From the NCBI GenBank assembly GCA_016213885.1, contig JACQZM010000117.1, positions 1 through 19,079 on the forward strand: a DNA stretch of 19,079 nt, in the 5' to 3' direction. The position numbers and the translations under genes are program-made. The notes beneath the pieces were generated by a model. The model worked only from the letters and a program-made list of their open reading frames with translations, ran no database searches and had not been told where the DNA came from. This DNA comes from Candidatus Rifleibacteriota bacterium (GTDB taxonomy: Bacteria > Muiribacteriota > UBA6191 > JACPRK01 > JACQZM01). This document shows, one piece after another, positions 1-19,079 of this stretch. Each line of letters starts with the position of its first letter. Within the stretch, counting starts at the first letter, position 1.

Positions 1-7
1 GGCCCAG

Positions 8-1399
8 GTGCAGGTGTGCGCCGATCCGTGGACGCCGCTGGTCGAGGAGATCGATCCGCGAACCAGGAGGCCGACCGGGCTGTACCGCCGCACGCTGATC
101 CCGGCCGGGGCCGAGGACGTTCCCGCGACGCCGGTGCGCTGTCGCCTCACCCCGACCGGCCAGCCCGCCGGGATCGAATCGAGCGTCATCTCCACCGCCC
201 TGACAACCGCGCCGATCGTGGTCGAGTCGACGGCCAGGGTGGGGATGTTCGGGGCCCGGACGGTGCGGCTGGCCGTGGTGAAGAGCCCGTCGGCCGATCT
301 GGCGTTCGGCCTCCACGAGATCCGCCTGGGCGGCCCCTACCTGACCCGCGTTCCCGCGGGCACCGTGCTGAGAGTCACGGGCCAGCGCGGCGATCACTAC
401 CGGGTGCGGCTCACCCCGACGCTCGACGCATGGGTCCCGCTGCAGGCCGTGACCTGGGCGTCCCCGACCGCCCGGGTGCCCCACCTGGCGTTCACGTCCA
501 TGGTCGTGGAGGGAGAGGCCACCGCGGACCGGGTGTCGATCCCGTACGCCCAGCCGGTCCCGTTCTCGGTGGAGCCTGCCCAGGGTCCTGACGGCAGAGC
601 GGCGCTCCACATCGACTTCTACGGCGCCCACTGCGCGGCCACGTGGATCACCCACCGGGCCAGCGCTCGGCTCATCCGGGAGGTCAGCGTCCACCAGGTG
701 GCCACGGGTCACGTGAGGGTCAGGGTCGACCTCGAGCACCGGCGTCTCTGGGGCTGGCGGGTCGAGCCGGGTCGCGGCTCCCTGACGGTCGTGGTCAGAG
801 CGCCGCCGCCGGTCGATCCGGCGCCGGCGCTGCCGCTCAGAGGTCTCGCCATAGCTCTCGAGGCGGGCCACGGCGGGACCTCCCAGGGGGCCCGGGGGCT
901 CGCGCAGGTCGATGAGAAGGAGGTCAACCGGCTCGTCACGGAGGGTCTGGCGAAGGAGCTCATCGCCGTGGGCGCCCGGGTCGTCATCATCCGGAACGGC
1001 GATGAGACGGTCTCCCTGGAGGAGCGGTGTCAGCGCACCATGAAGGCGAACGCGAACCTGTTCGTCTCGATCCACGCCAACGCCTCGGACACGGACCGGG
1101 GGTTCCTCAGGGTCGGGGGCGCCAGCACGTACTACAAGCACTCCACGAGTCGCGACCTCGCCGTGGCGGTCCAGGCGGCGCTGCTCAGGCGTACTGGCCT
1201 GCCGGATTTCGGGTGCGTGGGGAACTTCAACTACCTCCCGGTGAGGGCGCTGACCTGGATGCCTGCGGTGCTGGTGGAACAGGCGTTCCTGAGCAATCCC
1301 GTGGAGGAGGCGAAGCTGCTGGACGGGGAGTTCCGGAAGCGGCTGATCGCCGCGGTGCGGGAGGGGATCGAGGAGTTCGTCCGGACCCGGGGGGAGTGA
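8..1399 (+). CDS. N-acetylmuramoyl-L-alanine amidase (Amidase_3/MurNAc-LAA family) with N-terminal non-catalytic region; 5' end probably lies upstream of the window
   Basis: Continuous 463-codon ORF opening with GTG at 8 and no in-frame stop upstream within the window. C-terminal half carries Amidase_3 hallmarks: 'LAIALEAGHGGTSQGARG' (AGHGG zinc-ligand motif), 'NANLFVSIHANA', 'GASTYYKHS' and 'VLVEQAFLSNP' (E-x-x-F-[LI]-[ST]-N). Confidence 0.85.
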   Translation: MQVCADPWTPLVEEIDPRTRRPTGLYRRTLIPAGAEDVPATPVRCRLTPTGQPAGIESSVISTALTTAPIVVESTARVGMFGARTVRLAVVKSPSADLAFGLHEIRLGGPYLTRVPAGTVLRVTGQRGDHYRVRLTPTLDAWVPLQAVTWASPTARVPHLAFTSMVVEGEATADRVSIPYAQPVPFSVEPAQGPDGRAALHIDFYGAHCAATWITHRASARLIREVSVHQVATGHVRVRVDLEHRRLWGWRVEPGRGSLTVVVRAPPPVDPAPALPLRGLAIALEAGHGGTSQGARGLAQVDEKEVNRLVTEGLAKELIAVGARVVIIRNGDETVSLEERCQRTMKANANLFVSIHANASDTDRGFLRVGGASTYYKHSTSRDLAVAVQAALLRRTGLPDFGCVGNFNYLPVRALTWMPAVLVEQAFLSNPVEEAKLLDGEFRKRLIAAVREGIEEFVRTRGE

Positions 1400-1600
1400 C
1401 GCGGGCGCAGTCATCGTGGCCGACGGGGAAGCGAAGGCCCTCGAAGAGTGACAGGCGCTGCGCGCGACGGCTGTCATTCCTCCTGGAGGGCTCCACCCGT
1501 TTCGTGGAGCTCGGCCTGTGATCACCCCTTGGCGGGATCCGGAGTCACGGGGGAGGTGGAGGGGATCCGGTCAGGCGCCGGATCCAGGTCCTCGGCTTCC

Positions 1601-1629
1601 TTGCTACCGGCCTTTCACACCGCTATGAT
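1601..1629 (+). promoter_or_regulatory. sigma70-like promoter (TTGCTA-N17-TATGAT) upstream of the nfeD/flotillin pair
   Basis: TTGCTA at 1601-1606, a 17-nt spacer, TATGAT at 1624-1629. Both hexamers are AT-rich islands in ~70% GC intergenic DNA. About 80 nt upstream of the 1713 start codon. Confidence 0.4.
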
Positions 1630-1712
1630 GCTGCCTGGACCGCCGGACCCGTGGCTTCCCGTCGACCCGGGTCGGCTCGCGTCGGCTCCTCACGACCAGC
1701 GTCTCCGGAACT

Positions 1713-2534
1713 ATGGAATGGCTCGCCTGGTGGAACCTGCTGTTCGAGCTCCCGATCGCGGGGGCCTGCCTCCTCTCCGTGGTGGCCACCATGGGGGCGG
1801 ACGCCTCGGCCGACGCCCCCCACGACGCTGACGCGTCCGTCGAGCACGACACCGACGTGGGGCACGAGGCGCCCCTGGAGGCCGGGCACGTCCTGGGCGT
1901 GAAGGACGCCCTGGGTGACGCCGCCCACGCCGTGGACTCCAAGGAGGCGCTGGCCGGCGGCGGTCACGGAGCCGACGCCAAGGCGCTCGTCTCCTCCGGC
2001 CACGGGTCGGTCGCGACCGGCGCCGGGCCGTGCCCCCCCGCGAGCCACGATGTCCCCTGGCTCACCTGGGTGCTCGCGCTCCCCGGGGCGGATCGGGCGC
2101 CGCTGTCGTTCGTGCTCATCGTCCTGTCCGTGTCGTTCGGGCTCATCGGGCTCGTGGCGAACCGGTTGCTCTCGGGTCTGTTGCCGCCGCTGGCGTTCGT
2201 CTGGATCTCCCTGGCCGTGGCCGGCTCGATGAGCCTCCTGGTGACCCGGACGTTCGCCCGCACCCTCGGCCGGTTCCTGCCCCGGATGGAGACGTACGCA
2301 CTGACCCGGGCGGACTGCGTCGGACAGGTCGGGAAGATCACCTGCCTGCTGTCGCCCCGGGAGGGCTACGCCCAGGTCTACGACCCGCAGAAGAACTTCC
2401 TGGAAGTGCGGGTGGTGGCCCGGGGCCAGACGACGTTCTCGCAAGGGGGGCAGGTGCTGCTCCTCGAGTACGAAGAGATCAACAGCCGGTTCGTGGCCGA
2501 ACCGTTCAACCCGGAGCTCGGCGCTTCGACCTAG
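1713..2534 (+). CDS. NfeD-like membrane protein (YqiJ/YuaF-type partner of SPFH/flotillin proteins)
   Basis: 273-aa ORF with hydrophobic N-terminal and central TM segments (LSFVLIVLSVSFGLIGLVANRLLSGLLPPLAFVWISLAVAGSMSLL). C-terminal beta-rich OB-fold-like region 'GQVGKITCLLSPREGYAQVY…FLEVRVVARGQTTFSQGGQVLLLEYEE' is typical of NfeD C-termini. Stop TAG at 2532-2534 sits 16 nt before the flotillin ATG. This is the classic nfeD–flotillin operon arrangement. Confidence 0.75.
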   Translation: MEWLAWWNLLFELPIAGACLLSVVATMGADASADAPHDADASVEHDTDVGHEAPLEAGHVLGVKDALGDAAHAVDSKEALAGGGHGADAKALVSSGHGSVATGAGPCPPASHDVPWLTWVLALPGADRAPLSFVLIVLSVSFGLIGLVANRLLSGLLPPLAFVWISLAVAGSMSLLVTRTFARTLGRFLPRMETYALTRADCVGQVGKITCLLSPREGYAQVYDPQKNFLEVRVVARGQTTFSQGGQVLLLEYEEINSRFVAEPFNPELGAST

Positions 2535-2550
2535 GAGGGCGATACCAGCC

Positions 2551-4434
2551 ATGTTCAAGATGTTCCTCTGGATCCTTCTCTCCATCGCGATCATGCTCGG
2601 GCCGATCACGGTTCCGGTGCTGCAGCAGCATCTGAACTACCCTGCCCAGGTCATCGTCTCCGGGTTCGGCTTCTTGATGTTCATAGGCGGGCTGTCCGTG
2701 GTCACGATCACCCGGCTCTACATCCGCCCCGCCGCCAACGAGGCGTTCGTCCGCACCGGCATGGGAGGGACCCAGGTGGTGCTCGACGGCGGCGCCTACC
2801 TGATCCCGGTGGTGCACCAGCTCGTCAAGGTGCCGCTCACCACCACGCGGCTCGACGTGGACCGGTCCGGCCCCGACTCGCTCATCACGGCGGACAAGCT
2901 CCGGGCCGACCTGAAGGCCGAGTTCTACATCCGGGTGATGCCGCAGGTCGAGGACATCAAGACCGCGGCCCGGTCGTTCGGCGACCTGGCGGGCCAGCCG
3001 CAACGCATCGCCCAGATCGTGAACGACAAACTGATCAGCGCCCTGAGGTCCGTGGCTGCGAACAAGACGCTGGAAGAGCTCAACACCCGCCGCAACGAGT
3101 TCGCCGCGGAGGTGAAGCAGCAGGTGGAGGCAGACCTCAAGCACAACGGACTCACCCTGGAGACCGTGACGATCTCCAAGCTCGACCAGACCGATCCCAA
3201 GAACCTGAAGGCGGACAACGTGTTCGACGCGCAGGGGCTGAAGCGGATCACGGAGATCACCACGGAGGCGGCGGTGCGCAGGAACGAACTGGAGCAGGCG
3301 GCCCAGCAGGCGATCAAGGAGCGCAACGTCAAGACCCGGCAGCAGGTCCTGCTGCTGGAGCAGCAGCAGGCCGAGGCGGAGGCGAACCAGCAGGCCCAGG
3401 TCGCCAAGGTGAAGGCGGTCAAGGACGCCGAGGCTCGCCAGGCCCAGATCGAGCAGGAGCAGGCGGTGCAGGAGCGTGAGGTGGAGCGGGTGCGAGCCAT
3501 CAAGGCAGCGGAGCTGGACGCCCAGAAGAAGGTGCTGGAGAGCGAGCGCGTCCGGGAGCTGGCCGACGTGGAGAAGCAGAAGGCGATCGAGACGGCTAAC
3601 CAGGAGAAGCAGATCGCCGTGGCCCAGGCCCAGGCCCAGCGCGCCCAGGCGGAAGAGCAGCAGTACGCCAGGATGGCCGAAAGAGAGAAGTCGGTGCAGC
3701 AGGTCGAGACCGTGAAGGTCACCGCGGCGGCGGAGCGCGACGGCGAGCAGAAGCTGATCGCGGCCTCCAAGGCGGCGGAGCAGGAGCTGGTGCGGGAGCA
3801 GCGCAAGGCCGATGCGGCGGCGTACAAGGTGCTCAAGGAGGCGGAGGCGAAGAAGGCCGCTGCCCAGGCCGAGTACGAGGCCAGGCTGAAGGCTGCCGAG
3901 GCGGAGGCCGAGGCTGCCAAGAAGAGGGCCGAAGGGGCCACCGCGGAGGCCATGGTGCAGGTGACCGTGCAGCAGAAGCAGGTGGAGGTCGAGCAGCAGC
4001 GGGTCGAGGTGGAGGGGCACCGGCTCTCGATCCAGGAGAGCTACGGCCGCGCGGCCATCGAGCTTCAGCTCAGGATGAGAGAGCTCGAGGTGGCGGCCCA
4101 GGTGGAGGTCGCTCGGGCCCAGGCGCTGGGCACCATGCTCTCCCGGGGCAACTTCACGATCTACGGCGACCCGGCCACCCTGTCCAACCTGGCCGAGGCG
4201 TTCAACAAGGGGATGGGGTTCCGGCAGATGGCCGAGGGGTTCCTGTCGGGTCAGGCGGGGGCGAGCCCGCTGGGCGGCCTGGTGAGCGCCGCCGCCGATC
4301 TGGCCGCCAAGCTGACCCGGCCCGACGGGGCCAAGGCTCCGGCGGACCAGCCCGCCGCGCCGCCCCCGGCTCCGCCGATGGACCAGGCTGCGCCCGCGGA
4401 CCAGGCCGCGCCGGGGCCGACGAAGAGCGCCTGA
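2551..4434 (+). CDS. Flotillin-family SPFH/Band-7 domain protein (YqiK/FloT-like) with long Glu/Ala/Gln-rich coiled coil and Pro/Ala-rich C-terminal tail
   Basis: ATG at 2551 preceded by AGGAGG (2534-2539). Shows an N-terminal TM helix (MFLWILLSIAIMLGPI), then an SPFH core (YIRPAANEAFVRTGMGG…VVLDGGAYLIPVVHQL…TTRLDV…LITADKLRADLKAEFYIRV). About 300 aa of EAEA/QQ coiled coil follow, then a 'GFLSGQAGASPLGG' tail typical of flotillins. Confidence 0.9.
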   Translation: MFKMFLWILLSIAIMLGPITVPVLQQHLNYPAQVIVSGFGFLMFIGGLSVVTITRLYIRPAANEAFVRTGMGGTQVVLDGGAYLIPVVHQLVKVPLTTTRLDVDRSGPDSLITADKLRADLKAEFYIRVMPQVEDIKTAARSFGDLAGQPQRIAQIVNDKLISALRSVAANKTLEELNTRRNEFAAEVKQQVEADLKHNGLTLETVTISKLDQTDPKNLKADNVFDAQGLKRITEITTEAAVRRNELEQAAQQAIKERNVKTRQQVLLLEQQQAEAEANQQAQVAKVKAVKDAEARQAQIEQEQAVQEREVERVRAIKAAELDAQKKVLESERVRELADVEKQKAIETANQEKQIAVAQAQAQRAQAEEQQYARMAEREKSVQQVETVKVTAAAERDGEQKLIAASKAAEQELVREQRKADAAAYKVLKEAEAKKAAAQAEYEARLKAAEAEAEAAKKRAEGATAEAMVQVTVQQKQVEVEQQRVEVEGHRLSIQESYGRAAIELQLRMRELEVAAQVEVARAQALGTMLSRGNFTIYGDPATLSNLAEAFNKGMGFRQMAEGFLSGQAGASPLGGLVSAAADLAAKLTRPDGAKAPADQPAAPPPAPPMDQAAPADQAAPGPTKSA

Positions 4435-4439
4435 GGCCC

Positions 4440-4483
4440 CGGGTCCGACCTACCGGCTCGACCAGAGCGTGGCGATCGCCTGC
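4440..4483. repeat. 44-bp perfect direct repeat of 5199..5242 (last 11 codons + stop + 10 nt of 3' flank of the kinase gene)
   Basis: cgggtccgacctaccggctcgaccagagcgtggcgatcgcctgc occurs identically at 4440-4483 and 5199-5242. The first copy starts 6 nt after the flotillin stop. Confidence 0.85.
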
Positions 4484-4485
4484 GA

Positions 4486-4727
4486 ACCACCAGCCAGGCG
4501 AGGCAGAAGCCGTCCCATCGGCGAGGAGCCCGGGCCGGTTCCGGCGCCTCGGCGGCCGGGCCGGACACCCTGGCACACTCCGGGGAGCGCTCTCCGGCAC
4601 CGGGCTGACCGACGCGCGATCGGAGCGATCCGATCCGGCCGGTCCGGAGGTGAGTGCCCCCGGGGTACGCGGGATCTTCGGCGGGTTGCACGCGCACCGT
4701 GAGACGCTCGGGAGGGTGCCGGGCAGG
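4486..4727 (-). pseudogene. Displaced, degenerate fragment of the 3' region of the kinase gene (homologous to 6167..6429), joined directly to the 44-bp terminal repeat; lacks the ~920 bp encoding the membrane domain
   Basis: By eye, ~240 bp align with 6167-6429 at roughly 90% identity. The first ~95 nt are identical. Later differences include 9-nt and 11-nt indels that break the kinase frame. The translated fragment (ORF 4251..4697 '-': RVQPAEDPAYP…EAPEPARAPRRWDGFCLAWLVV) mirrors the kinase linker region RVHPAEDPAYP…WDGFCLAWLVV. Confidence 0.7.
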
Positions 4728-4735
4728 GGGGTGGG

Positions 4736-4930
4736 ATCGGAACTGGGATCAGATTTCGAGGGTGCCATCTTGGCGGTGTACCCCACAGCGTCCAGGATCG
4801 GAGTGTTGATGATCGTGATGGACGACCCGGTGTCCAGCAGGCAGGTCACGTCCCGGAAGCCGAAGGGACCGTGAACTCGCGCCTGGACCCAGACCTCCCG
4901 CTCCTTGGGGTCAAACCTGACGGTCCACAC
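4736..4930 (-). pseudogene. Retropepsin-like (clan AA) aspartic protease, only the N-terminal ~65 codons including the DTGSS active-site motif; 3' part replaced by the displaced kinase fragment (six-frame ORF 4202..4930 reads through into it and into antisense flotillin)
   Basis: GTG start at 4928-4930 overlaps the stop of the upstream small gene by 20 nt. Reads 'VWVQARVHGPFGFRDVTCLLDTGSSITIINTPILDAVGY', matching the strand / D-T-G-S/A / hydrophobic pattern of bacterial retropepsin-like domains (Asp_protease_2 type). The flap and C-terminal 'hhG.D.L' elements are missing, because homology to the kinase-fragment repeat begins at ~4727. Confidence 0.5.
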
Positions 4931-5156
4931 GGAGCGCCGCCCTCAGCTTCTCGCCTCGCTTCTTCCCGGTCCACACGATCGCTGCCTCGTTCAGGTGCTT
5001 GGCCATCTCGATGAGCGTGGCGTGATCCGGGCTGTGCGCATAGACGATCCCGGAGAGCGGAACGGGCTCCGTGTTCGGCCAGACGTGGTCCACCAGAGCG
5101 ATCCACTCGTCGGCGTACGTCTCCTTGATTTCGTCCCAACTCAGCTTGTCGGCCAT
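4911..5156 (-). CDS. Small DUF5678-like protein (81 aa) often found with retropepsin-like protease genes
   Basis: ATG at 5154-5156 with GAAGGAG 8 nt upstream on the minus strand. The sequence 'ETYADEWIALVDHVWPNTEPVPLSGIVYAHSPDHATLIEMAKHLNEAAIVWTGK' fits the DUF5678 pattern ('GEWVAI … GKVVAHG.D…L.E.AK … I'). The stop overlaps the protease GTG start. GC is lower than neighbouring DNA. Confidence 0.55.
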   Translation of the reverse strand: MADKLSWDEIKETYADEWIALVDHVWPNTEPVPLSGIVYAHSPDHATLIEMAKHLNEAAIVWTGKKRGEKLRAALRVDRQV

Positions 5157-5198
5157 CTATCTGGCTCCTTCGGCAAGATCCGTCGCTCAAGCATAACT

Positions 5199-5242
5199 CG
5201 GGTCCGACCTACCGGCTCGACCAGAGCGTGGCGATCGCCTGC
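5199..5242. repeat. Second copy of the 44-bp direct repeat (inside the 3' end of the kinase CDS)
   Basis: Identical to 4440-4483. Contains the kinase stop codon (cta at 5209-5211 on plus = TAG on minus). Confidence 0.85.
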
Positions 5243-8200
5243 AAGACAGCCACGCCCAGCGTGCTCAGCACCCCGATCCACCACCGCCGTCGCTTCATCT
5301 CGCTGGCCAGAAGGGCCAGCGAGCCCACGATGGCGATCGGCGTGACCGCGAAAAAGAAGAACACCCGGTCGCCGGAGGAGGAGACATTCTGCAGGGCCAG
5401 CGACACGGCAGACACCGCCAGCGAGCTGACGAGCAGCACCCACGGCTGGACCGAAGGGTGCCCGCAGAACGCCCGGAACGCGAGGAGCGTGCCCAGGTAG
5501 GTCGCGACCCAGAGCGAAATCGCGAGAGCGGCACCCGCCCTGCTCTCCACGACGGCGATGAACGAGACCCAGAGGAGTGCCAGGATGCCCAGACGGTAGC
5601 TCACGCGCGGGGGCAGCTCCGGGGCCGGGTACAGCAGCTGGGAGAGAAACAGGACCACCGCCGGGCCGAAGGAGGCGACCAGCTGCACGAGGGGGTCGAG
5701 CTTGCCCTCGATGATCGCGTGGACCCCGAGGGTCAGTCCCAGCCAGAGGCCAAGCAGCGCGCCGCGGAGCTTCCAGGGCGAGAGCACGACCTGACGGCCG
5801 GGATAGAACATCAGGGCGAAGACCAGCGCCGGGACCGAGAGACAGACCCCCACGAGGAACGCCTGCTGCCCCTGCGGGCGGGGGACCAGCAGCGGGATCG
5901 CGATCATCACGATGACGGCATGGCCACCGAGGACGGCGAGAACGGTCCGTCTGCCGATCGGTTCGCAGGGGAGCTGCAGGTGGAGCGACCCTGCCGTCGC
6001 CGAGGCGCCGGGAGCAAAGCCCGCGGGCCAGCGGCACCAGGGCAGGACCATCAGCGCGATGACGCCGGCGTAGAGTCCCATGAAGAATGACGTCTCGGGG
6101 TACCACCCTTGTCGGGGGCACAACCCGGCGAGTCCGCTCAGCGGGAACCAGAGGACCGCGACCAGGACCACCAGCCAGGCGAGGCAGAAGCCGTCCCATC
6201 GGCGAGGAGCCCGGGCCGGTTCCGGCGCCTCGGCGGCCGGGCCGGACACCCCGGCACGCTCCGGGGGAGCGCTCTCCGGCACCGGGCTGACCGGCGCGCG
6301 ATCGGAGCGATCCGGTCCGGCCGGTCCGGTCGGTCCGGAGGTGAGCGCCTCCGGCCGATCCAGGGGGTACGCGGGATCCTCGGCGGGGTGGACGCGCACC
6401 GTGAGACGCTCGGGAGAGTGCCGGGCAGGCCAGACAGGATCCGATGAGTCCCGGGCGCCTCTCTCGATCGGAGGGGAGATGCGATCCGCGAGGCCGACCC
6501 GGGCGAGCGCCTGACTGAACTCCGAAACGAGAGCTCCGACCGTCCGGGGTCGCTCGTCACGCTGCTTGGCCAGAGCTCGCAGCACCACCGCCGCGACCGG
6601 GGAGGGCACGCCCTCCGGTTCCGGCACGGGCGCGTTCTGGATCGCCCAGGCGAGGTCGCCGCCGGAGAATGGCGGGGAGAGGGTCAGCATCTGGTAGAGC
6701 GTGGCCCCCAGGGCGTAGACGTCCGACCGCACGTCGAGCTTCTGACACGCCATCTGTTCGGGACTCATGTACGCGAGGGTGCCGGTCGGCACCATCCCGG
6801 TCTGGCGCGTCCGGAAGCTCGCCAGCTCCGCGGCGACTCCGAAATCGGCCAGCTTCGCTCTCACGCACCCGTCCGGTCCGGTCTCGAGCAAGACGTTCGA
6901 TGGCTTGAGGTCCCGGTGGATGATCCCGTGGTGGTGGGCGTGGTCGAGCGCAGCGGCCACCCCCTCCAGGATCGGCAGAGCCTCCCGTGGTGTCATCGGA
7001 CCGGCGTCGCTCTCGTTCCGGGAGGCCAGCTCGTCCGCCAGCGTCCGACCTGCGACGAACTCCATCACCAGGAAGGGAGGGTCGCCAGGCTCCAGGTTCA
7101 TCAGCCGGACGATGTTCGGATGGGTCAGCTTGAGCGAGAGCCTGGCCTCCTTGATCAGGTTCGTCCGGGATTCGCTGTCGCACCAGAGCTCGAGGGGGAG
7201 CAGCTTCACGGCCACCTCGCTCCCCTCCATGGCGCCGTCCCTCGCGAGCCACACCTGGCCCATGCCGCCGTGACCCAGAAGACGAACGAGCCGGTACCGG
7301 TCCGCCAGCATCCGCCCTTCGACGGGGTCGAACCGGTCCGGCGGGGGCGGTTTCGGCCGCTTCGGGGAGCTCTTCTTGCCCGGCGCGACGGTCCGGTAGA
7401 TCCGGAGCAACGCCTTGCGGAACTCCGACGCCCCCTGGAATCGTCGCGCGGGGTCCTTCTCCAGCGCCCTCTCGATCACCTCGTCGAGCTCCCCGGGAAG
7501 ACCGGGCCTGACCGAGCTGGCCAGGGGAGGCTCGGTCATCATGTGCTGGTAGAGGTGCTCCGGGATCGTCGGGCCCGGGAACGGGAGCTGACCGGTGACG
7601 ACCTCGAACAGCACGACCCCGACGGCGTACAGGTCGCTCGCCGGTGTGCACCGCTGTCCGCGACACTGTTCGGGCGACATGTACGCCGGGGTCCCCATGA
7701 TCTTCCCCGCGACCGTTCCGGACGGAAGGTGCTGCGCCCTGGCGAGGCCGAAGTCGCCGATCTTGGGCTCACCCTCTCGCGAGAGGAAGATGTTGGCGGG
7801 CTTCAGGTCCCTGTGCACCACCCCCTTGTCGTGGGCCACCTTGAGTCCTCCCAGAACCCTGAGCACGATGCGCAGGGCCTGTCGCAAGGAGAGGCGCGTC
7901 GGGTCTCTCAGGCGCTCTTGCAGCGAAGAGCCCTCCACGTACTCGCACACCACGTAGGGCAGGCCGCCGTCGTGGCCGGCGCCGTGGACCGCCACGATGT
8001 TCGTGTGGTTCAGGGAGGCCAGGACCTTCGCCTCCTTGACGAGCCGCCGGATCTGTTCGGTCGAGAGCTCGTCCCCTCTGACCACCTTCACGGCGACCAG
8101 CCGGTCGAGCTCGATCTGACGCGCCAGGTAGACCTTTCCCATCCCGCCCTCGCCCAGCGTCCTGATGATCCGGTACTGGGTCATGAAGGCCTGGGAGAAC

Positions 8201-8364
8201 CGGGCGAGGATCGGATCCGGAGGAGTCGTGGTGGCGCAGGTCTCCGGACCGGCGCCGACGACCACCGCCCGTCCGCACGAAGGGCAGCTGGCGCGGCCGC
8301 TGGAGTCGACGACGAGCGCCACCCGGTCCGGGCAGTGAGGGCAACAGAGCACGCCGTCGGTCAC
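5209..8364 (-). CDS. Membrane-anchored tandem Ser/Thr protein kinase: N-terminal C4 zinc ribbon, two Hanks-type kinase domains, Pro-rich linker, C-terminal ~9-10 TM domain (PglW-like?)
   Basis: 1051-aa ORF with GAAGGAG RBS upstream of the GTG start. Zinc ribbon: CCPHCP-x17-CPSCG. Kinase domain 1: LGEGGMGKVY, VAVKVV, HRDLKPANIFL, DFGLAR, GTPAYMSPEQ. Kinase domain 2: LGHGGMGQVWLA, VAVKLL, HRDLKPSNVLL, DFGVAAE, GTLAYMSPEQ. C-terminal ~330 aa form successive hydrophobic helices (e.g. LAWLVVLVAVLWFPLSGLAGL, VIALMVLPWC, AVIVMIAIPLLV, LVGVCLSVPALVFALMFY, LGILALLWVSFIAVV, FFFFAVTPIAIVGSLALLA). Confidence 0.9.
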   Translation of the reverse strand: MTDGVLCCPHCPDRVALVVDSSGRASCPSCGRAVVVGAGPETCATTTPPDPILARFSQAFMTQYRIIRTLGEGGMGKVYLARQIELDRLVAVKVVRGDELSTEQIRRLVKEAKVLASLNHTNIVAVHGAGHDGGLPYVVCEYVEGSSLQERLRDPTRLSLRQALRIVLRVLGGLKVAHDKGVVHRDLKPANIFLSREGEPKIGDFGLARAQHLPSGTVAGKIMGTPAYMSPEQCRGQRCTPASDLYAVGVVLFEVVTGQLPFPGPTIPEHLYQHMMTEPPLASSVRPGLPGELDEVIERALEKDPARRFQGASEFRKALLRIYRTVAPGKKSSPKRPKPPPPDRFDPVEGRMLADRYRLVRLLGHGGMGQVWLARDGAMEGSEVAVKLLPLELWCDSESRTNLIKEARLSLKLTHPNIVRLMNLEPGDPPFLVMEFVAGRTLADELASRNESDAGPMTPREALPILEGVAAALDHAHHHGIIHRDLKPSNVLLETGPDGCVRAKLADFGVAAELASFRTRQTGMVPTGTLAYMSPEQMACQKLDVRSDVYALGATLYQMLTLSPPFSGGDLAWAIQNAPVPEPEGVPSPVAAVVLRALAKQRDERPRTVGALVSEFSQALARVGLADRISPPIERGARDSSDPVWPARHSPERLTVRVHPAEDPAYPLDRPEALTSGPTGPAGPDRSDRAPVSPVPESAPPERAGVSGPAAEAPEPARAPRRWDGFCLAWLVVLVAVLWFPLSGLAGLCPRQGWYPETSFFMGLYAGVIALMVLPWCRWPAGFAPGASATAGSLHLQLPCEPIGRRTVLAVLGGHAVIVMIAIPLLVPRPQGQQAFLVGVCLSVPALVFALMFYPGRQVVLSPWKLRGALLGLWLGLTLGVHAIIEGKLDPLVQLVASFGPAVVLFLSQLLYPAPELPPRVSYRLGILALLWVSFIAVVESRAGAALAISLWVATYLGTLLAFRAFCGHPSVQPWVLLVSSLAVSAVSLALQNVSSSGDRVFFFFAVTPIAIVGSLALLASEMKRRRWWIGVLSTLGVAVLQAIATLWSSR

Positions 8365-8610
8365 GAGAGCTCTCCTTCGAGCCGGGCGCCGCTGCTGGCG
8401 GGCTCGCTCTTCCAGGGCCTCGCGATGGGCGCCGAGCGCAGCGTCGTCGGGTCCATCCTAGACCATCGCTCTCGAAGTTCCCAGGCAGTTGTCAGACCGC
8501 ACGCACGGGAGCTGGGAGCTGCCTGCCGGACACCGGCGTCGTCGCGGAGCCCGACGCCACCCGGACGAGTCCGTGAGGCCGTCTCCAGTAGACGCTCGGC
8601 AGCCACGGCA

Positions 8611-10743
8611 CTACACCAGAAACGCCGCCAGCAGGTCCGCCTCGGGACCGGCGAGCTCCCGCACCTCCGAGAAGGTCGCGGCCACCTCGACGACCCCCGT
8701 GGCCAGCAGCCGCTCGACGACCTGCCGGCGCCGGATGTCGATGGGCACGAGCCGGGCGTGCGCACCGGGCTCCTGGAGACGCTCCAGCCGCTTCCAGCAG
8801 GTCGCGACAGCCCGTTCGAGCGTCCGCGGATCGAGCCTGAGCGCCGCGGGTGACGGCGCCGCGTCCAGGGTGATGCTGGCGTCGCCTGCGGCACGGATCC
8901 GCAGGCCACTCCCGGCAAGATGCGCCGCCAGCGCCCGCGTTCCGGCTCCCCCGAGAAACGGGAACACGGCGATCCTCCCCGGCCCCGCCGGGATCACCGG
9001 GACGACCCCGACGGGGATGCCCAGGTGCTCCCGGACCGCCTGGGCCAGCCCGAGCGAGATGGGCATCGGGGCGGTGAAGTAGCGCGGCGCCTGGGCGGGG
9101 CCCGGGCCGGACCGATCGAGATAGGCCCGGCCGTCGGCGGTCGTGGTGAGGTGCCCGGTTCTTCCGGCGAACGCCACCGGTCCGGCCGCCGGGATGCCGG
9201 ACCGCTGGACGTCCCCGAGATGCTCGTGGGTCCCCGCATCGAACACGGCCACGGTGTCGCGGACCTGGCCCATGTTGGTGTGGAGCTTCCGCGGATCGGT
9301 CTCGAACCAGCGCTCCAGGGTCGGCCCGATGCCGTATCGTCCGCCCCGCGCCACGGTGAGCAGCCCCTGCTCGGTCATGGCGACCAGCACGGCCTGAAGG
9401 TGCAGAGCCGGACCGGCCGGGTCGACGACCCCGTCGGGGTCGGCCAGCAGCGCCTCGATCTCCGGACGCCCCACGGTGCCGCTGGAGCGCTGCAGCAGGT
9501 AGCTCGCGATCTGCTGGACCAGCACCGACGCCGCGAAGATCCGGCCGGGGCGCTCGATCTCGCCCTTCCGCGCCAGCGAGAGGATGACCTCGAACATCAC
9601 CTCGTCGGCCCTGCCGCGGGCGACGCCGAGCACCCTCGTGACGTCCTTTCTCCGGCGACAGCCACGGCCGATCTGCTGGAGGAACGAGGTGACGCTGGGG
9701 GGCGCGCCGACCTGGACGACCCAGTCCACGTCGCCGATGTCGATGCCGAGCTCCAGCGTCGAGGTGGCGACGAACACGGCCTGGGCGGCCCGGTGGAACG
9801 CCTCTTCTGCCGCCAGCCGGGTGCTCCTGGAGAGGCTCCCGTGGTGGGCGTAGACGTGGTGTCCCCAGGGAGCTTGCCCTGCGAGCTCCGCCGCCACCTC
9901 CTCGCATCCGGCCCGGCTCCGGGTGAAGACGAGCAGCTTGGCCGCCCCGGAGCGGGGAATCCGCCGGAGCGCCTGCAGCACCGTGCCGCCCCCGGCGAGC
10001 GGTGCGCCGATCGTCTCGATGGTCCGGCTCCCCGCCACCCGGAGGACCCCGGCGCCCGGTGCGAACGCCGCGGCGAGCGAGGCCGGGTCCGCCGCCGTGG
10101 CCGATACCAGGACGGTCTGGAGCGTCGAGCGCGGGTCTCGATCGCCCCGGTCCACGGCCGCCCGGTGGATCCGGCGCACCCTCGACATGAGGATGCCCAG
10201 CTGGTCGCCCCGGGGCGTGCCGTCCACGAGATGGATCTCGTCGAGCACCACCGCACGCACCCCGACGAGCTCCCCGGGCCTTCTCACCAGGAGCGAATCG
10301 AAGCTCTCCGGAGTCGTGATGAGCCACGGCGAGAGCCGCCCCTGTCGGCTCACCGGGTGGTCCGCCGTCTTCCGGCCCAGGACGATGCCGAGTCGCTCCA
10401 GTGGCGGAGCCAGCCGGCGGTAGAGGTCGTTCACCAGCGCCCGGGTGGGGCAGACCCAGAGAAGGGCCGCTCCGGCGTCGGCTCGGGCGAGGTGAAGCTC
10501 GGCCAGAGGCGCCGCAACCGCCTCGGTCTTGCCGCCGGCGGTCGGCGCAGCGACGACGGCGCTCTCCCCGGCCAGGAGCCGGGGGATCGCCGTCCGCTGG
10601 ATCGGCGTCAGTCGCCCGAACCGGCCGAAGAACGCGGGGCCGCAACGCCGGAGGGAGGCGAGGATCGCCCGCTCCAGAGCCCGATCGCTCTCCGGCTTCG
10701 CGAGAAGACCCGGCGGGGTCGAGGGCTCACGATTCGCGGTCAC
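8611..10743 (-). CDS. DEAD/DEAH-box superfamily-2 helicase, Lhr-like (BrxHI-like)
   Basis: 710-aa ORF. Its GTG start overlaps the stop of the upstream gene by 17 nt (gtgaccgcgaatcgtga). Motif I AAPTAGGKTEA, motif II VVLDEIHLV (DEIH), motif III VSATAAD, helicase C-terminal motif VI QQIGRGCRRR. A ~300-aa C-terminal extension follows, as in Lhr-type helicases. Confidence 0.85.
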   Translation of the reverse strand: MTANREPSTPPGLLAKPESDRALERAILASLRRCGPAFFGRFGRLTPIQRTAIPRLLAGESAVVAAPTAGGKTEAVAAPLAELHLARADAGAALLWVCPTRALVNDLYRRLAPPLERLGIVLGRKTADHPVSRQGRLSPWLITTPESFDSLLVRRPGELVGVRAVVLDEIHLVDGTPRGDQLGILMSRVRRIHRAAVDRGDRDPRSTLQTVLVSATAADPASLAAAFAPGAGVLRVAGSRTIETIGAPLAGGGTVLQALRRIPRSGAAKLLVFTRSRAGCEEVAAELAGQAPWGHHVYAHHGSLSRSTRLAAEEAFHRAAQAVFVATSTLELGIDIGDVDWVVQVGAPPSVTSFLQQIGRGCRRRKDVTRVLGVARGRADEVMFEVILSLARKGEIERPGRIFAASVLVQQIASYLLQRSSGTVGRPEIEALLADPDGVVDPAGPALHLQAVLVAMTEQGLLTVARGGRYGIGPTLERWFETDPRKLHTNMGQVRDTVAVFDAGTHEHLGDVQRSGIPAAGPVAFAGRTGHLTTTADGRAYLDRSGPGPAQAPRYFTAPMPISLGLAQAVREHLGIPVGVVPVIPAGPGRIAVFPFLGGAGTRALAAHLAGSGLRIRAAGDASITLDAAPSPAALRLDPRTLERAVATCWKRLERLQEPGAHARLVPIDIRRRQVVERLLATGVVEVAATFSEVRELAGPEADLLAAFLV

Positions 10744-12424
10744 GGCGCGGTCCCTCCACGAACGAGGCGATCTCGTCGGCGACTCGAGCCCAGCTCCAGC
10801 CCGATCGGGCGCGGACCAGATCGAGCCCGTTGACGACGGTCTGGACGACCTCGCGGAGGTTCTTGAACGTGCCGCTCTCGAGCCCGCTCTCGAAAGCCAG
10901 CGCGAGCCGCCTGCGGTCCTGCGGACCGGGTGGTGGAACCGCGGGGAACGCCCACCGGTAGGTCGCGTCGACGCGCTCGATCAACGAGGTCAGCTCGGCC
11001 TCGCCGAGACGGCCCGGCAGGGGCGTGACAAGGCTCTTGTCGGGCAACCACGAGACCAGATCGTCCTGGCCGGGCGCGGGGGTGCAGGCGACGACCAGGC
11101 CCAGGTTCGCCGGCGGCCGCCAGCAGAACGGGATCTTCTTCCTGCCGCCCTGGTAGGAGCCGCCGAGGTATTCGACCGGCAGCGAAGGACCCAGCGCGCT
11201 GGCCACGAGACCTTTGAAGAAGTCGACGGCCCGGCCCTCCATCTCGACGGAGAGGAGTCGCAGGTGCTCCGCCTCGTCGAGGAGGACGACGAGACCGGCG
11301 TGGCCCAGCAGGCGCACCAGGTCGGCCAGGCCGCTGATCAGGTAGGTGAAGTGGCTCGAGAGAGTCGTGTACGAGCCGAGGGAGAGCAGCGCCTGTCGGG
11401 CCGTGCGGACCGCGACCCGAGCCCGGAGGTCGTCGAGGTCGACGTCCTCGCCGGAGATCCACTGGTAGAGGTAGTCCTTGCCAGCGGCATCGCCGGACAA
11501 TCCCTGCCAGTTGAGCAACGTCGGTCCGAGGAACTCGTGCCACGCTCCTCGCCTCCGGCGAGCGAACGAATCGACGACCACCGGGGAGAGCACGGCCCGG
11601 TCGAGCAGCCCCACGAGCCCTCGTCCTCGCGCGTCCTCGCCGGGGACCCTGAGTGACTTCACCAGGGAGCGGTAGACGTTTCGGGGATGGTTCGCCTGGC
11701 ACTCGAACGCGTCGAGGTCGGCCCGCGCCACGACGAAATCCTCGTGGAGCGCCATCCTCCAGATGACGTCCAGCGCGTGGCTCTTCCCGCTGCCGTACGG
11801 CGCCGAGATCACCCTGACCGATCCACCGCGACGCGCCCTGGCCAGGTCGGCGGCGAACAGCCGACGCTCCCTCTCGAGCCCCACCGAGAGCGCCTCCACG
11901 GCGTAGCGCGGGACGATGCCGAACCGCAGCGCCTCCACGACGTTGCGACCCACCCGGCCCCGCCACCGGGCCCGCTCCTCCGGATCCACGGGATCCTGCC
12001 GGGGCTGCTCCTCTAGGCGTGGCCGGGCCGGCTCGTCCCGGGGGCGCTCACGGAGCCCCGACCCGGCGGGCTGACCCGGCGGGAGCTCGGGGGAGCTCTC
12101 GATCGCAGCCGGTGGTGTCGCCGGCGCAGCCCCGGACGCCGCTCCGGACGACGCCGGGGCGGGTGGCCCGTCCGCGACGGCCGTGACCTCCGGGCGCCGG
12201 AGCCAGATCACGAGCCCGATCGGAGGGTCCAACCGCACGAAGAGCTCGTGGCCGCCGAATCGCTCCGCGACCACCGTGCCGTGGCACCGGAAGCGCCCGA
12301 CCAGGACCCGGAACCCGATCATCGACGTCACGAGCGATCGCCGTCCCTGGTCAGTACTCGCCGCCGGCCTCGGCCTCGGTCTCCGATCTCGAGAGCGCCA
12401 GAAGCGACGTCTCGATCGGCGCAT
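10727..12424 (-). CDS. DUF2791/BrxD-like P-loop ATPase, paralogue of the upstream gene; annotated ORF start probably too far upstream (low-complexity N-terminal ~150 aa)
   Basis: Walker A 'VISAPYGSGKSHAL', Walker B 'LVVLLDEAEHL'. N-terminal block 'VGRNVVEALRFGIVPRYAVEALSVGLERE…GGSVRVISAPYGSGK' parallels 'ATRIIHRLGESGQPPTRGVQYFNVGNTRLLD…GGSSFKLVVGQYGGGK' of the adjacent BrxD-like protein. Overlaps the upstream gene by 74 nt as drawn; an internal start (e.g. MIGFRV…) would reduce this. Confidence 0.7.
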   Translation of the reverse strand: MRRSRRRFWRSRDRRPRPRPAASTDQGRRSLVTSMIGFRVLVGRFRCHGTVVAERFGGHELFVRLDPPIGLVIWLRRPEVTAVADGPPAPASSGAASGAAPATPPAAIESSPELPPGQPAGSGLRERPRDEPARPRLEEQPRQDPVDPEERARWRGRVGRNVVEALRFGIVPRYAVEALSVGLERERRLFAADLARARRGGSVRVISAPYGSGKSHALDVIWRMALHEDFVVARADLDAFECQANHPRNVYRSLVKSLRVPGEDARGRGLVGLLDRAVLSPVVVDSFARRRRGAWHEFLGPTLLNWQGLSGDAAGKDYLYQWISGEDVDLDDLRARVAVRTARQALLSLGSYTTLSSHFTYLISGLADLVRLLGHAGLVVLLDEAEHLRLLSVEMEGRAVDFFKGLVASALGPSLPVEYLGGSYQGGRKKIPFCWRPPANLGLVVACTPAPGQDDLVSWLPDKSLVTPLPGRLGEAELTSLIERVDATYRWAFPAVPPPGPQDRRRLALAFESGLESGTFKNLREVVQTVVNGLDLVRARSGWSWARVADEIASFVEGPRRDRES

Positions 12425-13643
12425 CCCAGGAAGGAACCGGCGACTCGCCGTCGACGGATTGCTGCATCAGATGGGCCACCAGAGTCTTCACGAACACCCG
12501 CCGCTGGTTCACCGAGAGCGTCTGCTCGTAGCACCTGCGGGCCAGGGCGCCGATGTTCGCAAGCTGCAGCCCCCGGTCGAACGACCGCCCCTTGTACACC
12601 TCGAACACCGCCAGGATCTTCTCCCCCATGGCGACGAGCAGCTCCTCCCCCGGGAGATCGAGCTCGTCGAGGTCGATACGGGGGGAAAAGGGGTTCCGCT
12701 CCGAGAACACCGTGGGGGCTTCGAGCCGCTGGTGCAACGCGGCGTACCGCGGCACCACGCTCTCCAGGAAATCCGGGGTCACCGAGTAGACGAACAGCGC
12801 CCCGGGGAGCTCCTCGTCGCCGCAGTGGTTCACCACGGAGAGCAGGTTCTCGCAGGCGTACTTCTGGGAGCGCGCGCTCATCATGCTGACCATCCGTTGC
12901 CCCTCGTCGAAGAGCAAGATCAACCCCTGGTAGCCGAGCTCCCTCACGAGCTGGCAGAGGTTCCGGAGCATGCGAAAGGCGTTGTGCTGGTGGGGAGCCT
13001 CGATGATCCCGAACGACCGGAGCTCGCCCCGTTCCAGCTCGTCGCCCTGGAGCCAGGAGCCCAGCGAGCTTCGGGTCTGCTCGTCGCCGCTCGCGACGGC
13101 GCCGACGAACCGCTGGACGGCGTTGCGGAAGCTGGGGTTCTCGACCTTGATCCGCCCCAGCGACTGCACGAACGCATCGAGCATCGCCCCGGTCTCGTCG
13201 GCGTTCTCGGCCTGGGCCGACAGGCGGCTGGAGAGCCCGTAGTAGTGGCCCTTGAGGAACTCGTCGACCCCCCTCTCCGGCTCCGAGGCGGCATCGCCGG
13301 GCGGGGCCTGGATGTTGCGAGCCACGGCCTGGTAGACCCGCAGCGGATCGTCGTACGGACACTCCTTCTGGGAGAGCTGCACGAAGCTCGTGGCGAAACC
13401 GTGCTTCCAGGCGAGCTCCCGGAGACAGAACATCAGGTGGGTCTTGCCGCCGCCGTACTGACCGACCACCAGCTTGAACGACGAGCCTCCCTCTTTCAGG
13501 TATGACTCGAGGTACTCCCTGGTGAGCGTGTCCAGAAGCCGGGTGTTGCCGACGTTGAAGTACTGGACGCCTCGGGTCGGAGGCTGGCCGCTCTCCCCGA
13601 GTCGATGGATGATCCGGGTCGCGTCACGTTTCGAGGGGAGCAT
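12351..13643 (-). CDS. brxD: BREX-type ATP-binding protein BrxD-like (DUF2791 family P-loop NTPase)
   Basis: 430 aa. N-terminal 'ATRIIHRLGESGQPP…GVQYFNVG…GGSSFKLVVGQYGGGKTHLMFCL' (Walker A), 'GLILLFDEGQRMVS' (Walker B). Size and motif order are typical of DUF2791/BrxD. ATG at 13641-13643. Confidence 0.7.
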   Translation of the reverse strand: MLPSKRDATRIIHRLGESGQPPTRGVQYFNVGNTRLLDTLTREYLESYLKEGGSSFKLVVGQYGGGKTHLMFCLRELAWKHGFATSFVQLSQKECPYDDPLRVYQAVARNIQAPPGDAASEPERGVDEFLKGHYYGLSSRLSAQAENADETGAMLDAFVQSLGRIKVENPSFRNAVQRFVGAVASGDEQTRSSLGSWLQGDELERGELRSFGIIEAPHQHNAFRMLRNLCQLVRELGYQGLILLFDEGQRMVSMMSARSQKYACENLLSVVNHCGDEELPGALFVYSVTPDFLESVVPRYAALHQRLEAPTVFSERNPFSPRIDLDELDLPGEELLVAMGEKILAVFEVYKGRSFDRGLQLANIGALARRCYEQTLSVNQRRVFVKTLVAHLMQQSVDGESPVPSWDAPIETSLLALSRSETEAEAGGEY

Positions 13644-13661
13644 GAGGAGTCGTCGCGCCTC

Positions 13662-14564
13662 CTAGCGCAGGCCGATCGCCTGGAAGTAGCTGCCGCCGCC
13701 CTTCTCGTCCGGCACCCAGAGCGAGCGGCCGTAGGCCCGGTCGTGCACCGCCACCTCGAGCTCCAGCTTCCGGCCTCCCACCTCGAAGCGCCGGGAGGCC
13801 CTCAGGCGGGCCAGGTCGTGGGCGAAGCGGAAAAGCGGGTAGTCCTTGAACCGCTTGGCGCTGGGGTCGCGCCGGAAGCCCTCGGACTGCATCTCCCACG
13901 CCAGGTGGCCGAAGAAGGCGAGGATGTCCACCAGCTCTCCCGGCGCCCTGTTCGCCGCCGTGACGCCAAGAGCATAGGCCGCGCTCAGGTGACGCAGAAA
14001 GACGTCGGGATCGAACGGCGGGATCTCGAGGTCGCCCAGGAACCGGGCCGTCGCCTCGCCGACCGCCTCCGGGTCCAGGGCGAGGCCTCGCAGCACGGTC
14101 CGCCGGGCGAACTCGACCTGGGCCCGGCCCGCCGCCGCGTCGATGACGATGCGGATCGCCCCGCAGGCGAACCCGTTGTCCGTGGGTTTCAGTTCCGGCC
14201 CTTCCGGGAGCAGTCTCGCAAGCGTCGCGGCCAGGGCGGTTCCGAAACGGGCAGCCGCGCGGCCCTCCGCGGCACGGGCCGCCTCTTCCAGGCCGTCCAG
14301 CGCCGGCTCGACGTTCGGTGCGCCGGCGACCTTCGAGGCCAGGTCCCGCAGGTGCTTCACCGAATCGAGCACCTGTCGAGGCGCCGCCTCGAGTCGTGGC
14401 ACCTGCTTGGCGAGCGTGGCCACGGCCCGGTCGAGCTCCGCGGCCAGCTTGGCGGCCCGGGAGGTCTCGACCCGCAGCGTCTCGAGGCGCTCGATGGTGG
14501 ATCGGTGGGCGCCGGGCGGCGCCGGCTGGTCGGTCTCGTCAGGCATGTCGCCATTGTAATACAT
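13662..14564 (-). CDS. Hypothetical protein (300 aa), predicted coiled-coil N-terminal third, no recognisable catalytic motif
   Basis: Clean ORF 18 nt upstream of brxD-like and 51 nt downstream of the 624-aa gene. The AT-rich start 'ATGTATTACAATGGCGACATGCC' is unusual for this genome. Heptad-like region 'TIERLETLRVETSRAAKLAAELDRAVATLAKQVPRLEAA'. Confidence 0.65.
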   Translation of the reverse strand: MYYNGDMPDETDQPAPPGAHRSTIERLETLRVETSRAAKLAAELDRAVATLAKQVPRLEAAPRQVLDSVKHLRDLASKVAGAPNVEPALDGLEEAARAAEGRAAARFGTALAATLARLLPEGPELKPTDNGFACGAIRIVIDAAAGRAQVEFARRTVLRGLALDPEAVGEATARFLGDLEIPPFDPDVFLRHLSAAYALGVTAANRAPGELVDILAFFGHLAWEMQSEGFRRDPSAKRFKDYPLFRFAHDLARLRASRRFEVGGRKLELEVAVHDRAYGRSLWVPDEKGGGSYFQAIGLR

Positions 14565-14615
14565 CGCTTGCGAAGTTGACAGACCGTAGCACCGGACGGC
14601 CGCACGAGCCGACCG

Positions 14616-16490
14616 TCAGAGGCGTGTCTTCGAAGGCGGCGCGAGCGCCGCGGCGGTCAGGAGCCTGCCGCGCAGCTTCTCCGGGGCGATCGACGCCTGC
14701 GGATCGAGGTCGTCGAGGATGTCCAGGACACGGTCGGCTCCGTCGATGCACGTCCGCCGGTCGGTCGTCTTCGACAGGAGCCAGAGATCGGCCCCTCCGC
14801 TGGTCAAGCCGAGCTCCCGCCGCAGCACCGCCCGGACCCGCTCCATCAGCTCCGGCATCGGCCTCAGCGTCCGGGCCAGCGACCCGGCGGTGCCCACACG
14901 GTACGAGAGCACCGCCCGGACATGATAGGCGACGCCCTCGAGGCGCACGACGTAGCCGGTCCGGTACAGCTCCTCGTGCGCTCCGAGAACCTGGTGAGCG
15001 CCGCTCGTCGTCCCGGCCACGAGCCGGTCCCGGATCGTGTCGAGCAGGCCCTTCTCGTAGCCCGCCCCGAGCTGGTCGGGGGTCAGGAACGGCGAGGCGA
15101 GGAAGGTCAGGAGCCCCCGGCCGAGGATGCGACCGTCCCCCCGCGGGCCCGGACGGATCTCGAGGGGGCGCTCGCCGAAGCCCCGGGCCAGAACGTCCAG
15201 GATCCCGCGGGCGACCCGGTCCGGCAGGTGGACGCACCGATCGACGTCGAGGGTGCTGGCTTTCGAGACCGTACGAGCCACCACGAGCCAGTAGTCCGAC
15301 GCGATCCGCAAGGCATCGAACTGTTCCAGGAGATGAGGCGCGGCCGCGGCCGGCACGTGGGGCCTGCGGGATCGACCCGGCGAGCGCGGGGCGGACTCCG
15401 ACGCCTCGGCCGCGGGCGCGACGGCGGCCGGACCCGGGGCGGTTCCGGACGGTGGCGGCTCCGGCTTGCGCGTGCAGCGACCGCAGCCGGGTTTCTCGAG
15501 GTCCCGGTGCCCCACCAGGACCTGGGTCGGCTCGCCACAGGAGGGGCAGTCCGGGAGGTCCACGGCGCCGACGACGACGTCGTAGCGCACCGGAACCCGG
15601 TGGGTCTCGGTCCCCTTCCACAGCAGCATCGAGGTGACGAACCGCGGGACGTGCAGCACCTCCACCGCCGCGACCCGGGCCTCGACGCGGGGGCGGTACC
15701 GGAGCTCGGTCTCCTTGAGCCGCATGTCGCGCTCGGCCTGGACAGCGGCGAGCATCTGGGCGGTCTTGAGGACCGAGTCGGCGGAACGGCTCCTGGAAGC
15801 CTTCGCCGCTAGCTCCTCCTCGCGCTGGCGGAAGTAGGCGCTGACCCTGCGCTCCTCCTCGGCCCGCTGGAGCTCGAGCTCTGCCGCCAGCGTCCGGAGC
15901 CGTTCGGTGGTGACCCTGTCGAGCTGGGCCAGGGTCGAAGCGACCACGAGCTCCGGCCCGACCTCGACGTCCAGCGGCAGGACGAACTGTCGGCCGCTCT
16001 GGAGGTTGAGTCGGTCGACCTCCGCGCGGTAGCGGTCCGCGGGCCGGCCGGTGGTCGCATCGATCCAGACCGGGCAGGCCACCTGCTGCACCACGTCGCC
16101 GTGGATGGAGATCACGAACTGCACGTTGAGCAGCCGACCCTCCATCAGGCGGCCCGGGCCCAGCTCGGCGAACCGCAGGCGGTCGAAGGTCAGGCACTCC
16201 CTCAGCCGGTGCTCCACCAGCGACGGGTCGACCGATCGGGCCGGCGCGTGGAGATGCTGTACCCGACCGGAGGCGAGCGTCCGGATGAGCGCCTCCTCGA
16301 GCCGCGGGCTGCCGAACGTCACCAGCTCGCGGGACGGCTTCTCCGCCGCTGCCTCCGGATCGAACGTGAGCTCCACCGGCGCCCCGTCCTCCGGCGTGGC
16401 CAGGTAGACTCCAGGCTCCGTCTCGACGGCGCCGTGGCCGAGGATCTCCAGGTAGCCCAGCAGGAAATCCTGGATCAGCGTCCGGTCCAT
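14616..16490 (-). CDS. Hypothetical protein (624 aa) with internal C4 zinc ribbon (DCPSCGEP…x15…GCGRCTRK), Pro/Ala-rich linker and ~250-aa C-terminal domain
   Basis: ORF ends 3 nt after the SNF2 gene stop (16490 vs 16494), suggesting translational coupling. No Walker, nuclease (PD-(D/E)xK, HNH, PLD HxK) or methyltransferase motifs found by eye. Confidence 0.7.
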   Translation of the reverse strand: MDRTLIQDFLLGYLEILGHGAVETEPGVYLATPEDGAPVELTFDPEAAAEKPSRELVTFGSPRLEEALIRTLASGRVQHLHAPARSVDPSLVEHRLRECLTFDRLRFAELGPGRLMEGRLLNVQFVISIHGDVVQQVACPVWIDATTGRPADRYRAEVDRLNLQSGRQFVLPLDVEVGPELVVASTLAQLDRVTTERLRTLAAELELQRAEEERRVSAYFRQREEELAAKASRSRSADSVLKTAQMLAAVQAERDMRLKETELRYRPRVEARVAAVEVLHVPRFVTSMLLWKGTETHRVPVRYDVVVGAVDLPDCPSCGEPTQVLVGHRDLEKPGCGRCTRKPEPPPSGTAPGPAAVAPAAEASESAPRSPGRSRRPHVPAAAAPHLLEQFDALRIASDYWLVVARTVSKASTLDVDRCVHLPDRVARGILDVLARGFGERPLEIRPGPRGDGRILGRGLLTFLASPFLTPDQLGAGYEKGLLDTIRDRLVAGTTSGAHQVLGAHEELYRTGYVVRLEGVAYHVRAVLSYRVGTAGSLARTLRPMPELMERVRAVLRRELGLTSGGADLWLLSKTTDRRTCIDGADRVLDILDDLDPQASIAPEKLRGRLLTAAALAPPSKTRL

Positions 16491-16493
16491 GCG

Positions 16494-18581
16494 CTACCCG
16501 CCCTCCTGGGGTTGGGCCCCGTCCTCCGGCGCGTCGCCCTGGCCTTCCACGCCCAGCCGGTCGCCCAGGATCGATTCGTTGAGCTCCTGCTGGAAGCGGA
16601 ACGCCTTCTTGGCCTCGTGCAGCCGGTCGCCCAGCGCTTCCATCGAGGCCCGCGCCGCCACCTCGTCGGCGGCACCGGCCCAGGCGTCGAACACCACCTC
16701 TTCGAAGCCGGTCTCCTCCTCGAGGTCGCCCAGGATCATGTCCATCTCGCCGACGACCAGTGCGAACAGGTCCAGCTTGCGCTCCAGCACGTCGATCAGA
16801 TCGTGCTCCAGCGTGCCGGCCGTCACCAGGTTGGTGACGCGCACCTCCCGCGTCTGACCGATGCGGTGCAGCCGTCCCAGCCGCTGCTCGATCCGCATCG
16901 GGTTCCAGGGCAGATCGAAGTTGACGAGGTTCCTGCAGAACTGCAGGTTCCTCCCCTCGGACCCGGACTCGGTGCAGATCAGGAGCTGGACCTCCTGCTC
17001 GAACCGGGCGACCGATCGATCCTTCTCGAGCCGCGACAGGCCGCCGTGGAAGAGACAGGCGCCGAACCCGGTCCGTTCGACGAAGGCGGCGAGGTGGTCG
17101 AGCGTCGCCCGGAACTGGGTGAAGATCACGGCCTTCTCGCCGTCCAGCTCCTGCAGCACCTGGAGGAACCGCAGCGTCTTGGCGGGGACGTCGACCGTGG
17201 CCAGCAGCGTGCGCAGCGATTCCAGCTCCGGATCCGTCGAGGCGGCGAGCGTGGCCGCGAGGGCCGCCGGCGAGGAGCCGCCGGCGAGCTGCAGCATCCT
17301 GAGCCTCATCGTTTCGTGAGCGCCGGGCTGGCCGCGATGGCGCCGGCGCACCAGGGCGCCGAGCCTTCCGTAGACCTCGGCCTCCGTGGTCGACGGCTGC
17401 ACCGAGACGGTATGGGCGGTCCGGGGGGGCAGCGCCAGTCCGGTGTCGGAGCGCCGGTTGCGGATCATGACCCCTTCCAGGAGCTGCCGCAGCTCCCCGA
17501 CGTTCTTGGCTCCGTCGGCGGCGACGAACCGCCCCTTGAAGCTCTTGAACGTACCGAGCTGCCCGGGCCTCAGCAGGGTCACCAGGTTGAACAGCTCCTT
17601 CAGATCGTTCTGGATCGGCGTCGCCGTCAGAAGCAGCATGAACCGCTTACGCAGCTGATTGACGAACTTCCAGGCCTGGGTGGTGGCGTTGCGCAGATGG
17701 TGGGCCTCGTCGATGATCACCAGGTCGTACTCCCTGGCGAGCACGAGGCTCCGGTGCGGCTCGCGCTTGGCCGTGGCCAGCGAGGCGATCAGCGTGGGGA
17801 ACCGGTACCACGGGTCGGGAAGGGCGTCGCGGAAGGGCGGCTCGTCCTGCATCACCAGCGAGACGCCGAAGTGGCGTCGCAGCTCCTCGCCCCACTGGCC
17901 GACCAGGGTCGGTGGCGTCAGGATGAGGGTCTTCTTCACCAGGCCGCGCGCCTGGTACTCCAGGAGCGTCATCGCGGCCTCTATGGTCTTGCCGAGGCCG
18001 ACCTCGTCGGCCAGGATGACGTGCCCCCGCATCCTGCCCATGACCCGTCGGACCACCCGCCGCTGGTAGTCGAAGGGGGTGAGCTCCCTGAGCTGGTTCT
18101 CGCACATCAGCACGTCCAGCGCCTGGGCGAGGGAGAGTTCCATGGCGCGACCGTGGAGATCCGACAGCGGGTCGTCCCGATGAACGCCGCGCAACGCCTC
18201 GAAGAGCAGCTCCAGACCGGTTCGTTCGATGACGATCCGACCGGCGGTCTGCGGGACCTCCGGGACCGGCCGGGAGCTCGTCGCAAGCTCCAGCACCGGT
18301 GTGTCGCCCGTGGAGATGATCCGGAGGCGGGCCTCCCTGCCCTGGGGGCCGATCATCCCGGACAGGCCGGCCCCGATCACCAGGTCGGGCTCCTGATCGG
18401 CGGCCAGCAGGACCTCGCGCCCCCCCCCATCCCTCAGGATCAGGCGTCGCGGTCGGCCCAGCCCCTGGAGCAGCTCGCCGACGCTGCGCTCCGCCGGCAG
18501 AGCATCGAGCGGAAGCCACTCGGGATCGATCTCGATGGCGACCTCGTCCCCGGCCGCAAGTCCCGTCGGTGAGGAGTCCAT
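16494..18581 (-). CDS. SNF2-family (Swi2/Snf2, RapA/HepA-like) DNA-dependent ATPase/helicase
   Basis: 695 aa. Motif I 'ILADEVGLGKTIEA', motif II 'DLVIIDEAHHLRN' (DEAH), motif III 'LLLTATPIQNDLKELF', motifs V-VI 'TESGSEGRNLQFCRNLVNFDLPWNPMRIEQRLGRLHRIGQ'. ATG at 18579-18581. Confidence 0.9.
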   Translation of the reverse strand: MDSSPTGLAAGDEVAIEIDPEWLPLDALPAERSVGELLQGLGRPRRLILRDGGGREVLLAADQEPDLVIGAGLSGMIGPQGREARLRIISTGDTPVLELATSSRPVPEVPQTAGRIVIERTGLELLFEALRGVHRDDPLSDLHGRAMELSLAQALDVLMCENQLRELTPFDYQRRVVRRVMGRMRGHVILADEVGLGKTIEAAMTLLEYQARGLVKKTLILTPPTLVGQWGEELRRHFGVSLVMQDEPPFRDALPDPWYRFPTLIASLATAKREPHRSLVLAREYDLVIIDEAHHLRNATTQAWKFVNQLRKRFMLLLTATPIQNDLKELFNLVTLLRPGQLGTFKSFKGRFVAADGAKNVGELRQLLEGVMIRNRRSDTGLALPPRTAHTVSVQPSTTEAEVYGRLGALVRRRHRGQPGAHETMRLRMLQLAGGSSPAALAATLAASTDPELESLRTLLATVDVPAKTLRFLQVLQELDGEKAVIFTQFRATLDHLAAFVERTGFGACLFHGGLSRLEKDRSVARFEQEVQLLICTESGSEGRNLQFCRNLVNFDLPWNPMRIEQRLGRLHRIGQTREVRVTNLVTAGTLEHDLIDVLERKLDLFALVVGEMDMILGDLEEETGFEEVVFDAWAGAADEVAARASMEALGDRLHEAKKAFRFQQELNESILGDRLGVEGQGDAPEDGAQPQEGG

Positions 18582-18588
18582 CGCGGCG

Positions 18589-18625
18589 AGTCTAGCTCGG
18601 ATTCCGGTGCCCTACCAGTCCGGGC
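18589..18625 (-). promoter_or_regulatory. Possible promoter for the SNF2-led operon: -10-like TAGACT ending 7 nt before the ATG (leaderless or near-leaderless transcript); weak -35
   Basis: Minus-strand sequence …ctggtagggcaccggaatccgagcTAGACTcgccgcgATG. It fits the Actinobacteria-type TANNNT -10 only; the -35 match is poor. Confidence 0.2.
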
Positions 18626-18640
18626 GGAGTGTCTCGATCG

Positions 18641-18667
18641 CCCATGGGGAGTACCCTCCCCTCTGGG
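18641..18667 (-). terminator. Stem-loop 16 nt downstream of the clpX stop (putative intrinsic terminator without U-tract)
   Basis: cccatGGGGAG-tacc-CTCCCCtctggg forms a ~11-bp stem with one bulge and a 4-nt loop. No T-run follows on the minus strand, which is common in high-GC actinobacterial terminators. Confidence 0.3.
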
Positions 18668-18682
18668 TCGACCAGAACGGAC

Positions 18683-19078
18683 TCAGCTCTCCAGCGACCC
18701 TTCCTCCTCGTCCTGGATCAGCAGCACGACCTGGCCGTGACGGACGGAGCGGTGCTTCTTCCGCTGGTTGAGCGCCGCTGCGACTCGCTCCTCCGTCACC
18801 ACGCAGTTCTTCAGATAGGGTCGCGACGGGAGCTTGAACATCAGGTCGAGCATCACCTCTTCCATGATCCTTCTCAGGCCCCGGGCGCCGCTTCCCTCCT
18901 GGATCGCCGCCTCGGCGATGGAGGTCAGCGCCTCCTCGGAGTAGGTCAGGTTGACCCCGTCCATGGCCATCAGCTCCTGGTATTGCTTGACCAGGCTGCT
19001 GGTCGGCTCGACCAGGATCCTCACCAGGTCGTCCCGGGACAGCCGGGTCAGCGGAGCGACCACGGGCAGGCGCCCCAC
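18683..19078 (-). CDS. clpX: ATP-dependent Clp protease ATP-binding subunit ClpX, C-terminal 131 codons (5' part beyond window end)
   Basis: 'LVEPTSSLVKQYQELMAMDGVNLTYSEEALTSIAEAAIQEGSGARGLRRIMEEVMLDLMFKLPS' matches the conserved ClpX C-terminal region (…KNALVKQYQKLF…GVEL.F…AL..IA..A…KTGARGLRSI.E..LLD.M…LPS). The ORF runs to the window edge. Confidence 0.8.
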   Translation of the reverse strand: MGRLPVVAPLTRLSRDDLVRILVEPTSSLVKQYQELMAMDGVNLTYSEEALTSIAEAAIQEGSGARGLRRIMEEVMLDLMFKLPSRPYLKNCVVTEERVAAALNQRKKHRSVRHGQVVLLIQDEEEGSLES

Positions 19079-19079
19079 C

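What the first reader, a model, noticed from the sequence alone, without database searches (positions are those of the whole stretch)
4440..6429. Displaced 3' end of the kinase gene: B'–C–A–X–B–A structure with a 44-bp perfect direct repeat
Reading the minus strand, the kinase ends B'(6429→6167) – C (membrane domain, 6166→5243) – A (5242→5199, 44 bp incl. stop). After a 462-bp lower-GC cassette X comes B (4727→4486, ~90% identical to B', frame-breaking indels) joined directly to a second perfect copy of A (4483→4440).

The downstream fragment is therefore what the kinase 3' end would look like without the membrane domain. This resembles C-terminal module displacement seen in polymorphic loci (e.g. 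Rhs/CdiA orphan CT fragments). It implies the membrane-domain-encoding segment plus cassette X were acquired by recombination, leaving the old soluble C-terminus as an orphan. The perfect 44-bp repeats could still mediate deletion of C+X.
Basis: seen in the sequence. Interest (0 to 1): 0.65.

Follow-up and report, generated by a model that had tools for sequence, protein, structure and literature searches.

The report
Broken leftover copy of kinase gene end
Downstream of an intact membrane-anchored protein kinase gene lies a decayed, out-of-frame partial copy of that gene's own 3' end, fused to half of an unrelated small gene cassette; it is a real but ordinary recombination scar, not a working alternative gene end.

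Summary
The repeats are real. A 44-nt perfect direct repeat (A: 4440-4483 and 5199-5242) and a 242/263-nt repeat (B 4486-4727, B' 6167-6429) are the only repeats in the 19-kb window. On the minus strand the order is B'-C-A-X-B-A, as reported.

The downstream B-A piece does look like a displaced copy of the kinase 3' end. It is unlikely to be an ancestral "soluble" end:
- B stops inside the first transmembrane helix and A starts inside the last one.
- The B/A joint carries 2 extra nt and is out of frame.
- B has frame-breaking indels.
- C has the same codon bias as the rest of the gene.

X is a fragment of a conserved two-gene cassette (an 81-aa ORF plus a retropepsin-like protease cut at about codon 55-70).

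The 44-bp repeats would delete X+B (759 bp), not C+X. Only B'xB would delete C, and that gives a frameshifted 810-aa product.

No relative of the kinase or its membrane domain exists in any collection searched, so the orthologue test cannot be done. The window is a whole MAG contig, so an assembly error cannot be excluded.

Best reading: a non-functional insertion-duplication scar with a later internal deletion. Interest is low.

The parts
5209..8364 (-). Intact kinase gene, 1051 aa (NCBI MBI4859996.1). It has an N-terminal CxxC..CxxC motif, two complete Ser/Thr kinase domains, a Pro-rich linker and a domain of about 11 TM helices.
   Evidence: ORF and translation. Pfam Pkinase matched twice, E 1e-96. 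TM segments at aa 731-1047. Identity to the NCBI protein.
6167..6429 (-). B': linker plus the start of TM helix 1 (aa 646-733) in the intact gene. It contains a 9-nt tandem repeat, CCGGTCCGG x3, at 6312-6338.
5243..6166 (-). C: 924 nt (308 codons) encoding the multi-TM domain from mid-TM1 to mid-last-TM. GC3 is 0.90. It has no detectable homologue anywhere.
   Evidence: only the self hit among 1.84e9 representatives
5199..5242 (-). A1: the last 10 codons (QAIATLWSSR), the stop codon (5209-5211) and 10 nt of 3' flank of the intact gene.
5158..5198 (-). A 41-nt leader with an AAGGAG ribosome-binding site upstream of the 81-aa ORF. It shows no homology to the cassette relatives.
4911..5156 (-). 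Intact 81-aa ORF (MBI4859995.1, HY815_06990), the first gene of a conserved two-gene cassette. It matches no known family.
4765..4930 (-). The N-terminal ~55 codons of a retropepsin-like aspartyl protease (DTGS motif). It overlaps the 81-aa ORF by 20 nt and is truncated.
   Evidence: Asp_protease_2 profile positions 1-36 of 90. 86.5% nt identity to L162/L164-L166 over window 5157-4765 (L163 85.7% over the shorter 5157-4878 it covers), ending at 4765. A full-length relative covers profile positions 1-90.
4728..4764 (-). 37 nt of uncertain origin between the clear protease homology and B. It may be the protease's own variable loop, since a PLPG motif falls exactly 12 codons after the Met, as in the homologues. 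That would place the X/B joint at a ~10-nt microhomology, CCTGCCCGGC.
   Evidence: no other copy in the window
4486..4727 (-). B: decayed copy of B'. It has 10 substitutions (3 synonymous, 7 non-synonymous; 7 are GC->AT relative to B') and indels of 11, 9 and 1 nt. The distal 85 nt are identical to B'.
4484..4485 (-). A 2-nt filler ('tc') at the B/A deletion joint. It shifts the reading frame.
4440..4483 (-). A2: second perfect copy of A. It ends 5 nt from the stop codon of the convergent flotillin-like gene.
2551..4434 (+). Convergent flotillin/YqiK-like gene (MBI4859994.1, HY815_06985). It marks the boundary of the rearranged region.

Best explanation
The B-A piece is a non-functional remnant. 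It is a partial duplicate of the kinase gene's 3' end, left downstream of the intact gene by an insertion-duplication event.

Inferred sequence of events:
1. The gene originally ended ...B-C-A, directly against the convergent flotillin gene.
2. An illegitimate recombination event placed a new B'-C-A end upstream of the resident one. It also placed a 0.47-kb fragment of a two-gene cassette (81-aa ORF plus the first third of a retropepsin-like protease). The right-hand joint (protease to B) probably formed at a ~10-nt microhomology.
3. The likeliest route is homology-facilitated illegitimate recombination with DNA from a closely related strain. Unequal sister-strand exchange or replicative template switching with captured filler DNA is the alternative.
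4. The displaced downstream copy was no longer needed. It lost its 0.92-kb membrane-domain interior through an end-joining-type deletion that left 2 filler nucleotides, and it picked up frameshifting indels and mostly non-synonymous, GC->AT substitutions.

Shown: the repeats, the joints, the broken frames, the truncation of the protease, the native codon bias of C, and the uneven divergence.
Inferred: the order of events and the recombination pathway.

The structure is metastable:
- A1xA2 recombination (44 bp perfect) would excise X+B (759 bp) cleanly.
- B'xB recombination (85 bp perfect) would destroy the kinase's membrane domain.
For: - Repeats are real and unique in the window.
- B ends inside TM1 and A starts inside the last TM helix.
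- The B/A joint has a 2-nt filler. The B'xB recombinant would be 810 aa with a 77-aa nonsense tail.
- B has indels of 11, 9 and 1 nt; the 11- and 1-nt ones shift the frame between them. The 9-nt indel is one unit of a 9-nt tandem repeat.
- Substitutions are 3 synonymous to 7 non-synonymous, and 7 of 10 are GC->AT in B. This fits relaxed selection on B.
- GC3 of C is 0.90, equal to the kinase domains at 0.87-0.90.
- X is a cassette fragment. It shares 86.5% nt identity with L162/L164-L166 over 5157-4765 and then the match stops. Relatives always pair the 81-aa ORF with a complete protease ORF overlapping it by 20 nt.
- PGAP annotated nothing between the flotillin and 81-aa genes. Their locus tags (06985, 06990) and protein accessions are consecutive.
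- A2 keeps the same 10-nt post-stop flank as A1 and lies 5 nt from the flotillin stop.
- No RNA family, tRNA or convincing terminator lies in the region.
- Orphan definition and recombination behaviour for comparison: PMC3967940. Template-switch model: PMC2621351.
Against: - No related genome carries this kinase, so neither the ancestral state nor the order of events can be checked.
- The divergence is uneven: all 13 differences lie in the proximal 178 nt and none in the distal 129 nt (P about 0.002). Simple decay of one duplicate does not predict this. It needs either a second allele as source or partial homogenisation.
- C is exactly 308 codons. A joint without the 2 filler nt would give a tidy tail-anchored end..FCLAWLVVQAIATLWSSR*.
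- The indels in B sum to 21 nt, a multiple of three.
- The contig comes from a metagenome-assembled genome, and read support for the joints is unknown.
Confidence: 0.55

Rival explanations
1. The ancestral kinase allele ended B-A with no multi-TM domain. A segment carrying B'-C-A-X then arrived by recombination, gave the kinase a new membrane domain and displaced the old short end as an orphan.
For: - The geometry fits: the new end is upstream, and the old end is downstream next to the flotillin gene.
- C is exactly 924 nt, or 308 codons. A joint without the filler would encode a plausible single hybrid TM tail, FCLAWLVVQAIATLWSSR*.
- The uneven divergence suggests B and B' come from two lineages.
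- The C domain has no homologue anywhere. It is at least lineage-specific.
Against: - The C boundaries lie inside TM helices 1 and 11, so C is not an autonomous module.
- The actual B/A joint is out of frame by 2 nt, exactly at the joint. That is the signature of an illegitimate deletion rather than an ancestral coding sequence.
- The GC3 of C is indistinguishable from the rest of the gene.
- The donor allele must already have carried identical A and distal-B sequence. C presence or absence would then be an indel within one gene lineage, not the acquisition of a foreign module.
Confidence: 0.15
2. Assembly artefact. The contig is a chimera or mis-threaded path through 44-nt and 85-nt exact repeats in a metagenome assembly graph. 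It would combine strain variants that never coexist on one molecule in this order.
For: - The window is a complete 19,079-nt contig of a MAG labelled Candidatus Riflebacteria.
- Exact repeats of 44 and 85 nt are within the range that short-read assemblers can mis-resolve.
- The B versus B' differences resemble strain-level SNPs and indels.
Against: - The novel joints (X to B, B-tc-A, A to X) have no shared sequence that could create them in a graph. Each must exist in real reads.
- The chosen path yields an uninterrupted 1051-aa ORF with uniform codon bias. The alternative path through the 85-nt repeat would break both copies.
Confidence: 0.1
3. A functional switching system. The orphan would be a stored alternative 3' end, as with Rhs/CdiA orphans. 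Recombination between B' and B would convert the kinase of this defence-like gene string from a polytopic membrane form into a short form.
For: - It is a same-strand orphan with an 85-nt perfect homology tract to the main gene.
- The kinase sits at the end of a defence-island-like gene string, a kind of locus in which C-terminal variability is common (from general knowledge).
Against: - The recombinant is frameshifted, at 810 aa with a nonsense tail running antisense into the flotillin gene.
- The orphan encodes no distinct domain, only the main gene's own last 10 codons.
- B itself carries frameshifts.
- No partner or immunity-like gene follows the orphan.
- The substitution pattern looks unconstrained.
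Confidence: 0.04

Closest known systems
Orphan rhs-CT / cdiA-CT fragments downstream of full-length Rhs or CdiA toxin genes (Koskiniemi et al. 2014, PMC3967940)
   Same: - A gene fragment lies downstream of, and on the same strand as, the full-length gene.
- It starts with a stretch nearly identical to the main gene.
- It lacks its own translation start.
- Homologous recombination between the main gene and the fragment is geometrically possible.
   Different: - Rhs and CdiA orphans carry a different, intact toxin domain plus a cognate immunity gene, and they recombine in frame.
- Here the fragment carries only the main gene's own last 10 codons.
- The fragment is frameshifted.
- No following gene is present.
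- Recombination would give a nonsense tail.
Insertion-duplication products of homology-facilitated illegitimate recombination during natural transformation (de Vries & Wackernagel 2002; Prudhomme et al. 2002; both cited from memory and not checked here)
   Same: - One end appears anchored by homology (the kinase gene).
- The other end is joined at a short microhomology (the putative CCTGCCCGGC).
- Foreign DNA (cassette fragment X) is trapped between.
- The resident sequence is retained downstream as a duplicate.
   Different: - The donor, and whether this organism is competent for DNA uptake, are unknown.
- An extra internal deletion in the displaced copy is needed.
- The microhomology is inferred from protease homologues, not observed directly.
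Complex rearrangements by replicative template switching (MMBIR/FoSTeS; Hastings et al. 2009, PMC2621351)
   Same: - Short discontinuous duplicated segments (B, then A) are stitched together.
- The joints show 0-2 nt of filler or microhomology.
- The duplications are mixed with deletions.
   Different: - The model was developed for eukaryotic copy-number variants.
- It does not by itself explain why proximal B is 7% diverged while distal B and A are identical to the main gene.
Integrative elements that insert into the 3' end of a gene and duplicate it as att repeats
   Same: Perfect 44-bp direct repeats that include the gene's stop codon flank an insert.
   Different: - The insert is only 715 bp.
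- It contains no integrase.
- The target is not a tRNA or tmRNA gene.
- The B segment inside the insert is not explained by this model.

Membership tests
Rhs/CdiA-type orphan C-terminal module | Gene fragment downstream of the full-length main gene on the same strand, without its own translation start | tested here: met
   B-A lies at 4440-4727, 472 nt downstream of the kinase's stop-containing A1 (5199-5242), on the same strand. PGAP annotated no CDS there.
Rhs/CdiA-type orphan C-terminal module | The fragment begins with sequence homologous to the conserved part of the main gene | tested here: met
   B against B': 232/242 aligned bases identical, and the distal 85 nt are perfect.
Rhs/CdiA-type orphan C-terminal module | The fragment encodes a distinct, intact alternative C-terminal domain | tested here: not met
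   After B come only 2 filler nt and the main gene's own last 10 codons, out of frame.
Rhs/CdiA-type orphan C-terminal module | Each C-terminal module is followed by a cognate small (immunity) gene | tested here: not met
   A2 ends 5 nt from the stop of the convergent flotillin gene. The 81-aa ORF after the main gene belongs to a separate cassette. In other contigs that cassette occurs with a protease and without any kinase.
Rhs/CdiA-type orphan C-terminal module | Recombination between main gene and orphan yields an in-frame functional fusion | tested here: not met
   The simulated B'xB recombinant is 810 aa with a 77-aa nonsense tail.
Rhs/CdiA-type orphan C-terminal module | C-terminal modules are polymorphic among strains | not testable with these tools
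   No relative of the kinase or the C domain was found in genome contigs, metagenome contigs or 1.84e9 protein representatives.
Site-specific integrative element in the 3' end of a gene | Direct att repeats flank an element that encodes an integrase, usually at a tRNA or tmRNA gene | tested here: not met
   The 44-bp repeats are present. The 715-bp interval holds only the 81-aa ORF, a protease fragment and B. There is no tRNA, tmRNA or Rfam hit.
Pseudogene fragment from illegitimate recombination (rearrangement scar) | Joints with microhomology or filler nucleotides, a broken reading frame and an unconstrained substitution pattern | tested here: met
   2-nt filler at the B/A joint. Frameshifting indels. 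3 synonymous to 7 non-synonymous substitutions, 7 of 10 GC->AT. The neighbouring protease gene is truncated. The microhomology at the X/B joint is only inferred.
BREX type 2 / Pgl kinase PglW | Full-length match to the PglW model, with PglX, PglY and PglZ as neighbours | tested here: not met
   NF033442 scores 191 bits against a cutoff of 990, and the match covers the kinase domain only. No PglX- or PglZ-like gene was found in the window.

The most novel reading that the evidence does not exclude
The kinase closes a defence-island-like gene string and carries a membrane domain with no homologue anywhere. The downstream B-A piece might then be the residue of a cassette-exchange mechanism, analogous to Rhs/CdiA orphans. 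Such a mechanism would swap the membrane or sensor end of a defence-associated Ser/Thr kinase between strains. The 85-nt and 44-nt perfect tracts would serve as the recombination handles.
Probability: 0.04. Interest if true: 0.6.

Novelty: already known. Interest (0 to 1): 0.2.

Why it matters
As it stands, the main value is as an annotation and assembly flag.
- Positions 4440-4930 hold a truncated protease gene fused to a dead copy of the kinase 3' end. This stretch should not be called as a gene.
- The locus is structurally unstable. Perfect repeats of 44 nt and 85 nt could delete 0.76 kb or 1.68 kb respectively.

It would matter more if population data showed that kinase alleles with different C-terminal ends are exchanged at this site. 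That would extend orphan-module exchange from secreted toxins to a signalling or defence kinase. The present evidence points away from this.

Tried and rejected
1. Orthologous loci. The search for related loci with the whole kinase found only kinase-domain matches at up to 41% identity, in both genome contigs and metagenome contigs.
2. Homologues of B'+C+A by k-mer search returned nothing. That null is unreliable, because the search did not even find the query's own NCBI entry. The exhaustive HMMER search of C against 1.84e9 representatives found only the protein itself.
3. Exact-protein contig look-ups for window proteins found nothing on record.
4. Synteny through the flotillin gene. The closest relatives, at 70-75% aa identity (L168-L171), have unrelated genes downstream and no convergent kinase. 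They say nothing about the ancestral kinase end.
5. Is cassette X mobile or phage-borne? No match in viral contigs or plasmids. There is only a weak similarity to the candidate defence protein PDC-M08B (E 8.5e-4 to 8e-3). I therefore did not classify it as a defence gene.
6. An RNA element or tRNA integration site. There are no Rfam or tRNA hits. The one promoter-like and one terminator-like match are uninformative.
7. A templated origin for the 37 nt at 4728-4764. No second copy exists in the window.
8. Foreign origin of C by composition. Rejected, because its GC3 equals that of the rest of the gene.
Full report
**Observation.** The reported structure is present.
- The repeat finder and a whole-window self-BLAST recover two direct repeats, and no others in the 19,079-nt window.
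- A is 44 nt and perfect: 4440-4483 and 5199-5242.
- B (4486-4727) against B' (6167-6429) has 232 matches, 10 mismatches and three indels of 11, 9 and 1 nt. BLAST E-values are 1e-94 and 2e-16.
- On the minus strand the order is B'-C-A1-X-B-A2.
- Small corrections: two nucleotides (4484-4485) separate B from A2, and X is 471 nt.

**The main gene.** ORF 5209..8364(-) encodes a 1051-aa protein identical to NCBI MBI4859996.1, 'protein kinase [Candidatus Riflebacteria bacterium]'.
- The window is therefore a complete MAG contig.
- The protein has a CxxC..CxxC N-terminus, two complete Ser/Thr kinase domains, a Pro-rich linker and about 11 hydrophobic helices between aa 731 and 1047.
- B' corresponds to aa 646-733. 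It ends three residues into the first helix (..RRWDGFCLAWLVV|LVAVLWFPL).
- A starts at aa 1041, inside the last helix (..GVAVL|QAIATLWSSR*). It also includes the stop codon and 10 nt beyond it.
- C (5243-6166) is 924 nt. Its GC3 is 0.90, against 0.87-0.90 for the kinase domains and 0.90-0.94 for neighbouring genes. Nothing in its composition marks it as foreign.
- An exhaustive HMMER search of aa 720-1051 against 1.84 billion representatives returned only the protein itself. The earlier k-mer search that found nothing is unreliable, because it missed this self hit.

**Cassette X.** X is not an arbitrary spacer.
- It holds an intact 81-aa ORF (4911..5156, MBI4859995.1) and an ORF starting at 4930 that overlaps it by 20 nt. 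The second ORF has a DTGS aspartyl-protease motif.
- Three relatives of the 81-aa protein (73-77% identity) lie on short Logan and ENA contigs. In five of the seven contigs the same overlapping protease ORF follows, with a 29-nt overlap in L167; in L161 it reads through an in-frame stop and the called gene starts later, and L163 ends 33 nt after the 81-aa gene. Their upstream neighbours differ.
- Nucleotide identity to L162/L164-L166 is 86.5% from window 5157 to 4765 (L163: 85.7%, to 4878, where that contig ends) and then stops.
- A full-length relative covers all 90 positions of Pfam Asp_protease_2 (I replaced one in-frame stop in that relative with W). The window copy covers positions 1-36 only. 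The protease gene is therefore truncated at about codon 55-70.
- The 37 nt between 4764 and 4728 match nothing else in the window.
- The homologues have PLPGYTLDV exactly 12 codons after the conserved Met. The window has PLPGTLPSV at the same spacing, which is where B starts. I infer that the X/B joint formed at a ~10-nt microhomology, CCTGCCCGGC. This is not proven.

**The orphan piece is dead.**
- The 11-nt and 1-nt indels shift the frame across the middle of B. The 9-nt indel is one unit of a 9-nt tandem repeat (CCGGTCCGG x3 in B').
- In the kinase frame, the 10 substitutions are 3 synonymous and 7 non-synonymous. Seven are GC->AT in B relative to B'. This fits loss of constraint on B.
- The B/A joint carries a 2-nt filler. 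A simulated B'xB recombinant encodes 810 aa with a 77-aa nonsense tail that runs antisense into the flotillin gene. Only a joint without the filler would give ..FCLAWLVVQAIATLWSSR*.
- PGAP annotated nothing between the flotillin gene (HY815_06985) and the 81-aa gene (HY815_06990).
- No Rfam family or tRNA occurs anywhere in the window, and there is no convincing terminator in the region.

**What the repeats could do.**
- Recombination between the two A copies deletes X+B+one A (759 bp). It leaves the intact B'-C-A gene directly against the flotillin gene. It does not delete C, contrary to the finding.
- Deleting C+A1+X needs B'xB recombination (spacing 1,681-1,702 nt), for which an 85-nt perfect tract exists.
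- From general knowledge, both tracts exceed the minimal length for RecA-dependent recombination (about 25-40 bp in E. coli). This was not tested here. If it holds, the arrangement is metastable.

**Origin.**
- A2 carries the same 10-nt post-stop flank as A1 and ends 5 nt from the flotillin stop codon. The simplest reading is that A2-flotillin is the original, unbroken junction. Everything from B' to X would then have been placed upstream of the resident end.
- That is an insertion-duplication. The new B'-C-A comes first, then trapped cassette DNA, then the old B-(C)-A.
- The old copy's interior was then removed by an end-joining-type deletion. Both endpoints lie inside helices, there is 2 nt of filler, and the net loss of 922 nt is out of frame.
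- One feature argues for two lineages rather than a purely intragenomic duplication. All 13 differences lie in the proximal 178 aligned nt, while the distal 85 nt of B and all 44 nt of A are identical to the main gene (permutation P = 0.0018).
- A hypervariable linker within otherwise near-identical alleles of two strains would give this pattern. So would partial homogenisation after duplication.
- I therefore favour homology-facilitated illegitimate recombination with DNA from a close relative whose kinase was followed by the cassette. Unequal exchange or replicative template switching (PMC2621351) are alternatives. These mechanistic steps are inferred.

- The 'displaced end' geometry is right. 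The claim that the old allele lacked the membrane domain, and that C was newly acquired, is not favoured.
- The C boundaries cut two helices, the joint is out of frame exactly at the joint, and C has native codon bias.
- The claim is not excluded. C is exactly 308 codons, and the filler-free joint would make a plausible tail anchor.
- The Rhs/CdiA comparison fails on the defining points taken from PMC3967940. There is no distinct alternative C-terminal domain, no linked small gene after the orphan, and no in-frame fusion.

**Comparative test.** It could not be done.
- Scans of genome contigs and metagenome contigs with six peptides spread over the kinase, including WDGFCLAW in B' and EMKRRRWW in C, found only distant kinase domains at up to 41% identity.
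- The closest flotillin relatives (70-75% aa identity) have unrelated genes downstream.

**Caveat.** The contig is from a MAG.
- The joints X/B, B-tc-A and A/X share no sequence that a graph could use to fabricate them.
- The chosen path gives an uninterrupted, compositionally uniform 1051-aa ORF.
- I therefore consider the structure probably real. Read-level support is the first thing to check.

**Verdict.** This is a real structure with an ordinary explanation: a non-functional rearrangement scar beside an intact gene. Interest is low (0.2). The residual novel reading, exchange of C-terminal ends in a defence-associated kinase, has a probability of about 0.04.

Noticed in passing
window 8611-18581 (minus strand): A defence-island-like gene string lies upstream of the kinase.
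- An SNF2/DrmD-like helicase (16494..18581).
- Two proteins with no family match (14616..16490 and 13662..14564).
- A BrxD-like ATPase (12351..13643) and a second, partial BrxD-like protein (10727..12424).
- A BrxHI/SngC-like DEAD helicase (8611..10743).
No PglX- or PglZ-like gene is present. The kinase matches the PglW and MAD6 models only through its kinase domains, well below their cutoffs. This may be an undescribed system.
   Followed up: partly
window 5212-6207 (minus strand; kinase aa 720-1051): The ~11-helix membrane domain fused to the tandem-kinase protein has no detectable homologue among 1.84 billion protein representatives; only the self hit was returned. Its codon bias nevertheless indicates real coding sequence.
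   Followed up: partly
window 4765-5157; loci L161-L167: An 81-aa ORF and a retropepsin-like aspartyl protease ORF form a conserved two-gene cassette; the two ORFs overlap by 20 nt in the window and L162/L164-L166 and by 29 nt in L167. It occurs in varying contexts on a few environmental contigs. Only 4 members of the 81-aa family were detected, the function is unknown, and there is a weak similarity to the PADLOC candidate PDC-M08B.
   Followed up: partly
window 6312-6338 and 4617-4648: A 9-nt tandem repeat (CCGGTCCGG, 3 copies) lies in the kinase linker and encodes a Gly-Pro-rich stretch. The orphan copy has one unit fewer, which suggests slippage-prone linker length variation.
   Followed up: yes
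window 1713-4434 (plus strand); L169 7559-10292: A weak YqiJ_N-like membrane protein (1713..2534) followed by the flotillin/YqiK-like gene forms a yqiJK-type pair that is also seen in a Wallbacteria MAG contig. Genes downstream of the pair differ in all four nearest relatives, so the kinase string is not conserved next to it.
   Followed up: partly
window 4368-4413: An 18-nt tandem repeat (2.6 copies) lies in the Pro/Ala-rich C-terminal tail of the flotillin-like gene, next to the rearranged region.
   Followed up: no
window 8365-8610: A 246-nt gap lies between the helicase stop and the annotated kinase start. It is covered by an ORF (8361..8918, up to 185 aa, TTG start) that overlaps the kinase start by 4 nt and has no Pfam match. 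It may be a small coupled gene or simply non-coding.
   Followed up: no
Null results from that tool for such queries should not be trusted.
   Followed up: yes

What the first reader, a model, noticed from the sequence alone, without database searches (positions are those of the whole stretch)
4736..5156. Lower-GC mini-cassette: DUF5678-like small gene translationally coupled to a truncated retropepsin-like aspartic protease
The two ORFs overlap by 20 nt (…CGTGTGGACCGTCAGGTTTGA). This region looks clearly less GC-rich than its surroundings, though that needs computing. The protease retains the DTGSS catalytic motif but stops being protease-like after ~65 codons, where the kinase-fragment repeat begins. 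It is therefore a decayed or interrupted horizontally acquired pair.

DUF5678–retropepsin pairs are poorly characterised and TA-like in organisation. Its location directly 3' of the kinase inside a defence island is suggestive of an accessory or abortive-infection-type module.
Basis: partly seen in the sequence, partly recalled or inferred. Interest (0 to 1): 0.55.

Follow-up and report, generated by a model that had tools for sequence, protein, structure and literature searches.

The report
Broken two-gene defence-candidate cassette remnant
This is an imported two-gene cassette (a small unknown protein plus a retrovirus-type aspartic protease) of a kind already listed as an untested anti-phage candidate, and here the protease gene has lost its last 60%, so it is a decayed copy rather than a working system.

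Summary
On the minus strand, an intact 81-codon gene (A, 5156-4911) overlaps by 20 nt a GTG-started ORF (B, 4930-). The cassette has the lowest GC in the contig (0.62 vs 0.705).

B resembles its relatives for only 55 codons, ending at 4765 rather than ~65 codons. It keeps DTGSS but lacks the C-terminal ~76 codons. It then runs through 37 unassigned nt into an out-of-frame copy of kinase DNA (4486-4727, 4440-4483).

A has no DUF5678 HMM support. Relatives match only the first 18 of 49 profile positions, below threshold. The B fragment is below the Pfam threshold, but intact orthologues pass (37-49 bits).

A-B is a conserved module. B lies directly downstream of A in 52 of 64 metagenomic loci, and the genes overlap in 55 of 56 pairs. 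The module matches PADLOC's untested candidate PDC-M08: intact B partners reach 1e-12, and 48 of 84 A relatives match M08A.

Verdict: a horizontally acquired, decayed, divergent PDC-M08-like cassette beside a BrxD/BrxH-like defence cluster. A TA-like mechanism (A restrains protease B) is inferred only.

In passing: the protease is disrupted in several other loci, and some cassettes are flanked by duplicated 3' ends of host genes.

The parts
5165..5170 (-). Shine-Dalgarno-like AAGGAG, 8 nt upstream of the ATG of gene A
   Evidence: Read directly from the sequence. No terminator-like site lies between the kinase stop (5209) and gene A, so co-transcription with the kinase is plausible. That is an inference.
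4911..5156 (-). Gene A: intact 81-aa small protein (NCBI MBI4859995.1, 'hypothetical protein HY815_06990'). It belongs to an unannotated family related to PADLOC PDC-M08A.
   Evidence: The ORF is. Codon-position GC is 0.63/0.40/0.85, which is gene-like. All six nearly invariant family residues are present: I10, W18, G36, V38, H41, G64. The family has 240 cluster representatives at E<=1e-3 among 1.84 billion. 48 of 84 members hit PDC-M08A, best E 8e-6, but the window protein itself does not. dN/dS against the closest relative is 0.36.
4766..4930 (-). Gene B remnant: the first 55 codons of a ~131-aa retropepsin-like aspartic protease, with DTGSS at codons 33-37 and a GTG start 20 nt inside gene A
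   Evidence: Protein and DNA similarity to relatives L002-L013 runs from 5157-5161 to exactly 4765. PF13650 covers profile positions 1-36 of 90 at 19.4 bits. PDC-M08B gives E 9e-4. Full-length partners are 127-140 aa and cover the whole model.
4728..4764 (.). 37-nt junction filler of unassigned origin between the protease breakpoint and the kinase-derived copy
   Evidence: It aligns neither with protease relatives nor convincingly with the kinase.
4486..4727 (-). L': degenerate copy of kinase linker DNA 6167-6429 (94-98% identity, indels of 1, 9 and 11 nt). ORF B reads it in a non-kinase frame.
   Evidence: The longest exact run is 85 nt. Codon-position GC for the rest of ORF B (4202-4735) is 0.75/0.83/0.73, which is not gene-like.
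4440..4483 (-). E': exact 44-nt copy of the kinase gene's 3' end (last 34 nt of the ORF including the stop, plus 10 nt), joined out of frame to L'
   Evidence: (family D7, 100% identity).
5199..5242 (-). E: the resident 3' end of the intact kinase gene, and the left-hand copy of the 44-nt direct repeat that brackets the cassette
6167..6429 (-). L: the resident kinase linker segment whose copy L' lies downstream of the cassette
4202..4765 (-). Spurious 3' extension of ORF B (187 codons). It passes through filler, L', E' and the antisense of the SPFH/flotillin-like gene's 3' end.
   Evidence: There is no GC3 periodicity. It overlaps the convergent gene 2551-4434. It has no relatives (alignments).

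Best explanation
The locus is a horizontally acquired, now decayed copy of a conserved two-gene cassette. The upstream gene A encodes a small alpha/beta protein of about 80-90 aa. The overlapping downstream gene B encodes a homodimer-type retropepsin-like aspartic protease of about 131 aa. The cassette family is a divergent branch of what PADLOC lists as the untested phage-defence candidate PDC-M08.

Shown:
- In this window A is intact.
- B is cut after codon 55 and fused to junk derived from the neighbouring kinase gene.
- B keeps the catalytic-loop motif DTGSS but lacks the part of the gene that encodes the flap, the second psi-loop and the C-terminal dimer strand. No active protease can be made here.

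Inferred, about 0.35 probability for the intact system:
- B is the harmful or effector component.
- A is its translationally coupled inhibitor, in an antitoxin-like arrangement.
- Loss of B with retention of A would then be the usual one-sided decay of such modules.

The cassette probably arrived by recombination that used the kinase 3' region as its homology or attachment point. This left a displaced, degenerate copy of that region downstream.
For: Anatomy.

Foreign origin: the cassette has the lowest GC in the contig, while in the closest relatives the module GC equals that of their flanks.

Family and conserved pairing:
- 240 representatives for A.
- B lies directly downstream in 52 of 64 loci with enough room.
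- The A stop and B start overlap in 55 of 56 pairs.
- Intact B partners exceed the Pfam cut-offs for PF13650/PF13975.

Link to PDC-M08:
- Intact B partners hit PDC-M08B at 1e-12 to 1e-10, and the window fragment at 9e-4.
- 48 of 84 A relatives hit PDC-M08A.
- PDC-M08 is a two-gene cassette (FAM_03167>>FAM_00414, 381 RefSeq occurrences). [quoted passage not shown]

Context:
- In the window the neighbours are a kinase, BrxD-like, BrxHI/SngC-like and SNF2 genes.
- Relatives lie next to type I RM plus Abi_C, AbiEi and HepT.

One-sided decay: A is intact while B is truncated, frameshifted or stop-containing in L001, L010-L014, L085/L086 and the window.

Fusions: the A domain is fused to DUF5615/PIN in one protein and to DUF433 in another.

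No C-terminal half of B exists elsewhere in the window.
Against: - The window's A protein gives no direct hit to PDC-M08A, DUF5678 or any other library model. Its assignment is transitive, through relatives.
- No experiment exists for PDC-M08 or for this family.
- A has no recognisable DNA-binding or antitoxin fold, and its model has no structural neighbour in the PDB.
- Many disrupted B genes come from low-coverage metagenome contigs, where frameshifts may be sequencing errors.
- The loci were found through A, which biases the apparent 'A intact, B broken' asymmetry.
- Several B clades have non-canonical motifs (DPGA, HPGA, DTAA), so B may not always be an enzyme.
- The contig is a single MAG assembly with an 85-nt exact internal repeat, so part of the rearrangement could be an assembly artefact.
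Confidence: 0.7

Rival explanations
1. Assembly artefact. The truncated protease and its junction to kinase-like DNA arise from a chimeric join in the metagenome assembly, across repeats shared by strain variants. The real genome would then have either an intact pair or no pair at this site.
For: The exact A protein is known from one contig only. L and L' share an 85-nt exact run, and E and E' share 44 nt. That is long enough to confuse short k-mer graphs.
Against: - L' differs from L by SNPs and three indels along its whole length, so both sequences exist in the sample.
- The breakpoint at 4765 and the 37-nt filler are not inside any repeat.
- A comparably truncated B is found elsewhere. In L085 it occurs with a flanking repeat, and it is 100% identical in an independent sample, L086. 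In L014 it occurs as well.
Confidence: 0.12
2. The 242-codon ORF (4930-4202) is a real gene. It would encode a new fusion protein with a retropepsin N-terminal segment and a long Pro/Arg/Ser-rich tail.
For: The ORF is open for 242 codons. The first 55 codons show low dN/dS (0.15-0.17) against the closest relative.
Against: - Codon-position GC of codons 56-242 is 0.75/0.83/0.73, against about 0.71/0.50/0.89 for real genes in this contig.
- The tail is kinase DNA read in another frame, plus the antisense of the flotillin-like gene.
- Long spurious ORFs are common at 70% GC.
- No homologue of the tail was found.
- The low dN/dS can date from before the truncation.
Confidence: 0.05
3. The remnant is kept because orphan A is useful on its own. 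It might act as an 'anti-addiction' or immunity factor against incoming intact A-B cassettes, or as a regulator co-expressed with the defence kinase.
For: - A is intact, has a good Shine-Dalgarno sequence, and retains all nearly invariant family residues.
- dN/dS is 0.36.
- No terminator lies between the kinase and A.
- A occurs without a downstream B in 12 of 64 loci.
Against: - The dN/dS cannot be dated relative to the truncation.
- There is no expression or interaction data.
- Recent decay without selection explains the same facts.
Confidence: 0.2
4. The A-B pair is not a defence or TA module. It is a maturation pair in which protease B processes A, or a neighbouring product, for a housekeeping or signalling role.
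For: - No toxicity or defence data exist.
- The C-terminal tail of A is variable and overlaps B's start.
- PADLOC PDC candidates are untested predictions.
Against: - The family has a patchy, rare distribution: 240 representatives in 1.84 billion proteins.
- Genomic contexts are variable.
- The pair is associated with RM, Abi and TA genes and with islets.
- It decays frequently.
All of these are typical of accessory or selfish modules rather than housekeeping genes.
Confidence: 0.15

Closest known systems
PADLOC phage-defence candidate PDC-M08 (PDC-M08A + PDC-M08B; Payne et al., bioRxiv 10.1101/2024.01.29.577857)
   Same: Both are two co-directional genes in the order small protein then retropepsin-like protein. 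Intact B partners of this family hit the PDC-M08B models (1e-12 to 1e-10), and 57% of A relatives hit PDC-M08A. Both are found next to or inside defence loci.
   Different: The window copy is truncated in B. Its A is too divergent to hit the M08A model directly. The neighbouring cluster is not a canonical BREX, DISARM or type I RM system. PDC-M08 itself has no experimental support.
Pfam PF13650 / PF13975 retropepsin-like aspartic proteases (clan AA; NCBIfam TIGR02281-type)
   Same: The fragment has the N-terminal strand and the D-T-G-S catalytic loop. Full-length family members pass the Pfam cut-offs over the whole domain. They weakly match TIGR02281 at 17-39 bits, below its 58-bit cut-off.
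   Different: Only profile positions 1-36 of 90 survive here. Several clades replace DTG with DPG, HPG or DTA. No member has been studied biochemically, and none has a sequence relative among solved structures.
Pfam PF18929 (DUF5678)
   Same: There is a shared short N-terminal motif of the type '(E)I...YP.(E/Q)WV.L(V)D'. 18 of 84 relatives give weak hits (best E 4e-4), and one fusion protein reaches 21.8 bits.
   Different: Hits cover only profile positions 1-18 of 49 and stay below the 23.2-bit cut-off. The window protein gives no hit. None of 108 members has PF18929 precomputed.
Type II toxin-antitoxin modules
   Same: Both consist of small adjacent genes with a conserved stop/start overlap. 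Both have a patchy distribution and lie in islets and defence islands. Decay is one-sided, affecting the downstream gene. The A domain occasionally occurs fused to DUF433 or DUF5615/PIN.
   Different: No toxin activity is known for retropepsin-like proteins in bacteria. A has no recognisable antitoxin DNA-binding fold. Nothing has been tested.

Membership tests
Pfam PF18929 (DUF5678) | HMM score at or above the gathering cut-off (23.2 bits) over most of the 49-position profile | tested here: not met
   The window protein gives no hit at E<=10. Relatives reach at most 18-21.8 bits, over positions 1-18 only. 0 of 108 members carry the precomputed domain.
Pfam PF13650/PF13975 retropepsin-like (clan AA) | HMM score at or above the gathering cut-off | tested here: not met
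   The window fragment scores 19.4 bits on PF13650 (cut-off 24.3) and 16.1 bits on PF13975 (cut-off 28.2). The criterion is met by intact orthologous partners, at 37-49 bits. The gene family therefore qualifies but this copy does not.
Pfam PF13650/PF13975 retropepsin-like (clan AA) | Catalytic Asp-Thr/Ser-Gly motif | tested here: met
   DTGSS is at residues 33-37 of ORF B.
Pfam PF13650/PF13975 retropepsin-like (clan AA) | Complete fold: flap, second psi-loop (hydrophobic-hydrophobic-Gly) and C-terminal dimer strand | tested here: not met
   Similarity ends at codon 55, equivalent to profile position 36 of 90. No C-terminal half is present anywhere in the window.
PADLOC PDC-M08 | B component matches a PDC-M08B model | tested here: inconclusive
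   The window fragment gives E 9e-4 at 17.2 bits. Intact partners of the same family give 1e-12 to 1e-10.
PADLOC PDC-M08 | A component matches the PDC-M08A model | tested here: inconclusive
   The window A gives no hit at E<=1. 48 of 84 family members do, with best E 8.4e-6.
PADLOC PDC-M08 | Gene order A>>B, adjacent and on the same strand | tested here: met
PADLOC PDC-M08 | Anti-phage activity | not testable with these tools
   The authors list it as an untested candidate. In the window, B is truncated.
Type II toxin-antitoxin module | Two small co-directional, overlapping or adjacent genes that co-occur | tested here: met
   B lies downstream of A in 52 of 64 loci. The genes overlap in 55 of 56 pairs.
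Type II toxin-antitoxin module | Antitoxin with a known DNA-binding or antitoxin fold | tested here: not met
Type II toxin-antitoxin module | Toxicity of the downstream product, neutralised by the upstream one | not testable with these tools
   This needs expression experiments.
Integrase-borne genomic islet | Direct repeats of the target's 3' end flanking the insert | tested here: met
   The window has E/E' (44 nt, 100% identical) plus L/L'. The same logic is seen in L069 and L014.
Integrase-borne genomic islet | Integrase or recombinase gene inside the insert | tested here: not met
   Only A and the B remnant lie between the repeats, a span of 715 nt.

The most novel reading that the evidence does not exclude
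The A-B pair would be a tiny mobile addiction or defence cassette that lands at the 3' ends of host genes, including defence genes and tRNA genes, and carries or regenerates a replacement 3' end. Its protease would be a genuinely toxic effector that hosts repeatedly disarm by truncation, possibly at a preferred site, since codons 55-58 were hit independently in the window and in L014. This would leave orphan A as immunity against re-infection by the cassette.
Probability: 0.15. Interest if true: 0.6.

Novelty: new member of a known kind. Interest (0 to 1): 0.3.

Why it matters
This copy is a pseudogenised remnant and matters little for the biology of its host.

It is useful as a pointer. It ties a rare, entirely unannotated small-protein family (240 cluster representatives among 1.84 billion) to retropepsin-like proteases and to PADLOC's untested candidate PDC-M08.

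It also shows that the pair has a conserved stop/start overlap, that it sits in islets and defence loci, and that it often loses the protease while keeping the small gene.

If the protease is a toxic effector held in check by the small protein, this would be a first aspartic-protease toxin/defence module in bacteria. That needs experiments on intact copies, not on this one.

Tried and rejected
- Direct library searches with the window's A protein against Pfam (E<=10), NCBIfam, PHROGs and PADLOC gave nothing meaningful.
- A word-index search with the 55-aa B fragment found no candidates.
- The AF2 model of A from 4 sequences was poor (pLDDT 54). With 84 sequences it reached pLDDT 74.
- The afdb50 library was unavailable.
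- Sequence searches of the PDB with intact B and with the A profile gave nothing.
- Rfam found no match in the window or in three related loci.
- The window has no tRNA genes.
- There were no plasmid matches.
- Only one viral contig was found.
- L009 was a false positive, an ABC permease sharing the string LVDHVWPN.
- The search for the missing C-terminal half of B in the window found nothing credible.
- The promoter/terminator scan was uninformative.
- The literature search found no paper on the function of DUF5678, on PDC-M08 specifically, or on bacterial retropepsin-like proteins in TA or defence contexts.
- I rejected the 242-aa ORF as a real fusion gene, on codon-position GC and its origin from kinase DNA read in another frame.
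- I considered tandem duplication followed by deletions as the origin of L'/E' but ranked it below a single recombination event, because it needs more steps. I could not resolve this.

Full report
**What is there**

On the minus strand, a 1051-codon dual Ser/Thr kinase gene with a C-terminal membrane domain runs 8364-5209. It is followed 52 nt later by an 81-codon ORF, gene A (5156-4911). Gene A starts with ATG and has AAGGAG 8 nt upstream.

A second ORF, B, starts at GTG 4930, 20 nt inside A, and stays open to 4202.

GC is 0.624 over the unique cassette 4728-5198, against 0.705 for the contig. This is the lowest value of any 471-nt window (0.07% quantile), while the segment just downstream (4440-4727) is 0.753. 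Codon-position GC is gene-like for A (0.63/0.40/0.85) and for the first 65 codons of B (0.55/0.49/0.82). It is not gene-like for the rest of ORF B (0.75/0.83/0.73).

**Where the protease ends**

Close relatives were recovered through the A protein: P0002-P0004 and loci L001-L007 and L010-L013. They carry the same A gene followed by an overlapping gene whose product aligns with window B from residue 1 to 'YTAKM' (residue 55). Beyond that point the relatives continue as a protease and the window does not.

All DNA alignments of relatives to the window start at 5157-5161 and stop at exactly 4765. The breakpoint is therefore at codon 55, not ~65.

Three segments follow the breakpoint:
- 37 nt (4728-4764) that match nothing identified.
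- 4486-4727, a 94-98% copy of kinase linker DNA 6167-6429 with indels of 1, 9 and 11 nt.
- 4440-4483, an exact copy of the kinase gene's last 34 nt plus the 10 nt after it (5199-5242).

ORF B reads this kinase-derived DNA in a non-kinase frame. It then runs antisense into the 3' end of the convergent SPFH/flotillin-like gene (2551-4434). The 187-codon tail is therefore spurious. No trace of the protease's C-terminal half exists elsewhere in the 19-kb window.

**What the two genes are**

The B fragment hits PF13650 at 19.4 bits (E 0.0018, profile positions 1-36 of 90) and PF13975 at 16.1 bits. Both are below the gathering scores. Intact partners from related loci are 127-140 aa and score 37-49 bits over the whole domain, above both cut-offs. 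They also weakly match NCBIfam TIGR02281, below its cut-off. The gene family is thus retropepsin-like, and the window copy is a fragment keeping DTGSS.

The A protein gives no Pfam hit even at E<=10. A profile of A and its three close relatives found 240 cluster representatives at E<=1e-3 among 1.84 billion proteins. The family is compact, with nearly invariant I10, W18, G36, V38, H41 and G64, all present in the window protein.

None of 108 members retrieved from the 5.8-billion-protein set carries a precomputed Pfam domain, and every member that carries a source name is called 'hypothetical protein'. 18 of 84 members give weak PF18929 (DUF5678) hits. These cover only profile positions 1-18 of 49 and reach 14.5-21.8 bits, against a cut-off of 23.2. 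At most, the families share a short N-terminal motif.

An AF2 model of A built with 84 sequences reached pLDDT 74. It shows a beta-alpha-beta-beta-alpha-beta arrangement with no neighbour in the PDB.

**The pair is a conserved module and a known candidate**

- In 73 metagenomic loci found through A, a retropepsin-like gene lies directly downstream in 52 of the 64 with at least 300 nt of room.
- In 55 of 56 pairs B's start overlaps A's stop, by 1-29 nt and most often 4 nt. The 20-nt overlap seen here is part of a family-wide trait consistent with translational coupling.
- Against PADLOC, intact B partners hit PDC-M08B at 1e-12 to 1e-10, and the window fragment at 9e-4.
- 48 of 84 A relatives hit PDC-M08A, with best E 8.4e-6, although the window A alone does not.

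PDC-M08 is a two-gene cassette (FAM_03167>>FAM_00414, 381 occurrences in RefSeq v209). Payne et al. proposed it as a phage-defence candidate because such cassettes are embedded in BREX, DISARM or type I RM loci, and it is untested. I found no other literature on these pairs.

**Context**

The window's minus-strand cluster encodes:
- an SNF2 helicase (BrxHI/HII- or DrmD-like);
- two proteins with no hits;
- two BrxD/SngB-like ATPases;
- a BrxHI/SngC-like DEAD helicase;
- the kinase, which scores well on the PD-T4-6, mad6 and PglW models, as any Hanks-type kinase would.

The 'defence island' setting is reasonable, though this is not a canonical BREX.

Relatives of the pair have varied neighbours. 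They lie after a type I RM locus with Abi_C (L085), beside AbiEi (P0178 contig), near HepT (L083), and once inside a Mu-like prophage region (L088). None was found on PLSDB plasmids.

**How it got here and how it decayed**

In the closest relatives the module's GC (0.65-0.68) equals that of their flanks, whereas here it is 8 points below the host. This supports import from a lower-GC donor.

The cassette is bracketed by kinase 3' sequences, E on the left and L'+E' on the right. One explanation is a single recombination event anchored in the kinase 3' region. This could be one-sided homologous plus illegitimate joining, or an att-type duplication. It would have displaced the resident 3' segment downstream, where that segment later lost the membrane-domain part. 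I could not discriminate between these routes.

Assembly chimerism remains possible, given an 85-nt exact shared run and a single contig. It is not favoured, because L' differs from L throughout and the breakpoint lies in unique sequence.

dN/dS against the closest relative (86.5% nt identity) is 0.36 for A and 0.15-0.17 for the B fragment. This shows past purifying selection but cannot be dated relative to the truncation.

**Mechanism**

Shown: this copy cannot make a retropepsin fold, because the flap, the second psi-loop and the C-terminal dimer strand are missing.

Inferred for intact copies, at roughly 0.35: B is a dimeric aspartic-protease effector and A is its co-translated inhibitor, as in a TA or abortive-infection arrangement. 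Four observations point this way:
- the gene order and conserved overlap;
- the patchy, islet- and defence-associated distribution;
- rare fusions of the A domain to DUF5615/PIN or DUF433;
- repeated disruption of B with A intact, in L001, L010-L014, L085/L086 and the window.

Several caveats apply. The loci were ascertained through A. Low-coverage contigs may carry frameshift errors. A has no antitoxin-type fold. B clades with DPGA, HPGA or DTAA in place of DTG may not be enzymes.

**Verdict**

This is an ordinary, decayed, horizontally acquired copy of a poorly known cassette that PADLOC already lists as candidate PDC-M08. The DUF5678 label is unsupported, the breakpoint was misplaced by 10 codons, and the function is untested. 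Interest is modest (0.3).

The side observations may deserve a systematic look in complete genomes. These are the cassettes flanked by duplicated host-gene 3' ends and the two independent truncations at codons 55-58.

Noticed in passing
window 4440-4727 vs 5199-5242 and 6167-6429: The cassette lies between direct repeats made of kinase DNA. RecA-type recombination between L (6167-6429) and L' (4486-4727) would delete the kinase's membrane domain together with the cassette. The kinase would then carry a different, out-of-frame tail. Whether such variants exist is unknown.
   Followed up: partly
L014:3971-4412 (contig JADMIO010603814.1): A relative whose A protein is 63% identical has its protease cut after 'YSAKMG'. 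That is within 2-3 nt of the window's breakpoint (after 'YTAKM'), although each has closer relatives with longer B genes. This suggests two independent truncations at nearly the same codon. With n=2, chance (~2%) cannot be excluded.
   Followed up: partly
L014:3752-3842 and 5520-5560: Here the pair sits in a ~1.7-kb islet bounded by a 41-nt direct repeat that covers the 3' end of tRNA-Phe. The islet lies at the end of an array of 18 tRNA genes, and no integrase lies between the repeats.
   Followed up: partly
L069:3797-3913 and 4765-4895: An intact pair lies on an ~850-nt insert in the 3' end of a LysR-type regulator gene. The left copy of the duplicated 3' end completes the gene, with the insert supplying the stop codon. 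The right copy is a displaced remnant (95.6% identity over 91 nt).
   Followed up: partly
L083:155-2700: Two diverged A-B pairs alternate with three copies of a ~330-nt non-coding repeat (85-95% identical, far more alike than the pairs). The layout resembles a cassette array. No Rfam match was found.
   Followed up: partly
L085:5529-5575, 6371-6417, 7920-7966; L086: The pair lies just after a type I RM HsdR gene and has its protease cut at about codon 36-39. It is flanked by a 47-nt repeat, and an independent sample carries an identical sequence. An overlapping stretch just after the upstream copy (5565-5611) recurs at 7920-7966, about 1.5 kb downstream, so this may be a dispersed intergenic repeat rather than a target duplication.
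   Followed up: partly
29 related loci vs 128 control positions: Flanking direct repeats of at least 25 nt occur around 5 of 29 A-B modules with enough flank, against 3 of 128 control positions in the same loci (Fisher p 0.006). This is a rough test: the controls are not independent, and the window itself is among the five.
   Followed up: partly
B-family proteins in L001, L007, L010-L016, L040, L041, L044, L063, L064, L075, L077, L079, L081, L083: Several clades of the protease replace the catalytic D-T/S-G with DPGA, HPGA, DPAA or DTAA. This suggests inactive or pseudo-protease variants.
   Followed up: no
P0063, P0149; P0006, P0015, P0050, P0055, P0065, P0097, P0154: The A domain occurs fused after a DUF5615/PIN-like domain (P0063) and before a DUF433 domain (P0149). 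It also occurs as tandem A-A proteins in several representatives.
   Followed up: partly
P0030 (101 aa): This protein has an A-type N-terminus joined directly to a protease C-terminal tail ('GLLGYDVIKQLHFELDGPKSNLIVF'). It appears to be an internal deletion that fused A to the end of B.
   Followed up: no
window 13662-14564 and 14616-16490 (minus strand): Two sizeable genes (300 and 624 aa) lie inside the BrxD/helicase/SNF2 cluster and have no Pfam or PADLOC hit.
   Followed up: no
window 6299-6339: The kinase linker contains a 9-nt tandem repeat (CGGTCCGGC-like). The 9-nt indel between L and L' is a copy-number difference in this repeat.
   Followed up: no
L088:4965-5632 (IMGVR_UViG_3300013767_000179): This is the only viral-contig instance. 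An intact pair is inserted, in the opposite orientation, among genes that I recognised by eye as Mu-like phage morphogenesis genes. I did not test that recognition.
   Followed up: no
whole window: The contig is labelled 'Candidatus Riflebacteria bacterium' (MAG) but has 70.5% GC. I did not check the taxonomic assignment.
   Followed up: no

Follow-up and report, generated by a model that had tools for sequence, protein, structure and literature searches.

The question raised by this locus is what a BrxD-like ATPase and a BrxHI-like helicase do beside a tandem protein kinase when PglX, PglY/BrxC and PglZ are missing, an arrangement which the first-pass annotation had read as the accessory half of BREX type 2 or as a system derived from it. 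The window analysed here is an entire 19-kb contig (19,079 nucleotides) of a fragmented Candidatus Riflebacteria MAG, on which seven GC3-supported genes, from an SNF2 gene through to the kinase gene, all lie on the minus strand (Table 1). The interval 5209-18581 proposed for the island is exact, its ends being the stop of the kinase gene and the start of the SNF2 gene, and its housekeeping borders were recovered as well: the ClpX C-terminus on the right and, on the left, an Amidase_3 and an SPFH/flotillin protein, to which a YqiJ/NfeD-like protein has to be added. From the SNF2 gene to the helicase gene the operon shows spacers of 3, 51, 18 and 28 nt plus one overlap of 17 nt, and the kinase gene follows on the same strand after exactly 246 bp, the distance reported before. 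The SNF2 protein and the Lhr/BrxHI-like protein seen in the first reading were both found.

Table 1. Features of the window, in the direction of transcription.
Feature	Position	Strand	Basis or remark
SNF2-family helicase, 695 aa, RapA/DrmD/BrxHII-like core (module 2, 14616-18581)	16494-18581	-	Pfam SNF2-rel_dom and Helicase_C; first gene of the operon
624-aa SNF2 partner (module 2)	14616-16490	-	no family match; always directly 3' of SNF2
Zinc ribbon with four cysteines in the 624-aa protein, residues ~315-339	15474-15548	-	alignment
Gene 1, 300-aa protein of the unk300 family (module 1, 8611-14564)	13662-14564	-	N-terminal three-helix bundle and alpha/beta domain
Gene 2, ATPase A, 430 aa, stand-alone BrxC/BrxD-family ORC/Cdc6-like AAA+ (module 1)	12351-13643	-	Pfam PF10923, E 4e-50, full length
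Gene 3, ATPase B, 531 aa, BrxC/BrxD-family AAA+ (module 1)	10727-12322 (ORF reaches 12424)	-	Pfam PF10923
UvrD/PcrA-type Tudor-like module, ~47 residues, N-terminus of ATPase B	12182-12322	-	profile vs PDB
Gene 4, Lhr/BrxHI-like SF2 helicase, 710 aa (module 1)	8611-10743	-	Pfam DEAD and Helicase_C; last conserved gene of the operon
Tandem Hanks Ser/Thr kinase, 1051 aa, neighbour outside the system	5209-8364	-	Pfam Pkinase twice

The first of the four genes of module 1 belongs to an unannotated family, unk300, with 598 clusters among 1.84e9 representatives, for which neither a fold match nor a relation to TerB was found (no Pfam TerB match; hhalign to SngA, 0.1% probability), and hhalign supports the homology of the first genes across module loci at 98-99%. 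The two genes that follow encode BrxC/BrxD-family ATPases, so that the BrxD-like gene noted earlier was assigned to the right family but is in fact two genes. The Walker A and B motifs are kept in both (GQYGGGKT and LILLFDE in ATPase A, GSGKS and LVVLLDE in ATPase B), the two proteins are ~20% identical to each other, and against the NCBIfam BrxD model they reach 137 and 73 bits, respectively, at a cut-off of 350. ATPase A is 26-28% identical to true BrxD and to SngB. The likely start of ATPase B, inferred via ortholog alignment, is M35, which leaves a gap of 28 nt to ATPase A, equal to that in L005; from there the protein consists of a Tudor-like N-terminal module, a Pro/Ala-rich linker and the AAA+ domain. 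The helicase scores 251 bits with BrxHI and 186 bits with SngC in PADLOC, and among solved structures mycobacterial Lhr (5v9x, 7lhl) is nearest to it.

Judged from sequence profiles, ATPase B often has a Tudor domain of the UvrD/PcrA type. When a profile of eight orthologs, covering the N-terminal ~45 residues, was searched against the PDB, seven of the nine matches were C-terminal Tudor domains of UvrD/PcrA (best E 9e-6), and a G..V.H..[FY]G.G.V signature is present in many orthologs. Pfam PcrA_UvrD_tudor is the top match for the orthologs, yet it stays sub-threshold (E 0.001-0.013). In UvrD/PcrA this domain, which binds RNAP (PMC5397179, PMC8318588), is located at the C-terminus of an SF1 helicase, whereas here an AAA+ ATPase bears it at the N-terminal end. 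The window copy has no Pfam match and its conserved His is replaced, the equivalent of PcrA H681, which is required for RNAP binding (PMC5397179), and the module is missing from both plasmid-borne copies of the system, in Desulfomonile and Aulosira; these observations count against the explanation favoured below.

Two characterised arrangements resemble the four-gene module. As in the BREX-2 BrxD-BrxHI dyad, in which BrxD was proposed to be a loader or activator of BrxHI (PMC12839542), a PF10923 ORC/Cdc6-like ATPase with intact Walker motifs comes immediately before an Lhr-like SF2 helicase, and BrxD and BrxHI are the best PADLOC models for the window ATPases and helicase. In contrast to BREX-2, however, there are two paralogous ATPases, a conserved first gene and a Tudor domain on ATPase B, while PglX, PglY/BrxC, PglZ and a true PglW are missing from the window. 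Shango (the TerB protein SngA, the ATPase SngB and the helicase SngC), which is antiphage by experiment (bioRxiv 10.1101/2022.11.11.516204; 10.1101/2022.05.11.491447), likewise is a stand-alone, methylase-less operon of an accessory protein, a DUF2791-type ATPase and an Lhr-like helicase, and the SngB model reaches 107 bits in the window. Yet the first gene of the module does not encode a TerB protein, Shango has a single ATPase, and the SNF2 pair is extra in the window. The phylogeny that had been suggested as a check places both ATPases and the helicase outside the clades of BREX-2 BrxD and BrxHI: in neighbour-joining trees of few sequences, the module helicases form one clade (100% support) that excludes both BREX-2 BrxHI and Shango SngC, and a node with 81% support sets BrxD, SngB and the Deinococcus ATPases apart from ATPases A and B of the module. 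ATPase A forms a clade of its own and ATPase B a separate one (100% support); support for the deep nodes among the module ATPases is low (6-59%), a point against the favoured explanation. The BrxD of the Aulosira BREX-2 system clusters with BREX-2, and the Aulosira module copies cluster with those of Desulfomonile.

The four-gene module occurs by itself in Acidobacteriota and Chloroflexota, among other hosts. Its solitary loci are L007-L013, L015 (Pyrinomonadaceae), L016 (Caldilineaceae), L026 on a 4.3-Mb chromosome, L017 on a complete 26.9-kb Desulfomonile tiedjei plasmid without BREX genes, and L023 on an Aulosira plasmid, beside a complete BREX-2 system which has its own BrxD and BrxHI. At L025 the first three genes were found and no helicase was called, which also speaks against the favoured explanation. 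The close clade of the module is represented by one locus in 185,579 species genomes, the module is present on 2 of 72,556 plasmids, and the ATPase was not found in any phage. Its neighbours differ in each lineage and include AbiE and a PD-(D/E)XK nuclease (L017), HEPN/MNT and HsdM (L025), HicB, IS200, PIN and Fic (L026), and AAA_14/DUF4143 and a second SNF2 protein (L024). On balance, and with moderate confidence that applies to the explanation as a whole, we read the window operon as six genes in two separable modules plus an unrelated adjacent kinase, in which the four-gene module is a stand-alone, putative defence system and a sister lineage of the BREX-2 BrxD-BrxHI dyad and the Shango SngB-SngC dyad, a remnant of neither.

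A role in defence is suggested by analogy with the antiphage Shango dyad, by the defence genes and mobile elements around L017, L023, L024, L025 and L026, and by the rare and patchy distribution. The opposite is suggested by the surroundings of about half of the sampled loci, which lie among housekeeping genes such as clpX (window), gap-pgk-tpi (L015) or the CTP synthase gene (L014), and by the window genes themselves, which include no recognisable nuclease, toxin or modification enzyme. An alternative which we regard as unlikely, but which would fit these features, is a housekeeping function in transcription-coupled or R-loop-resolving repair, in which two AAA+ proteins tethered to RNAP would load an RNA:DNA helicase of the Lhr type, with RNAP being recycled by a RapA-like SNF2 protein. 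Lhr and RapA (E 2e-46) are indeed the nearest solved relatives of the two helicases, the Tudor type is the one used by UvrD/PcrA to bind RNAP, PcrA suppresses R-loops (PMC8318588), and the lack of any phage-borne ATPase would fit as well. Against such a function stand the extremely patchy distribution of the module's close clade and of the unk300 family, the plasmid copies adjoining AbiE and BREX-2, the change of neighbours from lineage to lineage, and the fact that the nearest characterised relatives, BrxD/BrxHI and SngB/SngC, are defence components.

The SNF2 gene and its partner are a rare, separable add-on. Of the solved structures, RapA is closest to the SNF2 core, and in NCBIfam and PADLOC the core comes nearest to DrmD and BrxHII-type models, but it scores under every equivalog cut-off (top NCBIfam matches: DrmD, 235 bits, cut-off 610; RapA, 218 bits, cut-off 576); the protein is short compared with RapA and BrxHII and lacks their C-terminal domains, and a domain search with its N-terminal ~165 aa gave no match. 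Instead of DISARM or BREX-3 partners, which are not present in the window, its constant companion is a novel zinc-ribbon protein, encoded 3 nt downstream both here and in L024. This 624-aa protein consists of an N-terminal alpha/beta region, a long coiled coil (~179-264), a zinc ribbon with a conserved CPxC...GCxxC motif (C315, C318, C336 and C339 are invariant in an alignment of four sequences), a Pro/Ala-rich linker and a helical C-terminal domain. Searches of Pfam, PADLOC, NCBIfam and PHROGs gave no match, no relative was found in the PDB, only 3 homologs exist among 5.8e9 proteins, and the AF2 model (pLDDT 46) is too low for use. Module 2 is joined to module 1 only in a Riflebacteria-related clade, with the six-gene order of the window in L024 (=L004/L005) and L006 and partially in L003 and L014. 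The pair and the four-gene module might thus be two independent systems side by side, without functional coupling, as the pair also occurs at L001 with unrelated genes directly downstream and the module so often stands alone. We consider this rather improbable: at a protein identity of 34-65%, at least five lineages still share the gene order and have short spacers of nearly the same length, 3 nt between the SNF2 gene and its partner with the module following directly, which argues for selection on linkage and for co-transcription.

The kinase is an ordinary kinase outside the module. It was correctly described as a tandem kinase, in which a zinc ribbon at the N-terminus is followed by two kinase domains, both apparently intact, and by ~10 TM helices at the C-terminus (hydrophobic segments at 722-1049), but its likeness to PglW is generic Hanks-kinase homology: it matches NCBIfam BREX_PglW with 191 bits (cut-off 990) in the kinase domain only, generic PknB-type models score far higher, and the NERD and C-terminal domains of PglW are missing. 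Nor does the proposed trio of BrxD, BrxHI and kinase hold, since no kinase is located 3' of the helicase in L024/L005, L014, L015, L017 or L026, the related loci with a readable downstream flank; the combination of BrxD- and BrxHI-like proteins with an SNF2 protein and novel partners outside a BREX core stands. The reported absence of PglX, PglZ and PglY/BrxC was confirmed by tblastn with three bona fide BREX-2 sets (best E 0.43), anywhere on this contig rather than anywhere in the island, because the window is the entire contig, and no such similarity was found in 17 related loci either. There is indeed no NPPY or NPPF motif in six frames, although the wider pattern [ND]PP[YFW] matches once, as DPPF inside kinase domain 2. 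The idea of a BREX-2 half is not supported: the module stands alone in several phyla, and in Aulosira it adjoins a full BREX-2 system. A degenerate or split BREX-2 system with pglX, pglY and pglZ elsewhere and the tandem kinase as PglW, for which the family-level PADLOC matches, the closely following kinase gene and the fragmented assembly might be cited, is very improbable in view of the low BrxD and PglW scores, the separate clades, the Aulosira and Desulfomonile plasmids, the absence of BREX genes within +-10 kb of L015, L016, L025 and L026, and a kinase that is not conserved with the module.

The module is thus most likely a relative of Shango-type systems, undescribed in open-access text, with a putative role in defence. 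Going beyond gene content, conservation, orthology and domain assignments, we infer that the two ATPases may form a hetero-oligomer, like ORC/Cdc6 loaders, which would recruit or activate the 3'-5' helicase of Lhr type on nucleic acid that is foreign or aberrant. The 300-aa protein, in which no catalytic-looking residues are found among the conserved positions, might act as an adaptor or sensor in the place held by TerB-SngA in Shango, the complex might be anchored through the Tudor domain of ATPase B, either to RNA polymerase or to a different partner with the helicase-interaction motif, and the SNF2 pair would provide a second DNA translocase. Most likely, the system would interfere with the replication or transcription of phages or plasmids, and DNA methylation would play no part.

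The seven-gene minus-strand block (18581 down to 5209) of this DNA of 70% G+C, in which real genes were chosen by third-position G+C with one gene per stretch, lies between clpX and an NfeD/YqiJ-like and SPFH/flotillin gene pair that looks like an ordinary housekeeping operon. The first-pass annotation had coordinates, flanks, strand and spacing right, including a gap of exactly 246 bp between the helicase and kinase genes; it had described a BrxD-like gene, which is indeed present, but as one of two such genes. Our search found no tRNA or integration site, and the helicase-kinase gap gave an RNA fold z score of 0.96 and a promoter/terminator scan with no informative outcome.

Features of the contig and of the related loci for which positions are available
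Locus	Feature	Position	Strand	Description
Window	Amidase_3 protein	8-1399	+	
Window	YqiJ/NfeD-like protein	1713-2534	+	membrane protein
Window	SPFH/flotillin protein	2551-4434	+	long Ala/Glu/Gln-rich coiled-coil tail
Window	ORF with DTG-like motif	4202-4930		truncated by the kinase fragment
Window	Copy of kinase gene end	4440-4483		100% identity to the final ~12 codons and stop (5199-5242; repeat region 5199-5246)
Window	Copy of kinase linker and first TM region	4486-4727		94-98% identical in blocks to 6167-6429
Window	Stretch between 44-bp repeats	4728-5156	-	81-aa ORF at 4911-5156
Window	Kinase	5209-8364	-	1051 aa, two protein-kinase domains
Window	Helicase	8611-10743	-	710 aa, DEAD/Helicase_C, Lhr/BrxHI type
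Window	ATPase B	10727-12322	-	565/531 aa (531 aa from M35), BrxC_BrxD family (PF10923)
Window	ATPase A	12351-13643	-	430 aa, BrxC_BrxD family (PF10923)
Window	300-aa protein	13662-14564	-	no family name
Window	624-aa protein	14616-16490	-	no family name
Window	SNF2 helicase	16494-18581	-	695 aa
Window	clpX C-terminus	18683-19078	-	
L001	Prok-RING_1 (PF14446) gene	309-800		overlaps the SNF2 start
L008	Prok-RING_1 (PF14446) gene	371-784		just past the TPR peptidase adjoining the module
L009	Prok-RING_1 (PF14446) gene	10-399		just past the TPR peptidase adjoining the module
L022	Reference Shango operon and following PD-(D/E)XK nuclease gene	6015-8445		Sulfitobacter faviae plasmid
L023	BREX-2 tail and four-gene module	5107-16960		Aulosira laxa NIES-50 plasmid3
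L025	285-aa gene and both ATPases	8973-13923		no helicase called

Most of this block recurs as a unit elsewhere. A search of 5.8 billion proteins brought up just three homologs of the 624-aa protein, all of them encoded directly downstream of an SNF2 gene; for the 300-aa protein there were eight close ones. The contigs of these homologs have the genes in the order SNF2, ~640 aa, ~300 aa, ATPase, ATPase, helicase. The full six-gene order recurs in L006 and in L004/L005, which the 28-kb contig L024 unites, and L003 and L014 show part of it. Proteins of these relatives are 34-65% identical to those of the window, and the short spacers are kept, with 3 nt separating SNF2 from its partner and 28 nt separating the ATPase genes when ATPase B is started at M35. 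The loci L007-L013 carry the last four genes alone, behind an unrelated TPR peptidase gene on the opposite strand, and in another Riflebacteria MAG (L001) SNF2 and its partner stand by themselves. Because the four-gene module and the SNF2 pair each occur alone, the cassette is composed of two modules that can be separated. The SNF2 protein has RapA as its nearest relative among solved structures and scores below every family cut-off. Its partner combines an invariant four-cysteine ribbon with a long coiled coil; its profile matched nothing in the PDB, and its AF2 model (pLDDT 46) was set aside as unreliable. A small Prok-RING_1 gene recurs near the relatives and is absent from the window.

The four-gene module reaches well beyond these relatives. 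Acidobacteriota, Chloroflexota and Deinococcota have many homologs of ATPase A at 40-48% identity, and all sampled contexts show a gene of 250-330 aa followed by ATPase A and ATPase B, usually with the helicase after them (L015, L016, L026; uncalled in L025). The module adjoins gap-pgk-tpi in a Pyrinomonadaceae locus (L015), is present in a Caldilineaceae locus (L016), lies amid HicB, IS200 transposase, PIN and Fic genes on a 4.3-Mb chromosome (L026), and is represented near HEPN/MNT and HsdM genes in L025; none of these four loci has BREX genes within 10 kb. The L025 copy is either decayed or a helicase-less variant; a beta-propeller/lactonase-like gene stands downstream of its ATPases, and its HsdM is a type I RM methylase. 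Tblastn against plasmids located the module on pDESTI.01 (L017), a complete 26.9-kb plasmid of Desulfomonile tiedjei DSM 6799, where it adjoins AbiEi/AbiEii and a PD-(D/E)XK nuclease gene, and on plasmid3 of Aulosira laxa NIES-50 (L023, AP018310.1), where the module (279 aa, 420 aa, 398 aa, helicase) begins no more than 173 bp after a full BREX-2 tail (PglZ, BrxD, helicase). The two paralogous ATPase-helicase sets thus adjacent in Aulosira are a natural test case for independence versus cooperation.

The first genes of four of these modules belong to the family of the 300-aa protein: those of L016, L017 and L023 matched a 45-sequence profile of the 300-aa family with 98-99% probability, and that of L015 matched the original 8-sequence profile with 98%. 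An exhaustive profile search among 1.84 billion representatives collected 598 clusters of this family, nearly all of 270-300 aa, and the members tested were without match in Pfam, PADLOC, NCBIfam and PHROG. There were no matches in PHROGs, none for the ATPase in the phage collection, and none for the 300-aa protein of the window among plasmids. By these comparisons, the four-gene module is widespread and independent of BREX.

This bears on the earlier proposal that the block is the accessory half of a BREX type 2 (Pgl) system lacking PglX, PglZ and PglY/BrxC. The absence itself holds for this contig. Queries from bona fide BREX-2 loci of Streptomyces (L019), Polaromonas (L021) and Aulosira (L023) were compared by tblastn with the window and with 17 related loci; the two PglX proteins matched nowhere in this set, the best match of the three PglZ queries in the window covered 23 aa at an E value of 0.45, and the three PglY queries yielded just short P-loop matches (E >= 0.008). 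PglZ was also without match in the window in Pfam and PADLOC, no real gene of the window contains a methyltransferase, PglZ or BrxC-size ATPase domain, and NPPY/NPPF is absent, the sole [ND]PP[YFW] motif in six frames being a DPPF within the second kinase domain. The two PF10923 proteins of the window, at 430 and 531 aa, have the size of BrxD versus ~1200 aa for BrxC. The window is the entire 19,079-bp contig, which comes from a Candidatus Riflebacteria MAG, and the statement of absence covers this contig only.

Membership in BREX type 2, the other half of that proposal, did not survive. Both ATPases belong to the BrxC_BrxD superfamily of ORC/Cdc6-like AAA+ proteins (PF10923; 171 and 92 bits versus a gathering cut-off of 22.2) with intact Walker A and B motifs, and reach 137 and 73 bits with the BREX_BrxD model of NCBIfam versus its cut-off of 350; ATPase A is only 26-28% identical to true BrxD and to Shango SngB. 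We built small neighbor-joining trees (100 bootstraps), in which the deep nodes within the set of module ATPases have weak support. The helicases of the module group together with 100% support, leaving BREX-2 BrxHI, Shango SngC and that of a single-ATPase Deinococcus variant outside, and the A and B paralogs are split from BREX-2 BrxD, SngB and the Deinococcus ATPase with 81% support. The Shango proteins SngB and SngC fall with BREX-2 and with the Deinococcus variant, away from the module. The Aulosira plasmid separates in the same way: its BREX-2 BrxD joins those of Streptomyces and Polaromonas (82%), and its module A and B copies join those of Desulfomonile (100%). Module ATPases and helicase thus fall outside the BREX-2 clades in these small trees, and our conclusion that the module is not a set of BREX-2 orthologs is independent of the weak deep nodes among its ATPases.

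The Deinococcus variant (L018, two copies on a Deinococcus psychrotolerans plasmid, NZ_CP034187.1) is itself un-named and consists of an LRV/HEAT-repeat protein (851 aa), a 451-aa protein of no known family, a single BrxD-family ATPase and a helicase, with a small HNH gene after one of the copies. Its ATPase groups with BREX-2 BrxD with 100% support, and no BREX core genes are annotated in the 19 kb that our analysis covered. A relationship between the 300-aa family and the 451-aa protein was rejected.

Nor does the block match DISARM or Shango. DISARM can be dismissed, as DrmD scores 235 bits versus a cut-off of 610 and the whole window is devoid of DUF1998, PLD and methylase domains. Shango has one SngB and one SngC in a three-gene architecture, and all module loci have two paralogous ATPases; TerB, TerB_N and TerB_C were unmatched in the 300-aa and 624-aa proteins and in five members of the 300-aa family, and a TerB/SngA-like identity of the 300-aa protein was ruled out by an hhalign probability of 0.1% between the family profile and bona fide SngA. 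Directly after the reference Shango operon of Sulfitobacter faviae (L022), with a gap of 2 nt, comes a large gene of the PD-(D/E)XK nuclease family, which may be an accessory effector for Shango on Roseobacteraceae plasmids.

The kinase had been read as PglW-like. PglW has a NERD nuclease, a pseudokinase plus kinase and C-terminal sensor domains in 1400-1600 aa (PMC12839542); in the protein of the window, a zinc ribbon at the N-terminus is combined with two Hanks domains that look intact and with ~10 C-terminal TM helices. The BREX_PglW model of NCBIfam gives 191 bits versus a cut-off of 990 and aligns over profile positions 496-709, the kinase segment, only, and generic PknB-type models and PD-T4-6 score two to three times higher; similarity to PglW is therefore limited to the generic kinase domain, and the same applies to MADS6 and PD-T4-6 as candidate identities. 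The NCBIfam equivalog PknB_PASTA_kin exceeds its cut-off (532 versus 450 bits) because the scores of the two kinase domains add up, and the name was rejected as there is no PASTA domain; whole-protein cut-offs can thus misname tandem-domain proteins. Among related loci with a readable downstream flank, the helicase is never followed by a Ser/Thr kinase: its neighbors are a histidine-kinase/response-regulator hybrid on the opposite strand (L005/L024), CbiQ (L014), small proteins of no known family (L015), DUF3124 (L017) and creatininase (L026). By its domain matches and neighborhood, the kinase is neither PglW nor a member of the system. A likeness to PglW that goes no further than that of Hanks kinases in general is an outcome which the first-pass annotation had itself named as speaking against its reading.

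At the left edge of the block a partial duplicate of the kinase gene (4440-4727) looks like a rearrangement scar, or is possibly a misassembly. The 81-aa ORF between the 44-bp repeats was unmatched in any library, and the N-terminus of the neighboring truncated ORF reads '...VTCLLDTGSSITIINTP...', resembling the DTG motif of retropepsin-type aspartic proteases. The stretch 4728-5156 may be a small inserted two-gene element.

ATPases A and B are ~20% identical to each other and both keep Walker A and B; the duplication is common to all module loci, which suggests a hetero-oligomer. ATPase B begins with a ~45-residue module followed by a Pro/Ala-rich linker, and when a profile of this N-terminus from eight orthologs was compared with the PDB, seven of the nine matches were to the C-terminal Tudor domain of UvrD/PcrA (best E value 9e-6); Pfam PcrA_UvrD_tudor was the top, sub-threshold, match for four orthologs. 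PcrA/UvrD use this domain to bind the beta subunit of RNA polymerase and a 'helicase interaction motif' of other partners (PMC5397179, PMC8318588). Tethering to RNA polymerase through the Tudor module is only a hypothesis, because ATPase B lacks the module in Desulfomonile and Aulosira and the window's copy has lost the His essential in PcrA. The 300-aa protein is predicted to fold (pLDDT 87) into a three-helix bundle and an alpha/beta domain with no structural neighbor and no catalytic-looking invariant residues. The helicase has the DEAD and Helicase_C domains (Pfam) of the Lhr-like/Ski2-like SF2 class, and its top PDB relatives are Mycobacterium smegmatis Lhr (5v9x and 7lhl), then Hel308, the likeness lying in the DEAD and Helicase_C core.

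On the evidence, the locus is best read as a stand-alone ATPase-helicase system, similar in its general kind to Shango and to the accessory pair BrxD-BrxHI, and as a distinct, un-named four-gene lineage to which the SNF2 and zinc-ribbon pair is joined in a small clade of Riflebacteria relatives. If ORC/Cdc6 loaders and the role proposed for BrxD (PMC12839542) are taken as models, the ATPase pair would probably recruit or activate the helicase on a target nucleic acid, with the 300-aa protein as a putative adaptor or sensor and the Tudor module as a possible link to RNA polymerase. We infer a role in defence, because of homology to BREX components and to components of validated systems such as Shango (10.1101/2022.11.11.516204), carriage on plasmids, TA, RM or BREX neighbors in about half of the loci, and a very patchy distribution. 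These points have to be weighed against the main rival, a housekeeping role in transcription-coupled or R-loop repair, which is favored by the fact that an effector nuclease or toxin is not recognisable at the locus and by the position of several loci among housekeeping genes. Within the defence reading, we consider it unlikely that the four- or six-gene module is an undescribed immune system without DNA modification or a dedicated nuclease, in which the ATPase pair, Tudor-docked on RNA polymerase, would load the Lhr-type RNA:DNA helicase (and the SNF2 translocase) on invader transcription complexes or R-loops, aborting phage expression or replication. If true, this RNA polymerase-docked loader would also explain the roles of the BrxD-BrxHI and SngB-SngC dyads.

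BrxD counts as specific to BREX type 2 in a recent survey (PMC12839542). We found no description of the present arrangement in the searchable literature or in the PADLOC, NCBIfam, Pfam and PHROG libraries, and the literature on BrxD-like, Shango-like or DUF2791 systems held nothing relevant to it. The conserved four-gene form combines a putatively heteromeric ATPase pair, a new ~300-aa partner family and, often, a Tudor domain of the RNA polymerase-binding type.

No parts of BREX type 2 are understood less well than BrxD and BrxHI, and the present locus shows the ATPase-helicase dyad to be one branch among a wider range of self-contained modules. Desulfomonile tiedjei DSM 6799, which is in culture and has the complete module on a plasmid, offers tractable material, and the Aulosira plasmid, with the module beside a full BREX-2, a natural side-by-side comparison; such plasmid-borne representatives could show the role of the dyad in BREX-2 and Shango.

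What the first reader, a model, noticed from the sequence alone, without database searches (positions are those of the whole stretch)
5209..8364. Unusual kinase architecture: C4 zinc ribbon + two apparently active Ser/Thr kinase domains + ~10-TM C-terminal domain
Both kinase domains retain the Gly-loop, VAVK lysine, HRDLKP(A/S)N catalytic loop, DFG and APE-like (SPEQ) motifs. Neither looks like a pseudokinase.

They are followed by a Pro-rich linker and about 330 aa of consecutive hydrophobic helices. Tandem active kinases on a polytopic membrane anchor are uncommon. PglW of the Streptomyces Pgl system is reported to carry two kinase-like domains, which makes the adjacency to BrxD/BrxHI notable. 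The membrane domain could instead be a sensor, e.g. of envelope/phage-injection stress.
Basis: partly seen in the sequence, partly recalled or inferred. Interest (0 to 1): 0.6.

Follow-up and report, generated by a model that had tools for sequence, protein, structure and literature searches.

The report
Double kinase with multi-pass membrane anchor
This gene from an uncultured Riflebacteria genome encodes a signalling protein with a small zinc-binding head, two apparently working kinase domains and an eleven-helix membrane tail; double kinases like it form a sizeable family that differs mainly in the sensor tail, and nothing ties it to the phage-defence-like genes next door.

Summary
Window 5209-8364 (minus strand) is one 1051-aa ORF (NCBI MBI4859996.1, Candidatus Riflebacteria MAG). 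It has a Shine-Dalgarno site, a CxxC...CxxC zinc ribbon and two complete PknB-like Ser/Thr kinase domains. A 100-aa Pro-rich linker and 11 predicted membrane helices follow.

- Tandem active kinases are not rare here. 65 of the 120 best database hits carry two full catalytic cores.
- About 20 close relatives (51-78% identity per kinase domain) share the zinc ribbon and both kinases. Their tails differ: FGE-sulfatase, SEL1, TPR, PEGA or PDZ-protease, usually after a single membrane helix.
- Only the many-pass tail is unusual. It has one distant relative (P0009, 27% identity) and no other detectable homologue.
- The PglW/BREX link fails every membership test.
- Four paralogue loci lack BrxD/BrxHI neighbours.
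- The defence-database kinase hits are non-specific; housekeeping PknB scores higher.

The best reading is a receptor-type Hanks kinase from a lineage-expanded family with swappable sensor modules.

One unexpected feature lies just downstream (4440-4727). It is a decayed second copy of the linker and gene end that lacks the membrane domain, which points to recent rearrangement exactly at the sensor-module boundary.

The parts
5209..8364 (-). Complete gene for the 1051-aa zinc-ribbon / tandem-kinase / polytopic membrane protein (NCBI MBI4859996.1)
8372..8378 (-). Shine-Dalgarno-like GAAGGAG, 7 nt before the GTG start; the gene follows a 246-nt gap after the upstream helicase gene
   Evidence: read directly from the sequence
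8272..8346 (-). N-terminal C4 zinc ribbon (aa 7-31; C8, C11, C27, C30)
   Evidence: the four Cys are conserved in relatives; short beta-strands with pLDDT 69-88
7405..8175 (-). Kinase domain 1 (aa 64-320), full catalytic core
7303..7404 (-). Basic, Pro-rich inter-kinase linker (aa 321-354), predicted disordered
   Evidence: pLDDT below 50 at aa 330-340
6505..7302 (-). Kinase domain 2 (aa 355-620), full catalytic core; 36% identical to KD1
6199..6504 (-). Juxtamembrane linker (aa 621-722): 21% Pro, 16% Ala, 14% Arg
5212..6198 (-). Polytopic membrane domain (aa 723-1051), 11 predicted helices; orphan apart from one distant relative (C-terminus of P0009)
4486..4727 (-). Decayed second copy of the linker and start of TM1. 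It is 94-98% identical to 6167-6429, with 1-, 9- and 11-nt indels, and reads out of frame
4440..4483 (-). Second copy of the last 11 codons, the stop codon and 10 nt (100% identical to 5199-5242). It is joined directly to the linker copy, so the whole 924-nt membrane-domain segment is missing from this copy
4728..5198 (-). Unique spacer between the gene and its partial copy, GC 0.62. It holds an 81-aa ORF (4911-5156) and the first ~67 codons of a retropepsin-like aspartyl protease gene (from 4930 downwards, motif LLDTGSS), which is cut off by the linker copy

Best explanation
The protein is a receptor-type Hanks (PknB-like) Ser/Thr kinase. It belongs to a family expanded in Riflebacteria whose conserved cytoplasmic module is a zinc ribbon plus two catalytically competent kinase domains. 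Each paralogue couples this module, through a disordered Pro-rich juxtamembrane linker, to a different membrane or periplasmic sensor module. In this paralogue the sensor module is an 11-helix integral membrane domain.

Proposed mechanism: a membrane- or envelope-borne cue changes the conformation or oligomeric state of the membrane domain. That brings kinase domains together for activation-loop phosphorylation. With two active domains on one chain this can happen in cis, with one domain acting as activator or priming kinase for the other. The active kinases then phosphorylate cytoplasmic targets.

Shown: domain composition, intact catalytic residues in both domains, family membership, variable tails and predicted topology.

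Inferred: the signal, the cis activation and the targets. The gene most probably acts independently of the BrxD/BrxHI-like cluster upstream.
For: - Two Pkinase domains, each aligned over its full length to PknB. The model has pLDDT 88, and each domain matches PknB at TM 0.89-0.91.
- All catalytic residues of both domains are invariant in 20 close relatives. The residues not used to select the wider set (alphaC Glu, APE Glu, alphaF Asp, subdomain XI Arg) are also invariant in 56 two-kinase proteins. Both domains are therefore under purifying selection for catalysis.
- Close relatives are 51-78% identical to the query within each kinase domain. They carry unrelated C-termini: FGE-sulfatase, SEL1, TPR, PEGA, PDZ+S41, or multi-pass. 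44 of 65 two-kinase hits have exactly one membrane helix after the kinases, which is the classic receptor-kinase layout (bSTK atlas 10.1101/2025.01.12.632604).
- The membrane tail has native codon usage and a collinear 27%-identical relative that is also fused to tandem kinases (Smith-Waterman z = 8.3 against shuffles).
- The positive-inside count of 16 against 6 puts the kinases in the cytoplasm.
- The gene has its own ribosome-binding site and follows a 246-nt gap.
- Paralogues sit in unrelated neighbourhoods.
Against: - There is no direct evidence for any signal or substrate.
- No PP2C phosphatase or FHA partner is present in the window.
- The AlphaFold pTM of 0.56 gives no confident KD1-KD2 packing.
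- The PknB back-to-back dimer triad (R10, L33, D76) is not kept. KD1 has Q, L, G and KD2 has R, E, N (my reading of the alignments).
- The membrane domain could only be modelled at pLDDT 45, so nothing can be said about its fold.
- The gene lies on the same strand as the helicase/ATPase cluster and directly after it. Co-transcription cannot be excluded.
- The 3' region shows recent rearrangement.
Confidence: 0.65

Rival explanations
1. The kinase is a working component of the adjacent gene cluster (SNF2 helicase, two unknown proteins, two BrxD-like ATPases, BrxHI/SngC-like helicase). It would play a PglW-like part, for example sensing membrane damage or phage injection through the membrane domain and switching the ATPase/helicase machinery by phosphorylation.
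For: - Same strand, directly downstream of the helicase, with no terminator-like site found in the 246-nt gap.
- BREX type 2 combines the BrxD-BrxHI pair with a two-kinase-domain protein (PMC12839542).
- Two of four paralogue loci also sit near helicase-type conflict genes: AEP-TOTE/ResIII directly upstream of P0002, and SNF2-DUF3670 1.8 kb from P0009.
Against: - None of the non-kinase features of PglW is present, and the NCBIfam PglW score is 191 against a cut-off of 990.
- The window has no PglX, PglZ or BrxC.
- The BrxD-like and helicase genes are themselves below NCBIfam cut-offs (BrxD 137 against 350).
- No paralogue has BrxD/BrxHI neighbours.
- Two relatives of the helicase have no kinase nearby.
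- The PADLOC kinase hits are non-specific. PknB scores 583 bits on PD-T4-6 models, against 314 for KD1 and 234 for KD2.
- The kinase has its own ribosome-binding site after a long gap.
Confidence: 0.12
2. Only one of the two kinase domains signals. The other keeps its motifs but acts mainly as an allosteric partner or scaffold, a functional pseudokinase, as in JAK JH2-JH1, PglW or plant tandem-kinase proteins.
For: - KD1 and KD2 are only 36% identical and each position is separately conserved within the clade, which suggests division of labour.
- KD2 is slightly better conserved than KD1: 0.56-0.78 against 0.51-0.78.
- EGFR with a duplicated kinase domain is the only two-domain PDB match, although with a different arrangement (rmsd 20 A).
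Against: Every catalytic residue, including the VAIK Lys, the HRD Asp, the catalytic-loop Asn and the DFG Asp, is invariant in both domains across the clade. That is not what is seen in established bacterial pseudokinase families.
Confidence: 0.25
3. The present 3' end of the gene is the product of a very recent rearrangement or of a metagenome mis-assembly. In that case the fusion of kinases to this particular membrane domain may be non-functional or not real.
For: - A decayed copy of the linker joined directly to the gene's last 44 nt lies 480 nt downstream, separated by a truncated foreign-looking cassette of GC 0.62.
- The protein was seen on one contig only.
- The membrane domain has no database homologue at significance.
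Against: - The ORF is uninterrupted, with uniform native codon usage across the junction.
- A second, independent protein (P0009, a JGI metagenome) has the same fusion of kinases to a homologous membrane domain.
- The downstream copy differs by substitutions and indels, so it is not an exact repeat that collapsed or expanded during assembly.
Confidence: 0.1

Closest known systems
PknB / PrkC / StkP-type receptor Hanks Ser/Thr kinases
   Same: The cytoplasmic kinase domain has the PknB fold (TM 0.9, 38-39% identity). A disordered juxtamembrane linker follows, then a membrane segment, with the sensor part C-terminal to the kinase.
   Different: There are two active kinase domains instead of one, plus an N-terminal zinc ribbon. 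There are no PASTA repeats. An 11-helix integral membrane domain replaces one helix plus an extracellular domain. The NCBIfam PASTA-kinase score passes its cut-off only because two kinase domains add up.
Uncharacterised Riflebacteria tandem-kinase paralogues (P0002-P0020; e.g. 'SEL1-like repeat protein', 'SUMF1/EgtB/PvdO family' MAG annotations)
   Same: They share the zinc ribbon, KD1, KD2 and Pro-rich linker, at 51-78% identity per kinase domain, with identical catalytic residues.
   Different: Most tails are one membrane helix followed by FGE-sulfatase, SEL1, TPR, PEGA or PDZ+S41 domains. Only P0009 shares a homologous multi-pass tail (27% identity), and it lacks the zinc ribbon. P0008 and P0020 have about 4 helices with no significant similarity.
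PglW of type 2 BREX (Pgl)
   Same: Two kinase-fold domains lie in tandem on one polypeptide, and BrxD-like and BrxHI-like genes are nearby.
   Different: PglW has a NERD nuclease, an inactive pseudokinase, an active kinase, an alphaCTD-like domain, three wHTH and an iSTAND domain. It has 1400-1600 aa, is soluble, and is encoded with PglX, PglY and PglZ. Here both kinases are active, the other domains are absent, the protein is membrane-bound and no BREX core genes are present.
Eukaryotic tandem or duplicated kinases (EGFR-KDD, JAK JH2-JH1, plant tandem-kinase immune proteins)
   Same: Two kinase folds in cis. The concept of an intramolecular activator/receiver pair comes from these proteins.
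   Different: They are unrelated lineages. The only two-domain PDB hit (9p9u, EGFR-KDD) superposes at rmsd 20 A and TM 0.35-0.41, so the arrangement is not shared. Most of these pair a kinase with a pseudokinase (own knowledge).
MviN/MurJ-pseudokinase fusion of mycobacteria
   Same: A polytopic membrane domain and a kinase-fold domain sit on one chain (mentioned; architecture from my own knowledge).
   Different: The order is reversed (membrane domain first), there is a single inactive kinase-like domain, and there is a recognisable MurJ domain. No MurJ or other Pfam family matches the tail here.

Membership tests
Hanks-type (eukaryotic-like) Ser/Thr protein kinase | Pfam Pkinase match above the gathering score | tested here: met
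   PF00069 scores 323.9 bits against a cut-off of 31.7, in two stretches
Hanks-type (eukaryotic-like) Ser/Thr protein kinase | Catalytic residues: Gly-loop, VAIK Lys, alphaC Glu, HRD Asp, catalytic-loop Asn, DFG Asp, APE Glu | tested here: met
   All are present in KD1 and in KD2, and invariant in relatives
Hanks-type (eukaryotic-like) Ser/Thr protein kinase | Bilobal kinase fold | tested here: met
   AlphaFold pLDDT is 88. Each domain matches PknB at TM 0.89-0.91 and rmsd 1.6-2.4 A
Hanks-type (eukaryotic-like) Ser/Thr protein kinase | Phosphotransfer activity | not testable with these tools
   Needs an autophosphorylation assay for each domain
PglW (BREX type 2) | N-terminal NERD restriction-endonuclease domain | tested here: not met
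   Only about 60 aa with a zinc ribbon precede KD1, and there is no NERD match. Definition from PMC12839542
PglW (BREX type 2) | An inactive pseudokinase followed by an active kinase | tested here: not met
   Both domains keep every catalytic residue
PglW (BREX type 2) | C-terminal alphaCTD-like domain, three wHTH and an iSTAND domain; 1400-1600 aa | tested here: not met
   The C-terminus is 11 hydrophobic helices and the protein has 1051 aa. The PADLOC and NCBIfam PglW profiles match only their kinase region
PglW (BREX type 2) | NCBIfam BREX_PglW equivalog score at or above the cut-off | tested here: not met
   191 bits against a cut-off of 990
PglW (BREX type 2) | Encoded together with PglX, PglY/BrxC and PglZ | tested here: not met
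   None is present among the window's genes. The cluster is bounded by clpX at 18683-19078
PASTA kinase (PknB/Stk1 family) | Extracellular PASTA repeats after a single membrane helix | tested here: not met
   No PASTA match and 11 helices instead of one. NF033483 scores 531.8 against 450 only as the sum of two kinase domains, covering profile positions 6-273 of 563
PD-T4-6 / MAD6 / other defence kinases (PADLOC) | A specific match to the defence-kinase profiles, beyond what a housekeeping kinase gives | tested here: not met
   Control: the M. tuberculosis PknB kinase domain scores 583 bits on PD-T4-6 and 284 on mad6. KD1 scores 314 and 267, KD2 scores 234 and 219. NCBIfam MADS6 scores 338 against a cut-off of 460
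Riflebacteria zinc-ribbon tandem-kinase clade (unnamed) | CxxC...CxxC, KD1, KD2 and a Pro-rich linker in this order, with position-specific similarity (KD1 to KD1, KD2 to KD2) | tested here: met
   KD1 is 51-78% and KD2 56-78% identical to the query in P0002-P0020, against 36% between KD1 and KD2. The Cys residues are conserved

The most novel reading that the evidence does not exclude
The tandem kinase uses its orphan 11-helix domain to detect membrane perturbation, such as phage genome injection or pore formation. It then phosphorylates components of the adjacent, unclassified SNF2 / BrxD-like x2 / BrxHI-like cluster. This would be a membrane-wired, PglW-independent way of controlling a BrxD-BrxHI module. 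The decayed linker copy downstream would be the scar of sensor-module swapping under phage pressure.
Probability: 0.08. Interest if true: 0.7.

Novelty: new variant of a known kind. Interest (0 to 1): 0.3.

Why it matters
Bacterial Hanks kinases are normally described as one kinase domain plus one membrane helix plus an extracellular sensor. The 2025 atlas of about 300,000 bacterial STKs that I read does not mention tandem catalytic domains.

This locus belongs to a clade in which two fully active domains plus a zinc ribbon form a conserved signalling cassette, plugged onto interchangeable sensor modules. That gives a natural system for two questions. What does a second active kinase in cis add: priming, amplification or a second substrate range? 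How are sensor modules exchanged? The locus carries a physical trace of such an exchange at the linker.

It does not open a new kind of biology, and it does not extend BREX/Pgl.

Tried and rejected
1. Homologues of the membrane domain.
- The word-indexed searches with the domain alone and with the two-sequence alignment returned nothing, not even the query's own protein. They are therefore uninformative.
- The exhaustive HMMER scan of 1.84 billion representatives found only the query itself.
- A pattern and tblastn scan of GTDB genomes found nothing.
- Homology to the P0009 tail was only found by looking at the kinase relatives.

2. AlphaFold on the membrane domain with 2 sequences gave pLDDT 45, too poor for a fold search, so none was run.

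3. The model of residues 1-640 has good domains but pTM 0.56. The PDB search gave only single-domain PknB-type hits, plus EGFR-KDD at rmsd 20 A. No inference about KD1-KD2 packing is possible.

4. Conservation of the neighbourhood.
- The 624-aa unknown protein has no relatives in GTDB genomes.
- The helicase gave two metagenome loci, neither with a kinase.
- Three look-ups of kinase relatives (including the query's own protein) found no record.

5. No Rfam family was found in the window. No convincing promoter or terminator was found around the gene.

6. A diversity-generating retroelement was considered for the repeat pair and rejected. The mismatches are not adenine-specific, no reverse transcriptase is in the window, and the repeat covers a disordered linker.

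7. No internal duplication was found within the membrane domain (z = 0.2).

8. No similar downstream remnant was found at four paralogue loci.

9. Positional orthology of KD1 and KD2 with the two-kinase proteins of other phyla was not found: 0.375 against 0.368. Tandem kinases there are probably independent duplications.

10. The papers opened from literature searches for bacterial tandem kinases did not describe such proteins (searches; papers read).
Full report
**Source and gene map**

The window is a complete 19,079-bp contig of a Candidatus Riflebacteria metagenome-assembled genome. The protein of interest is identical to NCBI MBI4859996.1, 'MAG: protein kinase', and has been seen on this contig only. 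GC content is about 70%, so I picked the real genes among the many ORFs by third-position GC.

| Coordinates | Strand | Gene |
|---|---|---|
| 8-1399 | + | N-acetylmuramoyl-alanine amidase |
| 1713-2534 | + | weakly YqiJ-like membrane protein |
| 2551-4434 | + | SPFH/flotillin protein |
| 5209-8364 | - | the kinase |
| 8611-10743 | - | DEAD-box helicase (BrxHI/SngC-like) |
| 10727-12424 | - | BrxD/SngB-like ATPase |
| 12351-13643 | - | BrxD/SngB-like ATPase |
| 13662-14564 | - | protein with no family match |
| 14616-16490 | - | protein with no family match |
| 16494-18581 | - | SNF2 helicase (DrmD-like) |
| 18683-19078 | - | 3' end of clpX |

**Check of the observation**

The finding's coordinates are exactly one 1051-aa ORF on the minus strand.
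- GAAGGAG lies 7 nt before the GTG start, and a 246-nt gap separates it from the helicase gene.
- Third-position GC is 0.77-0.92 in every 100-codon block, including the hydrophobic tail. The whole ORF is therefore coding in this frame, with the genome's own codon usage.
- The N-terminus has two CxxC knuckles (C8/C11 and C27/C30). They are conserved in the relatives that have a complete N-terminus and are modelled as short beta-strands at pLDDT 69-88.

Kinase domains:
- Pfam finds two kinase domains.
- Both align over their full length with M. tuberculosis PknB, with E-values of 3e-55 and 7e-45.
- Both contain the Gly-loop, VAVK Lys (K93, K387), alphaC Glu (E111, E406), HRDLKPxN (D186/N191, D485/N490), DFG (D204, D507), SPE Glu (E232, E536), alphaF Asp and subdomain XI Arg.
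- An AlphaFold model of residues 1-640 built on 56 relatives has pLDDT 88. Each domain superposes on PknB at TM 0.89-0.91.

Linker and membrane tail:
- Residues 621-722 are 21% proline.
- Residues 726-1049 contain 10-11 hydrophobic segments by Kyte-Doolittle analysis and 11 helices in the low-confidence model.
- Alternate loops hold 16 against 6 Lys+Arg. This fits cytoplasmic kinases, 11 passes and an external C-terminus.

**What it belongs to**

Searching the whole protein gave a clear picture.
- The best ~19 hits are mostly labelled Riflebacteria or come from metagenomes. They match only the first 47-60% of the query (zinc ribbon, KD1, KD2), at 51-78% identity per kinase domain.
- Their tails are unrelated: FGE-sulfatase, SEL1 repeats, TPR, PEGA, or PDZ plus S41 peptidase. 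Read directly from the sequences, most have one membrane helix after a Pro/Ala-rich linker.
- KD1 resembles KD1 and KD2 resembles KD2 far more than KD1 resembles KD2 (36%). The clade therefore descends from one duplication, and both positions have been kept.
- Every catalytic residue of both domains is invariant in the 20 sequences.

In a wider set of 56 two-kinase proteins from several phyla, the residues I had not used to select the set are also invariant. These are the alphaC Glu, APE Glu, alphaF Asp and subdomain XI Arg. The HRD, DFG and Lys motifs were used for selection, so their invariance there is circular.

Of the 120 best hits, 65 have two complete catalytic cores. Of those 65, 44 have one membrane segment after the kinases, 13 have none, 4 have two, and only 4 have three or more.

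Against the two-kinase proteins of other phyla there is no positional signal. Query KD1 is 0.375 identical to their KD1 and 0.368 to their KD2. Tandem duplication of Hanks kinases has therefore probably happened more than once.

The tandem active kinase is thus a recurring, conserved architecture, even though the bacterial kinase atlas I read does not mention it. That atlas describes 'kinase plus one C-terminal membrane helix' as the commonest form.

**The membrane domain**

The membrane domain is the unusual part.
- An exhaustive HMMER scan of 1.84 billion representative proteins found only the query itself.
- A scan of 185,579 species genomes found nothing.
- The two word-indexed searches were negative but did not even return the query's own protein, so I discount them.

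Among the kinase relatives, P0009 (992 aa, from a JGI metagenome) also ends in a multi-pass domain.
- The two tails align collinearly over their whole length at 27% identity.
- The BLASTP E-value for the pair is 0.001.
- The Smith-Waterman score of 120 compares with 49 +/- 8.5 for 300 shuffles, z = 8.3.
- The shorter multi-pass tails of P0008 and P0020 are not significantly similar.
- P0009 has no zinc ribbon.

The positions shared by the two tails are mostly Pro, Gly, Trp and Arg at helix ends, together with a loop motif between helices 2 and 3 (LxLQxPxxPxxxR). No His, Asp or Glu constellation suggests an enzyme. With only two sequences this is weak evidence. There is no internal repeat, and the fold could not be modelled (pLDDT 45).

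**The defence question**

PglW was defined in 2026 as a protein of 1400-1600 aa. It comprises a NERD nuclease, an inactive pseudokinase, an active kinase, an alphaCTD-like domain, three wHTH and an inactive STAND domain. It is encoded with PglX, PglY/BrxC, PglZ, BrxD and BrxHI (PMC12839542).

Here the only shared element is a pair of kinase folds, and both are active.
- NCBIfam BREX_PglW scores 191 bits against a cut-off of 990.
- No BREX core gene is in the window, and the cluster ends at clpX.
- The BrxD-like genes score 137 and 73 bits against a cut-off of 350.
- The helicase is about as close to Shango SngC as to BrxHI, but no TerB protein is present.
- The strong PADLOC hits of the kinase to PD-T4-6 and mad6 are non-specific. 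The kinase domain of housekeeping PknB scores 583 bits on PD-T4-6 models, more than KD1 (314) or KD2 (234).

Four paralogue loci show different neighbours and no BrxD/BrxHI:

| Paralogue | Neighbours |
|---|---|
| P0009 | response regulators, S8 peptidase |
| P0008 | type II secretion genes |
| P0005 | cell-division and murein genes |
| P0002 | an AEP-TOTE/ResIII helicase directly upstream |

Two relatives of the helicase carry no kinase. P0002 sits behind a conflict-system helicase, and P0009 is 1.8 kb from an SNF2-DUF3670 gene. I record these as weak hints only.

**An unexpected feature**

A decayed partial copy of the gene's 3' part lies just downstream of the stop codon. In the direction of the gene the order is: linker (A, 6429-6167), membrane domain (T, 6166-5243), gene end (B, 5242-5199), unique spacer (U, 5198-4728), linker copy (A', 4727-4486), 2 nt, end copy (B', 4483-4440).
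- A' is 94-98% identical to A, with 1-, 9- and 11-nt indels.
- B' is 100% identical to B over 44 nt, including 10 nt after the stop codon.
- The A'/B' junction is out of frame.
- U has lower GC (0.62). It carries an 81-aa ORF with coding-like codon bias and the first ~67 codons of a retropepsin-like protease (weak Pfam Asp_protease_2 match, LLDTGSS motif), cut off by A'.

The second copy lacks exactly the membrane module and breaks exactly at the linker/TM1 boundary. This is the same boundary at which the paralogues' tails differ.

The simplest readings are two. One is a segmental duplication followed by deletion. The other is displacement of an older 3' end by recombination in the linker. A mis-assembly is less likely, because the copies differ by substitutions and indels, but only read mapping can settle this. 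None of four paralogue loci has such a remnant.

**Mechanism**

My preferred reading (confidence 0.65) is a receptor-type Hanks kinase. The membrane domain acts as sensor or anchor and the Pro-rich juxtamembrane segment as a flexible, possibly phosphorylated connector. Two active kinase domains can phosphorylate each other's activation loops in cis before acting on cytoplasmic targets.

Composition, catalytic integrity, topology and family context are shown. The signal, the cis activation and the substrates are inferred.

Two observations limit this reading.
- The modelled KD1-KD2 packing is not confident (pTM 0.56).
- The PknB back-to-back dimer residues are not kept in either domain (my reading).

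How the two domains cooperate therefore remains open.

**Verdict**

This is a real, correctly described gene: an unusual tail on a little-described but common tandem-kinase cassette. It is not PglW and not demonstrably part of a defence system. I rate it a new variant of a known kind, with interest 0.3.

Noticed in passing
window 4440-4727 (compare 5199-5242 and 6167-6429): A decayed, out-of-frame second copy of the kinase gene's linker, joined directly to its last 44 nt. The whole membrane-domain segment is missing from this copy, and the break lies at the same boundary where the paralogues' tails diverge.
   Followed up: yes
window 4728-5198: A spacer with lower GC (0.62) holds an 81-aa ORF (4911-5156, minus strand, GC3 0.85, no family match). 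It also holds the first ~67 codons of a retropepsin-like aspartyl protease (LLDTGSS; Pfam Asp_protease_2 E = 0.002), truncated by the linker copy. It looks like a broken two-gene cassette.
   Followed up: partly
window 8611-18581, minus strand: A six-gene cluster: SNF2 helicase (DrmD-like), a 624-aa protein and a 300-aa protein with no family match, two BrxD/SngB-like ATPases and a BrxHI/SngC-like DEAD helicase. The 624-aa protein contains CPSC...CGRC. The 565-aa ATPase matches mainly over the first ~126 positions of the BrxC/BrxD profile and has a 157-aa N-terminal extension. The cluster has no PglX, PglZ, BrxC or TerB, all NCBIfam scores are below cut-off, and the 624-aa protein has no relatives in GTDB genomes. 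It is an unclassified candidate defence system.
   Followed up: partly
window 10727-10743 and 12351-12424: The helicase and ATPase genes overlap by 17 nt and the two ATPase genes by 74 nt, as listed from the first possible start codons. The true start of the 565-aa ATPase gene may be further downstream.
   Followed up: no
window 8-4434, plus strand: A cell-wall amidase (Amidase_3), a weakly YqiJ-like membrane protein and a 627-aa SPFH/flotillin protein with a long Ala/Glu/Gln-rich region that looks coiled-coil. They converge on the kinase gene. No functional link was tested.
   Followed up: no
L004 769-3276 and L001 14760-18740: The closest full-length paralogue (P0002) lies directly after an AEP-TOTE primase/ResIII helicase conflict-system gene. 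P0009 lies 1.8 kb from an SNF2-DUF3670 helicase that is followed by a SWIM/AbiEi-like protein. Tandem kinases of this clade may tend to sit in variable or defence regions. This has not been tested statistically.
   Followed up: partly
(tool behaviour): The word-indexed protein search with the hydrophobic domain did not return even the query's own database entry. Negative results from that tool for membrane domains should therefore not be trusted.
   Followed up: yes

Follow-up and report, generated by a model that had tools for sequence, protein, structure and literature searches.

Gene content of the locus

The window, i.e. the whole stretch of 19,079 nucleotides that was analysed, comes from a contig of a Candidatus Riflebacteria MAG. 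Between positions 8611 and 18581 it carries six closely spaced ORFs, all on the minus strand (Table 1), with clpX among the housekeeping genes nearby. As called, the first four ORFs from SNF2 onwards are separated by 3, 51 and 18 nt; D1 and D2 overlap by 74 nt, and D2 and H by 17 nt. The six co-directional genes of the initial annotation were all found where it had placed them, together with the motifs it quoted (DEAHHLRN in SNF2, DEIH and QQIGRGCRR in H, CPSC...GCGRC in U624), and Pfam, PADLOC and NCBIfam agree with its domain assignments: SNF2-rel_dom plus Helicase_C, two BrxC_BrxD proteins, and a Lhr/BrxHI-like DEAD/Helicase_C protein. In the same three collections no methyltransferase or PglZ was detected in the window, as had been noted, and the locus encodes no methyltransferase, PglZ, TerB or nuclease. 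No named system of PADLOC-DB 2.0.0 explains the cluster, and U300 and U624 match nothing there.

Table 1. Genes, motifs and candidate promoter of the locus (window coordinates)
Feature	Position	Strand	Remarks
SNF2, RapA/BrxHII/DrmD-like ATPase, 695 aa	16494..18581	-	First accessory gene; SNF2-rel_dom, Helicase_C
SNF2 DEAH box	~17688-17711	-	
U624, SNF2 partner with coiled coil and zinc ribbon, RING-like, 624 aa	14616..16490	-	
U624 C4 zinc ribbon	~15474-15548	-	Within beta segment
Candidate sigma-70-like promoter, CTGTCA-18-TACAAT	14553..14582	-	U624/U300 spacer; consensus match alone
U300, cassette marker protein, 300 aa	13662..14564	-	
D1, BrxD-like ORC/Cdc6-type AAA+ ATPase, 430 aa	12351..13643	-	Pfam BrxC_BrxD (PF10923, formerly DUF2791)
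D1 Walker A, GGGKTH	~13437-13454	-	
D1 Walker B, DE	~12903-12908	-	
D2, second divergent BrxD-like ATPase, 531 aa from revised start	10727..12322	-	PF10923; ORF 10727-12424, 565 aa
D2 N-terminal conserved domain, ~45 aa	12185-12322	-	Alignment of 4 homologues
D2 Walker A, YGSGKSH	~11777-11797	-	
D2 Walker B, DEAE	~11267-11278	-	
H, Lhr/BrxHI-like (Ski2-type) SF2 helicase, 710 aa	8611..10743	-	Pfam DEAD, Helicase_C
H motif I, GKT	~10525-10533	-	
H DEIH	~10231-10242	-	

The start of D2 had been suspected to be over-long, and the true start does lie further in: the alignment of four homologues begins at Met35 of the ORF (MIGFRVLVGRF..., 12322), which replaces the overlap with D1 by a 28-nt gap. 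The extension is nevertheless not wholly an artefact, because the conserved N-terminal domain and a Pro/Ala-rich linker remain before the ATPase. The spacer between U624 and U300 holds the sole promoter-like match within 8200-18800 (1 found vs 0.2 expected), so the four genes U300-D1-D2-H, hereafter the cassette, may possess a promoter of their own.

Proteins of the U300-D1-D2-H cassette

U300 and U624 had been described as lacking recognisable motifs, apart from the C4 zinc ribbon of U624. Neither matches Pfam, PADLOC or NCBIfam, and U300 has no match in the PDB either, but U300 is not without relatives: its family, large and unannotated, has 860 cluster representatives at E<=1e-3 (513 at E<=1e-10). 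NCBI's model of the protein has 294 aa, which puts the start at Met7 (14546). Three long helices occupy the N-terminal side, and the C-terminal half is an alpha/beta region carrying a conserved FAxDLxRLR motif; this fold gives no clue to function. Searches of phage records and of IMG/VR did not return U300, and thus indicate no viral link in either direction.

D1 matches Pfam BrxC_BrxD over its full length (4.2e-50) and, in PADLOC, BrxD (5e-40) and SngB (2.1e-31); no relative with a solved structure was found. The match of D2 to BrxC_BrxD is weaker (3.7e-26) and starts at ORF residue 158. With the NCBIfam BREX_BrxD model, whose cut-off is 350 bits, D1 and D2 score 137 and 73 bits respectively. 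The Walker motifs of D1 are at least 85% conserved across 29 diverse orthologues, and Walker A and B of D2 are conserved across 22. The two proteins share 22% identity (E=3e-13) and HMMs cleanly split the orthologues of one from those of the other; judging from these comparisons, D1 and D2 are ancient paralogues, kept everywhere.

H combines Pfam DEAD (2.3e-26) and Helicase_C (6.7e-17) domains with a divergent C-terminal part of ~300 aa, and its orthologues keep helicase motifs I, II and VI. Its PADLOC matches are BrxHI (5.7e-75) and SngC (2.6e-55), and its best NCBIfam match is the ligase-associated DEXH helicase (169 bits vs a cut-off of 850). Among solved structures, Lhr (5v9x/7lhl) and Hel308 come nearest.

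The SNF2-U624 pair

SNF2 carries a conserved PxDALP motif at its N-terminus. It matches SNF2-rel_dom (4.3e-40) and Helicase_C (5e-22) in Pfam, BrxHI|BrxHII (1.5e-65) and DrmD (1.5e-63) in PADLOC, and DrmD (235 bits, cut-off 610) and RapA (218 bits, cut-off 576) in NCBIfam; RapA is also the nearest solved structure (1.7e-46). U624 consists of an N-terminal domain, a long coiled coil, a beta segment, a Pro-rich linker and a clade-specific C-terminal domain of ~240 aa; its AF2 model is poor (pLDDT 54). A word-index search returned only four homologues. Reciprocal HMM matches nevertheless relate U624 to the SNF2 partners of ~346-410 aa in distant loci (1.4e-9 to 7.8e-6) and on cyanobacterial plasmids (7e-9), and in the loci examined the U624-type gene always follows the SNF2 gene.

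Conservation and modularity

A DNA-pattern scan of metagenomes gave 62 loci, all with genuine U300-family genes. Together with loci fetched earlier and the window they form a set of 65 loci (taxonomy known for a minority) from 44 distinct lineages, with a GC content ranging from 0.40 to 0.74. The order U300-D1-D2-H is fixed, neighbouring genes being separated by short gaps or overlapping. Of the 27 lineages whose sequence extends far enough downstream, 26 have D1 after U300. The whole D1-D2-H series follows in 11 of 14 according to a crude gene caller and in ~13 of 14 once inspected. One lineage (L033, L044, L064) lacks H, and that of L040 has U300 alone.

Eighteen lineages have enough upstream DNA to look for the other two genes. 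In 8 of them SNF2 and its partner precede the cassette, arranged as in the window, while the remaining 10, as well as two plasmids from cultured bacteria, have the cassette without them. The full six-gene order recurs in L004/L005/L015, L006, L028, L049, L056, L060/L019/L075 and L071, so that a chance juxtaposition is excluded; dozens of unrelated contigs share the order, far more than chance would produce. The single functional module that had been proposed is, however, divisible, since each part also occurs separately: L001 and plasmids of Nostoc and Oscillatoria carry SNF2 and its partner but no cassette, amid TA, Abi and integrase genes. Thus the locus is a composite of a U300-D1-D2-H core and an optional SNF2-U624 pair, an independently mobile two-gene unit repeatedly fixed directly upstream of the cassette; U300 and U624 accordingly belong to different modules, core and accessory.

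Genomic neighbourhoods

In Desulfomonile tiedjei the cassette alone (WP_014813311 to WP_014813314) lies on plasmid pDESTI.01, near AbiEi/AbiEii. On the conjugative plasmid3 of Aulosira laxa the cassette (BAZ78461 to BAZ78464) starts 173 nt past a complete BREX locus, BrxA-BrxC-PglX-PglZ-BrxD-BrxHI, whose genuine BrxD scores 552 bits with the PADLOC BrxD model against 121 bits for the D1 of the cassette. Among the metagenomic loci, L036 adjoins a type IIG RM system and type IV restriction enzymes, and L025 a type IIG methyltransferase and a LmuB-like protein. Three observations were counted against a defence role: clearly defence-like contexts number only ~4; most neighbourhoods consist of housekeeping genes (clpX in the window, the cdaA-ybbR-glmM operon, proS, a molybdopterin oxidoreductase); and neither module contains a protein that Pfam, PADLOC or NCBIfam would identify as an effector, be it a nuclease, a toxin or a membrane protein.

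Interpretation

The reading we favour, with confidence that is about evenly balanced, is a two-module locus whose core is an undescribed member of the class formed by an ORC/Cdc6-like ATPase plus a Lhr/Ski2-like helicase, the class of the BrxD-BrxHI dyad of BREX and of the SngB-SngC pair of Shango, and is a candidate anti-mobile-element system. From homology and neighbourhood we infer an anti-phage or anti-plasmid role. In the proposed mechanism D1 and D2, predicted to be catalytically intact AAA+ paralogues, would form a hetero-oligomer with U300 as its DNA- or partner-binding subunit. This oligomer would recognise invading or aberrant DNA and then load or activate H, which by homology with Lhr would be a 3'-5' translocase and could act on the invader's replication and transcription intermediates by unwinding or stripping them. 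As no nuclease or toxin is encoded, we propose that interference is helicase-driven or depends on host nucleases. SNF2 and U624 would probably contribute a second remodelling or sensing activity, directed at DNA or RNA polymerase.

The two modules could instead be independent systems lying side by side through co-transfer or the habit of defence genes to gather in islands. Each is found alone, the pair is missing in 10 of 18 lineages, and a promoter-like site separates them. However, 8 divergent lineages, with only ~25% identity among their U300 proteins, share an identical SNF2-partner-U300 order, orientation and spacing, with gaps mostly below 100 nt. Random neighbours in an island would lose this arrangement, and we regard independence as a minority possibility. 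A still less probable reading is that the locus serves genome maintenance (DNA repair, replication restart or resolution of transcription conflicts) rather than immunity, through a Lhr-type repair helicase, AAA+ loaders and a RapA-like polymerase-recycling ATPase. The closest solved relatives of H are repair helicases and that of SNF2 is RapA, the best NCBIfam match of H is a damage-response helicase, nuclease and toxin are missing, and housekeeping neighbours are many. Against it, none of the repair-family cut-offs is even nearly reached, models of defence systems give the best HMM matches, and the cassette occurs in varied neighbourhoods, on plasmids and beside BREX, RM and AbiE genes.

That the locus is a decayed BREX of type 2 or 6, which lost PglX, PglZ and BrxC and kept BrxD, BrxHI and debris, appears very improbable. 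D1, D2 and H do match BrxD/BrxHI models, and a tandem Ser/Thr kinase downstream loosely recalls PglW (PADLOC PglW, 3.6e-54), but its matches are generic and it is missing in the close relatives L005 and L015. Moreover both ATPases fall far below the BrxD cut-off, 44 lineages conserve the same four genes, with no PglZ or PglX beside them in the inspected loci, and the complete BREX of Aulosira, with a BrxD and a BrxHI of its own, sits beside the cassette.

Comparison with known systems

The ATPases and helicases are related to BrxD, BrxHI and DrmD but are not members of these families: the curated NCBIfam cut-offs for BrxD, DrmD, RapA and Lhr are all missed. RapA/BrxHII/DrmD/ArmA-type SNF2 ATPases occur in BREX type 3, DISARM, Dpd and ARMADA; BrxHII and DrmD are the nearest defence models of SNF2, which is however much shorter (695 aa vs ~870-1040 aa). 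Its partner is a coiled-coil zinc-ribbon/RING-like protein, not a methyltransferase, DrmA/B or YprA-type helicase, and the pair is mobile by itself. In Hachiman, composed of the HamA nuclease and the Ski2-like helicase HamB (PMC12278908), the helicase acts as a sensor of DNA state, a possible functional analogy for H. HamB models match H weakly (~1e-11 to 1e-12 in PADLOC), Hachiman has no AAA+ ATPases, and the window has no HamA-like nuclease.

Shango comprises the TerB-domain protein SngA, the ATPase SngB and the helicase SngC and gives a modest 10-100-fold protection (Millman 2022; Johnson 2022, bioRxiv 10.1101/2022.11.11.516204). Like the cassette it is small and stand-alone, with a first gene of unknown function, a BrxD-like ATPase, a DEAD/DEAH helicase and no recognisable nuclease, and in PADLOC D1 and D2 match SngB and H matches SngC, with scores below those for BrxD/BrxHI. 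In contrast to SngA, U300 has no TerB domain, nor any detectable similarity to a Sulfitobacter SngA, and the ATPase is duplicated in the cassette.

In BREX types 2 and 6 the BrxD-BrxHI dyad (Goldfarb 2015), for which a study that analysed its domains proposes that BrxD loads or activates BrxHI (PMC12839542), likewise places an ORC/Cdc6-type stand-alone AAA+ ATPase (PF10923) directly before a Ski2/Lhr-like SF2 helicase, and its PADLOC models are the best matches of the cassette ATPases and helicase. The dyad has one ATPase where the cassette has two paralogues, both scoring far under the BrxD equivalog cut-off; the cassette has U300 as an obligatory extra protein, and the window lacks PglX, PglZ, BrxC and PglW. 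In Aulosira a genuine dyad and the cassette coexist side by side. The four-gene cassette, widespread yet unnamed, is probably a new relative of known anti-phage modules.

Locus layout and gene models

The window is an entire contig (19,079 bp) from a Candidatus Riflebacteria MAG. The six minus-strand ORFs lie exactly where the initial annotation had placed them. In operon order they encode a SNF2 helicase, the proteins U624 and U300, two BrxD-like ATPases (D1 and D2; PF10923, formerly DUF2791) and a Lhr/BrxHI-like helicase (H). Pfam, PADLOC and NCBIfam uphold the domain calls of that annotation, and contain no match for U624 and U300, which it had described as unrecognised proteins. It had also pointed out the lack of a methyltransferase and of PglZ: indeed the six genes show no sign of a nuclease, toxin, methyltransferase, PglZ or TerB domain. 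Isolated pieces searched in Pfam (the N-termini of D2 and SNF2, the C-terminus of H, pieces of U624) gave nothing usable.

Features of the window and of the Aulosira plasmid
Feature	Sequence	Coordinates	Strand	Length	Remark
Amidase_3 cell-wall hydrolase	window	8-1399
Tandem Ser/Thr kinase with polytopic membrane tail	window	5209-8364	minus		246 nt downstream of H
H	window	8611-10743	minus	710 aa
D2	window	10727-12424	minus	565 aa	ORF
D1	window	12351-13643	minus	430 aa
U300	window	13662-14564	minus	300 aa
U624	window	14616-16490	minus	624 aa
SNF2	window	16494-18581	minus	695 aa
clpX 3' end	window	18683-19078			upstream of the six-gene cluster
BREX and cassette	Aulosira laxa NIES-50 plasmid3, AP018310.1 (L079)	2651-24287			conjugative plasmid

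The start of D2 had been judged over-long. Alignment with four homologues does place the true start at Met35 (12322), so that a 28-nt gap replaces the 74-nt overlap, but a conserved N-terminal domain stays: from Met35 the protein consists of this ~45-aa domain (MIGFRVLVGRFRCHGTVVAERFGGHELFVRLDPP...), a Pro/Ala linker and then the ATPase. The NCBI model of U300 has 294 aa, implying Met7 as the start.

GC content is uniform along the six-gene cluster. No tRNA gene or Rfam family was found in the window, and flanking repeats that would convincingly mark an insertion are absent. A 19-nt inverted pair (8431-8449 / 18476-18494, 89% complementary) encloses nearly the entire cluster; since 25 pairs of this kind occur in the scanned region 8000-19079, it is probably a chance occurrence. 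The single sigma-70-like match of the region, a consensus match only, falls in the U624/U300 spacer and is compatible with a separate promoter for the last four genes.

The kinase downstream of H (1051 aa) has a Cys-rich N-terminal stretch and a long C-terminus that is polytopic in the membrane; its two Hanks-type Ser/Thr kinase domains are apparently active, each with HRDLKP and DFG. The protein loosely recalls the tandem kinase of PglW, the matches being generic. It was discarded as a component of the system because it is missing in the close relatives L005 and L015 (L-numbers designate the loci or contigs compared with the window). On the plus strand, 1713-4434 encodes a protein of 273 aa that weakly matches YqiJ_N (NfeD-like) and, after it, a 627-aa SPFH/Band 7 (flotillin-like) protein; these genes resemble an NfeD-SPFH pair.

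Conservation of the U300-D1-D2-H cassette

The six-gene order is not unique to the window: among close homologues of U300 it is found complete in L004/L005 and L006. In L007 to L010 only U300-D1-D2-H, hereafter the cassette, is present, preceded by a TPR-peptidase gene in divergent orientation. A frame-exact degenerate DNA pattern derived from the U300 block Q..F..P..Y..D[LV]xRLR..A was scanned over JGI metagenomes and returned 62 loci, every one with a true U300-family gene. HMMs were built for the six proteins and genes were called on all loci, which represent 44 distinct U300 lineages with GC contents from 0.40 to 0.74. D1 follows U300 in 26/27 lineages (those with at least 1.3 kb downstream). 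The order D1-D2-H is kept in 11 of the 14 lineages with at least 5 kb according to a crude gene caller, and in about 13/14 after inspection. The genes are separated by short gaps or overlap. There are exceptions: the lineage L033/L044/L064 has U300-D1-D2 with no H after, and L040 (6725-7630) is an orphan U300 gene adjoining proS; D1, D2 and H are all missing within 2.4 kb of it.

On the family HMMs of the cassette the window scores 529 (U300), 935 (D1), 994 (D2) and 1402 bits (H). We define the cassette as a U300-family gene with orthologues of D1, D2 and H after it on the same strand; it is present in the window and on two plasmids of cultured bacteria. The taxonomic range rests on Riflebacteria, one cyanobacterium and one Desulfomonile, plus metagenome contigs.

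The U300 family

U300 belongs to a large unannotated family: an exhaustive profile search yields 860 representatives (50%-identity clusters) at E<=1e-3 and 513 at E<=1e-10, with a usual length of 270-310 aa. The predicted structure is confident (pLDDT 87): three long helices at the N-terminus are followed by a sheet of five strands and by a helical segment whose end is formed by a helix and a beta-hairpin. In this model the conserved FAxDLxRLR motif sits on the terminal helix and hairpin, an arrangement that, judged from predicted secondary structure only, looks like a winged helix. The model has no match among PDB or viral structures. By tblastn, the window U300 has no match among plasmids, nor has the family representative P0019 among plasmids or phages, and the degenerate pattern has none in IMG/VR. 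Homology to TerB/SngA was considered for U300 and rejected (hhalign against a Sulfitobacter TerB-N protein, probability 0.1).

Two representatives of ~730 aa, P0049 and P0101, have GlmM (phosphoglucosamine mutase) fused to the U300 domain; they may be read-through gene calls or real fusions. In L030 (1624-4127) and L076 the cassette begins 84 nt after glmM, just downstream of a cdaA-ybbR-glmM operon.

The ATPases and the helicase

D1 is a BrxD-type (ORC/Cdc6-class) AAA+ ATPase over its full length and D2 is its divergent paralogue (22% identity, E=3e-13). Walker A (GxGK[TS]H) and Walker B (DE) are kept in 29 diverse D1 and 22 diverse D2 orthologues; the N-domain of D2 is conserved in most of the latter. 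Since the Walker motifs are conserved and the two orthologue sets separate clearly, both ATPases have been kept since before the diversification of the family. This retention argues for a heteromeric ATPase pair that would be catalytically active. H retains helicase motifs I, II and VI and further conserved C-terminal residues. Its nearest solved relatives are Lhr and Hel308, the closest PDB chains being Lhr 5v9x (6.6e-24) and 7lhl (3.1e-23).

The SNF2 helicase and its partner

SNF2 is closest to RapA and its N-terminal PxDALP motif is conserved; its RapA match in the PDB is confined to the ATPase core. U624 is 100% identical to NCBI HY815_07020 and is rare, with four proteins among 5.8 billion clusters, profile search included. 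Its gene invariably comes directly after that of SNF2. U624 has no match among plasmids, and its AF2 model is poor (pLDDT 54). In L001, from a second Riflebacteria MAG, SNF2 and U624 stand alone, with no ATPase or helicase genes after them; they are flanked by a Prok-RING_1 gene upstream and by a solute-binding protein gene downstream in the opposite orientation.

A SNF2 orthologue lies upstream of the cassette, in the same orientation, in 8 of the 18 lineages whose upstream DNA is long enough; it scores about 540-550 bits in most loci and 229 in L042. Between it and U300 there is nearly always one gene of about 385-410 aa, whose product has the layout that U624 shows over its first two thirds: after the N-terminal domain come a long coiled coil and a beta segment that bears clustered cysteines. 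In distant partners the cysteines fit the RING-like spacing C-x2-C-x10-C-x4-H-x2-C-x2-C-x9-C-x2-C, with weak Pfam RING matches (E 0.08-0.2). U624 of the window has kept only one C4 site and has added a clade-specific C-terminal domain of ~240 aa.

The SNF2-partner pair also occurs without the cassette on mobilizable plasmids of Nostoc, Calothrix and Oscillatoria, next to PIN, RelE/ParE, AbiEii, integrase and relaxase genes. On our HMMs the plasmid-borne SNF2 scores about 500 bits and its partner 2e-27. Reciprocal HMM matches (U624 against the partner HMM, 1.4e-9 to 7.8e-6; plasmid partners against the U624 HMM, about 7e-9) support homology of U624 to both the 385-410-aa and the plasmid partners. 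Thus the pair is an independent mobile module and can be tested apart from the cassette.

Prok-RING_1 zinc-finger genes are found near both modules: in L001 (309-800) the gene overlaps the SNF2 start, and in L008 (371-784) and L009 (10-399) it is one gene away from the four-gene cassette. Together with the RING-like cysteines of the distant partners, these neighbours are a hint that a RING/treble-clef component recurs. Two unrelated loci, L004 (1114-3747) and L056 (9124-10794), also encode another kind of SNF2 helicase (DUF3670, HelZ-like), upstream of the six-gene cluster by a few kb; that of L056 adjoins a beta-CASP/RNase J-like metallo-beta-lactamase protein.

Gene neighbourhoods and plasmid copies

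The neighbours of the cassette are mixed. In L036 the adjoining genes encode two type IV restriction enzymes, a full-length type IIG RM enzyme (1605 bits) and a HerA/mad8-like protein; in L025 they encode a LmuB-like SMC ATPase and a type IIG-like methyltransferase. Housekeeping neighbours are the cdaA-ybbR-glmM operon (L030/L076), proS (L040), clpX (window), peptidase M3 and a T2SS ATPase (L044), and a molybdopterin oxidoreductase (L042). Such neighbourhoods fit an accessory cassette inserted at many sites; by themselves they are no strong defence-island signal.

Plasmid copies of the cassette surfaced through the D1 query only. Plasmid3 of Aulosira laxa NIES-50 carries a complete BREX locus in the order BrxA-(BrxB?)-BrxC-PglX-PglZ-BrxD-BrxHI (BrxC 1742 bits, PglX 1930, PglZ 1057, BrxD 552, BrxHI 929). 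BAZ78461 to BAZ78464 begin 173 nt after it and encode a 279-aa U300-family protein (2.8e-21, broad HMM), then orthologues of D1, D2 and H. Genuine BrxD and BrxHI thus coexist with the cassette proteins on one plasmid as distinct paralogues. As the cassette comes directly after BREX, the plasmid has two ATPase-helicase sets in tandem; possibly the cassette and BREX cooperate. Plasmid pDESTI.01 of Desulfomonile tiedjei DSM 6799 (26.9 kb) carries the four cassette genes alone, WP_014813311 to WP_014813314, near an AbiEi/AbiEii pair; RefSeq names them hypothetical, two "BREX system ATP-binding domain-containing protein" and DEAD/DEAH box helicase. Because both hosts are cultured and the plasmids small, the cassette is directly clonable and testable.

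Interpretation and comparison with known systems

Domain scans with Pfam, PADLOC and NCBIfam covered 11 ORFs of the window (the six genes and five flanking ORFs). PglZ, PglX and BrxC/PglY, required in BREX types 2 and 6, have no match in them, whereas the Aulosira BREX proteins reach 1057-1930 bits with the same models. D1 and D2 score 137.1 and 72.8 bits with the BrxD equivalog (NCBIfam NF033438), below its cut-off of 350; with the PADLOC BrxD model D1 reaches 136 bits, against 552 for the genuine Aulosira BrxD. H matches the PADLOC BrxHI model at 5.7e-75, over positions 21-452 of 698 only; the genuine BrxHI of Aulosira scores 848-929 bits. For Shango, the defining TerB protein (SngA) is absent, with no match for U300 or U624 in Pfam or PADLOC; D1 and H match SngB (2.1e-31) and SngC (2.6e-55) more weakly than BrxD and BrxHI, with PADLOC models that have no curated cut-off. 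As to DISARM, SNF2 misses both DrmD cut-offs (235 bits for 610, 214 bits for 950), and the window contains no DUF1998 (DrmB), DrmA-level match or methyltransferase. SNF2 also misses the RapA equivalog (NCBIfam NF003426; 218 bits for 576), and its 695 aa differ from the RapA layout of about 968 aa. H falls short of the ligase-associated DEXH helicase TIGR04121 (169 bits for 850) and of Lhr PRK13767 (148 bits for 849). All curated membership thresholds (BrxD, DrmD, RapA, Lhr) are therefore missed.

The reading that we favour, as quite possible rather than probable, is that U300-D1-D2-H is an unnamed, widespread, stand-alone anti-phage or anti-plasmid system, in which two ORC/Cdc6-like ATPases, acting as a heteromer with an adaptor of novel fold, would load a helicase similar to Lhr on invader DNA and confer immunity without a dedicated nuclease, the SNF2 and RING/zinc-ribbon pair being a plug-in second module. 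The putative anti-phage assignment draws on homology with proteins of defence systems and on four neighbourhoods of clear defence character (BREX, RM and AbiE genes). D1 and D2, together with U300, would recognise invader DNA or aberrant DNA structures and load or activate H, which would disrupt replication or transcription intermediates of the invader; the SNF2 pair would be an optional second translocase or sensor. This mechanism is proposed by analogy with ORC/Cdc6 loaders, from a suggestion made for BrxD-BrxHI (PMC12839542) and from the helicase-as-sensor logic of Hachiman.

The initial annotation took the six genes for a single module. The operon is real and recurrent, yet it is composed of two modules, each also met alone, and the main rival to a plug-in arrangement is that they are functionally independent neighbours. 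Two other explanations carry less weight. One is a role of the cluster in genome maintenance. The other is a decayed BREX. It is contradicted by the missed cut-offs, by the Aulosira locus, where a complete BREX lies beside the cassette, and by the finding that 44 lineages conserve the cassette and that PglX and PglZ adjoin it in none of the inspected loci.

U300 and U624 have no model in PADLOC-DB 2.0.0, nor does that database contain a candidate-system model that scores above BrxD/SngB for D1/D2 or above BrxHI/SngC for H. Full-text literature searches (DUF2791, BrxD, BrxHI, SngB, SngC) found no description of the cassette, and a 2026 BREX survey treats BrxD-BrxHI solely within BREX type 2. 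The cassette is thus unnamed, but of a known ATPase-helicase class (BrxD-BrxHI, SngB-SngC) and not categorically new. If defence is confirmed, it would be a new defence family and help to understand how ORC-like ATPases and Lhr-like helicases work in immunity when no nuclease is evident. BrxD-BrxHI of BREX types 2 and 6 and SngB-SngC of Shango are recurring ATPase-helicase pairs whose role is unexplained. The cassette is a third such arrangement, widespread by the number of clusters of its marker U300: compared with those pairs it has no methyltransferase, PglZ or TerB, its ATPase is duplicated and a protein of unrecognised fold is added. Should our reading be true, it would offer a minimal, tractable model for what BrxD-BrxHI and SngB-SngC do in BREX and Shango.
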